A DNA stretch of 64,000 nt from Octopus vulgaris (lineage: Eukaryota), in assembly GCA_951406725.2 (NCBI GenBank), contig OX597832.1, forward strand, positions 67,890,001 to 67,954,000. Reading direction: 5' to 3'. How positions within the stretch are numbered: position 1 is the stretch's first letter; each line of letters starts with the position of its first letter. This document shows, in pieces, positions 1 to 64,000 of this stretch. A program made the position numbers and the translations under genes. The notes beneath the pieces were generated by a model. It had not been told where the DNA came from. It ran no database searches and saw only the letters and a list, made by a program, of their open reading frames with translations.

Positions 1-227
1 GTTTTCATACCCAACCCAATTCTGCAGCTTCAGTGTCGCGACGGGAGCGCTTAGGTTGGGAGTTTGATCGGCAGAGGTGATCAGGTTGCATATGCCAACC
101 CTTTTGAAAACACCACCCCATCATGTAAATCCCCTTTGCCTATGGGTTGGGAACCCTTCCAACAAAGAAAATAGAACGCCCAAAAGGGCACCCAGTCCTG
201 TGTGTGCCCATATGTATGGGCAACACA

Positions 228-271
<44 letters not shown>

Positions 272-423
272 TATTCGTACATACACCTATTTTCGAAACA
301 TTGTTTACAAAATAATAGCTGATCGTTTGCGAAGGAGCGTGTCTCGAGCAACACACACACAGACACACACAAACATATACGTACATACACCTATTTTCGA
401 AATTAAAAAATTTTTTTAATCTG

Positions 424-454
<31 letters not shown>

Positions 455-458
455 GCTC

Positions 459-495
<37 letters not shown>

Positions 496-718
496 TTACG
501 CCGTCGCTAGAAGGGGACTTAACTCATATTTGCGAATGGCGTATTTCTACGACCTGAAATATGTTTAAAAGTTACGGCTCAAAATTATTTTTACCATTAT
601 TCGCTGCTGCCTCGGGGGAAAATAATTTGACGAAAATACTGCTAGGATCGTGACGAACGTCCTCCTAAAATTTGAGCGACATGCGTGCTAATTTGTAGAC
701 GTGCATAATTTACATTCA

Positions 719-779
<61 letters not shown>

Positions 780-1139
780 ACAAACACACACACACACATA
801 CACACAAACACACACACACATCAAGCCTTTTATATATATACAGATGCTCCCTAATGCTGCTGAATGCTCGCCAATACATCGCGCTGTTCTTGAACAAAAA
901 GACCAGAAGCAAATCGCCAAATATGGCCCCAACACCCTGTATATATAGCACCCGACACCCAAATTATAAGCCTGGTGCCTATCGTAGAAAGAAATATGTC
1001 ACTTATTACAAGGGATTAATATTATGTTACTTTTACAAATATATTCCGAATGTCTTATTTTTTCTTTCGGCTCTTAAACTGCGGGCATGCTAGGCAATAG
1101 CCTTAAAGAAATTTAACAGAACGAATCAATCACACAACT

Positions 1140-1410
1140 TATTTGCTTTTTAAGCCTGGAACTCATACAGAGGCATAAACACACCAACACCGGTTGTCAA
1201 GTGATGGTGGTGGATAAAACAGACAAATACACACACACACACACACACACACACATACGACGGGGCCTATTTCAGTCTCCGTCTACGAAATCCATTCACA
1301 AGTCTTTGGTGTGCACGAGACTGCAGTAGAAGACACTTGTCCAATGTACCACGCAATGGGACTGAATCCAGCACCATCTCACTGGTAAGCAAATTTCTTG
1401 TCACAAATAC
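1140..1410 (-). mobile_element. tRNA-derived SINE, degenerate (same family as 24290-24683)
   Basis: Shares blocks with the 24.3-24.7 kb copy: ...accaacaccggttgtcaag..., tttcagt.tccgtctac.aaatcca.tcacaag, agaagacacttg.ccaa, gggactgaa.cc (reverse B box), and an internal (CA)n. Boundaries approximate. Confidence 0.7.
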
Positions 1411-2319
1411 TCGCCTAAATTTTGAAAATTTTGCTTGCGGTTCAATTTTAAGTTTTTTTCTTTCCCGTTGATGCATTTTCACTTTTATTCTTTCTTTCCA
1501 TAAATTAAATTTTAATTCTCTGAACATAATTAAAGTTACATCGCGTAAAATAGATGCTGTATCTTTGTCTGTCTTACAGTCTGTCTCTCACTCTCTCTCT
1601 ATCTTATATATATAATATATATATTTATATATATAAAACTGAGATTGTGTGTCTGTCTGTGTGTTTCCCTAAAACTTGAGAACTACACAACCAATTCCAT
1701 TCAAATTTTACACATGCCTTACTTACGGTCCATGTAGTTTCATGGGCAAAAAATGTTCAACTTCTTGCCTAGAGCGAGCCCATAGCAATATCATATCTTC
1801 TCCACTATTTCAGTATTACGTGTTAAAAGTGAAACAAAAACGTTTCTCTATTTTATGTCAGATACTTTCACTTTAACAATAAAAATAATAATAACAATTG
1901 AATTATATGTAGTAAGTAATAATTAAAATCAAACTAAAGTAACATAACAAAAGTAAAAATAGCAATTGGTATAACATTGCATCAATGATTTGAACTTGAA
2001 TAAGTAGTTTCACATGAATGGGAATAAATTAAAAATAAAATTAGCGTGCAGAAATGGAATAGTCCAGATGGATAATAAAAAATTAAATTAAAGAAAAGAC
2101 TATTGTCTATAAAGTATACAATGTAGAGAAAGGTCGCGTTTTTTCGGCTCCGTGTTTTTTTTTTTCTCGGCTCCTGAAAATTCGGTAAAAAGGAACAAGG
2201 GGCGTTGTTGTTGTTGTGGAAATTCTGAACGGCGTTGACGCGGTTTCGCGTTTCGCTCGTTCAGCGCGTTACACTTTTTCTGTTTTGGCGGCCGTTTTCG
2301 GTCTGTCAGACAGAAGGAA

Positions 2320-3680
2320 ATGGACAACCCCTACCTGATGGGAGATACGGCTGCAGTTTTTGAGTCTTTAACAGACTTGTCTACGTCTGAGGAGGAGCTA
2401 GAAATAGCAGTGAGGAAAATGGATCAGAAGCTGGGTTATACCTATGCCGGTGTAACCAAGAAGGCGGAAGAGAAAGGGGTCGACATGGCCAAGTTGCCAA
2501 GTTACCAGAAATACATGAAAAAGGAAAGCGGTGAGGTGGAACTATCACCGACACCCAGGAGAAAAGAATGGTATGATAAGAGGACCATTGTTTACAGGGT
2601 GTGCGCAAACGAAAGGAAGAAGGTAGAAGTTGTATCCATGGAATGGATAGAGGAAGCCCTGCGAAGAACTGAGGAGGAAATAAATTTTCTGACTCGAGGA
2701 TCCAAGTACGGGACCGTAGTTGTGCACTTTAAAAGTGAATCTGCAGCGAGGAAGATGGCAGCGAAGGCGGTGAAGTCGGAAAAGGTAACACTGTTACCTA
2801 CGTATTTAAACAGGAGGATTACACGAATAAGGGTGGAGGGAGTGCCACCAAACGTGGAGGCAGAATGGATTGTGGCGGCTGTGATCAGCGGCCACGAGGA
2901 CGAAGTGGATATTCTCCATGCCTCGGTTAAGTCCGAGGGCTGGAGAGGCGTAACAGTGGAGCTGAACGTACAGGCAGAGACCGAGGTACTGGTGGACCTG
3001 ACGGAAAGCATCAGACTGGGAGAAGTGATCATGAGAGTGTGGGTGGAGGGCAGGGCTCCACGTTGTTACAAGTGTGGCCTGAGGGGTCACATAAGAGCCT
3101 TCTGCCCTCCCCCAGGGAAAGAAATGGATCCCGAACCAGAGAGAGAGAAGCAGAAACCAGAGGAGAAGGAAACAGAGGAAGAGAATACACAGAAATGGAA
3201 GGAAGCTGGAAGTAAGAGGAAGAGAAGAATATGTGGAAAAAAAGAAAATAATATGGAACTCCAATCTACCCCAAAACCTCCCACACCCTCTGAGTCCCAC
3301 CCTATCCATGCAGACATTGAACCCACCCGCTCCCCCCCAACAAGAAAACAAAAGAAAAAAAGAATACACACACACAAGAGATTGAAATCGAACCCAGGCC
3401 GTACATTTGTACTATGACTGAACAGAAAGAAGTTAAAAGTCTAATGGAAGAGTATAAATGGTATGATGTTGGAGAGACTAGGTATGCTGTGATTGAAAAG
3501 AACATAGGTGAGTTTATGGGGAGGTGTGAAAGGGAGAATTGGGAGGTGAAAGATATAAGAATGAGCGATGAATTCGTGGAAAATATGGATGAGTATTTCG
3601 GAGTAAGAATGGATATGGAATTTATTCGTATTGACAAAGAACATTCAAGTGACTATGAAAAACAAAGGACAGGTAAGTGA
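2320..3680 (+). CDS. CCHC zinc-knuckle protein, LINE ORF1p/Gag-like, copy 1 (one -1 frameshift in the A-run near 3355-3361)
   Basis: ORFs 2320-3417 and 3414-3680. Motif CYKCGLRGHIRAFC (CX2CX4HX4C) follows RRM-like segments (TVVVHFKSESAARK; TRIRVEGVPPNVEAEWI). Adding one A joins the two ORFs. Confidence 0.75.
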
Positions 3681-3820
3681 TGCTGACGGACGGGGCCGTT
3701 GGTATCGCTTTCATTTTATCATTTTTTCGTTTAACAATTCATGTTCATAAAGTTTAATTATAATGTTCTATGTCCCCATGTTTTGTTATGTCCGCCATTC
3801 TTCGTAGCCCCTTAGTGGGT

Positions 3821-3826
3821 AATAAA
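3821..3826 (+). promoter_or_regulatory. Polyadenylation signal AATAAA of unit 1 (equivalents at 5574, 7308, 9057, 10731)
   Basis: Conserved AATAAA about 140 nt after each stop codon, including the diverged unit 5. Confidence 0.65.
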
Positions 3827-4015
3827 GAAATACGCGTTTTTTTCGGCTCCGTGTTTTTTTTTTCGGCTCCTGAAAATTCGGTAAAAAAGAACAAAAAGCG
3901 TTGTTGTTGTTGTGGAAATTCTGAACGGCGTTGACGCGGTTTCGCGTTTCGCTCGTTCGGCGCGTTACACTTTTTCTGTTTTGGCGGCCGTTTTCGGTCT
4001 GTCAGGCGGAGGGAG

Positions 4016-5433
4016 GTGGACTATGAGTCGCTGACAGACTTGTCCACGACGGATGAGGAACTGGAACAGGCAATTGCAGTGAAGCTGATGGAGGAAAAGG
4101 CTGGAGTTTTTGAGTCTTTATCAGACTTGCCTATGTCTGAGAAGGAGCTAGAAATGGCAGCAAGGAAATTGGAAGACAAGCTGAGTTATACCTATGCCGG
4201 TGTAACCAAGAAGGCGGAAGAGAAAGGGGTCGACATGGCCAAGTTGCCAAGTTACCAGAAATACATGAAAAGGAAAGCGGTGAGGTGGAACTATCACCGA
4301 CACCCAGGAGAAAAGAATGGTATGATAAGAGGACCATTGTTTACAGGGTGTGCGCAAACGAAAGGAAGAGGGTAGAAGTTGTATCCATGGAATGGATAGA
4401 GGAAGCCCTGCGAAGAACTGAGGAGGAAATAAATTTTCTGACTCGAGGATCCAAGTACGGGACCGTAGTTGTGCACTTTAAAAGTGAATCGGCAGCGAGG
4501 AAGATGGCAGCGAAGGCGGTGAAGTCGGAAAAGGTAACACTGTTACCTACGTATTTAAACAGGAGGATTACACGAATAAGGGTGGAGGGAGTGCCACCAA
4601 ACGTGGAGGCAGAATGGATTGTGGCGGCTGTGATCAGCGGCCACGAGGACGAAGTGGATATTCTCCATGCCTCGGTTAAGTCCGAGGGCTGGAGAGGCGT
4701 AACAGTGGAGCTGAACGTACAGGCAGAGACCGAGGTACTGGTGGACCTGACGGAAAGCATCAGACTGGGAGAAGTGATCATGAGAGTGTGGGTGGAGGGC
4801 AGGGCTCCACGTTGTTACAAGTGTGGCCTGAGGGGTCACATAAGAGCCTTCTGCCCTCCCCCAGGGAAAGAAATGGATCCCGAACCAGAGAGAGAGAAGC
4901 AGAAACCAGAGGAGAAGGAAACAGAGGAAGAGAATACACAGAAATGGAAGGAAGCTGGAAGTAAGAGGAAGAGAAGAATATGTGGAAAAAAAGAAAATAA
5001 TATGGAACTCCAATCTACCCCAAAACCTCCCACACCCTCTGAGTCCCACCCTATCCATGCAGACATTGAACCCACCCGCTCCCCCCCAACAAGAAAACAA
5101 AAGAAAAAAAAGAATACACACACACAAGAGATTGAAATCGAACCCAGGCCGTACATTTGTACTATGACTGAACAGAGGGAAGTTAAAAGTCTAATGGAAG
5201 AGTATAAACGGTATGATGTTGGAGAGACTAGGTATGCTGTGATTGAAAAAAAGAACATAGGTGAGTTTATGGGGAGGTGTGAAAGGGAGAATTGGGAGGT
5301 GAAAGATATAAGAATGAGCGATGAATTCGTGGAAAATATGAATGAGTATTTCGGAGTAAGAATGGATATGGAATTTATTCGTATTGGCAAAGAACATTCA
5401 AGTGACTATGAAAAACAAAGGACAGGTAAGTGA
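4016..5433 (+). CDS. CCHC zinc-knuckle ORF1p-like protein, copy 2 (GTG at the start position; -1 frameshift in the A-run near 4268-4271; C-terminal frame continuous)
   Basis: ORFs 4016-4375 and 4285-5433. The second reads through to ...KQRTGK* and so defines the full C-terminus. Confidence 0.75.
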
Positions 5434-5748
5434 TGCTGACGGACGGGGCCGTTGGTATCGCTTTCATTTTATCATTTTTTCGTTTAACACTTCATGTTCA
5501 TATAGTTTAATTATAATGTTCTATGTCCCCATGTTTTGTTATGTCCGCCATTCTTCGTAGCCCCTTAGTGGGTAATAAAGAAATACGTTTTTTTTTCGGC
5601 TCCTGAAAATTCGGTAAAAAAGAACAAAAAGCGTTGTTGTTGTTGTGGAAATTCTGAACGGCGTTGACGCGGTTTCGCGTTTCGCTCGTTCAGCGCGTTA
5701 CACTTTTTCTGTTTTGGCGGCCGTTTTCGGTCTGTCAGACAGAAGGAA

Positions 5749-7166
5749 ATGGACTATGAGTCTCTAACAGACTTGTCCACGACGGATGAGGAACTGGAAC
5801 AGGCAATTGCAGTGAAGCTGATGGAGGAAAAGGCTGGAGTTTTCGAGTCTTTATCAGACTTGCCTACGTCTGAGAAGGAGCTAGAAATGGCAGCAAGGAA
5901 ATTGGAAGACAAGCTGAGTTATACCTATGCCGGTGTAACCAAGAAGGCGGAAGAGAAAGGGGTCGACATGGCCAAGTTGCCAAGTTACCAGAAATACATG
6001 AAAAAGGAAAGCGGTGAGGTGGAACTATCACCGACACCCAGGAGAAAAGAATGGTATGATAAGAGGACCATTGTTTACAGGGTGTGCGCAAACGAAAGGA
6101 AGAGGGTAGAAGTTGTATCCATGGAATGGATAGAGGAAGCCCTGCGAAGAACTGAGGAGGAAATAAATTTTCTGACTCGAGGATCCAAGTACGGGACCGT
6201 AGTTGTGCACTTTAAAAGTGAATCTGCAGCGAGGAAGATGGCAGCGAAGGCGGTGAAGTCGGAAAAGGTAACACTGTTACCTACGTATTTAAACAGGAGG
6301 ATTACACGAATAAGGGTGGAGGGAGTGCCACCAAACGTGGAGGCAGAATGGATTGTGGCGGCTGTGATCAGCGGCCACGAGGACGAAGTGGATATTCTCC
6401 ATGCCTCGGTTAAGTCCGAGGGCTGGAGAGGCGTAACAGTGGAGCTGAACGTACAGGCAGAGACCGAGGTACTGGTGGACCTGACGGAAAGCATCAGACT
6501 GGGAGAAGTGATCATGAGAGTGTGGGTGGAGGGCAGGGCTCCACGTTGTTACAAGTGTGGCCTGAGGGGTCACATAAGAGCCTTCTGCCCTCCCCCAGGG
6601 AAAGAAATGGATCCCGAACCAGAGAGAGAGAAGCAGAAACCAGAGGAGAAGGAAACAGAGGAAGAGAATACACAGAAATGGAAGGAAGCTGGAAGTAAGA
6701 GGAAGAGAAGAATATGTGGAAAAAAAGAAAATAATATGGAACTCCAATCTACCCCAAAACCTCCCACACCCTCTGAGTCCCACCCTATCCATGCAGACAT
6801 TGAACCCACCCGCTCCCCCCAACAAGAAAACAAAAGAAAAAAAAGAATACACACACACAAGAGATTGAAATCGAACCCAGGCCGTACATTTGTACTATGA
6901 CTGAACAGAAAGAAGTTAAAAGTCTAATGGAAGAGTATAAATGGTATGATGTTGGAGAGACTAGGTATGCTGTGATTGAAAAGAAGAACATAGGTGAGTT
7001 TATGGGGAGGTGTGAAAGGGAGAATTGGGAGGTGAAAGATATAAGAATGAGCGATGAATTCGTGGAAAATATGGATGAGTATTTCGGAGTAAGAATGGAT
7101 ATGGAATTTATTCGTATTGACAAAGAACATTCAAGTGACTATGAAAAACAAAGGACAGGTAAGTGA
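5749..7166 (+). CDS. CCHC zinc-knuckle ORF1p-like protein, copy 3 (-1 frameshift in the C-run near 6815-6820)
   Basis: ORFs 5749-6900 and 6897-7166. C6 replaces the C7 run seen in copies 1 and 2. Confidence 0.75.
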
Positions 7167-7498
7167 TGCTGACGGACGGGGCCGTTGGTATCGCTTTCAT
7201 TTTATCATTTTTTTCGTTTAACAATTCATGTTCATAAAGTTTAATTATAATGTTCTATGTCCCCATGTTTTGTTATGTCCGCCATTCTTCGTAGCCCCTT
7301 AGTGGGTAATAAAGAAATACGTTTTTTTCGGCTCCGTGTTTTTTTTCGGCTCCTGAAAATTCGGTAAAAAAGAACAAAAAGCGTTGTTGTTGTTGTGGAA
7401 ATTCTGAACGGCGTTGACGCGGTTTCGCGTTTCGCTCGTTCAGCGCGTTACACTTTTTCTGTTTTGGCGGCCGTTTTCGGTCTGTCAGACAGAGGGAA

Positions 7499-8915
7499 AT
7501 GGATTATGAGTCTCTAACAGACTTGTCCACGACAGATGAGGAACTGGAACAGGCAATTGCAATGAAGCTGATGGAAGAAAAGGCTGGAGTTTTCGAGTCT
7601 TTATCAGACTTGCCTACGTCTGAGAAGGAGCTAGAAATGGCAGCAAGGGAATTGGAAGAGAAGCTGGGTTATACCTATGCCGGTGTAACCAAGAAGGCGG
7701 AAGAGAAAGGGGTCGACATGGCCAAGTTGCCAAGTTACCAGAAATACATGAAAAAGGAAAGCGGTGAGGTGGAACTATCACCGACACCCAGGAGAAAAGA
7801 ATGGTATGATAAGAGGACCATTGTTTACAGGGTGTTCGCAAACGAAAGGAAGAGGGTAGAAGTTGTAACCATGGAATGGATAGAGGAAGCCCTGCGAAGA
7901 ACTGAGGAGGAAATAAATTTTCTGACTCGAGGATCCAAGTACGGGACTGTAGTTGTGCACTTTAAAAGTGAATCTGCAGCGAGGAAGATGGCAGCGAAGG
8001 CGGTGAAGTCGGAAAAGGTAACACTGTTACCTACGTATTTAAACAGGAGGATTACACGAATAAGGGTGGAGGGAGTGCCACCAAACGTGGAGGCAGAATG
8101 GATTGTGGCGGCTGTGATCAGCGGCCACGAGGACGAAGTGGATATTCTCCATGCCTCGGTTAAGTCCGAGGGCTGGAGAGGCGTAACAGTGGAGCTGAAC
8201 GTACAGGCAGAGACCGAGGTTCTGGTGGACCTGACGGAAAGCATCAGACTGGGAGAAGTGATCATGAGAGTGTGGGTGGAGGGCAGGGCTCCACGTTGTT
8301 ACAAGTGTGGCCTGAGGGGTCACATAAGAGCCTTCTGCCCTCCCCCAGGGAAAGAAATGGATCCCGAACCAGAGAGAGAGAAGCAGAAACCAGAGGAGAA
8401 GGAAACAGAGGAAGAGAATACACAGAAATGGAAGGAAGCTGGAAGTAAGAGGAAGAGAAGAATATGTGGAAAAAAAGAAAATAATATGGAACTCCAATCT
8501 ACCCCAAAACCTCCCACACCCTCTGAGTCCCACCCTATCCATGCAGACATTGAACCCACCCGCTCCCCCCAACAAGAAAACAAAAGAAAAAAAGAATACA
8601 CACACACAAGAGATTGAAATCGAACCCAGGCCGTACATTTGTACTATGACTGAACAGAGGGAAGTTAAAAGTCTAATGGAAGAGTATAAACGGTATGATG
8701 TTGGAGAGACTAGGTATGCTGTGATTGAAAAAAAGAACATAGGTGAGTTTATGGGGAGGTGTGAAAGGGAGAATTGGGAGGTGAAAGATATAAGAATGAG
8801 CGATGAATTCGTGGAAAATATGAATGAGTATTTCGGAGTAAGAATGGATATGGAATTTATTCGTATTGGCAAAGAACATTCAAGTGACTATGAAAAACAA
8901 AGGACAGGTAAGTGA
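7499..8915 (+). CDS. CCHC zinc-knuckle ORF1p-like protein, copy 4 (two single-base homopolymer deletions near 8565-8593)
   Basis: ORF 7499-8617 plus the 3' part of 8466-8915. C6 and A7 runs versus C7 and A8 in copy 2. Confidence 0.75.
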
Positions 8916-9232
8916 TGCTGACGGACGGGGCCGTTGGTATCGCTTTCATTTTATCATTTTTTTCGTTTAACACTTCATGTTCATATAGTTTAATTATAAT
9001 GTTCTATGTCCCCATGTTTTGTTATGTCCGCCATTCTTCGTAGCCCCTTAGTGGGTAATAAAGAAATAAGCGTTTTTTTGCGCTCTGTAAAATTCGGTTA
9101 AAAAAGAAAAAACAACAAAAAGTGAATTGTGGTTGCGGAATTGGAACGTCGGTTGGTGCGGTTTCGCGTCGCACTGGTTCTGTGCGTCGCACGTTTTCTG
9201 TTCGGGAGGCCGTTTTTCGGTCTGAGGCGACT

Positions 9233-10595
9233 ATGAGCCGCCTCTACCAAACGGATGAGATGGAAGGGAGAAATTTCTCTGAAAATTCGTCGACATCTGA
9301 GGAGGAGTTGGCGGTGAAAAAAATGGAAAGCACCTATGCAGGTATAACGAAGAAGTCAACAGAAAAGAGATAGACCTGGCTAAGTTGACGGACTTCCAGG
9401 AGTTCATGAAGGAGGAGGAGAACGGAGAGGTTGAGCTGTTGCCTCTAGCAGGGCGCGGAGACTGGTTCCATCGTAGAACCATTAAATATAAAGTATTTAT
9501 GAATGGAGGTAGAAAAATGGAAGTGATTAACATGGAAGCAATTGAAGAGGCTTTCAAACGGACAGGAGAAGAAATTGTGTACATGACAAAAGGATTAGAA
9601 TATGGAACCATAACGGTACAATTTAAAAGTGAGAAAGCAGCCAGGAATATAGCAGCCAAGGTGGTGAGTACAGAAAAGTTTTACTTGTTCCCCTCGTATT
9701 TGAATAGAAGGACCACCAGAATTAGGGTGGAAGGAATACCTCCACACCTAGAGGGCGAATTAATAACGGCTGCGGTTATCAAAGGAAATGAAGATAAAGT
9801 GGACATCCTCCACGCCATTATGAAATATGAAGGCGTTAGAGGTGCCACACTAGTAATGAACATACAGACGGAGGCGGAAGTTATAGAAAAGCTTACGGAC
9901 AGTATAAAAACTGGAAATATTATTATGAGAGTGTAGGTGGAGGGTAGGGCGCCCAGGTGCTACAAGTGTGGCATGAGGGGTCACATAAGAGCCTACTGCC
10001 CTCCACCACTAAAGGAAAAAGAAAAGGAAATCGTCGCGGAAGCCCCAAAAGAGGAAGAAACCAAAGAGAACCAAAGGGAAAAAGAAACGACAGAAGAAGA
10101 GGAGATGCAACAAGAGTGGGAAGAAGGAAGAAAAAGAGAAAAAGAAAGAAAAAGAAAAACTGTGCGAAGCCCCAACCCACCCCAACACCACCCGCACCCT
10201 CTGAATCCCACCCTTCCCCTGCAGACAGTGAACCCACCCGCTCCCCTCCAACAAGAAAACAAAAGAAAAATAACAATACAGACAGACAAGAGTTTGAAAA
10301 CGAACCCAGGCCGAACATTTATATTGTGACTGAACAGAAAGAGGTTGAAAGGGTAATGGAGGAGTATGAATGGTATGAAATGGATGGGACCAGATATGCA
10401 GTGCTGGAAAAGAAGAATATAGATGAGTTTGTGTTGAGGTGTGAAAGGGAGAATTGGGAGGTGAAAGATACAAGAATGAGCGATGAATTCGTGGAATATA
10501 TGGAGGACAGTTTCGGAGTAAGAATGGATATGGATGGTCTTCGTATTGGGAATGAACATTCAGGTGACAGTGAAAACAAAAGGACAGGTAAGTGA
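9233..10595 (+). pseudogene. Diverged paralogue of the zinc-knuckle ORF1p-like gene, copy 5
   Basis: CYKCGMRGHIRAYC is retained. In-frame TAG at 9934-9936 replaces Trp of RVWVEG. Frameshifts near 9370 and near 10160. Same 3' UTR and AATAAA (10731-10736). Confidence 0.85.
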
Positions 10596-10744
10596 TGCTG
10601 GCGGAGGGGGCCGTTAGCATCGCTTTCATATTATCATTTTTTCATTTTCATTTGCTCATAAATTTAATCATATTGTTCTATGTCCCCCATGTTTTGTTAT
10701 GTCCGCCATTCTTCGTAGCCCCTGGTGGGTAATAAAGAAATAAC

Positions 10745-11040
10745 ATGGAGGCAAGCACCTTCGAAAAGTGTCTTGGTGCGACTATGAAAGGTATCTAATC
10801 AGAGGCGGTCAATTCGCCACAATAGAAGCAAGGTTCGAGTCAACGGAGCGTGCAAGGGAGTACTCGACTCGAACTTGCAAAATGGAGATATTTTATTTTC
10901 CCCTTTATATCTGGGACGTAGGATGTCCCGGAAAAGAAATTTTAAATGCCCCCAGAAGTAGCGGTAGGCTGGATTGTAGCCACACTTCTATACAAGAGGG
11001 AGGATAAGATACAATTGATCGAAATTACAAGAGACGGGCT
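10745..11040 (+). pseudogene. Sixth, highly diverged fragment of the same ORF1p-like family
   Basis: Across frames it reads YLIRGGQFATIEARFESTERAREY / ILFSPLYLGRRMSR / MPPEVAVGWIVATLLYKREDKIQLI, matching FLTRGSKYGTVVVHFKSESAARKM / TLLPTYLNRRITR / VPPNVEAEWIVAAVISGHEDEVDIL. Confidence 0.75.
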
Positions 11041-12049
11041 AACAATTCCAGTCTGTTATATATTTTGAGTATTGTTATCACTAGCGATATCAAGATATAA
11101 CTTTGTATTTTGTATTTTATGTGTAGATGTATATATATAGATGTACATGTAATATGTACACATATATATTTACACACATATACATGCACTAGCACTATGA
11201 CCCGGCAACGACGGGTCTTTAATGCTAGTATATATATTAATATAAATAAATATATATATATATATATATATATCTTTTAATTACGTGCATTTACCGGAAA
11301 TGACTTGATAATAAGTCACTAACCTATGAAATTAGTACGAAATTCTTTAGTTGCGGAAGCTGGAGATGAGAATTTAAATTCTGATGAAAACGTAGATTAA
11401 ATAGATGCAGACGTGATTATAGCTAGACTATGCTTTTGATATGCATGTATGTATGTGTGTATGTACGTATGTATGTATGTATGCATATCATTCTGCTTTT
11501 ATTTTTAAAATTCTTCACTTACAATGATCCAATCTCTATTCCAGGACATTGCCCTGTCATTGGAATTTAGACAAAAGTTTCTTGTAACCATGTATCCATA
11601 TGAGTGTGTATATGATGTATTTATGTGCGTGCCTCTATGCATATTTGTACTTCACCATATCCTTTCTGGTAAAGTGAAGTCCAAATTCATAAATTTGGTG
11701 ACATATCCAAGTGCCGCAGTAATTGCTGGTATGAATATGATGCTACAGCTCACATAAATCAAATTCGGATTTCACATTACTTCAGTTATACGTATTTCTC
11801 ACTTGTAACCTTTGGCTTGCGCACCTGTCCGGCAACTGACATCCATTCTCAGCTCGCTATCATTGTACCTCGTCTTTGTTATTTTTGCCTTTCAACTGAG
11901 AAATGATGACACCTTACATTCTTATTCTTCATACTACAGAAAATATCGTCACCCGCAAACACACACAAACACACACATAGCAATATTAAATCTCTGAGCG
12001 AAAAGTAAACAGTACCAGTAAATCGTGAAGTATATTTGCCACCTAAATG

Positions 12050-12380
12050 TGGTGGACACATAGAGGACGATGCTACTGTTTTTAGCCCCAGGAAGACATA
12101 TCCAGCTGGCTCCATCTTATCATTTATTCTGCAGTTTTCAAAATTATTTGGAAGGAAAAAATATGAATTCTGTAGACGAGGTCAGAACAGTATTGGAGGA
12201 GTAGTTTTCGTCACAGACAAGTGTATTGTGGAATAGGGTCCTTTTAAGTCTCCCAGATAGATGGAAGAGCATTGTAGAAAATGAAGGAGAGTATATTTTG
12301 GATTAAAGATATCTTTGTTTATCTTAAATTTGAAAACCAAAAGAAGTATAAGAAACAGCATTATTTACAGGATGACACAA
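12050..12380 (+). mobile_element. mariner transposase C-terminal relic
   Basis: Translates as VDEVRTVLEE*FSSQTSVLWNRVLLSLPDRWKSIVENEGEYILD*, the typical mariner C-terminus (LPxRWxxxVENxGxY). Confidence 0.7.
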
Positions 12381-12935
12381 TACCCTTTTGAATCCTCTTC
12401 CAGATTTTGTGCGATTAGATGAATAAATAGGTATGTCGCTTATGACATTTTTAAAACAATGGATGTAACTTTAGATTTCAGGGGTTTTTTTTCTTTCTTA
12501 CGTATATTTTATAATAATAAATGGTGGTTAATACTTCACTAACTAATCTTTCTACTTATATTGAACGAAGGGGTTTTGTTTGCTTCTCTTTTATAAAGCA
12601 AGTTTAAAAGTAATATCTGAAATGACGTTAAATCATAAATTTCTCGATTTTATTTTAAAAGTTTCATTATACACACATATACACACACTCCGTATACACA
12701 GAGAAGGCACTGACTAGGTTGTTACACTCACGATACAGCGATCGTGAGTTCAATTTCTAGACAGTGGTTCGTTGTGTTTTTGAGCAAAACACTTCATCTC
12801 GCGTTGCTCCGCGATCACTTTGACACCTGATATGTGGTACACTGTGCACATGTTCAGACAACGTCGATTTGATGTGAGCTAATGTACAGCACGATAGATA
12901 GATAGATAGATATAGATAGATAGACGGGCAGATAG

Positions 12936-13497
12936 ATATCCTCCTCCAGTTGTATTTTCTCGCTACATTCGTATCCAGAGAGCTTCTGATTTCCACAGTA
13001 GAACATATCTCTTCTTTGTGGTTCCACACGATAACATCTGGCTGGTTGGGTTTTAGCTCCGTAGGTGTTTCAATTTTTTTAAAGTTCCACCATAAATTTT
13101 TTTACCCATCTTTCTCACTCTGTCATATATATAGATATATGATTGACTCTCCCGTCGAAGACGACGTGTGCAGGTTCAACTTTTGCCGAACGACCTGCAT
13201 AAATTATTTATTTCACTATAAATAAATAATTTATGCAGGTCGTTCGGCAAAAGTTGAACCAGCACACGTCGTCTTCGACGGGAGAGTCAATCATATATCT
13301 ATATATATGACAGAGTGAGAAAGATGGGTAAAAAAATTTATGGTGGAACTTTAAAAAAATTGAAACACCTACGGAGCTAAAACCCAACCAGCCAGATGTT
13401 ATCGTGTGGAACCACAAAGAAGAGATATGTTCTACTGTGGAAATCAGAAGCTCTCTGGATACGAATGTAGCGAGAAAATACAACTGGAGGAGGATAT
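12936..13497. repeat. Near-perfect palindrome with 278-bp arms and a 6-nt loop (13214-13219)
   Basis: Mirror ORFs 12950-13225(+) and 13208-13483(-) differ internally by one residue (R/W). One arm mismatch seen. Confidence 0.97.
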
Positions 13498-13560
13498 GTA
13501 CATTATTCCTACAAACTTATCCGGAGCAAAGTAAGACTGAACTGATTCTTCAACAGACAA
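13320..13560 (+). mobile_element. RLE-type (R4/Dong-like) non-LTR retrotransposon endonuclease fragment forming the outer part of the palindrome arm
   Basis: Reads LWWN...ETPTELKPNQPDVIVWNHKEEICSTVEIRSSLDTNVARK, resembling the PD..(D/E) restriction-like endonuclease motif. Confidence 0.6.
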
Positions 13561-14374
13561 CTTTTCTTCATCTAGATATTGCAACTAAATTTTACTGTTA
13601 AATTTATACGTCATAATCACGAGTTTGTTTGTGACGTCTAGCGATATCAGTATTGCTTCCACTGTCAACATATTTATAATCACTTCTATATAGTAGGCAT
13701 TTATTATCTGCTAAAACTTTAACTTATTATCCTCCCATGGCACATTGACAATCTGTGACAGCATCACATACCTTTCTTTCATTTTCCAACTTTTCAATCA
13801 ACATCTTAGGAATATATAATTTGTTGTAATATTAATTTTTATTGTGCGCACACATTTAAAATTTTGCGTGTTCTCGTGTAACCTACAAATATATACAAAT
13901 TTTCTTTAAATTCTTCAGATTTATACATGCTAGGCATTCTATTACATATGTATGTCTCCGCGTATGTATATGGTTGCATACTCCTCAAAAAATGCGTACA
14001 CACATAATAATATAACGTATATAATCAAAAACACATCTATATAAGGAAACACAGTCTCTCGTATACATTATGCAAGCACACAAACATATAAATACACACA
14101 TAAAGATAGATATAGGTAGATACAGATAGACAGATAGATAGACAAAGAGACATGCAAAGAGATAGATTGCTAGAGATAGACAGACACAGAGAGAGAGAGA
14201 GAGAGAGAGGGGGGGAGATTGATAGGCAGGTATTATATGCCAATCTATCCGAAACCCTCGTAAGCTCATTAAAGAATGAATAATTCTCTATTGTTTTGAT
14301 TTTATACTATATATCTTTGTGGGTGTATTTTTGTGCGTGTTTTTGTGTCTGTGGTTTTAACCCCACATATTACT

Positions 14375-14514
14375 TGCATCTATCTGTCTCTCTGTCTGTC
14401 TGTCTATGTATCTATCCGTCTATATATCTATCTGTCTGTTTGTCTCTCTCTCTACCTGCCCGTCTGTTTCTCTATCTGCCTGTCTGTTTATCTATCTGCC
14501 CGTCTATCTATCTA

Positions 14515-14587
<73 letters not shown>

Positions 14588-14606
14588 GTGCGTCTATCTA
14601 TCTATA

Positions 14607-14643
<37 letters not shown>

Positions 14644-14648
14644 GTGCG

Positions 14649-14699
<51 letters not shown>

Positions 14700-14725
14700 G
14701 CGCGTCTATTTATCTATCTATCCAT
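14375..14725. repeat. (TATC)n/(TCTG)n compound microsatellite
   Basis: Direct reading. A similar (GATA)n tract lies at 18820-19060. Confidence 0.95.
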
Positions 14726-16025
14726 CTGATGGCACCGCGAGTGTCGTGTTGCTCTGAAGCAACTATGCGTTCCGGTCAACCTTGAGCGACTTCAACACAA
14801 CCAAAGCATTTTATATGGGATTAGTGGGGGGAGGTTCGACAACGATCTAGGGCCGACCCTGGGCGTCGACGAGCAATACCTACCCGCCTGTTCAAGACGA
14901 CTTTCGGGCCGGGACCTGTGGACAACTTCCAGAGATCTCTGGCCTGACAGTGCTATCGAGAAGCGCTACCCACAGCCATACTTTAGAAATTAATTTTACG
15001 GAATATTTGGACTACACTGCTGTTCCCTAACAATTTCGTTAGCCGAGTTTGATCATTACCAATTCCTGATGGAGTATTTGCTTGGGTCTTTAATTCCATT
15101 TTCCGTTTGTATATATATATATATATATATATATGTGCACGCTCGCGCGCGCACACACGCGTTACGCGTGATAATGTCATCGACCAGACCAACTGTTGTT
15201 ATCGCTCTTTACAATGCACTTGCCTCATTTTAGCATTTGGATGCTGCCACACCGCTGGCAAGCGTCATAGGCCAAAATTCCCCTGATCGGAAGACTAATC
15301 AACAAACTATCTACTGCAAGGAGACAGGAACATCATGAGGGAATTGTTATGATCAAGCATACACCAAGCCGTCGGTCAAGGAACCGAATGAACTATCTAG
15401 GTATAGTGAGTGGAACACCGGATTACTTGCCTAAAATGTAGTCTTGAATTTGACGTTGACGTTATGTGAAGCAAATCCGGCATAGCAAGGTCTTTCAACT
15501 TCTTTATATTATGTATGTATGATACACATACTTATAAACAATAGCATCAGATACATTCAATAGGAGCAACGGAAAATAATGGATTGAGAGCAAAAGTATC
15601 ATATGTACAAGAACATACACTCGCATACACACATACGCATACAGACACGTAAATAGGTACATGTGTGCATATGTATGTACGTATGTATGCGTACATGAAT
15701 ATATATATATATATACACTCATATATATATATATTTATATATATAAGTAGTTGAATGAATTATCCTAGTATGGATAACTCGGTTAACCGATACCCGGGTA
15801 GCAAATTTACGTCAGAAAGCACGGTTGAAGCTACATGCCAAGGATAGAAATCACGTGCTTTCGTGTGGAAATTTGTGTGTTTTTTTTACTTTAGATAAAT
15901 GAAAGAATAACAGTGGTAGTATTGATGATAACAACGGCAGCATTTCTATAGTCAGGGATATTACAGGCGATAGTAATAATAACAATAATAGAACAGATAA
16001 TAATAACAATAATAGAAATAGTATA

Positions 16026-16505
16026 GTGGTCAGTGCTAGCAGTTATATTAACAGCAATCATAACAATAAAAACTCCGTCTTAGTCTCGGAGGTAAACCCT
16101 AATAGATTAAAGTTCTTGTCCAGTAATTCCATAATTAAAAATTCCATTTACCAGTGTATGGTTTCTTCCGGTACCGGTGTCTTCTTCTATGTTGGGGCGA
16201 CTACTTCTAAATTATCCCAGAGGATTTCCAATCATTATTCAACTTTCCGAGATAAGAGGAAACAACAACGTACAGGACTAAGTAAATTAGTTTGGCGTCT
16301 TAAAGACAGCAATATAACTTTCAAGCTGGAATGGTCCATATTGTCTGTATCCTTTCCTTTTGATAAGGGCAGAAAATATTGTGCCGTCTGTAATTCCGAG
16401 CTTTTCTATATACTTTTCGCCAAATTCCCTTTAGTAAACACAATGGTAGAAAAATCCTATAGATGCATGCACTGGCAGAAACACACCTTCCACTCATATC
16501 AATGA
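16026..16505 (+). mobile_element. Penelope-like element GIY-YIG endonuclease fragment
   Basis: SIYQCMV...FFYVGATTSKLSQRISNH...TGLSKLVWRLKD...WSIL...CAVCNSE...CMH matches the GIY-YIG and Cys/His pattern of PLE endonucleases. Confidence 0.85.
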
Positions 16506-17073
16506 TGATTAATATAGATAACCTCCTTGAATTTAATAATTTGGTTCCACATCTACAACAACACCATAGACAAATTTTTTTATACTCCGTTACTTGAAGG
16601 CCTACTACCAAATTCGTTGGGGTATGTTCTACCTTTGTCTCTCTACCTCTCCCTCCCTCTCTCTCTCTCCCTCTCTCTATCATAAACACAATCAAACACA
16701 CAGACACAAATCTGTCACTTCACCACTAGATGTATTTGGCATTTATCCCCCCACACAAACAATCACGCACACACATACACACACATAGACACAAATGCAG
16801 TTATATACATACACACATAGGCACTCAATCTCATTGGCAGAAGCAAACAACAACGCATCACCATACATACGACTTGCACTCTGTCACTCTCCTATTCTTA
16901 GATCTTTCCCCTTCCAACCATTTTTGAATTGTTGAACTTTTTAAAAGCTTATCCCTCCAACCAATTTTGACGTCACTGCTTATAACGGAATGTTTTAAAG
17001 AAACACTCATTTTCACTATGGACTCCGTGTGGGCAGTCATCTAAAAGTTTTTGTTCGTCATGATGCTGACATA

Positions 17074-17160
17074 AGTTCCTTGTCTTTCCTGATGAACACT
17101 TTATTCCTTCGGATTTAGGAATATGCAGTCTTCGAAACATATGTCGAGAATAAAGGAATT
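17074..17160 (+). ncRNA. Type I hammerhead ribozyme motif, degenerate stem II, downstream of the PLE endonuclease
   Basis: CTGATGA (17089-95), GAAA (17134-37), palindromic stem III ACATATGT and a GTC triplet (17143-45). Flanks ttcctt..tttc and gaga..aaggaa can pair. Confidence 0.65.
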
Positions 17161-17314
17161 TTGTTAAATCGCCGTTCGACTCCATTCTTTCATTTATCTA
17201 TTTATATATATATACATGTATATGTACACACATATATATATACATATGGATGTACATACATATATGTGTGTATGTATGTGTGTGTGAATATATATAATTA
17301 TGTATATATATGCA

Positions 17315-17362
<48 letters not shown>

Positions 17363-17556
17363 CATATGCTTTAATTCGCACATGTATATAAAATATGCTG
17401 ATACATAAATATACATGCATATCTATCTATCTCGCTCTCCTTTTGTCTCTCTATAAATGTATAACCATAAATGTATAATCATGCATCTATATCGGTATGC
17501 GTGTACATGCTTATATGAAACACATGGATGTCTATGCATAATACATATACACACAT

Positions 17557-17606
<50 letters not shown>

Positions 17607-18845
17607 ATGCATAAATATGTATTCATACATAAATGAATATATATTGTATATTCATTTATATATTTACATGCAGATTAGTATGGATATAGTATGTAGATAT
17701 GTGTATGTATATTCTACACATGCTAATCTAGAGAAATGCATTCAATTTTAAACAAGGCCATATCAAGCTGAGTCTATCCAATTTCTGTCGAATCATACAA
17801 AAACCATTTATTGTTTAATACTGCAAAGATTAAGAAAGTTGATCTAGATTTTCGATAAAGATTTCTACTGAAAGACACACGTGCCATTTTAGCAAGTTAC
17901 AAAAGAAACAACAACAACAAAGTTACAACAGCAACAACAACATAAAAAAAGTCAAAGAGAAAACAAGCAGTAAACTTTCAGATAATTATGTAAGGAACTG
18001 CAGATAGAAATTACATATGTTCTGATACGAAATATATTTTGTGGTGTACGTATTTTCATATGTATGTCTGTCACTACGTACCTACGTATGTGTTATGTAT
18101 TTATATATATATGTGTGCATGTATCTACACATTTAGATATGCATACACTTGTTATATAAATAAATATATGAATGTTTGCGTGTACATGTTTGCGACTGTG
18201 TGTATGCATACGTATGTCTAATATATGTATGTATGTCATCAGTAGCAAACCTCCTAAGACGACATGATAAGGTCTATTTCGCCTCCAACGATAGAGAAAG
18301 TAAGTATATATATATAAAATATATGTATGAACAGTGGCGTCCCGATTGTCAACTTCCTTGATGAAAGCTCGCTATTTGCAGCGGAAGCATTATAAGTTCT
18401 AAATGCTATTCTGTGTATCATACTTAATGTAGTCATAGTCTTGATATTCTTCTAACCTCAGTGTTTATTCAAGACAGCTTCTCGTATAGAAGTTTAGATT
18501 TAAAAGAGACAAAGAAATATATCAGTTGCAGACGGCAAATATCTCGCAGCGAAGATGCAATTGCTAAATAGGGAATTCTATGCTGCTTCTGTTCTGTGTT
18601 CTTCTAGAGCCTTGGGCTGAGTCGAAGGTCGTTGACAAAGTCCAAATAAGCCGAAATATTTAGTTATCTCACCATGCTATTGCTCGATTTTTGCCTGCTA
18701 CTGAATATTTGGGGGACACACACTCAGACACATTTACATGCATGCGTATATAGATATTTGTGCGTGTGTTTTTACATGTATGCATACGCTCACAAACTTA
18801 TAGGTAAATACAGAGATAGTTAGATACATTTATAGCTAGACAGAC

Positions 18846-18890
<45 letters not shown>

Positions 18891-18941
18891 CAGTTATAGG
18901 GAGCCATACAGATAAATAGATAGATACAGTTATAGGGAGAC

Positions 18942-19000
<59 letters not shown>

Positions 19001-20084
19001 CAGATAGATAGACAGATACATTTATAGGTAGACAGACAGATAGATTGATAGATAGATGTGTGCATGTGTTTATGCATGTATGAACAGAGCTATTTAGATA
19101 GATCGATAGAGAGACATATATTTTAAACTAGAAGATACAATGACAACGATTATACTGGACACAGTTTAATAATACCAGCACCGCTTTAAGAATCTTCGAT
19201 TTTCGTCAGCGTATATTGTAAACCTTATATCTCGTATGTAACCTCATACTGCACGGTTCTCTGCTTGCTTTGAGGTAATTCTTGCCAGCTGTTTTCCTCT
19301 TGCTTGAGAAATAATCGTATCTCCGTCTTGTAATTGCTATCAAGTAACTTTGTAATGACTGCTTGACTAGAGATTGATAAAACTATGCATCCACTCTAAA
19401 GAATGTCATGATCTTGTAATTGTTTACATCAACTGTAAAAACCTGGGAGCCTAGCTTATGATTATGTGTTGCAGTATTAGTATAATAAGGAAATAATTCT
19501 AGCCCGTTCCGTCCTCAGTTAGTACTGCATCTATGCAGATTTATAAAGCAGATCCAAAAGTGCTGTATTCATAAAAGCGTCACCCGTGGGAGTCCATTTC
19601 CCTTACACCCTTTAGCTATGTTACTGAGTCTAGAGAGAGAAAGTATTTTTGCTAGGAGGTAATTCTTCTTCAGAAGCAAGCTAGATATTTGGTCGGAACT
19701 AAGTTCACCGCCTGAAAGCAACCGCCTGTTAGAGATTTATTAAGAAAAGTAGCAAGCTTGTTAATTCTCATACCTTTCCACAAATTTATGTAAGAAATTA
19801 GAAATCGTGGATTAGTAATGAACCAGGTAAAACAAATGCGATGTTTCTCGACTGCAGGCAGCAATTGTTACGAAGCTAGGCGAAATTCAATAGATATGAT
19901 TATATCTGAGAGCAATAACTGGTACACAACTTGTTTTTAATCTCGCTGGATATTTTCTAGAAAGATGTATAGAAAAAAAGAATCAACTCATTTATGTTGA
20001 CCGCCGAATTCAATGGTTTACACCAAGTATATTTCTGGTTCTAACAAATGAGCCATCTGAAATGTGTGACGTATACTCTAAGGC

Positions 20085-20372
20085 AGATGTTCTAAAACTT
20101 TTGGGGCTAAATCCCTCTTCATGGCCACATAATACCCTCAGCGCCCCCACCCCTATCTTTAAGTATAAGTAAAAATTTTATATTTTACTAATTTATATAT
20201 ACTTTCAATCATTTGATATTTAATTTATAATTTGTATACAATACTATAATAATAAATTCATAGGAGTCCCCCAATCCTCTTCCTTTCTCCCAAATGTCTT
20301 CTTTTCCTCTACCACCCCCTCAGACACCAGCACCCACCTGGACCCTCTAAACGCCTAGTTTGAGAATCTATG
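20085..20372. mobile_element. Possible hAT-type MITE
   Basis: Imperfect terminal inverted repeats cagatgttctaaaact ... agtttgagaatctatg around about 290 bp. TSD not established. Confidence 0.4.
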
Positions 20373-23300
20373 CTGTAAGGTATGGTTCTATTATAACATA
20401 CTGAATCTTGTAGCTTTTCTGAGAGACGATATTAAGTGGAACTGTATCGAACCTGATGCAGATTGGTCTGTTATTTTGGTCAACATAAATACTACCCCAG
20501 ATTATGAATTTAGTGTTTGTAAAGTCAATAAAGATGTTTGTATTTCCTTGTCTAACCTCACCATCAAGTCGCATTTAATATTTGATAGCATACATACAAC
20601 CCTTTAGGTTATCGCTATTGTGATTGGTGTTGATTTTATTACTAATGAGACTCAAATCTGACCTGTTGTAGCAACACTGGGGCCAAATGTCTTCCAACGA
20701 CGCTTATTACTTTCTATATCCTTGTGTAGTCCTTCTTCAATCATTTTTGTAATTGAGTATGCTGCACTTCAAAGATATTAGAGAAGTTGTATGTCCGCTA
20801 TGTGTAGAAGACGGCGTTTCATTGAAGAGGCTCTTGCTTTGACTCGTATTTACTTTTTATTATATAATTGGTGGCTGTTATTGATTAAGAATTAAGGGAG
20901 AAATGAAAGCAGCTTTTCAAAATATTTCATCGTCTCTATCATGATTTTACCACATTTGCAAATGTTTCAATCCGTAATTAACTGGTTGCAGTGTAGGGTG
21001 AGTGCTTACATAGTTGCACTAGAGGGATGTATTGGGGCACAATGAATATTTTAATTCGTTACAATGCGTCCTTCACTTTGGCCGTCAATAACTCTAGTTG
21101 AAGCGAAGCCTTGAAGAAAAAGTAATTGAAAACTTTGCTGCGACTGAATCTTATAATTTATTAGAAATCACTGGATTGGATGTGTTTGATAGGCAAACAC
21201 AAGAAAGAGAAAATGCATAAAATATATGAAATAACAATTGTTGACCAGTGGAAAAAGACGGACGTGTGGCTAATAACTTTTGGAATCAAACGTGTCTAAC
21301 AGAAACAAAATTATTTGAAAATTTCTTTACATATGATAATTGAGATGGCGAATGTGACACACAAAAAAGAAAGAAATTTTACTAAATCATAAAACAGCGT
21401 GTATCAAACTCTAAGGAGTTGAGAGATAAAAACGAATTTTTACCAATATGGCAGTACTGTTTAAAATTACATCAAATTGGCGAGGTGGTTTGAAAACGAA
21501 AAAAAAAAAAAATTTAATCTAAGCCATAGAAATTAGAAGACAATTTCAAGTCAGAATGCAAGGCTGAAGTTGTTTAAAGCAACGATTTTTTTTTGCCTCT
21601 TTTATGTAATACTCTAGCTGGTAGCTCTCTTGATATGAGGAAAATGATTCACATAATAATACTAATGTTGATAATAATAATAATAAAATTAAACAAATGC
21701 ATGCAATACTCTTTTTTTTAAAGTGGACAATTTTTATCCTTCAAGCATGGGCAAATTGAGTAAAGGTATTAAAATGTTTCAAGAACTCGCTATGAGAGGA
21801 GGATAAGAAGTAATTATGCTCCATGCAAAGTGGATTGAAATTATTCGAATGGCGAGGAATTTATGAAAAACCAGTTCTCAAACCAACGATTTTTTTAAAG
21901 TTCAACTGTCGAGATAAACTTCAAATAGTCATAATTAAAGTTTAGAGATTCGATGAAGTTTCAAATAAAACAGTATAATTCCAAGTTATAGAGGAAGATG
22001 CGTTTGTATCAATTTGAAACAACTCATTATACCCTACCAAAAGATCTAAGAAAATAGAGTGAAGCCAATGTCGTTAATACTAACTTATAATATACTATGA
22101 TAAGCAAGGCAAATAAATGAGAGATTCTTGTTTTGTAAATGGTAGATGAACGGAATCTATAGACTCTGCTCAATTCCTAGTGATAGACATTGGACCAATG
22201 AAGATTTTCCGTTTTTAACCTCTCGGTTCCTCATCAATTCCTTTTAACTGTTCACACTTTTACTGCTTGACGTGAAATTCCGACTTCAAAGACCTAATCA
22301 CACGACATTTGACCTCTCAGCCTAATCAAATATAACTTGATACTCAACTTTCAGCGTTTAGTGTTCCCCTATCCTTAAGTTTCCTATTACGAAGTCTTTG
22401 CATACACGATTCTACGCACTCTTTACGTTCATAGGTTCCTTGCTTGCAATGGTTGACGGAATGTAAAATATGGGCAAAAGCTTTTGCGATTTTCTGATTT
22501 CCAAAAAGCAGCGTTCACTGTTGAAATGCTCTGTAATCGGAAATGTCATTTTCGGCAATCACCGACGGTGAAAACAGAATAAATTAAAAGAAAAAAATTA
22601 TAACCGATGAACTTAGAATTAACTCTCATCTTCTGAACTATTCTAATTAACTACCAAAGAACAAATATAATCATTGACTACTTCGGAATTTACAGTTTCG
22701 TATTAATACACATCAGATTTGAGAAAGTCTTTTTAAACGTTTAATTGATTGAAGTTGCAATTTGCATATTTAAACGATGGATTTTGTTTTGGCATAGACA
22801 AGCAGTAAATGGTATTTTAGAGATTGAATCAATAAGGTCTCTTTGTTGGTGCTTATCGATCTACCTAACGGTAAAGCAAATCATGGAATGGGAGCTGGAT
22901 CCTGTCATTCATCCTACCGAATTTGAGTCAAATATTTACCCGGTCTGTAATTATAATCTGTACTGATTTAACAATAATTTTTAGCAACAAATCTGCGATC
23001 TTCCTCTATTTCTTTTATAATAAATACAAAAATACATTCAATATTAATAGGAAATACACAAAAATAATATCAATTATTAAACTTTATTTTTTCAATACGT
23101 CAATACATAGAATTATAATTTGGTTTACATGAAAAGAAGGAAAAGTAAATTGAATAAAACTAAATTCAGAATATTCCAGTATATTTTCATTTGAACTGCC
23201 TCCCATTACGAATATTTCTGCGGAAGAGAAAAAGGAACCAATAAATAAGAAATAAATGAAAAGTTAGATTATCCTCGTTGAACTTATATTAACAGCAACA

Positions 23301-24289
23301 TAATGTGGTTCAGGTTTCATCCTTATTAACATTCTGCAATGTTCAAAACATGGAAATCTATGCATGAACACTAACTTCAATAGAGAACAAAATAGAAAAT
23401 TGAATCCATTCGTTTTACCATATATGTGAAAACCCCTACATACACACACGCACACATGATGGAGTATTCATTCTCACACTGAACGAAATGATAGTGTGAT
23501 ATAAGGAAAGAGATACATTTAAAATGTCACCTGAGGAAGAGAATTTTCACATTTCATGGATGATAGAGATTACGTAGTATGTTAATTATATTATCTCACA
23601 AATGCTCTGCGAGTGTAAAACCGAGTCGCAACAATATATGTGAAAAAATGTTAAGATAGAAAATGCTAAAATAATTTTATAAAAACATTTCAGTACCGGT
23701 TTCAGTCGTTGAGACATTTTCAACTGTAACAATTAATAAAATTTAGAAAAATTTATATATATATTGATAAAAACGGTAAGATAACAAAAGAAAGAGACCT
23801 CAATATTATGTAAATAGAGGAAATTTATCTGTAAATTAATATGTGTCAATTATACAATAACCAAGATAAAACTCTGAGTTTCGGATGCCGAAGTGGAAAT
23901 CCACAACACCATCTCGACGAAAAAATACGTGGGCCTTACAGAGGGTAATTTCAAGGCCAGTTTCAATAACCACACCTTGAGTTTTAGGCACCGGAACAAA
24001 AGAAAAGCGACAAAATTATCCAATCGTATTTGGTCAATAAAAGATAAAGGAGTCAGTTACAACATCCATTGGAAGATTTTGGCCAAATGTAAGTCCTACA
24101 CCAACGGCAACGGAAAGTGCGGTCTATGCGACATGGAGAGATGGCTTATCTGGAAAAGCAGCTTAGACCCTACTACATGTCTAAATTCAAGGACAGAACT
24201 TTTCGGATCATGCCCAGATGTGACAAAATTTTTGTTACCTTTTTGGTCCCCCCCCAAAAAAAAAATACAGATAGAGCTTGCTTTCTATA

Positions 24290-24683
24290 TTACTCTCTCT
24301 TTTACTCTTTTACTTGTTTCAGTCATTTGACTGCGGCCATGCTGGAGCACCGTCTTTAGTCGAGGAAATCGACCCCGAGACTTATTCTTTGTAAGCCCAG
24401 TACTTATTCTATCGGTCTCTTTTGCCGAACCGCTAAGTGATGGGGACGTAAACATACCAGCATCGGTTGTCAAGCAATGCTACGGGGACAAACACACACA
24501 CACATATATATATACATATATACGACAGGTTTCTTTCAGTTTCCGTCTACCAAATCCACTCACAAGGCTTTGGTCGGTCCGGGGCTATAGTAGAAGACAC
24601 TTGCCCAAGATGCCACGCAGTGGGACTGAACCCAGAGCCATGTGGTTGGTTAGCAAGCTACTTACCACACAGCCACTCCTGCG
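24290..24683 (-). mobile_element. tRNA-derived SINE, well preserved
   Basis: Minus strand begins gcaggagTGGCTGTGTGGtaag (A box) ... GGTTCAGTCCC (B box), with internal (TG/TA)n and a purine-rich tail. Related copies occur elsewhere in the window. Confidence 0.85.
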
Positions 24684-25467
24684 TCCCAAAAAGTTTTTTT
24701 ATCTCATTATACCTTTTATTTTTTCATATATTTTAATATTTTCACACATTATAATTTTTTCTGTACTCTTCCATCTTGCATTTTCTGTACTCTTCCATCT
24801 TGCATTTTTAGACGTGTATATAGATTAATTTGTACACGTATGTGAATATGTATGTGTGAGCGGGTGATGTATGCGTGTGTGCGGGCATAAGAATACATAT
24901 ATATAGACGTTTTTACTCAGTATTTTTACAATTTTTTCGGTTTGTTGGGGCGTATGTATAATCATTTTTGCGTATGCGTGTGTGTGTATGCGTATATAAA
25001 CATGTGTGGGTATGTATATATATGGGCGTGTGTGTGTATGCGTGCATAAGGGCATGTCCGTATATGAACGTGGCTTTCACGCTTTGTATAAATCCTTATT
25101 TTTTTCTGTATTGTGTTTTTTTCTGTATTGTTGTGTTTATTTCTGTATTGTTACCTTTAACCATGTTTTTTCTTGTGCTTGTGCGTATATAGACGTATGT
25201 ATGACCTTTACGGTACGCGTGTGTGTGTATGAGTTTGTATATATATGCGTATATATTTGGCGAAAAATCCGAGTGAAGATGTGTACGTTTTCATAGTGAC
25301 GTATAAGTACGCTCGTAGGAGCGCGAGTGCACATGTGAGCGTATGAGTAGCCGTTCTTATGTGTTTACTATGAACTTTTAATCTTAATTTATATGAGTAG
25401 CGGAATTATAACACAGTAATTTCCCTTTATATAACGGTATTTTTTCATACCGTTTTTCAGATGGCCA

Positions 25468-25528
25468 GATAACCGAAGAGATAGTGTTGTGGATTTCCAC
25501 TTCGGCATCCGAAACTCAGAGTTTTATC
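25468..25528 (+). ncRNA. Hammerhead-like motif with variant core (CCGAAGA...GAAA)
   Basis: gataa CCGAAGA gat-agtg..cact..atc-c GAAA ctc-a-gag TT ttatc. Stem I gataa/ttatc and a minimal stem III ctc/gag. Confidence 0.55.
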
Positions 25529-25565
25529 TTGACTATTGTATAATTGTAACATATTAATTTACAGA

Positions 25566-25633
<68 letters not shown>

Positions 25634-26571
25634 CATCCAGAAATATGCTAATAGCTTAGGAGTGGAGTTTAGGATTTATTGGTTTCTGTGAATCAATTTT
25701 GATAATTTCCCAGCTGTTTTCCACTCTATGGCAATACCATTGTTATGTTGTCATTATTCTGAGTAACATCCTTTGTTTTATTTTTCATATTTCTGATACT
25801 CCTTCAGGAGATTGCAGTAGGCAGCTGCGATCACTTTCATCTCTTCAGGCAACCTGACTGGGCCAACAAGTCTGTCCCCAATGATACCAGACCATAACAT
25901 GACTCCTCCGCCCTACTGTTGACGTCGTAAACATTGGTGACACGCATCTCCAAAATAGACCCAACCACCTGCGAAACCGTTACGTCTGTCAAAGTCCACC
26001 CTGGTTTTGTCAGTGAACGCCATGTTCTTTAAGGGCCCATTGAAGCCTCAGTCTCCTGTAACGAGAAAGTTTCAGGGGTTCCCACACCAAATCCATGGTA
26101 ACCGAGGATGCGATTTCTGGTGGTACATGATGAAGTACCGAGGCGGTGAAAATGGTTTTGCTTGTTTGTTCAGGTTTCCCACGTAACTTAAGGCCAATGT
26201 TCCTTAAATCCTTAGCTGTCAAAGTCTTAGTGGTTCCGCGATCGGATCATTTTTTTTCCATAGCGTTCATGTGGCTAAATAATTCATTATGTCAATAAAT
26301 GCTATGATGTTACTATGGTTTCCTGTTAGATATATACGTAATGTATGCTTAACGTATTATTAGCCTTCATTTACAATGTGATATTTTCATTCGTGGTTCA
26401 CCAAAAAACTGAAGAATGGGACCCCCCCCCAAAAAAAAAGGACGTTACATAGAATAATGAAGGCAAGGCAATATTGTTGCCATAGTGTGCAAAAACAACT
26501 GGTTTATCAAAATCGATTCACAGAACCAAGAAATCTTAAATTTTACTCCTAAGCTATTAGCGTAGTTCTGG

Positions 26572-26574
<3 letters not shown>
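25634..26574 (-). mobile_element. Internally deleted Tc1-family DNA transposon
   Basis: Imperfect TIRs of about 130 bp (catccagaaatatgctaatagcttaggagt... / ...actcctaagctattagcgtagttctgggtg) with TA on both sides. Minus strand reads FTDKTRVDFD...RRQQ*GGGVMLWSGIIGDRLVGP...AYCNLLKE. Confidence 0.9.
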
Positions 26575-26645
<71 letters not shown>

Positions 26646-26899
26646 ATCGCGGTACAGACAAACAGGAAAAATAACGTGAAGTACAATTTAATATAATGTA
26701 ATATGATATATATGATTATAAGGAAAATATTTTCTCCAATGCATAGACATCACTTTGAAGAGCTCAAGATATTAAACCTGAGGTAAGAATCAAAGTTAGG
26801 CAAATCAAGTTCGCGCATACACTTTAATGTTTGCTGGAACTGGAGACGTTCTTATAAAGTCAAGATTAGTTTCGCGGAAAAGATTTGCTATTTTGGTTT

Positions 26900-27177
26900 T
26901 CAATTTACCATCACGTATATAGAATAAATATTCTCTCTCCGCATGTCCTTAATTGTAGAGCCTGATTATAGTAAGGAGCATGAATACTAAATATTTCCTG
27001 GGTAGCTGATGAAATAGAGACTCTTATTGAAATGCCTGTAATTATGCTGTCAAGGGGTATTCTAGGATGGTTTGAAGGGACATTTATATACTGCAACGTT
27101 AGGTTTGTTTTATGAAATGTATAGTATAAATTTGTATTCATATTGAGTGTAAGATCCAAGAAATTTAAAAACTTGGT
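26900..27177 (-). mobile_element. Penelope-like reverse transcriptase C-terminal fragment
   Basis: LNFLDLTLNMNTNLYYTFHKTNLTLQYINVPSNHP...HAPYYNQAL matches the PLE RT FLD..K..Y..SNHP pattern. Confidence 0.8.
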
Positions 27178-27202
27178 ATATATATATATATATATATATA
27201 TA

Positions 27203-27404
27203 TGATCTCGCGTGTACCGTTGGCGATTTTTTCCTCTGTCTTCCCTTCTCTGGATCTTTCCTTCTCCTATGTTTCCGACGAAAAGCTCCGCTCGAAACGT
27301 TAAACCCTCCTTCTTTCCTTCTTTCCTGCCTGTCCAATAATACCATATTTGTTCCACGTCCTCGCGTTGTTGTGTTTTTTTGTGCTTTCTTGTTTGGATT
27401 AACT
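27203..27404 (+). mobile_element. Short (TA)n-flanked dispersed element carrying a minimal hammerhead at 27271-27305
   Basis: gttt CCGACGA aaagc-tcc-gctc GAAA cg TT aaac. A second copy at about 30132-30265 lacks the ribozyme segment, and a 3' fragment lies at about 28520-28590. Confidence 0.7.
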
Positions 27405-27482
27405 ATATATATATTGGTAAAACGGTAAGATAATAAAAGAAAGAAAGATACCTCAATATTATGTAAATAGAGGAAATTTATC

Positions 27483-27642
27483 TATACAATAATATGTTAC
27501 ATTACTCGATAGTCAAGATAAAACTCTGAGTTTCAGATGCCGAAGTGGAAATCCACAACACCATATCTTCGGTGTTGTGGATTTCCACTTCGGCATCTGA
27601 AACTCAGAGTTTTATCTTGACTATCGAGTAATGTAACATATT

Positions 27643-27650
<8 letters not shown>
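27483..27650. repeat. Perfect palindrome (80-bp arms, 8-nt loop) made of the same PLE terminal repeat as 23826/25566
   Basis: 27483-27562 is the reverse complement of 27571-27650, with loop atatcttc. It is followed by (TA)n. Confidence 0.95.
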
Positions 27651-27699
<49 letters not shown>

Positions 27700-27705
<6 letters not shown>

Positions 27706-28056
27706 TTTTACTTGTTTCAGCCATCTGACTGCTTCACTGCTGGAGCACCGCCTGTAGTCGAACAAATCGACCCCAGGATTTATTCTTTGTAAGCCTAGTG
27801 CTTATTATATCGGTTGCTTTTGCAGAACCGTTAAGTCACGGGGAGGTAAACACACCAACAACGGTTGTCAATGATGGTAGGAAACACACACACACATATG
27901 TATGCGATGGGCTGCTTTCATTTTCCGTCTACCAAATACACTGAAACGGTTTGGGTCGGTTCGAGAACACTTGCCCAAAGTTCCAGGCTGTGCGACTAAA
28001 CCTGGAATTGTGTGGTAGGGGAAGCAAGTTCTTACCACGCAGCCATGCTTGTGCCT
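27700..28056 (-). mobile_element. tRNA-derived SINE (same family as 24290-24683)
   Basis: ttttacttgtttcag.cat.tgactgc...gctggagcaccg...aaatcgaccc...ttccgtctaccaaat...cttaccac.cagcca blocks are colinear with the 24.3 kb copy. Confidence 0.85.
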
Positions 28057-28583
28057 TACAAAATATGGAACGCTTCACAAATTGTTAAAAAAAGAAACCG
28101 CAGATTTGATATGTAATTATTCTGCAGACTGAATTTCACCATTCATTTCAAATTCTACAAATGCCTCATTGAAAAAGAAAATAAAAACTATATACGTATA
28201 TTTGGTTACCGTGAACATACATAAGTGCTTTACGAGAACACCGCTTGCATTATAATACATTATGTTCACCATGTATGTAAATATCTATGTATCATGTTAT
28301 ATAATATATTATATTAAAATGTACTTCCTATTGTTCTTCCTGTATGTGTGTACCACCATTTTAGCGTGAACACTCCCTTGTGGGAAATAAATTGCTGGGA
28401 CCTAATATCTTTGAGACAATCTTTCGATTAAAATAATTTGCATCATTTCTCGCTTCACTAAAACTCTTAAAAACCGAATACATTCGTTGCTAAATTCAGT
28501 AAAATGGAAAAGCGTTTGCATGTACCACGTACTCGCGTTGTTGAATCTTTCTCTCCTTGTGTTTTTTCTTCGTTTATTTTTGA

Positions 28584-28629
<46 letters not shown>

Positions 28630-28776
28630 AAAGTAATTAAGATTCAAGTGAGTTCTGTTGAATTCACATGAATGAGGTACTTAACTTAGATGCACCAGAA
28701 ATCTATATGGTATTAACCATAAGATAATGCGGGGTGATTATATAAGCAAGAAAAAAGCAACAAAAATGGATCAATA

Positions 28777-28865
28777 TTTCGGTACAATTGCTTCGTACGA
28801 AGACACCTTTATTAAGGCTGCAAATATTGCAGCAAATACACGTAGCCCGTACTCATCAGCCGAAA
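28777..28865 (-). ncRNA. Type I hammerhead ribozyme with extended stem II (GAAG instead of GAAA)
   Basis: Minus strand: tttcgg CTGATGA gtacggg...ttcgtac GAAG caattg TA ccgaaa. Confidence 0.8.
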
Positions 28866-29993
28866 AAAATATCTGAGTTCTCAAAACATCTAAGGGGATG
28901 AGGCTACACTCATGAAACATTCGGGATAGTTCTATAAAAATCAGATTTAGATAATAAACGGACATCCCAAATTCTCTAATGTTGCAGAGTCAAATAACAG
29001 GCTTTAAAAAGTATGGTTATTTTCTCTCTAAATGTACCAGATTTGGAACATAAAGATATAAATTTAGTGGCTAAAAAACTTTCATTCTAATAGAATATAT
29101 AGATAATTTAAATTAATTTAATCTAAATTTTTCTAATTTAGGTAAACCAACTTAAAGCTAAGAAGTTAATAAAACTTAGTAATTCTTATATACTATAAGT
29201 AAATTAAAGCTAATCCCATAGAAATAATATAACGATTTTTAATTATGATAAACAATACTCCCAATTCTTTCTTTTGTCCCAAAGTCTGCCAAGGTATAAG
29301 TAATAACATTAATAAATAAAGAAATAAATTGAATGACCTCTTTTCTAGTGTTGCACTGAAATCTATTAAATACTTTTTCCTATAATGATAACCTTTTGAC
29401 CCGCCTTTACCTTCCCTTGTCCTCTTTATATAGCAATTAACAACAGAATGCTGGTCAAGATTAACTTTCTTTTTTTAAAACTCTTAGATTCTTACAAATT
29501 CTAACCCAGTCAACCTGTCTCCACTGAAAAAAAACTATTCTGCATAGGTGGATATTTACAATCACAATCCCATTCCTTCTCAGTTATCCTTTATACCCTT
29601 TGTGAGTGATTGTCTATACGCTCCACTAAATTTCCTTCAACAAATTCTAACATAACAGTTTTGTAAAATGATCAGAAATGCAAACAGCATACCTTCATAC
29701 ATCAGGAAACCCACTTTATTATGAACTAATTATGGATAGATACATCGTCTGTGAGTATGAAATCTCTCCTCGTATCTCCAGAATTCAAACATTCGTCATT
29801 ATTATAGATGGATTTACATTTTCAATTTTTGTGAAACTAAGAGGTTTTTTAAAATACTTTTTTAAAGCCTGTTATTTGACTCTGCAACATTAGAGAACTT
29901 TGGATGTCCGTTTATTATCTAAATTTGATTTTTATAGAACTATCCCGAATGTTTCATGAGTGTAGCCTCACCCCCATAGATGTTTTGAGAACA

Positions 29994-30076
29994 CAGATGA
30001 GTACGGGCCACGTGTATTTGCTGCAATATTTGCAGCCTTAATAAAGGTGTCTTCGTACGAAACAATTGTACCGAAA
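29994..30076 (+). ncRNA. 5'-deleted hammerhead copy in the right inverted repeat
   Basis: caGATGA gtacggg...ttcgtac GAAA caattg TA ccgaaa. The 5' strand of stem I and the CT are lost by a 16-nt deletion between 'gat' repeats. Confidence 0.7.
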
Positions 30077-30261
30077 TATTGATCCATTTTTGTTGCTTTT
30101 TTCTTGCTTGTATATATATATATATACAACATGTGACCTCGTGAGCACCGCCAGCAATTTTTTTCCCTCTGTCTTCCCTTCTTTCCTGAGCGTCCAATAA
30201 TACTTTATTTGTTCCACGTCCTCGCGTTGGTGTGTTTTTTTGTGTTTTCTTGTTTGGATTA

Positions 30262-30348
<87 letters not shown>

Positions 30349-30349
30349 T

Positions 30350-30416
<67 letters not shown>

Positions 30417-30524
30417 CCATCTGTCTATTTAGCCATGTACTTACGTCATTACCTTTCTCTACCTCTTTCCTATCTATCCATCTAGCAGTCTTGATATGTA
30501 TGTATATGTGTGTATGTATATGTG

Positions 30525-30596
<72 letters not shown>

Positions 30597-30974
30597 GATG
30601 TACATATATATATAGAGAGAGAGAGACATACAGACATAAATAGATATAGATACACCAACACACGCATGCATACAAACATACGTACATACATACATACATA
30701 CATACATACATACATACATACATACAAACATACATGCATGCATGCATGCATGAATACATACATGCTAACAAAGAAACTGGAAATATAAGACGTGTTGAAA
30801 AGCGAAAAAAAAATGTTGCTTTCAGTGTAGACATATCCATTACTTAAAAATGTAAGAAGAAACAGTCTTGAGTGACAAGAGGTGAAATCACCCAAGAAAT
30901 ATGTAAAAAAATGTAGGCTGGATACTATTCCCAAACTTTCAGAAATGCTGATCGCTCTTAGCCAAAAAGTCCAA

Positions 30975-32095
30975 CGTAATCTTGGATTATTTACATTATT
31001 TACTTTTGACGGATATTTGTCCTCATCGTGATATACCCTCCAGCCTTCATCGGGTATCTTGGGGATATTTCGAACCTGAGTTCTTAATCCTAAGTTATTT
31101 TTCGATGTTATTATTATTATTATTATTGTGAGCTCGAATCCCGGACCGGGCTGCGTGTTGTGTTCTTGAGCAAGGCACTTTATTTCACGTTGCTCCAGTT
31201 CACTCAGCTGTAGAAATGAGTTGCGACGTCACTAGTACCAAGCTGTATCGACCTTTGTCTTTCCCTTGGATAACACTGGTGGCGTGGAGAGGGGAGGCTG
31301 GTATGCATGGGCGACTGCTGGTCTTCCATAAAAACAACCTTGCCCGGACTTGTGTCTAGGAGGGTAACTTTCTAGGTGCAATCCCATGGTCATTCATGAC
31401 CGAAGGGGGTCTTTACCCTTTTTTACTATTATTATTCAGATCACTGCTTGGAATCGAACTCAGAATCTTGATGTTAGTAGACCGTGCTCTTAACCACTAT
31501 GCCATTATGTAAATAATGTACATAATTACTCATCTCTTAAATATACAACTGTATAATCTTCGATGTTTAAAATATCTAATGTTCTCAAAGTACAATTAAA
31601 ACGCAGGTTCAAACAAGGAATTAACATCCAACGTAATGAAAATATATAACTATAGTTACTGTAATATAAAGTTGAAGTTAAACACATTGGCCCAAATCAA
31701 ATGCTGACAAATAACCCAGACCATTGAGCCAGTCCTAAGCCCAACCCTTATATCCAAAACGTGAGCCGCCACGTTATTGCAAAATTTGACACGAAACCAT
31801 AAACCGAACAAAAAATATCTCAGCCTAAACACTAGCTCAAACACCATAACACTAACCTTTATACTATAACTATGTATAAAACAAAAACTCTGACCTGGAT
31901 TACTAACAGCAACACTAATTGTAAATCGTGACTACAGGGAAACGTTTTCAAAGAAATATATTCTTGCAATGAAAAAGACATATTATTTTGCGTTTTGAGA
32001 ATTTTCTGTTTCGGCGCTTCATGCTCACGAAATCCAATACATACATCTATGCATATGTTAGATACACTCATTCATACAAACTCACACATACAACC

Positions 32096-32135
<40 letters not shown>

Positions 32136-33533
32136 CTACTCTTTGGGCTTAACATTCTGCACCTCTCCTGCTTTAATTTCCTACTCTTTGGACTTACATA
32201 GCCTTTTCTTCTCTAGGCATAACGGCCCGAAAATTCTGGGGAGGGGGCCAGTCGATTAGATGCACCGCAGTACGTAACTGGTACTTAATTTATCGACTCT
32301 GAAAGGATGAAAGGCAAAATGGATCTCGGCGAAATGTGAACTCAGAACGTAAGGACATATGAAATACCTATTTCTTTACTATCCACAAGGAGCTAAACAC
32401 AAAGAGGACAAACAAGGAACAGTAATCTTAAGTCGATTATTTACAGTGCGTAACTTTACCTAATTTATGACGGAATTTGTCCTCATGTGATATACCCTCC
32501 ACTTCTCGGTATCTTGGGGATATTTCGAACCTGACTAAGTTATTTTTCATGTTATTATTATTATTATTATTGTGAGCTCGAATCCCGGACGCGTGTTGTG
32601 TTCTTGAGCAAGGCACTTTATTTCACGTTGCTCCAGTTCACTCAGCTGTAGAAATGAGTTGCGACGTCACTAGTACCAAGCTGTATCGACCTTTGTCTTT
32701 GCCTTGGATAACACTGGTGGCGTGGAGAGGGGAGGCTGGTATGCATGGGCGACTGCTGGTCTTCCATAAAAACAACCTTGCCCGGACTTGTGTCTAGGAG
32801 GGTAACTTTCTAGGTGCAATCCCATGGTCATTCATGACCGAAGGGGGTCTTTACCCTTTTTTACTATTATTATTCAGATCACTGCTTGGAATCGAACTCA
32901 GAATCTTGATGTTAGTAGACCGTGCTCTTAACCACTATGCCATTATGTAAATAATGTACATAATTACTCATCTCTTAAATATACAACTGTATAATCTTCG
33001 ATGTTTAAAATATCTAATGTTCTCAAAGTACAATTAAAACGCAGGTTCAAACAAGGAATTAACATCCAACGTAATGAAAATATATAACTATAGTTACTGT
33101 AATATAAAGTTGAAGTTAAACACATTGGCCCAAATCAAATGCTGACAAATAACCCAGACCATTGAGCCAGTCCTAAGCCCAACCCTTATATCCAAAACGT
33201 GAGCCGCCACGTTATTGCAAAATTTGACACGAAACCATAAACCGAACAAAAAATATCTCAGCCTAAACACTAGCTCAAACACCATAACACTAACCTTTAT
33301 ACTATAACTATGTATAAAACAAAAACTCTGACCTGGATTACTAACAGCAACACTAATTGTAAATCGTGACTACAGGGAAACGTTTTCAAAGAAATATATT
33401 CTTGCAATGAAAAAGACATATTATTTTGCGTTTTGAGAATTTTCTGTTTCGGCGCTTCATGCTCACGAAATCCAATACATACATCTATGCATATGTTAGA
33501 TACACTCATTCATACAAACTCACACATACAACC

Positions 33534-33573
<40 letters not shown>

Positions 33574-33860
33574 CTACTCTTTGGGCTTAACATTCTGCAC
33601 CTCTCCTGCTTTAATTTCCTACTCTTTGGACTTACATAGCCTTTTCTTCTCTAGGCATAACGGCCCGAAAATTCTGGGGAGGGGGCCAGTCGATTAGATG
33701 CACCGCAGTACGTAACTGGTACTTAATTTATCGACTCTGAAAGGATGAAAGGCAAAATGGATCTCGGCGAAATGTGAACTCAGAACGTAAGGACATATGA
33801 AATACCTATTTCTTTACTATCCACAAGGAGCTAAACACAAAGAGGACAAACAAGGACAGA
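30975..33860 (+). repeat. Direct tandem duplication, period 1438 bp, built from SINE pieces and a low-complexity (aaaccc/taac-rich) tract
   Basis: Identical ORFs at 31656/33094, 31859/33297 and 31995/33433. The junction 32415-32600 is corrupted. Confidence 0.95.
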
Positions 33861-34040
33861 CAAACGGATTAAGTCGATTATATCGACCCGAGTGCGTAAC
33901 TGGTACCTAATTTATCGACCCAGAAAGGATGAAAGGCAAAGTCCACCTCGGCGGAATTTGAACTCAGAACGTGACGCCAGACGAAATAGGGCTATGCATT
34001 TCGCCTGGCGTGTTACCGTTTCTGCCAACTCACCGCCGTA
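33650..34040 (-). mobile_element. Second tRNA-derived SINE family (other copies near 32210-32460, 45050-45265, 51800-51950, 61890-62105)
   Basis: Shared core gtcgatta.atcgaccc.agtgcgtaactggtact.aatttatcgacc.cgaaaggatgaaaggcaaagtc.acctcggcggaatttgaactcaga, with the reverse complement of a B-box-like GTTCAAATTCC. Confidence 0.75.
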
Positions 34041-35459
34041 TCGTAACTATTTCCCGAACTTTCTGCACCTCTCCTCATCTACATGCCAGCACTCCACTCG
34101 GATTACCAGTGGAAATGCTGACTCTACTTTCACGGATGTCACTAGATTTTTTCTGTTTATATTTATGTGTGTGTAAGTGCTTTGCGTGTGTGCATTTGTG
34201 CGCGTGTGTGTGATGGATTACCTGAGTTTATGTATGCGTGTATATATGCATACATACACACTCTATGTACAATGTTTAAATTTGTAAGCACTTTCATTGA
34301 TCCATTTGAAATTATTTTCAGAGAGATAATTGAATTCAGAAATCGAGATCAATTCGGAATATTTTAGCAATAAATATGTTACGTCAACTGTTAACCTTCG
34401 TCGGACTTTTCTTCTCATCTTCTTTGTTGCTTTCACATTTCGGTTGTTGTACGCTCCAGCCTTCTTCAGGTGTTTTGTGTTGAACTCAATTATTCCATCG
34501 GTATTTCGAAGCTAAACTTTATTTGATCTCCACGAGTACAGTGTTCTCATTCCGCTCCCTACAGCTATAGCTCACTAGATGAAGACATTTGTCAATACAG
34601 AGCAGTCATCTAGCGGTTGATGAGTTCAATCACATGAAAAGCGCTTATGTAATTCACATAACTAAAGCGAAAGAAGACAATAATGTCACAAGGCATAGAG
34701 ATCGGAATGGGATCAATGCAACTCTGTAGCTGAAATAAAGGGTTCGGTTCGAAATTCTGAAACAATAAGTGAGTGCGACAAAAGACACTGGAAGAAACCT
34801 GGAACATATAACAGTGGAAATGTAGTGAGAGCAACAGTCAAGATGAGGACCTCAATCCACCCAATGTACGCAGTGTGTGTGATATAAATTCCTCATCACA
34901 GTAATATAGTATCCAATAAATGTTTTCTATTTGATGATTTTCTTTTCCAGTAGAAACACACACACACTTACGCATGTGAGTACGTGTGCGTGTTTGTATT
35001 TGAGTGTGTGTCTACGTGACTGTGTCTGTGTGTCTTTGCGTGTGACTGTGTGTGTAATATATATATAGGACAATTTACAACAAACACAGGATTAGATTAT
35101 TAGTTTCGACGTAAGATTCATCATCGCGTTTGGTTAAAAACCTACATTGGCAGTTCCAAGGAACTATAATAATGAACCGTAAATAGGAAGTAATATTATA
35201 ATCTTATCATTATTCCCAGTTTTCTAACATTTGCACTGTATAACATAGCTAGAAATACAATAAGTAGTAGCTTAACACAATACTGAAAGCAGCGGTGGCT
35301 GCGATATTCTATGGGGAGATATTAACTTGACTGTAATAGCTGCAGGTTTATTTGTACACAAAGGATACACTGCATATGTATATAGACATATATACGACTG
35401 TATACACAGACATATATTTGTGTGTGTGTATATATATGTGTATGAATATAAATATACAT

Positions 35460-35490
<31 letters not shown>

Positions 35491-36249
35491 GAAAACATAA
35501 AACCAGAGAGGCACACTTTGAGAAGAGCAATCTATATTTATTATGGGAAATCCACCGTCGAGGTCTGTACATTAATGGAACGAAACACAGCAATCTGTTA
35601 GTGGCTGAACGCATGCAGATCCTGAAAAAGCTCGCACGCACCAGGGACCATACTGAACTGCAGAACGGAGATTTTCGGGCCGTGCTTGTATTTCGGGAGA
35701 TTCCTGAGAACCGCATAATAGTGATAATAGGGTTATTAGCGATAATTACACCATAGCTGGAAATTGATTGCGGAGGAGAGTGGGAGATAGCCCCCATAAT
35801 TTTGCGCTCATAGCCGAAAGGCGGCGTAGCTGAAATAGGACGACACAGACGGAAGCCGATGACCAGGAGGAAAGGGAGATAATCCTCATTGTTTATATCT
35901 GTATCGTTTCCCCCTCCATAAATATATATATATATGAAGTCATAACGAAACTAGTTTTTAGGCAACACTAATAGAGATTTCTTATTTTCTTGTCATAATT
36001 CTTATTTTCCAGAGCGTCGTTCGTTTGACTGTTGAAGAGAGAGCTTAGATAGCAGCACACTTTGAAGTGTAGAATACCATTGTTTGAGTTCAGAGATGGT
36101 GGTGTGCATGGAAAAGTGAGCATTCAACACTACGTCCGGAGACGATAAAAAGTTGTCATGCAAAGCTGATGACCACGGGCTCTGTGAACGATGCAAGTAG
36201 AAGACGCCGGCCAACCACATCCTGATCAGCGGAGAACGGGACAATAGTA

Positions 36250-36723
36250 TATGAGATGTTTATCGCTGCTAGTGAAAGTGGACTAACAAGACAAACAATA
36301 CGTAGGGTGTTGCATAAAGAACTGAATTTTTGTCTGTGGAAACCCTATTACGTACTGGAGCTAAAACCTAAAGACTGTGACCGAAGAAGACCAGCAGTCC
36401 AGATCTCACTCCGTGTGATTTTTCCGTGTGGAGTTCCACAAAAGAGGAGGAGTACAAGACAAAGTCTCACACACTGGAGGACTTGGAGACACGCATTCAG
36501 GAGGTTCTCAGTGGTATCTCAGACGACGTCCTACAGAAGGTTGTTCATTCTATCCGTGGCCGTTTGAGAAAAGTTCTTGAGGCCACCGCTGCTTAGCTTG
36601 AACTATAAAGATTTACTTTCATTTACCCATCTACTAAAGGACACGTATAAATGGTTTTAATAAATTTGTAAAAGGAATATATATTTTATTACCAATTTTA
36701 ATGCCTACTTACTTTTCATCCAG

Positions 36724-36730
<7 letters not shown>
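36250..36730 (+). mobile_element. IS630-Tc1-mariner transposase relic (maT/DD37D-like), internally deleted
   Basis: TIRRVLHKELNFCLWKPYYVLELKPKDCDRR joined to PSSPDLTPCDFSVW...LEDLETRIQE...RGRLRKV. It ends at (TA)n. Confidence 0.7.
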
Positions 36731-36781
<51 letters not shown>

Positions 36782-36889
36782 CACACACACATACACACAC
36801 ACACACAATTACATTTATAGATTTTTCATTGTTTTCAAAAATATTTTTTAAACATTCATAAAAATAGTTGTAATAATATAATTAATGAA

Positions 36890-37252
36890 AATAAGAGCAC
36901 TCAGAGAGCGCAAATATCCGTGAAGGCAACAGTAACGTACTCTCAAAGATTAGCTGGCGCTGAGTTTTAAAATGCGAATGTCTTAAACAGCCTCGGCCGC
37001 TTTCAAAAACGAGAATATTAGACATGAACACGACTGCTCTCAAAACTTAAATTTAAAACATCAAGAAAAAATGTCCAGTACCCTTGTCCGGTGCCAGATC
37101 GATTCCACAATCTAATCAGTTCGTGACAGTCACGTGGCAAAACATCCCTGAAAGTTTCATCGGAATCCATTCAGCGGTTCTTGAGATATCATGGACAAAC
37201 AAACAAGCACGACTGAAAACAATACCTCAGCCTTAGCTAAGGTGGAGGTAAA
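36890..37252. mobile_element. Helentron/DINE-1-like non-autonomous element
   Basis: Terminal hairpin tacctcagcctt-agct-aaggtggaggta, an (aaac)n block and the aagtttcatcggaatcc...cggttcttgagatatc core, which resemble HINE-type elements. Family assignment is by resemblance only. Confidence 0.5.
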
Positions 37253-37374
<122 letters not shown>

Positions 37375-37784
37375 AGTGTGTGTGCGTATGTCTTTTTGTT
37401 TATATATGACCAAAAGTATCAACTTCAATCAATGTTTTTACTCATTTCGTCAATTTTCTGCCAATAATTCCCCTTTAATGAACCTCTAAACCTATCGCAA
37501 GCATAAATTTAATCAAGTTGTCAATATTTCTGTCGTTAGAAGCTGAAATCTCTCATAAATTCTTAGCAAAGATTATGAAAGCTAATTGAATTTTTCCGGA
37601 TTTTAATTTTTGTTAATTTTGTTTCGTTCTTTCAAATTATTGTAAATGATGTTTCTGAATTTTTTGTACTTATCCTTTGAAATTTTTTTCTTTTTTGTTG
37701 AATTTGTATTGGAAACCTACCAACTAATCAGTCACACATGCAAGACACACATAGATGCACACATGCGTATATATATATATATAT

Positions 37785-37864
<80 letters not shown>

Positions 37865-37959
37865 ATACATATACATATGTATATATAAAAATAATATATA
37901 TATTTTTATATATACATAGCAGTAGGTAAATTTTTGTCGTTGCTCTTCTTGCGATTATT

Positions 37960-38611
37960 ATCAGTGGAAACACTAACATCTATCAGTCTACAGGTATTTT
38001 CTTCTCAGCCTTTAATTACTATGTCTGGCTGATTAGCCTAGATCGTTCTGTCGGTGTTAATTAGAGTATCCACGTACCAAGCTAGCAGAATCACCGGAAA
38101 AATTTGCTCAACGATATTTTGTTTGTATTTAGCAGCTCCAATATTCTTAATGTGCTTTTCAAAGCTCTTGGAAACTGCCCCTTAAAGTTCCAATTACCAC
38201 CGGTATCACCATTACTTTCCTCAGTGGTTGGTATTCCTAAGTGTTTTCTGTTTCCTTACACTTCATCCACCACGAATCGCCTGATATTGCAATATCCATC
38301 ATCTTTGCTTCTTTTTCATCTTTATGGATGATAACGACATCTGGCCGTCTCGTCTCTATGACATGGTCGCACTGCATGTTAAAATCCCAGTGCATTTTTT
38401 AATATTTGTTTTCCATTTCTCCCTCTGGCTTGTGTTCATACCACTGTTCGGCTCTCTCGAGGTTTGTTTTACCGCACAACTGCCAGTGGATCTATCTGGC
38501 CATATTCACGTGTCTCCTTTCGTATTTGCGTTGTGTGAGCTTACATCACTCACTAACCTAGTTAATAATGTCTCCTTTCTCAGAGCAGATCCTACACTGG
38601 CAAGTCAGTGC

Positions 38612-38612
<1 letters not shown>
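37960..38612 (-). mobile_element. R4/Dong-type RLE non-LTR retrotransposon 3' fragment
   Basis: Minus strand: CQCRICSEKG...YERRHVNMAR*IHWQLCGK...QWYEHKPEG...WDFNMQCDHVIETRRPDVVIIHKDEKEAKMMDIAISGD (zinc-finger relic plus PD-D endonuclease). Confidence 0.85.
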
Positions 38613-38684
<72 letters not shown>

Positions 38685-39075
38685 TCCTCTTATTTTTATA
38701 GCGTGCTTTCGTTGCACTACCGAGCGCAGCTCTCTGTGCCTTGGGGATGTACTGTAGTTTGTTTGATGCTCTTATAGTCACTGTATTGAAAGTGTTTTGC
38801 GTAGGATGTATGAGGTGCCTAGTTTTGCTATTTTCTGTATGTTATATATATTTGTAAGTCCTGGTGTTTTTGTTATATATTTGTCTGAATATTTTTATCA
38901 TACCTAATGCGCCTACTATGACAGGAATTGTTTCTGTTTCTAGACCCCACATTCGAGTTACCTCTATTTCCAGGTCTTTGTAGTTTGAAAATTTCTCCAG
39001 GTCTTTTAGAGAAACGTAGTCATCTGCTTGTATTGTTACATCAACTAAAAATCATTTTTTCCTTCATGATCTCTG
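38613..39075 (-). mobile_element. R4/Dong-type LINE 3' end with (TAA)n on both sides
   Basis: Minus strand: EKFSNYKDLEIEVTRMWGLETETIPVIVGALGMIK...IQKIAKLGTSYILRKTLSIQ*, a short 3' UTR, then (TAA)n at 38613-38680. Another (TAA)n lies at 39078-39137. Confidence 0.85.
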
Positions 39076-39392
39076 ACTATTATTATTATTATTATTATTA
39101 TAATTATTATTATTATTATTATTATTACTATTATTATTTCAATTTGCATTTGTTTATTTTGGAAATTACGTTTCTAAAGACGTAGTTCTTGTTTCAACTA
39201 CCACTGACCTTGGATTCCTTTCTATCAATGATTCCACAACAGTCAGCAAAATAAAAAAAAAACATATTAAAAAGAAAAAGAAAAAACTTCAGAGGAACTG
39301 AAGTATTGAACATACAAAGAAATGCATTTTGATAAAAGTACGGAAGTGAAATCTCCCTCTCTCTCCAAATATAAATACATGAATTTGCGTGC

Positions 39393-39495
<103 letters not shown>

Positions 39496-40025
39496 GAGAG
39501 GGAGAAAGGGAGAGAGTAGGCGACTATAATACTATAATTGAAAATGTTTATGATGGCGTTAATGGGATATATTGATGAAGCTGGTGACGATGAAAAGGAT
39601 GATGGTTACTACGGTGACTAGGACGATTATGATGACATAGATATTGATAATGAAGAGCGATGATTATCATGCTGGTGGTGATATAGATGATGATGATGTT
39701 GATGATAAGGAGGAGGAGAAGAAGGAAGAGAATGTTAGTGGTAGTGGTGTTGAAAGCAAAAACGAAACAAAAAAGAAATAAAATATCAAGAACTGTACTT
39801 ATTAATATTAATGAAAATTATAGTAGTAGTAGCAGGAGCAGCAGTAGTAGTAGCAGGAGTAGGTAGTTAACGATATGAAAAATTTCAATTATGTATGGAA
39901 ATCGAAACTAGAATTGATTAAATCTTATTTTACTATTCTTATTTCATGTTATATTATCTATTATCTCTTCCTGTTCCTCTTCCCTCCAACTTTCTATCTT
40001 TCACTGTTTCTCCTCTTCTCCATAA

Positions 40026-40081
<56 letters not shown>

Positions 40082-40140
40082 TATGATACATTTATACGCT
40101 GGCATACATGGATACATATGCATTTATAAATACATACATA

Positions 40141-40196
<56 letters not shown>

Positions 40197-40849
40197 CATA
40201 TGTATATTATATCGGTATGTACATGCATATATATATATATATACATGCATACATACAGATGTACATGCATATATTAACAGTACATATATACATATATATA
40301 TACGTTTCATATATATAGACACATATATACATATATATACACACGTGCATATACATTCATATCATTTGAATTTCTACCCTTCTTATTCGTTATCACTCTT
40401 ACTGTATCTGTCTCTGTAATACTCCTCCTCTAACTCTCTTTTTATCTGTCTTTCATGTTTCAATCTTAATTCTCTCACCAACAGGATAAAATTGGAAAAA
40501 GAAGTAAAGCAGATAAAATATTCATTCTGTTCTGTTGTTCCTAATTTTTCATCATTGGTTATCTTCCCTTCCACATCTCATCAATCTCCCATTCGCATCT
40601 CCCTCTACGCGCTCTAGCGTTATCTTTCTTTCCCCCGTATATTTCTATCTCAATACGGAATAACAAAATGGAGGGAGAGAAAAAAGGGCCACGGCTAGTA
40701 ATTATGCGATATGTTCAATTCATCTTTTTCATCAGATCTATACTAATATGTTTTTAATTTCCAAAAGTGAAAGGGAAAACAGAAATTATAGAACGTTAAA
40801 CCAACCTTTAATCAATCAATTTTCACTGCACTATATTAATTAAGATGAT

Positions 40850-41720
40850 ATCTACGATGGCTGCACCCTGCCCCACACTCACTATTAGGTCACCTCCACA
40901 ACTCTGCCACACCACACAGCTCAGCATATACTACGCTGCTACACAGCCATATCACTAAACTGCCTCACCAACACATCATAACTGCACTATTCAGCGCTAC
41001 ATTATCCTATACTATCGCATTGCTAGAATCCAACACCATTATAGTTTCACATGCATCTGTATCTCTCAACCACCACCACTATCTCCACCGCCACCACACA
41101 GCCTCTCATTAATTCATACCACACTTCAATATCAACACACCACCACATCCCACACATTACCACTCTACACCATACCCATACCACTAAAATCACCATCTCA
41201 CCACGCCACTCTCGAAGTACCAGATAATTTAACCCCCATCACAGTCATGACATGCTGCAATAGCACTTCACTACCACGCCACACCAGTTACTAAGCAGAT
41301 TTCCTTATGCCACCAAGTCACACAGCTTCTCCACCTCAAACATTCTTCGGCACTCACTCACCCCCAGATTTATCTAACCACATCACGATACACCTATTAG
41401 ACAATACTACATGACAAATCCCCACCCCACCATCGGGACTTAGGATGCCATGAGGCCATCACGCAATAACGTCACCATAGACGATCGCTCCTTATTACCA
41501 AGCCCCAATAATTATAATTATAAATATAATTATAATATATTATATTGTACCACCATGCTTGTTGAACCTAATCGCCACCATTGCACCTCATAGCCACACC
41601 CTCTTAACACCACAAAGCTTCACAAATTGTCAGACACCTCTATACCATCACCACGATACAACATTAGTATACCATTCACTATCACACTACACTGTCACAC
41701 ACAATAAAAGGACGCCGCAT
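40850..41720. repeat. Degenerate C/A-rich (accac/cacac) low-complexity tract
   Basis: Strong C+A skew with recurring accacac/cactac motifs and no ORF. Confidence 0.6.
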
Positions 41721-42859
41721 AAGGACTAAGTCGTTTACCCCCTTTCTTAGCTGGTAACTTTTCTTCACACCCACGGTGCAACCTTTATTCGGTGGAGCAG
41801 CCTTCTAACTGTAGCAAAGAAACTTTCTTGACACCGTCACCATTTAAAAGAACGAGTGAGGGAGATACTCGATACTGCAGTCTTTGATATGGCTATGTAT
41901 GGAACGCTTTTTCGCTTGGCTCCTTGACGTAAGCAACTGCAAACTATCACGTTACATTAATGTAGTAAAATGGAGATTTCTACTTTAAATACAAAACTTC
42001 AAATTTAAGGGATGAGTATAGCTGATTGCCTCAGGCACTAAAACTGCGCTTATTTTATCATACTTATAGCGATATATAATTGACAAGTAAAGAAATATAT
42101 ATAATTGAGAAACTACTAATATTCAGCTCTATTTTTACTGTATTTCGTATGAAATTAAATATTCTCACCCCACACCATCTTTCGCTTCCTTTCACTCTGT
42201 ACATAAAGTACAAAAAACAAAAGTGAGCGAAACTCTCCAATGACGAAAACAAGCTCCTGGATAATATATAAAACAAAAGTTTTATGAATTTTTAAATGTG
42301 TCTCCAGCCTTGATATATTTAGGCATCTACTCCGGAATAGTAATGGAAGAACCCTGCTGAATGATGCTACATACTTGTAAAATGCAAATTTGCTCCTGCA
42401 AAAGTCAAGCAGATAAACCTATTTCGCTTGTTGTTTGTTACTTCTAGACTGCACTGAACCATATCTTGACTCATCGGATTCATCATCCAGGCATAAATAT
42501 GCGATGCAGCAATTGTTTGTTAAATGCATTCATATTAGCACTTTATTTATAACCTCTCGCTTCTACGTTGAAGTATAAATGTTTCATAGCGTACGGTGAT
42601 ACCGCAAAAAGTGACAACCTGACGAGAAAGCCTCTAAATAGTAGACTAAACTGCAACAGACACGACCAAAATCTCCTTCAAATTACATATACTGACTTAA
42701 AAGACCACAAAAACGTTCTCTTAGCTTCCCTGTATAACGGGAAAAGAGAGGATGTTCACTGCTGGAACAGATTTAATCATAAGTCTGTTTAATCATTACT
42801 AAGCGGGAGCTAAAGGAAATCGATATCAGCAGTGTGTTGAATCTCCGTCCCTAATTATT

Positions 42860-44610
42860 ATTTAGTTAGTTAGTTAGTTAATTTTTTGGCTCAAAAAGCA
42901 AAAAGCAAGGCCATGTAGGGGGACATGGAGTTATGTACAGGGTGGTGTTCATGTAAAGAGTACAGGCCACTTGAAGTCAAGGGAGACTTTGAACCGAGCG
43001 GTCGTCGGCATCTTCACCATCTCGTCTGGCAGCTTATTCCACGGATCCGCAACCCGGGGGGGAGAAAGCCCCTCTCCTTCGATTGAGATGAAATCGTCGC
43101 AGATAGATCTTTTCGGAATGACCCCGCGGCCGATGCTCTGGAGCAGGAGGGAAGAACAGCTCTTTCGAGAGGTTACACTTTCCACTTATGATGTTGTGAG
43201 CAAGAATGAGATCTCCACGGCGTCGTCGTTTTTCTAGAGAATAAAAGTCGAGCGTCTTCAGTCTTTCTTCGTAAGACAAATTCTAGAGACCAAGAATCAT
43301 GCGGGTAGCCAGCTTCTGGACTCTTTCGAGATGATGTATGTCTTTGAGGAGATAAGGAGAAGAGGCTTGAATCCCGTACTCCAATATGTGTCTCACCAGC
43401 GTGACATAGAGCGGTAGGAATATGGCTGCTGTGAGCATTCCGAATGACTTGTTGGCAGCATGGACGCGTGCTTTGTTGGCAGCATGGACGCACTGGGCCG
43501 AAGGCGAAAAGGAGGAATCCACCAAGATACCCAGATCCTTTACCTGATCGGTCCTCTCCAGCAGCAGACGACCCGGCTCGAAATCAAGTTGAGTTGCAGG
43601 AGGAGAGCCAACAGGCAGATGACAGCACTTTGACACGTTCAGACACAGGTCCCATTCGTTAGACCATCTCCAAATTTGGTGGAGGCATCGACGAAGATCC
43701 TCTATATCACCGCGAGGAGTGACCAGTTTGACATCGTCGACAAATAGAAGGGTGTGTTGCGTGAGGTCGTCGGGCAAGTCATTTATGAAGACTAAGAACA
43801 ATAAGGGCCCAAGCACTGAACTTTGAGGCACGCCACTGCTCGCACTGGAGACGTTGGACCGCGAACCATTAACTTGGACTTGGAAGGAGCGATCTGAGAG
43901 GAAGGCACCAACCCATCGTACAATATCCGGATGGAAACTATATGCTTGAAGCTTGACAAGTAATAGGCGGTGGTTTACCGTGTCAAAAGCTTTGGCAAAG
44001 TCCAATAAAACGATGTCAACAGCATCACTATCATCGAGGATGCGCGTCACCAATTCTTCCATTACCAGTAAGTTGGCCAAGCATGATCTCTTCGGCACGA
44101 AGCCGTGTTGGGAATCAGAGATAGAGGCTGTGTTTTGGAGGTGGCGCATCATACTTTTCTTAAGGATGGTTTCGAACATCTTGCTGATTATTGATGTAAG
44201 GGAAACCGGTCGGTAGTTAAGCGGGTCTTCGCGGCTCCCTTTCTTGAAAATTGGGCGGATTATCGCTGTTCTCCAGTCCGCAAGTATAACACCCGTCGCC
44301 AATGACATATTGAATAGACATGTTAAGGGCTCGCAGATGACCGGAGCCAACGCTTTGATAACCCGTGGATGTATGCCGTCAGGGCCGTAACCCTTGTTGA
44401 CATCGAGGCCTTGAATAACGCGTTCGACTTCGTCCCGCGTGATGACCAATCAAAACATTGGAGGTACCGATCTATCAAATGGAGGGGGTTCACGACCATC
44501 ATCTTGTTTGAAAATAGTTGAAAAAGCCTCGGCAAATAATTGACTCTGTTGATAAGGGTCCTCAATCGATACGCCTGTTGAGTCTACCAACGTTGCAATT
44601 TCATTTAAAT
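42860..44610 (-). mobile_element. 5'-truncated CR1-clade LINE (RT domain to 3' end)
   Basis: ORF 43283-44449 has GPDGIHP, NYRPVSLTS, QHGF, LDFAKAFDTV, GVPQSSVLGPLLF and FVDD (catalytic motif altered). It continues after a frameshift as SYEERLKTLDFYSLEKRRRRGDLI. 3' (TAAC)n tail at 42862-42880. Confidence 0.93.
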
Positions 44611-45292
44611 GAAACCATTCTAATTAAAGACCGAGATGTAACCTCCTAACTTCATTGGATCTTACCAGCTGTCACGTGAACGCTGACGTCATGACGCACA
44701 GCACACATTAGTCCAGGCATGGTGAGATTTGTTTCTTCGAAAGAGATTGGAGGGAACAAAGTTTGTTAAAAATGAAAACTGGCTCCCACACGATTGGTTC
44801 TTTATTCATTGACCTTCAAATAATGAAATACAAACTTGACTTTAGTGGTATTTGAAATCTGATTGTAAAAACGAATGCTATAGGGTGGTGCACTTATGCT
44901 CGCTATATCATAGTTTCAATTCACAGACCAGGTGATGCGTTGTGTTTTTAAGCAAAACACTTCATCTCATATTGCTCTGCGATCACTTCCACATTTGACC
45001 TCTGGTATACTGTGCACCTGTCCAGGTAATGTCAATTTATATATATATATTTCTTTATTGCCCACAAGGGGCTAAACACAGAGGGGATAAACAAGGACAG
45101 ACAAACGGATTAAGTCGATTACATCGACCCCAGTGCGAAAGTGGTACTTTATTCATCGACCCCGAAAGGATGAAACGCAAAGTCGACCTCGGCGGAATTC
45201 AAACTCAGAACGTAACGGCTACGCATTTCGCCCGGTGTGCTAACGATTCTGCCAGCTCGCCGCTGAAAAAAGACGTGTCCCAGGTGAGGACA

Positions 45293-45335
<43 letters not shown>

Positions 45336-45489
45336 CACAGACACACGAACACATTTGTATGAATCTGAAAATGATCACAATAGAAGCTGTACACTATGTG
45401 GAATCTGAGAGGGCTTATTAGGCCTCATTTGGTACAAAATCCATACTACAGAGGGTAGGTTATAGCAACATCATGGGAGACTCGCCTTC

Positions 45490-45900
45490 CGAGCTTCCCA
45501 CTTAAGCTTCTCTCAGCATGACCGATACTGAGTGCTCTGTATAGCAGAGTACAAAGCAGTAAACCACCTTATGCGATCCTGGGGAAGAAGCTCCCAAATA
45601 GACTGCTCCAAGTTAAGTTGTCTTGAGAATGCCATTGTAACACTTTCTTGGTCCACCACGTGACTGAAAGGCAAGTGCAAGTTTACCATCATATCGCTTG
45701 TACCTGAAGGGATTAATGAAAATGTTACAGACACATGCTCTCTCGCAATGGCCAGTAGAATATACTATGCATCTGGATATTAACCTTAAACACAGTAACC
45801 CAGCTTTTCCAAACACTCCAAAACTCCCACAGCTTTAAAACTGAAATTCTCCTATAATTTATGACTTTCTCCTATTCTCACTTTTAAGTGTCAGACCAGT
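45490..45900 (-). mobile_element. RTE-like LINE C-terminal relic
   Basis: Fragments RGGPRKCYNGILKTT and WELLPQDRIRW resemble the RTE C-terminal RGGQxKRYKDxLK...WExLAxDRxxW motif. Confidence 0.5.
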
Positions 45901-47661
45901 TATCCCGATCTCCAACGTAGCAATTTCAATATGTAAGAGGGCGTATTAATCACTAATTTTGTTACTCCACATGAGAGATTTCACTGATACCCAAGGACAG
46001 AGGCCGAGCCAATCAAATCTCCTCCCATCAACCAAGGTTAATTCCATGAGGATTCACCAGTCAGAGCGAAATGCAGAAAAAAGAAATGGGTGTAATATAC
46101 AATTCTGAAACAATTATCTATCATATTATCGTTTTATAGATTAATTTTTAATCTACAATATGCTCATTATGAATTTAAGTGACATACTGATTCCGTGTTG
46201 AGCTTTTTATCAGTATGATCCAATTAATTCTTGTGATAGAATTAATTCTAACGATTGGAACAGAAAATTTGCAAAGAAATATATTGATACGAAAGTCAAA
46301 TATAATTTCTCTAGATAGTGATGACGGAAACACGAACCACTGTATAATGTTTTTGAAAGATTAATGTTTGATATTAAACTTTATGCCTTATCGCGGGACT
46401 GTTAAATTCAGGGGTTTTATTTAATTTAGATTTTTTTGTTTATAAAATTCAGTTTTCACCCTTAAAGCTAAACACCTTAATTTTTGAAGGATTGTAATAT
46501 TCTGTTGGTTGTTTATCGCGCCATAATCGCTTATTAAGCTGATCTAACCACCCAAAGCAGGAAATTAACACTTTGTAAACACATTTAATTCTCGTTTGGA
46601 ATTTGCACAGATGGAATGTAATCTAGTTACCTAGCATTTGTGCATAACTACGCATTTGTATCTCCGAGTGGTAAGGTGACTTCAAAGTATTTATATTAAT
46701 TCGATGAATATATTACTTGCTTGAAACGGTTGACACCTATCGCATTACAAAGACTCCTCCGTATATACTTGTAGGAAGAAGAGATAATAAAGATAATAAA
46801 AACCTGCTTTCCCTGAATGCTGTCAAACTACAATTATACTAACACCTGCAGAGAATTAGCGAATATAACTCCCAGCTATAAGATCTTAATACGTTCACAC
46901 AGCTAATCTCTGATGAGGCAGCATGGCTAATTAAAAGGAATTTCTTTGTAGCTGATAACTAGGCCAATAAATGTCATGGAAGAGAAGAATGAAATTCGAT
47001 TAATTTTTATTGCTCCCCTCACCCGGCTCTATTGCTGGTACTGATTTAAAAGAACTCGCAACAACAATTGCAACGCTAAGCAATAACAATATAAAATGCG
47101 AAGTTCCGATATTTTTAATTCCTAGAAACACCTTTATTTTGCTGCTGCTACTGATGACGATGTTGATGATGAGGAGAAGGAGAAAGACGACCATGACGTC
47201 GACGATTATGATGATTACGATGTTGATGATCTTGGGAAAATAAATTCCAAGGAAATCAAAACAAACAAAAAAAGAAAATAGCAGAAGACCGATATACTTC
47301 TAGGTGCTCTAGATTATAGTTGACGATATTGGTCCGTCTATATCAATGAGTTACCACGTTATTCTGCATGCAATGATGTTAGCGCGTTTCCGTTTTACGC
47401 ATTAGACAACTTTAACCACTGCAGAAAATCGAAATTTTTAACAATACAAAGCAATGCTAAGAAACTGCGTGGATTTTGGAGGAGGATTGCGCATGAGAGA
47501 AACAAATAGGAAACTGTAGAGGCTGCCCAAAGCTTATTGTATATACCAATTGATTATATATATATAATGTCTAAATACCTTTAATGCTTTAGACATTTCC
47601 CTACCAAAAGCACTTATTAGAAATTCAGTATATTGTATTCTCATTGAATATATTTTATTAA

Positions 47662-47720
<59 letters not shown>

Positions 47721-50599
47721 AAAGTTCTCCTCTAATTCAAATTACAGAGGGACATTTTGTGTTCATGAAATTTGTAACGAGTAATATTTTGTTCTTTGTT
47801 ATTGGCGCAGACAGCCCATGTGTTTAGAAATCTGAATTACATCGTTTCAGGTTCAGGCCCAGTGCGCTGCACCTTGGGTAGGTGTCTTCTGCTCAAGTCT
47901 CAGACCGACCGATGGATTGTTAATGAATTTCTAGGACGAAAATTCTGTGGAAAACCACCGTTTGTGTTTGTGAGTCTCTGTGTGTGTCATACCCTACACT
48001 GATTAGTAGTATGCGTTTTTTTTACATCTCTTTTATCAAGCAGTTTGGCAAAAGATCCCGATTTAATAAGTATGAGACTTTAAAAAACATCAATATTGAT
48101 TGGGATCGATTTGTTAGAGCAAAACCCTCAACGGTGATGCCCCAACAAGGGCGCAAATTAGCAAGGGAAACAAATAAAAGCTATCCATGCAGTCGTGTTC
48201 ACTGCATCACCTTTCATTTACAATTCAAACTTAGAAATATACAAGAAAACTTTTTTCTTTCTTATCCTTACGTCATTTCAAATTTTAATTAATTTAAAAA
48301 AAACAAAAAACATATTTGTTATTGTAGTCTTCCTTTCCCTCACCGATGTCTGTTTCTAAAAACGAATTAGATTTATCCATTTAATTTTAGGACATCAAGT
48401 CCAAAAACTGAAAAAAACACATCAATTTTTTTTTTTAAATACAAGTTTTCTAGGAAATTCTCATTCATTATTTTAAAAGCTTTTATCTCACAAAGAAAGT
48501 TGTAATATAGAGACTGCCTTGCTGCACAGCAAGAATATGAAGAATTTCTCTTGAGTAGAATTATTCTTAATATTTATTAGAAAATGTTTATAACATATGT
48601 TTGCAACATAATGCTTGTAACATATGCTTGAAACATATTTAGCCCTCCGGCAAAACGATAATGTTTTAGGCTATACATAGAAATCATTTTGACAAGCCAT
48701 AGACGCGGCCTCCATTATACAGATTTTAAGATATTAAATATGATTTTACATGCAGAGATATTCCATAATCCTTCTGTATGGCATTCCGAAAACTTTTGTT
48801 TATTCAAAATTTGCTACATCTGTCAGGAAAGTTTTTGTTTGAAGCCATAAACTTATAAATGACAAGTTTGTGCGAGGAATTCCTTTCCACATGAATAGAG
48901 GGTAATTTATCTTCTATACTCTATAAAGGAATTGTAGTCTTTTTACTTCCCATGTGACAGTTGTGGTGCAACCTTATCTAACCTTATATCACTACAAAAT
49001 TCAGTTTAAATATATTTGAACCAGCCACGTTTATAAACATTACGTATAATTTCATGCATCAGAATTTCATAACTGTGGTTGTTGATTAATTGAAGGTTGA
49101 TTGATTAATTGAAATTATTCCTTCCGTGATCACCCTGTATAGTAAGAGGTATTTCTAGTACAACGTTATTCTACATCATTGTTTTTATATATATATATAT
49201 ATATATATAAACCAATGAAAGTTTTGCTTTAGCTACAATTATAAAACAATGAAAGTTTGGCTATAGCTGCAATTTCTAGCAGATTAGACGACCATCTATA
49301 GCTGGCATTGATGGCGATATGTAATACGGAAACCTCAACTAAATTAACTAAACTAGCAACTTTGATATTGCGCCGAAAACAGATTTATCTTTCAACAGAT
49401 TAATGAAAGAAAAAAATTGTTCAAAAGATAAAATTTATCATTTGAGTTTTCTTCAAAAGAAAATTAATTTTAATCAAAACCGTTTATTGTTTGTCCCACC
49501 GTTCAATAACTGCAATACAAGAAAATAGATTAACATGTTCCGAGTTGTTTGTGGTGATGGTGATTGGTAATATCAGGAGAGAGCGAATCAGAAACAAGAA
49601 GAAATAAAAAGAGACGATAGATCTGATCAGAACAAAACAAAACCAGGGCTATTTTGATGTACTCTACTCAATGAATGGCGTCCATCAAAATAAACACTAT
49701 GTCGTTGAATAGTGGAGGTTTTTTCTTGTTGTATTTTTGCTTTTTTTTTTACTTTAGTTCGAGACTTTTTCATTTCGCCATTTTTCTTTATTGGCAGGAA
49801 GTTGTATACTAAACAGCAGACAGCTCGTTTGGCTCACTGCCAATAAAAACATAGGAAAATCTCGGAAAATTATTCTGAAAGAATTTTTTCTATCGAATTA
49901 ATGAATATTTGGGTTTTATCTGCAGGAATATGTCTTACTTACAATAATATATCTTTCCTATAAATATCTCTGAAGGAACACGAAACTAAGTAAATATTAT
50001 TGTTATTATTTTAAGTTTGGAAAATAAAAAATAACAGAGCCAGTAATGCATTGAATTGATTTTTGATTGATAGACGCATGCAGTATAATTCAGAAGTTTT
50101 CTTTTCAAGAGAGGAATTGGAAAGAAACAAAAACACAAATATGGAAACAAGCGAAAATCGGAGAGTGGCCGGTCATTGGAAATTACGGATTGTTTTATGC
50201 AGAATATTCATCTGGTGTGGTTATGAATATGTCCAGGTAGACAATGACTTCTATAGGAAATTTTCAGCCCTTTCTGAAAATCACCAACAACAGCATCATT
50301 ATCATTGTCGTCATAGTGTTGTTTGAAAAACAATGTGTAAAGCCCCATCCAAACAAAAAATACTGTTTCAATTTTGCTTACCACTTGTTTACTCGGCATT
50401 AGGGAAGAGTGAAAAACTTTCCAACGCAATGATGATGATGCTGATAATTTATTTCTTTATTGCCCACAGGGGTCTAAACAGAGAGGAAACAAACAGGGAC
50501 AGACAAAAGGTTTAAAACTGATACAAATAGTCACAAAATACAAAACAAAAAACTGTTTTCTCCTTTAAGGAAACTGACAAACACTAAAAAATAGGTCAA

Positions 50600-51440
50600 A
50601 GTATCTAACAACTATGAAGAAAAAGAAGAAACAGCAAAAGCTGTAAAACAACTGAAATCCAAACTAAAACTGGAACAGCAACATATGATAAAACGATAGC
50701 AAGAAAAGCCCGTAAATGGCAAATATTGGCTTAAGCTAAACAGAGATGAAATAGACAAAGCAAAATCCCAACAATGGCTGAGAAGCTCAGGACTCAAAGT
50801 AAAGACTGAAGGATTTTTAATTACAGCACAAGATCAACGCCTTCCCACCAGAAATTACCAAAAATATAATGAAAATAAATATAAATAACTACAGAAGTTT
50901 TGGTAATGGAGAAGAAGCAATAAATTATATTGTCTCTGGTTGCCCAGTCATGGCTAAGGAATATATTCACTAACACGACAGAGTTAGGACCCATATATAC
51001 TGGAAGCTATGCTAACACTGTGGAATAACAACAGAAAAGTGATGGTAGAGGTACACTCTAGAAAAGGTCACAGAAACGGAGAAATCAACTATACTCAGGG
51101 ATGTGCCAATACACACAGATAAAGAAATCAAGGACAATAGGCCGACTATAGTTGTCAGAGATCACCAAGAACAATTATTTTCTAATCGATGTATCAACAC
51201 CAACAGATGACAAGGTTTCTCTGAAAGAAACAGAGAAACTTTCAAAATACAAAGATCTGGAAATCGAGGTAGTTCGAATGTGGAGCCTAAAAACAGAAAC
51301 AAATCCTATCACAGTGTGCGCATTTGGTATGATTAAAAGACATTCAGACAAACTATACCTGGAACCTCAATACTACACAAGAAGCAGTCCTAGTGGGAAG
51401 ATCGCATATCCTACGCGAGACACTATCAGTTCAATCATAC
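50600..51440 (+). mobile_element. R4/Dong-type RLE LINE fragment (same family as 38613-39075)
   Basis: SQQWLRSSGLKVKTEGFLITAQDQRLPTRNYQ...IVSGCPVMAKEY..HDRV...WKLC...PIHTDKEIKDNRP...FLIDVSTPTDDKVSLKETEKLSKYKDLEIEVVRMWSLKTET. Confidence 0.9.
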
Positions 51441-53599
51441 AAACTAAACGTGACAATCCACAGACACAAGACACACTCTATGTATCAAATATCCAATGAA
51501 ATAAACTAATATGAGCAAGCCGGATACCCACTGCATTACACACACACTTACCCGATACAAGCAAACATTAATCCCACACAAGTTTGTACTACCACCTTAA
51601 ACAAACAAACAAACAAATAACAATACAATACCGAAAGAATTTGCACTCTCCCAACAACAACAACAAAAAAGAACACAATGCGGCATACACCCCAGTAGCA
51701 CGGAGGTGTAGTAGGTAACGCAGTAGAAACTACCAAATGTCTGAAACTACCAAATGTTGAATAATGATAATAATAAAAATATTAACGATGATGATGCTAG
51801 CCATGCTTTAACATTTTGAAGTAAGATGCTGGTTAAACAGTACTTGATTCAGGTACCTTGGTGGGATTTGAACCCAAAATGTCAAAAGTCCGAATAAATA
51901 CCGCAAAGTATTCTCTACGAAGCTCTAACGATTTTGCAAGTAAGCCACCTTTGTAATAACGGACTCTGATTTACTTTTAAGGACAATTATTTTACGGGGA
52001 AGAGGTAAGTCGATACTATATTCTCCAATACTTAGCCGCTCCGCTCCATTATTTTCTCCATCCCCAAGGAAGATATTGCAACAATGGCCTTGATGGGATG
52101 ATAAAGGTACATGTCAACCACCAAAAGACTCTTCATAACTATAAAGACTGCTTAATGGAGCTAAGACTTGCACTTTAACGCGACAAAGATTTACTCTAGA
52201 TCCAACGAGAGAGCATTTTGGCGACGGGTGGGCTACATACGAATAGAAGTGAAATCACTTTCCCATCCCGCTTACTGAACAAGAGAGTAATTAGTGATAA
52301 AAAATCATCCATTTGTGAAGGCTGTTTAGGATATTGTCCTGCTAAACCACAAACAAGTAGGAGACAAACAACTGGGATCCATTTGATGCGAAATGTAATG
52401 GCTCAGCGTGAACCGTGGGTAAAGACAAGGAACAAGAGCAGAAATGAATAACAACTTGGTCCAACTGGGGAGTGTCACAATGATCTCTCTGTGATAGAAA
52501 TGGCAACTGAATCTGTTTCACATCACTTGTTTGTGTCTTAAATTCTGGAAGTTCACTTTACATAAAACAATCTTAAATGTACCACAGAAGAAATATTAAA
52601 GTATATAAAACAAAGCACGAATAGAATAACTACGAGGCTAAAGTATTTTTACACTTTCAGTCTATTCTTTCAGCAAATGAAGAACCACACCAGAAATATT
52701 GACAACAAAGACATCGGAAGCAAATCCATCCTTACAACATAATTAAAACATACACAAGGGTCCATTTGATCGATAAAACCTCCCTGATGGTGGGACTTCA
52801 GTATGGCTGCAATCCAATGACTGAAACATGTAAAAGAGTATCACATAGAAAGTATAGCATACACAAGATATTAGATAAGAGACCAGCTGATCTCAGATAT
52901 ATTGCGAACTAGACAATAAATGATTAATTTCCAGCAGAAATACAAAGCGTAAAACTACAGCTTCAATCTACAGCTGCTCTAAGTTCCGGTTTCTTCAGCC
53001 GCAAAGTTTATTGACTTAATGTTTAAAAACCAGCCTCTAATTCAATTGTTTAGAAATTAAGAGCTCAGCTTGATGTTAGAAGTGGCCATAACTTCTGAAA
53101 GAAATTAGAGGTTTTCTTATATCTTATATGTTGAATTAACGAAAGAAAAGACAGTAATCAGTTTGAAATATCTGTCTGCAAGCATGTCCAACCTCTGCTG
53201 TTCCTTTATCTATCAGATTGTACCGATGGAGAGAATAAAAAATATATAGTTACGCCACATGTGAATTATATGGTCATTAAATGTACAGGATAGTGGGAGC
53301 AACTTCGACATGCAGTAAACAATAAGCAAAGAAATATAAAAAGAAAAAGTAACGGAAACAGTTAAGAAAGACAATAACGATAGAATGTTCTTACCTCTCG
53401 GTTTCAATCTGTGCGCACACATACACACACATAGATACATACATTTATATCTACATAAACATGTGCCTGTTCATATGTTGCTGTCTCTGTATGTCTGTGT
53501 GTGTTTATGGAAGTTTACACGCACACCCAGACACAGTCGGATGTATATCATATACATGCAAGTGTATGTGTGGATACAAATAAAAATACATCGGTACAA

Positions 53600-53670
<71 letters not shown>

Positions 53671-54935
53671 TATCGAAATACATATATGCGTATGTGTCTC
53701 TGCGCGTGTCGGTGTATATATATATAATATATATATACATACATACACACACACGTGTTCTTCTGCTAAATGATAATATATGGTCAGAACTTTCCAGGTG
53801 TATATTATAATACTACAGCTAATTGAATACTTCTCGATAACCTGGCACAATTATGGTGTCCGTGTCTTTGTTGTACTGCATTTCCTTCAGCAGACTCTAA
53901 CGCTACATCATTCTTCAGCGTACGGAAGTCAAGTTCTTCTCTTTTTTTTCATCGCTTTCTTTAATTTCTTTCCTTTACTCTTTCTTTCTTTCGTTTTCGC
54001 TTTGCAATTTTCAATTCCCATTTTCCCAATTACTTATACTATAGAGCACTTCTAATTTCCAATTCGCTTCTCAAACCTTAATTGGCAAGTTTGGAAAGCT
54101 GTTTATCTAATGATAGGTTTCCGTTTAGATCTTAAGTAATAATTTGAAGTATGGGTGAGACTACGTATCGAAGGGTGTGTGATGGTTCTCACTGACCCAC
54201 TCGCATCACCACCAAAGCAGGTAGCAACATGTCAAATAGTTCTATAACAATAAATCTTTGAGTAGATCTATTTTTATGGCGAAAAAGGAAAAATCTATAA
54301 AGAGAAATTAAGACGATATTTATTCGTCTTCTTTCTCTGTTCAACTTGTGTGTGTGTGCGCGCGCGTGTATGTGTATATATACATATATATATGTGTGTG
54401 TGTGTGCGTATGTATATATATATATATATGCGTGTATGCATATATGTATGGATGTATGTATATATGTATGTACATACATAAGTATAACGAGAGAGTCGTA
54501 TATACGTGTTTGGGTTTGTGTATATGTGTGCCTGTTTACTATTTTGTTTTGGCCTTGGGAGCAAACAACTTGATGGTGATTAAAACATTTGTTATTTATT
54601 AGTGAACGGTTGAGCGAGCAAGAGAACTGTTTTGAAGGAGAAATCCTCTTTTAATTTGGCGACGTTAAGAGTGGCTTTTCCTTGATAGCTATAGCTTAAC
54701 GAAAACGTATAGAGCAACGTCTGACATTTCTTCTCTTCTAGCGTACGAGTACATATGTTAAAGAAATATATTACTTAACATTTCATTAAACATTAATGAG
54801 AGCAGACAAAGTGGTTTGGTTGTTCTTGAGTGAAATAAAGAAAACACTACGATGTCTGGGGAGGAAGTTGTGAAGGGCGCAGGAGGAGCCGTTAAGCTAC
54901 AATATCTATGTTTGTGTGTGTGTGAGTATACATGC

Positions 54936-54976
<41 letters not shown>

Positions 54977-56230
54977 GGTGTGTATACATCAGCATCATCA
55001 TTTAATTTGCGTTTTCTATGCTTACATGGGATGGATGATTTGACAGGAGTTGGTAAACCGTCTTTGGCATAGTTCCTATTGTTGGATGCTCTTCCGAATG
55101 TCAACCACTTTCCAGAGTGTACTGAGAGCTTTTAAACAGCGCAAACACCGGTGAGCACACAAACGAACATGCAAATGAACTGAGAGGGGGAATGGTATTC
55201 AGGGAAGTGGATTTCTGCAAGGTGTTGAGGTGGTTAAACTATGCCGAGGAGCAGAAACAGGTGTCTTACTGAAGAGGAGATACCTGACGTCTATATTCGG
55301 AAAGAGAGGTAGAGAGCGAGAAGGCAGGGTCAAAGAGACAAGCATAGTGAAGAGTTGTTGTTTGGTTCATTAGGGTGGGTGTGTGAATAATGTTACATGT
55401 CGCAGAAATATTCAGTGTTTCCAGAACAGAGATGTGCAGTGCTTCTCAAGAACCTCATATCACCACATATATCAATCTATTGTCATCTCCTAAGTGAGGC
55501 TCAACAAGTTGATGCCAACCCTTCATACTTCATCACGTCATTCTGGATCACCCTCCACCAAAGGTTCTTTCTAGTTTAAATAATTGGTGCTATATACAAC
55601 TGTTTTATCCATACTCATCACATGAAAAATTCTTGTAGTCTTCTCTTATACATGCTATGTTCAAATGCTTAAGTTTTTCTCTTAACACATTTGCAGTTTT
55701 TATACTGGCATGCAAATGTTCTACATCCAGCAGAGTATACTAAACTTCATCCTCTCCAGTGCACACATGTCCTAAGAATTCGGGTCACGTCACACTATCG
55801 TGATGTATCATGCACTCTGCCTTTAACTCTGCGAGAGACTTCTCTTCGTTGCCAACACAGGTAATAGCACTCTGAACCTTCTTCATCTTATTCTTATACT
55901 AGAAATTTAAAACTAAAAACATCTCCTCATTACAGCTAATTTGGACCGGGGATGGACGTTTTTCCAGAATAATCTTCACCTTCAGCTGTCCAAGGTCCTT
56001 GACGGATAGATATTCTGACAAGAAATTCATATGAGAGTAGCATTATCAAACTCACAGTTTCACCAAAAGCCAACCACAGGAATGACCGTTGTAAAAATGA
56101 TGATATTGGTGGTGGTCAAACATGGGCAGCGCCTTTGGGTAGGAACTCAGAATATACGAATACACACACACACACACACACAGACACAGACACACACACA
56201 CAGACACAGACACGTACACACACGCACACA

Positions 56231-56308
<78 letters not shown>

Positions 56309-56529
56309 ATCAATATAGGGTGGCAAAAAAATGTTGTAGAATTCTTTTGCCACCAGCGGCCTAGTAGGAAAAAATTAAATAGTCATAAACCATTTTTACG
56401 TTCAACATCACAATCAAGGAACGGCCATAATAGGCCATTCACCCACTAGAAATAACAGCCAAAAGCTTTAACCGCAAAATAACATTAATACCGTAAACCA
56501 GGAGAAAATTGAAAAACTTTTACCCTGTA

Positions 56530-56636
56530 ATTTCTTAGACGATGCACCGTTTCATCTACCGTTTAATGGTAAACTAACCTGATTAAATTAAATCAAGCCA
56601 ATCCACCATAGGCCCTTAGACTCATCAGTAAGAAAT
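56530..56636 (-). ncRNA. Type I hammerhead ribozyme, intact core
   Basis: Reverse complement: atttctta CTGATGA gtcta...tagat GAAA cggtgcatcg TC taagaaat. Confidence 0.9.
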
Positions 56637-57467
56637 AGCCAAATCGGGACAGATATTTTTCACGAGGCATTCCTCTTGCTACCTCGGCAATATCTGACCT
56701 AAAATTTTCAAATCGTCGCACTCGCGCCAAATTTATCGGCAGCAAATAAACCACCGATTCCGTTACGGAACTAACCAGAAAATTCATAATTAATCAATAT
56801 AGGGTGGCAAAAAAATTTTGTAGAATTCTTTTGCCACCAGCGGCCTAGTAGGAAAAAATTAAATAGTCATAAACCATTTTTACGTTCAACATCACAATCA
56901 AGGAACGGCCATAATAGGCCATTCACCCACTAGAAATAACAGCCAAAAGCTTTAACCGCAAAATAACATTAATACCGTAAACCAGGAGAAAATTGAAAAA
57001 CTTTTACCCTGTAATTTCTTAGACGATGCACCGTTTCATCTACCGTTTAATGGTAAACTAACCTGATTAAATTAAATCAAGCCAATCCACCATAGGGTAA
57101 AAGTTTTTCAATTTTCTCCTGGTTTACGGTATTAATGTTATTTTGCGGTTAAAGCTTTTGGCTGTTATTTCTAGTGGGTGAATGGCCTATTATGGCCGTT
57201 CCTTGATTGTGATGTTGAACGTAAAAATGGTTTATGACTATTTAATTTTTTCCTACTAGGCCGCTGGTGGCAAAAGAATTCTACAAATTTTTTTTGCCAC
57301 CCTATATTGATTAATTATGAATTTTCTGGTTAGTTCCGTAACGGAATCGGTGGTTTATTTGCTGCCGATAAATTTGGCGCGAGTGCGACGATTTGAAAAT
57401 TTTAGGTCAGATATTGCCGAGGTAGCAAGAGGAATGCCTCGTGAAAAATATCTGTCCCGATTTGGCT

Positions 57468-57574
57468 ATTTCTTACTGATGAGTCTAAGGGCCTATGGTG
57501 GATTGGCTTGATTTAATTTAATCAGGTTAGTTTACCATTAAACGGTAGATTAAACGGTGCATCGTCTAAGAAAT
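57468..57574 (+). ncRNA. Type I hammerhead ribozyme with core mutation (GAAA to TAAA at 57551)
   Basis: Same motif as the other units but reading tagatTAAAcggtgc. Confidence 0.85.
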
Positions 57575-57951
57575 TACAGGGTAAAAGTTTTTCAATTTTC
57601 TCCTGGTTTACGGTATTAATGTTATTTTGCGGTTAAAGCTTTTGGCTGTTATTTCTAGTGGGTGAATGGCCTATTATGGCCGTTCCTTGATTGTGATGTT
57701 GAACGTAAAAATGGTTTATGACTATTTAATTTTTTCCTACTAGGCCGCTGGTGGCAAAAGAATTCTACAAAATTTTTTTGCCACCCTATATTGATTAATT
57801 ATGAATTTTCTGGTTAGTTCCGTAACGGAATCGGTGGTTTATTTGCTGCCGATAAATTTGGCGCGAGTGCGACGATTTGAAAATTTTAGGTCAGATATTG
57901 CCGAGGTAGCAAGAGGAATGCCTCGTGAAAAATATCTGTCCCGATTTGGCT

Positions 57952-58058
57952 ATTTCTTACTGATGAGTCTAAGGGCCTATGGTGGATTGGCTTGATTTAA
58001 TTTAATCAGGTTAGTTTACCATTAAACGGTAGATGAAACGGTGCATCGTCTAAGAAAT
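57952..58058 (+). ncRNA. Type I hammerhead ribozyme, intact core; predicted cleavage after C58050
   Basis: Stem I atttctta/taagaaat, CTGATGA 57960-66, stem II gtcta/tagat with a long inserted hairpin, GAAA 58035-38, quasi-palindromic stem III acggtgcatcgt, GTC triplet. Confidence 0.92.
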
Positions 58059-58435
58059 TACAGGGTAAAAGTTTTTCAATTTTCTCCTGGTTTACGGTAT
58101 TAATGTTATTTTGCGGTTAAAGTTTTTGGCTGTTATTTCTAGTGGGTGAATGGCCTATTATGGCCGTTCCTTGATTGTGATGTTGAACGTAAAAATGGTT
58201 TATGACTATTTAATTTTTTCCTACTAGGCCGCTGGTGGCAAAAGAATTCTACAAAATTTTTTTGCCACCCTATATTGATTAATTATGAATTTTCTGGTTA
58301 GTTCCGTAACGGAATCGGTGGTTTATTTGCTGCCGATAAATTTGGCGCGAGTGCGACGATTTGAAAATTTTAGGTCAGATATTGCCGAGGTAGCAAGAGG
58401 AATGCCTCGTGAAAAATATCTGTCCCGATTTGGCT

Positions 58436-58542
58436 ATTTCTTACTGATGAGTCTAAGGGCCTATGGTGGATTGGCTTGATTTAATTTAATCAGGTTAGTT
58501 TACCATTAAACGGTAGATGAAACGGTGCATCGTCTAAGAAAT
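58436..58542 (+). ncRNA. Type I hammerhead ribozyme, intact core; predicted cleavage after C58534
   Basis: Identical to the 57952-58058 motif, 484 bp downstream. Confidence 0.92.
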
Positions 58543-59022
58543 TACAGGGTAAAAGTTTTTCAATTTTCTCCTGGTTTACGGTATTAATGTTATTTTGCGG
58601 TTAAAGCTTTTGGCTGTTATTTCTAGTGGGTGAATGGCCTATTATGGCCGTTCCTTGATTGTGATATATATATATATATATATAGGAAAGGTCAGCACTA
58701 CTTCCCCTTCAAGTATGTTATTGGTCTCCTGTATTTTCATTCTCTTGATTGTCTCCTCCACATTCATGTGTACTTCTTTCGCGATTCACTTTTGAAATAC
58801 CAAGTTGATGATTCAATGTTTTTTCCACACACGTGTGCGTACGCGCATATACACACATACGCCTGCATTGTGTGTATGTGTGTGTGTATGCGAAAAACTA
58901 TGCAGTCAGTTACTTTTCGCTTTGACATATATAGAATTTTGTTGGCGGTTTCCTGTATTTTTAGTCGATCAACGATTGATCAATAAAATTTAACTATGCG
59001 GATGTAGGTATGTAATGTGAGG

Positions 59023-59059
<37 letters not shown>

Positions 59060-59183
59060 TGTGTGTGTGTGAGAGAAAGAGAGAGAGAGAGTGCGAATGT
59101 TTGCATGTATACGTATAAATGTCTAAATCTATTATATTATGTGTATGCATGTACGCACCTATGCATATGAAGATGTTTGTGTG

Positions 59184-59246
<63 letters not shown>

Positions 59247-60017
59247 TACATACATACGTACATACATACGTATATATGTGTGTGTGAATATGTGTGCTTG
59301 TACCTGTTAAATCCAGCGAAGGAATGAGTTGTCATCGCAGGAATATACAGCTGATCATATTTCTATCTAGTAAAGACAGACTTGATGTTGATGAACAACG
59401 AAATAATTATTATGACTGTCTTGAAGCTACTCATTGTTTAGCAATAGCAAATTATCATCTATTTCTGAAATTTTTCCCTTCCTGAAAATTCTCCAGAAGA
59501 TATTATTTAGACTTAGTAGTCATCAGTTTGTAATTCATACATATATTCATTTATTTCACTCTGACTATATGATATTTTGATCACTACATGTCTATCTTTC
59601 AGACCTATTAAAATATTTGCTATGGAGAAAATATAATAAGCGACAGTTTATCTCTCTGAAGACAAGTAAATATTTCTAATATCATAGAAAGTATAATTCT
59701 TATTAATAATTCTTTCGCTGAACGATAGCTGTATAGCATTGTCGAACTCGCTTCTATCTTAGCATCAGTGTCAGGGGTGAAGTCCCACATCTATCAAATA
59801 TTTGACATTGACAAGAATTGTGAAAAGAAAAACAATAAATATGAAAGAGGCGTGAGTGGAGGGGGAGAAAAACAAGTAGATTCGAGTTGTTATTGAAATG
59901 GTTACCAAGTCTTTATGACTGTGTCGGTTTATCTCGGAAAGATCTTTATTAAATACTGTATGATGTAAAAATAATTGAACTGTACATAAATCAGTGTTTA
60001 TGGCAGTCCGCTATCTC

Positions 60018-60109
<92 letters not shown>

Positions 60110-63100
60110 GTAATCTATGAGATTTGTTCTTCAGTTTTAAGAAATAGGTATAAATGTAGAATGACTAACATAACCAAATTGTTTGTGTTGCTACAACAAA
60201 ACAATTACATTCGAGATTGAAACAACTACACGAAAAAAATTTTAAAAAGTAGTAGTAGTAGTAATAATGATAATATGAAACCAAATGATAAGCAACACGT
60301 AGTAAATACAAATATAGGAAGCCAAACCAATGTTAATTATGATACTCAATGTTGGAATAGAATAAAATTATTCGCAGTTTTTTCTGATTTATTTTGCAAG
60401 CCTTGCAATTTAATTACCCATCAAAGACTAAAACTGAATTTTTGGAATCTTCCAAAATTTTGAAAATAAAAAAAATAACAGAATTGATTTATAGTTATTT
60501 ACCTATCAATTCCTTAAAAGATTTAAAACAATAGACAGCACAAGTTTGCCGAACCATTATTGTAATTCTGATAACAGATAACAATTTTTACATTTTAATT
60601 TTAGGAAATAAGTTTATATTTCGTGTTTTTGCCTTTGTCGTATCTTATGCTCTTTTACAATTTTTATTGGCATTATTGGTTGGTGTATTGTCCAATCTGA
60701 AGGTAGAGACCTTTCATTAAAAGTATTCCAGTGAAACCAATTCACATTCTTTTATTTACAGATACGTTGACAAAAATAAGTATATCTTGTAGACTTGTAC
60801 AGATTAAATACGATTTTGTATTTATATAATTAAACAGGAAAAGAAAAGCATGCTCTAAAGTTTGCAAATTGTAACGTTTACACTTTCCTGAAAGGTGGAA
60901 TTAATGGAGAATAAATTGAATCGGTTCTACGTTTGAAACTTCTCAGAAAAACAGGATTTTAGTTGTGATGATTTGGACCTCGGTCAGTTGCGTTCGTGCA
61001 AGGCTTTAACCCAAATGTCGACAGTACCTGAAGCTTCATTATCTAATGTGTTCTAATATGTAAGATATCATGGTGTTATTAGCAGGATAGTTTGCTGCTA
61101 TTTCTAGTATGCATTGCGGTCATCTAAACATAGCTTTATTGTAGTCATTGCTATAATTGTGCCTATTCATCTCCTGACCAAACACAAGACATATGGGTTC
61201 AAGGATATACCACAGTACAAATGTTCAACATTCGATCATCGTTTAGACTTACCTTATTGTTTAACATAACTTGATTTTGTCGTTTAGTAACAATGGTGTA
61301 GCGATGATTTTGGAGGGAGAAAGTAAAATATCCTCAGAATGAAGACGTAGTCTGAATGACACTTTGCAAAGATCAGGTGTGAGCGGGAATAGGAGCAAAA
61401 AATTATGTCTGTACACTCAGGCGTAATTTGAACTACAAGGAATTACTATGCTTCGTTCTGATGACCCCAGTAATCTTCTGCGCTAAAGGCAACAAGCAAA
61501 ATAAATACCATAAATAATTCGTTCGACGCTCATACGACAGTGGCAATTCTCCAGTTAAAAACTTTCAATTATATAAAGATCCTTTTTCGTGCAAATGTGA
61601 ACTGCAAGCCACTCAACACATTACCTGAAGCGATTTCTGGGATTGGAGTGGAGATGTTATTGCTTATGTCTTGCCAGCCATACCCTCACATTTCGTTATA
61701 CATTGTTGGTCTCAATGCGCCTCTAGTCTTCCCTTGACTATATCCTTCACTTGTATTTGGGAAAAGATACGATCAAATTTGATGGAAAAGGAGAGGGAAA
61801 TATTTTGGAAAACGAGTGGCCTAATTCTTTACCTCGATCCGCCTGTTTATTTGGCATTAATACAAGATCGATTGGTAATGTTACCTATGAGTAGAGTAGC
61901 GAGCTGATAGAATCTTTGGCATGCCGTGCAAAATGCTTAGCGGCATTTCGTCTCTCTTTACGCTCTGGGTTCAAATTCCACCGAGGTCGATTTTACCAGT
62001 CATTCTTTCGAGATCGATAAAATAAGTACCAATTGGGTACTTGGTGGATGTAATCGACTTAATCCCTCCACCAAAACCGCTGGCCTTGTGCCAAAATGTG
62101 AAACCAATATTATCTATGAGTTACAGCCATGAAGTGCGTGAGAGAGTTATTTCACATCCGGTTTACACATCAATGAATCATTTGTATTTTATTTGGATTT
62201 ACTGATGTCTACAAAATGCAAGATACATTTCTCCAGTTAGATGGGTTATTTTCATTACGACGGAGTCGACACCATTGGAGTTTCTTACATAAATACCAAG
62301 AATACAAGGCAAGCCTAAGGTATAGTAGCGAATGCAAATCACACAGATTTTAATTTTAAAATATCTGTAATTACAATGTAATTACAATAAGAAGAGACAC
62401 TGCTTTTTACATGTATTCTATTTCAACTATTTATATTGTTTTCAATTTAAAAAAACAATTCTGGTCTGTTTTCAGGAGTTACTATTGTACTACAAAGTGT
62501 CAGTTTACAAACAAACTGTTTCTAATTAATACATGGGCTCCTGGCTCAGATGCATGAGAGTATGTTATGGAAGAGAGTAAATGCTTTGAGTCATAATAAA
62601 TATAATTGTATCGTTTGAAATTGAATCGAGTAGACTCAAGAAAGAAAGCTGCTAAAATTCAAGTCAACTATATAATTAATCTGTGTAAAGCAAGATTTTA
62701 ATCGAAACTGACTAATCCTAGAGGAGATATTTAAATTAAAGGAGACAACGTTCTTGATGAGATCAGGACCAAATCCATGGCAAGCTGCTATTAGGTAAAC
62801 ATGCAGTAGAGTTTCCCCGGGATTATGTGGGGTCATCCGGAGGGATAAAACTAAAACTCGTAGGCGAATTATCTTCCTGAAAGTCAACGGCACTTGTATC
62901 CAAAGGAACGGATTTGGTGCACACCCCGTAAAAACTTATTACATTCGTCTTCAGACATCCAGTTTTAGGCCTTCACTTTGAAACAGCCAAGCGTTAATCG
63001 TAAGAAGATTTATTGATCAGCAACTAACGCGGTCATTATTAATCCACCTCTTCCGATTCGGTAATAAAACAAAACAAAACAAAAGCAAGCAAAAAATCAC

Positions 63101-63816
63101 AGAAAACAAAACTAGAAATCCGAATATGATTGCCTATATTCCGCCCACCAATACTCTCGTAAATACGCAAATAGTGCACAGTGTCAATAGATAGAACTTT
63201 GAGCTTTCGGGCGCAAAGGTCCCGAAAACGAAGCACTCGAATCAGCTGGAAACTATTTCTAAACTTACTTTATTTTTTATGCATGACATCATTTATTCTT
63301 AACCAAATTCGATCTTAGTGTTGAATTGTTTAAACTACAACATGCTTGCATATATTTAAGCCAGGTATTCAAACTGTAATTAAGTTTAAGGAATTATATA
63401 ATGTACACAAAATGATAATTCGATCAATTTTGTGTGAAAGGATGAAAACGCATAAACTATTGCAATCGATTCTGAATGTTATTAGCAGTGTAGCTAAAAG
63501 TGAAAATTAAATTTTTAAATTGTCCACTAGACAACATGGCTACTGGAAGATTTTGTGCAACCTACCATAGAACCATCCAGTTAATAGTGCGTATGTGCGA
63601 GAAAGTATACGCGTATGGAGTAATGTGTGTATGTTCAGAGCACTGGAAAGAGAATTATACAAACGTTGACAACCACGCAAAACTAAATGTATGTTGATGG
63701 GTGTGCATGTGCAAGTATTCATGTATACGCATACATACACACACATAAGTAACTATATTTGTGTGAATGTGTGTCTCTTTGTTTGTGTATGTGCATGTAT
63801 GTATGCATGTTAATAT

Positions 63817-63862
<46 letters not shown>

Positions 63863-64000
63863 ATACGTGCATATCAGTAATTTAAAGTCAATGACTGAAA
63901 CCTCAAGAAGTGTACATTACAAATATATCATATGAATACATTTAAAAGATATACTTTTATTTACAGACATCGAGTTTCCGTTATTAAACTATGTATCTTG

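Follow-up and report, generated by a model that had tools for sequence, protein, structure and literature searches.

How does a tandem array of zinc-knuckle genes come to lie between what look like the two ends of a Helitron? We addressed this question at one locus of Octopus vulgaris, using a 64-kb window (the whole stretch of 64,000 nucleotides that was analysed) together with public read contigs of four runs (X1, X2, X3 and X12). An earlier note on this DNA had left two options, namely a 9.6-kb Helitron mobilising a captured retroelement-derived gene array, or an array that had landed in a short Helitron. Our search of the literature found no description of such an arrangement for octopus. 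The features of the locus are given in Table 1.

Table 1. Features of the locus, in positions of the 64-kb window.
Feature	Position	Strand	Basis
A^TC: host A and Helitron 5' terminus, within a (CT)n/(TA)n microsatellite	1601..1603	+	sequence
Left arm of a non-autonomous Helitron-type element, very high copy	1602..2073	+	summed contig depth
Old ORF1 scrap, left half; frame from 2075 reads IKN*IKEKTIVYKVYNVEK	2074..2131	+	profile match, loose ends
5' junction, reading GGT; scrap probably short of 12-13 nt here; no target duplication	2132..2134	+	motif spacing
U1, ORF1-only; variant N-terminus; private A-to-G at 2192 and 2199-2201	2135..3832	+	
U2, ORF1-only; private A-to-G at 3959, 4006, 4008, 4015, 4016	3833..5585	+	
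U3, ORF1-only; about 20 nt missing at the 5' end; 3' haplotype as U1	5586..7319	+	
U4, ORF1-only; 3' haplotype as U2	7320..9068	+	
U5, of another ORF1-only family (28% divergence), with a stop at 9934-9936	9069..10742	+	
Old ORF1 scrap, right half, frameshifted; right edge uncertain, possibly about 11060	10743..11037	+	profile, tblastn
Right arm of the Helitron-type element	11038..11228	+	X2 contig (11038-11059 after 2131 and 8 other letters)
3' stem-loop (11199-11217), CTAG (11225-11228), host T (11229)	11199..11229	+	sequence, fold, pattern scan

The array lies between Helitron-type ends

Canonical Helitrons, as characterised in passages of PMC4067079, start with TC, end in CTRR with a palindrome of 16-20 nt about 11 bp from the end, and insert between A and T. 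At this locus TC follows A 1601 and opens a TA-rich run that continues up to about 1640, with the array starting about 530 nt downstream, which bears out the A^TC(TA)n start given in the earlier note. The GC-rich hairpin and CTAG^T that it placed about 190 bp past the last gene fragment are real as well, the fragment ending near 11035-11037. Here the last base of CTAG lies 11 nt past the end of a 19-nt stem-loop, and T follows directly. Both A 1601 and T 11229 lie within microsatellites. Since the 3' end is part of a longer palindrome of about 42 nt, its pattern was matched on both strands. The 56-nt stretch around the stem-loop folds with a z of -4.7, equalled by none of 200 shuffles. Among the 383 CTRRT sites of the window, a GC stem followed by CTRR-T occurs at this one place only, and 30 block shuffles together yielded 2 such places (0.07 per shuffle). 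A Helentron or HINE, for which the same source gives TT insertion and T-string ends, was rejected on the basis of the A^TC and CTAG^T ends, and an Rfam search of 1500-4100 returned no match.

Summed contig depth, which we do not take as copy number, was 25-92 in the flank (1462-1543) and 6e5-1.4e6 at 1708-1789 in three DNA-type runs. The reads locate this step only to the interval 1575-1670. Elsewhere in the 64-kb window, no further copies of either arm were found.

The left and right arms are parts of one element and were seen joined without the array. A public X2 contig exits the window at 2131, continues with 8 other letters and then agrees with 11038-11059 in 22 of 22 letters. This single contig is devoid of most of the ORF1 scrap, is not an intact empty site and ends before CTAG; the link between the two ends supposed in the earlier note, and with it their membership in one interspersed family, was thus seen in a contig that stops short of the terminus. 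Loose ends past 2131 occurred in at least 30 contigs of X1, 10 of X3, 14 of X12 and 1 of X2. In all four runs they begin with the identical 8 letters and not with the start of the array, which favours the short-Helitron option, and the remaining consensuses agree only at 0.59. These counts cover contigs that exit the window and are no measure of contigs running into the array. One X2 contig exits at 2072 into different sequence, and ahead of 2074 the loose ends of X12 (at least 13 contigs) and X2 (at least 2) are ORF1-like and in frame, as judged by eye.

The array splits an older ORF1 fragment

Of 150 library proteins, 146 went into an ORF1 profile, which contained no sequence of the window. 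It matched the left scrap half at profile positions 71-91 with 8.7 bits, compared to 4.4 bits for the next best match once the array and the right half are set aside; by itself, this left match falls short of significance across the window (E 0.19 for 4,266 peptides). The right half gave profile matches of 30.3, 30.2 and 26.3 bits at positions 111-193 and was also matched by tblastn, while a protein search with one of its frames yielded no candidate. Homology thus shows the two stretches as collinear halves of one old ORF1 fragment. Because 2074-2131 is already ORF1-derived, the left part of the Helitron, which the earlier note had extended up to the array (1602-2134), has to be shortened to 1602-2073.

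A motif spacing of 19 residues is found in seven of nine scorable library proteins and also in U1 and U5; from this spacing, about 12-13 nt of the scrap would have been lost when the array inserted. The longest word common to the left and right scrap edges is 6 nt and lies away from the junction, and there is no duplication. The order of nesting is a Helitron, within it a probably captured ORF1 scrap, and within this the five ORF1-only units.

Five units with one predicted RNA-binding protein each

The array (2135-10742) was correctly placed between Helitron ends in the earlier note, but it is not made of one repeated unit: it comprises five head-to-tail units of two families, inserted in the older split fragment. 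Neither Helitron terminus occurs inside the repeated part, and we reject a rolling-circle concatemer for this reason, in agreement with the earlier note. Each unit is 1.7 kb long and filled by one ORF, without reverse transcriptase, which leaves no room for ORF2. The units thus have the make-up of ORF1-only non-autonomous LINEs, with ORF1 present and ORF2 absent. U2 is the sole unit in frame from the knuckle through the C-terminus, and its start ATG reads GTG owing to private A-to-G sites. U1-U4 contain homopolymer frameshifts, which may be assembly errors. The two families differ with a dN of 0.27 and saturated synonymous sites (U1 versus U5, 181 codons), and the last 78 aligned nt of U5 are 96% identical to U3.

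HeT-A arrays run head-to-tail, and HAL1 proper, which is derived from L1, has a poly(A) tail and a target duplication. Unlike HAL1 proper, the units finish in AATAAAGAAATA without an A run and without duplication. Neither a poly(A) tail nor target DNA was found between the units across U1-U5, and all five lie at one site in this one locus. The 64-kb window contains no ORF2 partner, and none of 7,985 candidates of 1,092-3,115 residues was a longer, ORF2-fused relative, which is weak evidence. Searches of JGI metagenomes with an exact 31-letter pattern and a single protein found nothing, and no RNA data set with the sequence is listed on record.

Each unit is predicted to encode an RNA-binding protein with two RRMs and a CCHC knuckle. 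The predicted structure (pLDDT 94) had tandem-RRM proteins as best matches (E 2e-5), and comparison with the La RRM gave a Z of 8.4 and an rmsd of 2.6 over 76 aligned residues. The knuckle spacing CX2CX4HX4C is present in the sequence; at E <= 0.05, 16 of the 72 alignment members gave a zf-CCHC match, the one in U1 (E 0.05) being under the Pfam cut-off. Matches to Pfam DUF4833 were under the cut-off and were disregarded. RRMs followed by a CCHC knuckle correspond to the type I LINE ORF1p architecture as outlined in part of PMC5203782, the RRM-like domains here coming from prediction. In Octopus and Argonauta, relatives carry gene annotations that read uncharacterised or CCHC-domain, and many such octopus gene models from the unit family are probably mobile elements.

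Origin of the stack

The units look individually RNA-derived, judging from private A-to-G clusters in two of the leaders, alternating 3' haplotypes, the presence of two families and a tail shared with SINEs. In the leaders, nine private A>G changes stand against one T>C (p ~4e-4 after base composition, post hoc). The adenosines at these sites showed no excess in predicted stems, with a mean pairing of 0.53 versus 0.67. At informative sites, U1 groups with U3 and U2 with U4 eight times, U1 with U4 and U2 with U3 three times, and U1 with U2 and U3 with U4 once. An age polarity among U1-U4 was rejected, as the haplotypes alternate and an in-frame stop is present only in U5. The 3' tail (3755-3832 in U1) is common to U1-U5 and to four SINE-like copies in the window, with none in shuffles; the 64-kb window contains no tRNA gene.

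We consider it probable that the Helitron captured the ORF1 scrap first and that five one-gene elements inserted later by borrowed LINE reverse transcription. The five copies likely landed through RNA and not as Helitron-borne cargo. The option of an array landing in a short Helitron is favoured because the pieces of older ORF1 on either side of the array are collinear, and gene capture by the Helitron can be upheld for a smaller object, the ORF1 scrap of about 0.37 kb. A 9.6-kb Helitron mobilising the array finds no support here, and the loaded element would not have transposed as a whole. The scrap would have been taken from a family still existing apart from the Helitron and then spread by it. 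A LINE recognising the shared 3' tail may have copied the unit RNA in trans, and target-primed insertion would have cut the scrap, with 12-13 nt lost and no duplication. Later units may have been added 5' of a resident unit, or the enzyme may have jumped between RNA templates. The RNAs of U1 and U2 could have been A-to-I edited prior to copying.

An unlikely alternative is that the stack was built in a Helitron copy elsewhere and that the loaded 9.6-kb element was brought here by Helitron transposase. Both termini appear intact, Table 1 of PMC13282606 lists recently active Helitrons in O. vulgaris (178 insertions, 766 kb), oyster non-autonomous Helentrons described in part of PMC7492417 bear tandem repeats, and the 5' variant of U1 type exists in multiple copies (depth at 2326 of 4,520 in X1 and 1,371 in X3). 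However, the read contigs show that the left arm departs from almost every other copy at several positions (1726, 1842, 1975 and 2006), and it therefore does not look newly cloned from a common copy. In the U1 leader, the change at 2199 is close to private, with A in 99% of X1 depth. Moreover, the U2/U4 allele at 3459 accounts for 483,038 of the X1 depth of 548,862 but has a depth of 0 in X3, X12 and X2. These three runs all contain the Helitron, so they do not share this exact composite.

Similarly doubtful is growth at the DNA level, in which retrotransposition supplied one or two units and the others came, as in satellite growth, from unequal crossing-over or gene conversion, or were copied from a large tandem array elsewhere. 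U1-U4 are only 1.2-2.5% apart in substitutions, their alternating 3' halves resemble a duplicated dimer, X12 has a head-to-tail joint of 3820 to 2139 (depth 656), and TE dimers are able to expand (PMC5932611, in part). Yet the four unit-to-unit junctions are all different, and the strand-biased A-to-G clusters are each private to one unit. The would-be partners U1/U3 (31 sites) and U2/U4 (22 sites) are no closer than non-partners, and a simple recent dimer duplication was rejected on these differences. Very improbable is a tandemly amplified cluster of octopod ZCCHC3-like RNA-binding host genes captured whole by the Helitron: the annotation of the relatives, ZCCHC3-type clusters among Atlas look-alikes (0.90) and purifying selection on the units speak for it, but the 1.7-kb units have no introns or spacers, share their tail with SINEs, are inserted in a related ORF, have very high summed contig depth and show the type I ORF1p architecture.

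If insertion through RNA into a scrap-bearing Helitron is correct, a Helitron carrying a retroelement gene scrap appears to provide insertion sites for relatives of that retroelement. The spacer-free stacks offer a genome-level test of one-by-one addition at the 5' junction against RNA template jumping by non-LTR elements. The A-to-G clusters, if made by ADAR, would represent RNA edits that have entered heritable DNA, in the group of animals with the most editing. It is a bold and rather improbable extension that Helitrons with a captured piece of a LINE's ORF1 serve as landing pads for ORF1-only stacks, some of them ADAR-edited, and that their ends then move the loaded stacks; one DNA transposon would then both provide retroelement targets and spread retroelements.

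Comparison with known systems

The closest precedents are Tx1-clade LINEs with DNA transposons as their targets, together with HAL1/HeT-A. Passages of PMC4494074 describe Xenopus Tx1 in Tx1D and crocodilian Tx1-Mar and SINEU in Mariner-N4_AMi. As here, non-LTR elements or their non-autonomous partners lie inside a non-autonomous DNA transposon, with tandem insertions and with target truncation among the outcomes. In our case, in contrast, the host has Helitron ends, the insertion site is in a captured ORF1 scrap, and the passengers are protein-coding, ORF1-only and not separated by a target duplicate.

HAL1, HeT-A and Ag-Sponge are presented in part of PMC5786205 as ORF1-present non-autonomous LINEs, with one ORF1 protein and no reverse transcriptase as in our units. 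The octopus stack differs in being interstitial, in a Helitron, without a poly(A) tail and in combining two families that are 28% apart. In Drosophila R1, according to sections of PMC2718515, a copy already in place receives new ones at its 5' end and some lineages lose target bases at the 5' junction, which resembles what is proposed here. However, a 14-bp target duplicate lies between R1 tandems, and R1 of the deleting type makes few tandems or none, whereas here a probable deletion and a stack occur together, with no spacer.

With canonical non-autonomous Helitrons the locus shares the terminal features and a probably captured fragment, and perhaps the A^T site (PMC4067079). Oyster Cg_HINE likewise has central tandem repeats between its ends (PMC7492417), but those are short satellite monomers and not 1.7-kb coding retroelements with marks of an RNA stage, and the ends at our locus are of Helitron rather than Helentron type. 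Overall, the apparent three-layer dependence of units, scrap and Helitron goes beyond these closest published cases.

Results

We found that the termini proposed in the earlier note for a Helitron are present: a TA-rich run follows A^TC at 1601/1602, and the 3' end consists of a 19-nt stem-loop (11199-11217), CTAG (11225-11228) and a T (11229). The TC end, the stem-loop and CTAG match the canonical Helitron criteria as set out in the excerpt of PMC4067079. A scan of the window for this 3' pattern gave a single site; 30 block shuffles gave 2 matches altogether. This end belongs to a palindrome of about 42 nt (11188-11229; z -4.7 for the predicted fold) with CTAGT at both ends and so on both strands. 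Since it offers a valid 3' end either way, the orientation depends on how this end is tied to the TC end.

As evidence beyond the window itself, we used contigs of four public sequencing runs (X1, X2, X3 and X12) placed on 1380-3820. The summed contig depth, which is not a copy number, is 6e5-1.4e6 in the left arm versus 25-92 in the flank; a rise by four orders of magnitude marks a very abundant repeat.

Features of the window
Feature	Position	Remarks
Loaded element (composite)	1602-11228	9.6 kb
Left Helitron arm	1602-2073	
Scrap, left half	2074-2131	old ORF1 fragment
U1	2135-3832	
U2	3833-5585	
U3	5586-7319	about 20 nt missing at start
U4	7320-9068	
U5	9069-10742	second family; stop at 9934-9936
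Scrap, right half	10743-11037	
Right Helitron arm	11038-11228	
Palindrome	12933-13500	568 bp, near-perfect; arms 281 nt, 99%; loop 6 nt
Short palindrome	27476-27657	182 bp, 94%; repeat also at 23754-23915 and 25484-25616
Direct duplication	30990-33915	about 1.47 kb, 97% identity; partial SINE-like copy in each half
LINE-like frame	43283-44449	minus strand; 388 aa, reverse transcriptase by eye; element about 1.7 kb long, truncated at its 5' end
SINE-like copies with unit-type 3' tail	45045-45277, 50447-50540, 32366-32460, 33804-33900	minus strand; copy at 45 kb embedded in (TA)n
Fold-back tandem	56302-58665	484-bp unit; about 3.2 forward copies (57094-58665) facing about 1.6 inverted (56302-57096), 99% identical

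Both flanks of the array are ORF1 DNA, a point that the earlier note had overlooked. A profile of 146 of the 150 library proteins (four long or knuckle-only proteins left out, window sequence excluded) matches 10789-11035 at profile positions 111-193, the highest score being 30.3 bits. Of its other non-unit matches, in a set of 4,266 six-frame peptides, the best lies at 2078-2140 (positions 71-91; 8.7 bits versus 4.4 for the next); by itself this match falls short of significance (E 0.19), yet it adjoins the array and is collinear with the right half. The array is nested in an ORF1 scrap, and the scrap in a Helitron-type element. In 7 of 9 scorable library proteins (9 of 150 fit the pattern), as well as in U1 and U5, two motifs are spaced by 19 residues; for the split scrap, the same spacing implies that the insertion would have removed 12-13 nt. 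A target duplication was looked for between the scrap halves and not found.

At 2074, 13 contigs of X12 and 2 of X2 come into the window from letters that, by eye and in the same frame, read as ORF1-like GESRITPPN/SESRITPPN, and one X2 contig exits at 2072 to other sequence. Judging from these contigs, 2074 looks like a capture boundary, and the donor family of the scrap appears to be present independently of the Helitron.

A link between the left and right parts, on which the earlier claim depended, is found in a single X2 contig. It exits behind 2131, and its 30 displayed letters comprise 8 new ones and then 22 identical to 11038-11059; it stops short of the Helitron terminus (n=1) and gives an array-less form of about 0.73 kb. 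Among the exiting contigs listed, beside which there are 892 further loose ends, those behind 2131 in X1 (30), X3 (10) and X12 (14) show the same first 8 letters and then mixed consensuses (agreement 0.59).

Substitutions among the units U1-U4 amount to 1.2-2.5%, whereas U5 is 28% diverged. All end in AATAAAGAAATA without poly(A), the next unit begins within 0-3 nt, and no two of the four junctions are alike. None of the units holds an ORF2, and only U2 has an open frame from the knuckle to the C-terminus. The frameshifts of U1-U4 fall within homopolymers and could have arisen in the assembly; in X1, X3 and X12, about one third of the depth shows an additional A behind 3354. Between U3 and U5, the final 78 aligned nt are 96% identical and the RRM core 61-69%. 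Taken in segments, identity is 53-69% in most of those in the 5' part and core and 79-87% in the 3' third, a gradient possibly reflecting a mosaic, or else selection acting on the end that a partner enzyme reads. The tail motif also occurs in four SINE-like copies within the window, and is absent from the 3' end of the truncated LINE-like element of about 1.7 kb. A frame overlapping the 568-bp palindrome resembles, by eye, a LINE restriction-like endonuclease; it has no Pfam match.

In a word-indexed search, the sole match of the unit protein was an Octopus sinensis gene model (50% identity); 7 of 10 further relatives carry Octopus or Argonauta names and 3 carry none, which identifies the window as octopus-type DNA. 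The core of the unit protein is predicted (pLDDT 94) to fold into two RRM-like domains plus a knuckle, with tandem-RRM proteins as best matches (E 2e-5). The predicted core aligns with the La RRM with Z 8.4 and rmsd 2.6 over 76 aligned positions, tied with other RRMs. RRM plus CCHC is the architecture of type I ORF1p (excerpt of PMC5203782). Between U1 and U5, dN is 0.27 over 181 codons and synonymous sites are saturated.

The leader shows signs of an RNA stage: its private changes comprise four A>G in U1, five A>G in U2 and a single T>C (post-hoc p about 4e-4, with base composition taken into account). At 2199, 51,253 of 51,794 of the X1 depth is A, so that the G of U1 is nearly private. Pairing in the predicted fold is no higher for the changed adenosines than for the others (0.53 versus 0.67), which counts against this reading. 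Informative sites group U1,U3 against U2,U4 (eight), U1,U4 against U2,U3 (three) and U1,U2 against U3,U4 (one); 31 and 22 sites separate the presumed dimer partners. At 3459, the U2/U4 allele makes up 483,038 of 548,862 of the X1 depth and is zero in X3, X12 and X2, whereas the Helitron is present in all four runs. Hence, the stack is younger than the Helitron family and has two unit haplotypes as its sources. The ratio of unit depth (2446-3757) to Helitron-arm depth is about 0.3 in X1, 0.02 in X3 and 0.06 in X12; with the X1-only 3' haplotype, this may reflect a recent burst specific to one lineage, or a bias of the libraries.

Discussion

We consider it likely that a Helitron captured an ORF1 scrap and spread, and that ORF1-only units were then inserted with a borrowed enzyme. 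The units would have entered by target priming, using the enzyme of a LINE, and the stack may have grown at its 5' side or via template jumping. Whereas the nesting itself is shown by the data, we infer the order of capture, the mobilisation in trans, the editing by ADAR and the way in which the stack grew. The earlier note had offered two options, an array that landed in a short Helitron or a loaded Helitron mobilising the array. The first is favoured; transposition of the loaded element as a whole appears unlikely. Expansion of the units at the DNA level is equally doubtful and fits more poorly than insertion by a borrowed enzyme. A captured host gene cluster also fits more poorly and is highly improbable.

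Among the papers listed in our literature search, none describes this arrangement in octopus, although the repeat library of PMC13282606 or Repbase may already include the families. That 2026 O. vulgaris repeat annotation reports active L1-Tx1 and Helitron families, and a term search of its main text gave zero occurrences of 'ORF1' and 'nested'.

The following comparisons refer to excerpts of the cited papers. Short tandem repeats are known within oyster Helentrons (PMC7492417). R1 tandems gain copies at their 5' end and require a target duplicate (PMC2718515), and double insertion can generate tandems (PMC5932611). HAL1, HeT-A and Ag-Sponge are ORF1-only elements (PMC5786205) and provide a precedent for U1-U5. 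Retroelements homing into a DNA transposon have been described for Tx1 in Tx1D and for Tx1-Mar with SINEU in Mariner-N4_AMi (PMC4494074), a precedent for the retroelement-in-DNA-transposon arrangement found here.

What the first reader, a model, noticed from the sequence alone, without database searches (positions are those of the whole stretch)
2135..10742. Tandem array of stand-alone LINE-ORF1/Gag-like zinc-knuckle genes with no reverse transcriptase
Seen: five abutting units, each a CpG-rich, T-tract leader of about 160-185 nt, an intronless ORF (RRM-like region, a single CCHC knuckle, a charged/Pro linker and a conserved ~90-aa C-terminal domain), and a ~150-nt 3' UTR ending in AATAAAgaaata. 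There is no ORF2, poly(A) tail or spacer between units. Established: RRM+CCHC is the ORF1p architecture of several non-LTR clades (e.g. L1/Tx1), ORF1-only non-autonomous elements exist (HAL1), and ZCCHC3 is a cellular protein with similar architecture. Inference: either an ORF1-only retroelement that inserts at its own end, or a domesticated, amplified RNA-binding gene family, possibly for transposon or virus defence.
Basis: partly seen in the sequence, partly recalled or inferred. Interest (0 to 1): 0.8.

Follow-up and report, generated by a model that had tools for sequence, protein, structure and literature searches.

The report
Half-LINE train inside an octopus Helitron
Five head-to-tail copies of a jumping gene that encodes only a predicted RNA-binding protein sit at one fixed spot inside another small transposon, an arrangement repeated at dozens of places in this octopus genome, where they likely stack up one at a time using enzymes likely borrowed from full-length relatives, and some copies carry likely RNA-editing marks frozen into DNA.

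Summary
The unit is a mobile ORF1-only LINE derivative, not a gene family. It occurs at 66 or more loci, 49 of them with Helitron arms. Each young window unit's nearest relative lies on another chromosome (0.07-0.4% apart) while the arms differ 1.5-9%. Off-target copies show 5' truncation and 12-18 nt duplications. 7 of 145 copies carry clustered sense-strand A>G changes with an ADAR-like context. ORF1 folds as two RRMs plus CCHC and is under purifying selection (dN/dS 0.12-0.25). Two full-length APE-RT LINE families share its 3' tail: one uses the same site (16 of 19 loci), the other has the closest tail but is dispersed (1 of 19). The site lies within an old ORF1 scrap carried by the Helitron (1,327 exact 24-mer hits). 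Each behaviour has precedent (HAL1, HeT-A, Tx1-Mar); I did not find the combination in print. This scan already reported the same system from other DNA of this genome.

The parts
1602..2131 (+). Left arm of a non-autonomous Helitron-like host repeat; starts TC after an A; its last ~55 nt belong to an old ORF1 scrap and hold a TATAAAG at 2108-2114
   Evidence: a 24-mer of the arm has 1,327 exact matches
2134..3832 (+). Unit 1, young ORF1-only family F0 (short 454-aa type); ORF-homologous span 2320-3680, frame broken near 3354; four A>G changes in the leader (2192, 2199-2201)
   Evidence: nearest copy on C10 at 0.35%
3833..5585 (+). Unit 2, family F0 (472-aa type); span 4016-5433, GTG at the start position, frame broken near 4267; seven A>G changes in 3959-4033 (one shared with U4)
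   Evidence: nearest copy on C2 at 0.07%
5586..7319 (+). Unit 3, family F0; span 5749-7166, frame broken near 6814
   Evidence: nearest copy on C10 at 0.07%
7320..9068 (+). Unit 4, family F0; span 7499-8915, two breaks near 8564 and 8586
   Evidence: nearest copy on C8 at 0.42%
9069..10742 (+). Unit 5, sister ORF1-only family F1 (young itself: 20 copies, mean distance 1.2%); span 9233-10595, private TAG and two breaks; its tail abuts the fixed site ACATGGAGG
10743..11037 (+). Right part of the ancient LINE ORF1 scrap carried by the host repeat; starts at the insertion site
11038..11228 (+). Right end of the host repeat: GACCCG/CGGGTC hairpin (11199-11217), then CTAG (11225-11228) followed by T
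   Evidence: 85% match over 52 nt to the end of a Rep-helicase Helitron locus L224

Best explanation
The units are copies of two ORF1-only families that sit head to tail at one fixed site inside a Helitron-type repeat, and they likely got there one after another as RNA copies, inserted by the endonuclease and reverse transcriptase likely borrowed from full-length L1/Tx1-type LINEs that share their 3' tail. Steps. (1) Shown: a Helitron-type repeat carrying a scrap of an ancient LINE ORF1 has over 1,300 copies, and the site GAAC|ACATGG lies in that scrap. (2) Shown: full-length family A5 sits at this site, often with a 12-nt repeat on both sides that leaves the site intact upstream. (3) Shown: F1 and one F0 subfamily end at the same site to within a base or two; at F-type 5' junctions about 11 nt of the site are missing. 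(4) Inferred: this loss closes the site to the A5 group, and later F0/F2/F3 and A10 copies land at or just before the head of the previous unit, so arrays grow at their 5' end; the observed order fits in 24 of 26 mixed arrays. (5) Inferred: each RNA makes its own ORF1p (two RRMs plus a zinc knuckle), which coats it in cis, and the shared ~40-nt tail recruits ORF2p in trans for target-primed reverse transcription. (6) Inferred: ADAR edits some RNAs before they are copied back into DNA. Which LINE supplies ORF2p, A5 or A10 or both, is open.
For: 117 matches in 66 clusters on 24 contigs with the tail searches, lower bounds. Arms at 49 of 66 loci, and at 46 of the 53 loci holding the tail. 20 of 20 unselected host copies lack young units and show the empty site or a variant. 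95 of 127 units in multi-unit arrays have their nearest neighbour at another locus. Nine near-identical terminal units differ by 0.1% on average while their arms differ by 4.0% (left) and 4.9% (right); F1 1.2% against 4.2% and 7.1%. Shared 12-18 nt flanking repeats at 5 of the 17 loci with neither arm nor site, several 5'-truncated (a microsatellite case and two 7-9 nt matches not counted). 7 of 145 units have 17-31 A>G and 0-2 T>C, none the reverse; 5' neighbour G in 9 of 103 against 162 of 496, p 1.6e-7; host arms symmetric. dN/dS F0-F1 0.12 core, 0.25 whole; F6-F7 0.20. A5 ORF2 has endonuclease, RT and zf-RVT domains, 86 matches, many with the full 1132-aa frame, arms at 16 of 19 loci. A10 tail 33 of 37 identical to the F0 tail, 16-18 nt duplications.
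Against: No transposition or cleavage was tested. Among F0 units the 5'-most are not measurably younger than the 3'-most (37 arrays, p 0.62), so 5' growth rests on family order alone. 32 of 127 units have their nearest neighbour in the same array (mainly C2b, C8a, C4c), which fits local amplification there. Adjacent pairs conserved between loci are somewhat in excess (4 against 1.2, p 0.04; 9 against 3.7, p 0.013; 1 against 0.5, p 0.38), so some units may travel as read-through dimers. The two copies of the 12-nt A5 repeat differ at some loci (L132, L144, L149), so it is not always a plain duplication. Core dS is near saturation (pS 0.72), so 0.12 is rough, and the C-terminal domain gives 0.76. 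No full-length element with an F0-like ORF1 was seen (36-38% to A5 and A10).
Confidence: 0.85

Rival explanations
1. Arrays form mainly in single events: the reverse transcriptase jumps from one RNA to the next, or copies read-through RNAs that span several units, rather than by separate insertions.
For: The same odd junctions recur at unrelated loci, for example a head truncated at the same base in 7 loci and a junction derived from another target repeat inside C2b. Modest excess of conserved adjacent pairs. No age gradient among F0 units.
Against: Only 4 conserved pair-of-pairs at 0.5% among 90 adjacent pairs. The near-fixed family order, 24 of 26, is not expected from random jumping. Arm fragments inside arrays end at several positions, as separate nicks would give. 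This rival still makes the unit an ORF1-only retroelement.
Confidence: 0.08
2. The Helitron captured the units and spread and multiplied them by rolling-circle copying, or the array is a local tandem duplication.
For: Arrays lie inside Helitron-type ends, and Rep-helicase Helitrons with long open frames exist (150 scored matches). A few arrays hold near-identical neighbours.
Against: Units are 10-40 times closer between loci than their arms. Window units are closer to other chromosomes than to each other (0.07-0.4% against 0.6-1.4% over the core). Copies exist outside Helitrons with duplications. Sense-strand A>G clusters point to an RNA step.
Confidence: 0.04
3. A domesticated, amplified RNA-binding gene family (ZCCHC3- or L1TD1-like) serving host defence.
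For: Purifying selection; two RRMs plus CCHC; a ZCCHC3-domain cluster at 0.90 in the Atlas, a lead only; the ORF region is covered in three runs guessed to be RNA.
Against: Young dispersed copies, 44 full frames against 145 core units, truncations, duplications, a LINE-type tail and residence in a transposon. Selection on ORF1 is expected for any element that needs it to move.
Confidence: 0.03

Closest known systems
HAL1 (half-L1), HeT-A and Ag-Sponge: 'ORF1-present' non-autonomous LINEs (PMC5786205 passage; PMC5753468 passages)
   Same: Encodes only ORF1p, keeps a LINE-type 3' end and must borrow ORF2p.
   Different: Derived from a zinc-knuckle L1/Tx1-type lineage in a mollusc; no poly(A) tail in the window; concentrated at one target; at least six families (F0, F1, F2, F3, F6, F7) with core ORF1 identities down to about 30%.
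Tx1L in Tx1D (Xenopus); Tx1-Mar and SINEU-3 in Mariner-N4_AMi; Tx1-9_AMi in Harbingers (PMC4494074 passages and section 15)
   Same: A LINE and its dependants target a non-autonomous DNA transposon; tandem copies by sequential insertion; a SINE shares the tail.
   Different: The target is a Helitron, and within it a captured scrap of LINE ORF1. The dependants are protein-coding. Trains of up to 16 units were seen (C2b).
Drosophila telomeric HeT-A/TART/TAHRE arrays (PMC13534243 abstract and outline only)
   Same: Head-to-tail arrays mixing two-ORF and one-ORF elements; repeated loss of one gene.
   Different: Interstitial, at 66 or more loci; the partner is L1-like, not Jockey; no known host function.
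ZCCHC3 (search listing only)
   Same: Tandem RRM-like domains plus CCHC architecture (lead at 0.90).
   Different: No ZCCHC3-domain Pfam hit at E 0.1; one knuckle; mobile and multi-copy, not a fixed gene.

Membership tests
ORF1-present non-autonomous LINE (HAL1/HeT-A/Ag-Sponge type) | Encodes ORF1p only, no ORF2 | tested here: met
   44 full F0 frames end within 160 nt of the tail; 1.7-kb units at all loci mapped
ORF1-present non-autonomous LINE (HAL1/HeT-A/Ag-Sponge type) | 3' end shared with an autonomous LINE | tested here: met
   33 of 37 nt with A10; same GCCCC..GTGGGTAATAA motif in A5
ORF1-present non-autonomous LINE (HAL1/HeT-A/Ag-Sponge type) | Retrotransposition marks (5' truncation, target duplication) | tested here: met
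   12-18 nt shared flanks at 5 of 17 off-target loci, three of them truncated (L042, L049, L066)
ORF1-present non-autonomous LINE (HAL1/HeT-A/Ag-Sponge type) | Origin by internal deletion of an identifiable parent | tested here: inconclusive
   ORF1 core only 36-38% to A5 and A10; the F0/F1/F2 clade holds no two-ORF member among 13 rows
HAL1 proper | Derivative of mammalian L1 (poly(A) tail recalled) | tested here: not met
   Octopus element, RRM-RRM-CCHC ORF1, tail ends GAAATA without poly(A)
Tx1 clade (for partners A5 and A10) | APE endonuclease + RT + C-terminal zinc motif, L1-like | tested here: met
   A5: Exo_endo_phos, RVT_1, zf-RVT above cut-offs; best solved relative human L1 ORF2p, E 7.6e-58. 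A10 judged by eye from its 1132-aa frame
Tx1 clade (for partners A5 and A10) | RT phylogeny groups with named Tx1 elements | not testable with these tools
   No named Tx1 among the 120 listed homologues; the named ones are fish proteins at 30-32%. 'Tx1' is my recalled label
Tx1 clade (for partners A5 and A10) | Target preference (over 20% of flanks in one repeat, criterion of PMC4494074) | tested here: met
   A5 16 of 19; F0 46 of 53. A10 1 of 19 for this target, so not met for A10
Helitron (host repeat) | 5' TC after A; 3' hairpin then CTAG before T (recalled hallmarks) | tested here: met
   32 5' ends and 42 3' ends printed, most of this form
Helitron (host repeat) | An autonomous Rep-helicase element with matching end | tested here: met
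   1 of 20 fetched Rep-helicase loci (L224) matches the 3' end at 85% over 52 nt; 7 others end in a similar hairpin + CTAGT
HeT-A-type telomeric element | Located at chromosome ends | tested here: not met
   Arrays are interstitial, e.g. C2 at 138.8 of 215.6 Mb
Domesticated ORF1 gene (ZCCHC3/L1TD1 type) | Fixed, low-copy, no mobility marks | tested here: not met
ADAR-edited retrocopies | Clustered sense-strand A>G, depleted 5' G, no T>C counterpart | tested here: met
   7 of 145 units; controls 0 and 0; p 1.6e-7 for context
ADAR-edited retrocopies | The same sites edited in RNA against matched DNA; changes confirmed in accurate genomic reads | not testable with these tools
   Only contigs of unmatched runs were available

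The most novel reading that the evidence does not exclude
The ORF1-only families keep their protein because it chooses the landing site in cis. F0 ORF1p would steer a borrowed, otherwise promiscuous ORF2p (A10: closest tail, 1 of 19 loci in the Helitron) to the head of earlier copies (F0: 46 of 53), as HeT-A Gag is recalled to do at telomeres. A Helitron that spread a scrap of LINE ORF1 would thus have seeded over a thousand interstitial 'pseudo-telomere' docks with a fixed succession of tenants, and the octopus ADAR system would be writing lasting A>G diversity into them.
Probability: 0.2. Interest if true: 0.8.

Novelty: new variant of a known kind. Interest (0 to 1): 0.6.

Why it matters
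It explains why a non-autonomous LINE derivative keeps a selected ORF1 over long times, and gives a natural test bed: a strict full-length element (A5), a loose one (A10) and several ORF1-only families meet at one site, so swapping ORF1s and tails can show whether ORF1p or the endonuclease sets the target. Site-specific LINEs interest gene-delivery work. Edited copies fixed in the genome give a dated record of germline ADAR activity on retrotransposon RNA in an animal known for heavy editing (recalled). Practically, such arrays produce false gene models (P0001, and likely P0003).

Tried and rejected
Single-sequence fold was poor (pLDDT 39.9) and was replaced by the alignment-based model (73.7). 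The ~90-aa C-terminal domain has no assignment: no usable Atlas hit; the structure searches were dominated by the RRMs and it was not folded alone, so this shows nothing about its fold. Pfam gave only sub-threshold hits for F0. A pattern search for a parent of the ORF1 scrap outside the Helitron gave 7 hits whose matched letters read like host variants; their loci were not examined further. Expression: no RNA holder listed on record. Age gradient within F0 arrays: none. ORF1 trees resolve families but not their deep order; long branches meet. In one search the label F1 lumps F1 and F2, and exception L131 is a mislabelled truncated A5. Literature searches (open-licence PMC and bioRxiv only) listed no paper whose title or abstract start describes ORF1-only elements stacking in a Helitron or ADAR-marked genomic LINE copies in octopus. 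Repbase reports, subscription papers and the repeat library of PMC13282606 (on Zenodo, not seen; supplement not opened) may hold these families.
Full report
Observation. The window holds five abutting units from 2134 to 10742, each ending in AATAAAGAAATA. U1-U4 are 97.5-98.9% identical and U5 is about 72% identical to them. Leaders are 163-186 nt and 3' UTRs 147-153 nt. There is no ORF2 or poly(A). Across the family 129 of 209 non-triplet indels lie in or beside runs of five or more, so some may be long-read errors; that is inference. Database proteins matching the unit are named Octopus vulgaris by their sources.

The unit is a dispersed young family. A protein search of G000 gave 117 matches, many 96-100% identical with a full frame. 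With two tail searches these fall into 66 clusters on 24 contigs, a lower bound. I fetched all 66 (the window is one). An intact natural copy encodes 472 aa. With a 142-row alignment it folds at mean pLDDT 73.7, residues 80-260 above 90. Foldseek's top hits are tandem-RRM proteins such as Sxl, IMP3 and U2AF65 (E about 5e-5 to 1e-4); VIA-align's best is La RRM (Z 9.2, rmsd 2.5, 80 aligned). A single CCHC follows, then a disordered linker and an unassigned C-terminal domain. Relatives occur in O. bimaculoides, O. sinensis and Argonauta (8 of 10 looked-up proteins carried names).

The host. Both flanks recur at other arrays. A 24-mer of the left flank has 1,327 exact matches, control 0. Twenty unselected copies from C1 held no young unit: 16 read arm-AAGATTTGAAC-AC(A/C)TGG-arm or a close variant, 3 lack the downstream scrap, and 1 holds an older ORF1-only family. 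The repeat starts A|TCTTTATAT and ends in a hairpin plus CTAG|T. One of 20 fetched Rep-helicase loci ends with an 85% match over 52 nt. It is therefore a non-autonomous Helitron by recalled hallmarks. Longer host copies carry the 5' region and N-terminal half of a decayed ORF1 (23-37% to F0; translation), and the insertion site lies inside that scrap. Arms were found at 49 of 66 loci, and at 46 of the 53 holding the tail.

Partners. Arrays also contain other ORF1-only families (F1 = U5, F2, F3, F6, F7) and full-length two-ORF elements. Family A5 has endonuclease, RT and zf-RVT domains, human L1 ORF2p as best solved relative, and 86 scored matches, many identical with the 1132-aa frame. Of 19 A5 loci chosen from that list, 16 have host arms; single insertions carry ACATGGAGGAAA or a near variant on both sides. 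A second full-length family, A10, has the tail closest to F0 (33 of 37 nt) and 16-18 nt duplications, but only 1 of 19 loci lies in the host (p 2e-10 against F0). The A10 loci were picked by 3'-end DNA and include many truncated copies, so that contrast is not fully matched. An abundant SINE-like repeat has the same tail motif. 'Tx1' is my recalled label for these L1-like elements; no named Tx1 was available for a tree.

How the copies moved. For 95 of 127 F0 units in multi-unit arrays the nearest relative is at another locus. Window units are 0.07-0.4% from copies on C10, C2, C10 and C8 but 0.6-1.4% from each other over the core, while the arms of those loci differ by 1.5-8.8%. Nine terminal units 0.1% apart sit in arms 4-5% apart. 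This rules out local duplication and Helitron transport as the main route. Five of the 17 loci with neither arm nor site show 12-18 nt shared flanks, three with 5' truncation. Seven of 145 units carry 17-31 clustered A>G with 0-2 T>C; none shows the reverse; G is depleted 5' of the changed A (9 of 103 against 162 of 496); the arms are strand-symmetric. Three of the seven share positions, so independent events are fewer. U1 and U2 show small A>G clusters in their leaders. This is the expected mark of ADAR on an RNA intermediate (established knowledge, recalled); assembly artefacts are not excluded.

Selection. Using intact copies from other loci, F0 against F1 gives dN/dS 0.12 in the RRM-CCHC core (dS near saturation), 0.25 overall and 0.76 in the C-terminal domain, where dS is only 0.24, which suggests a later exchange of 3' parts. 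F6 against F7 gives 0.20. Since the sampled members of these clades are ORF1-only, the protein has been kept without ORF2.

Order and growth. In 24 of 26 arrays with both groups, F0/F1/F2/F3/A10 lie wholly 5' of A5/F6/F7; the exceptions are a non-Helitron array and a mislabelled fragment. 22 tails read GAAATA|ACAT and 20 GAAATC|ACAT, against 19 AAAACA|ACAT for the A5 type. F-type 5' junctions nearly always read GTAGAG-A-run-GGTCG, lacking about 11 nt of the site. A G in place of the first A occurs at 15 of 42 such junctions against 1 of 24 others (p 0.006), hinting that the RNA's 5' end contributes to the joint; I cannot say how. I infer 5'-ward growth with conversion of the site. Against this: no age gradient among F0 units (p 0.62), 32 units with a same-array nearest neighbour, and a modest excess of conserved dimers.

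Comparison with what is known. ORF1-present non-autonomous LINEs are known: HeT-A, HAL1, Ag-Sponge (PMC5786205, passage; PMC5753468, passages). Tx1 elements that target non-autonomous DNA transposons, with tandem sequential insertions of a dependent SINE, are known (PMC4494074, passages and section 15). Head-to-tail arrays with repeated gene loss are known at fly telomeres (PMC13534243, abstract and outline). A recent O. vulgaris repeat annotation lists 13 recently active L1-Tx1 and 8 Helitron families but does not describe this arrangement in parts 1-2 of 3 that I read (PMC13282606; its library was not seen). PMC8869645 (passages) added only background. Nine searches listed nothing on the combination. 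Earlier notes of this scan describe the same system from other pieces of this genome; I had recorded my reading before seeing them, and they are not independent evidence.

Verdict. A new variant of a known kind: ORF1-only L1/Tx1-type retroelements stacked in a Helitron-borne target, confidence 0.85. The domesticated-gene reading is unlikely (0.03). The open and testable point is whether the retained ORF1p chooses the site (0.2). Interest 0.6.

Noticed in passing
window 43283-44308 (-): 341-aa RT fragment (RVT_1, E 6.6e-30) of an unrelated LINE.
   Followed up: no
window 57094-58665: 484-nt tandem repeat, 3.2 copies at 99%; resembles none of the parts above.
   Followed up: no
window 3668-3680 and equivalent in each unit: The ORF ends in ACAG-GTAAGT-GA, a canonical splice donor overlapping the stop. 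Gene model P0001 strings together three C-terminal domains, and P0003 appends one to a 550-aa host-like protein; probably annotation artefacts, possibly real splicing.
   Followed up: no
L073, L077, L034, L192, L194 and junctions in C2b (L095-L098): A second recurrent target repeat (GCCTTACTGCTTTCTGC-TGGATTTTACC) takes F0, A5-like and A10 insertions, and its junction sequence reappears inside a Helitron array on another chromosome.
   Followed up: partly
L088-L089 (C7), L141, L129: An abundant SINE-like repeat ends in the same tail motif as the LINEs; one F0 array sits inside such a repeat.
   Followed up: partly
L117 near 2493-2510 (oriented): A further full-length LINE family inserted at a second site of the long host form, in the scrap's 5' region.
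   Followed up: no
L039:4541-5944 (-): An older F0-like copy whose protein shows many K>R, E>G and Y>C changes, as heavy A>G editing would give, yet keeps an open 468-aa frame.
   Followed up: partly
L117, L126, L140, L121: Host Helitrons in tandem or with doubled 3' ends, as rolling-circle read-through would give.
   Followed up: no
L033, L076: Internal inversions within F0 copies, reminiscent of twin priming in L1 (recalled).
   Followed up: no
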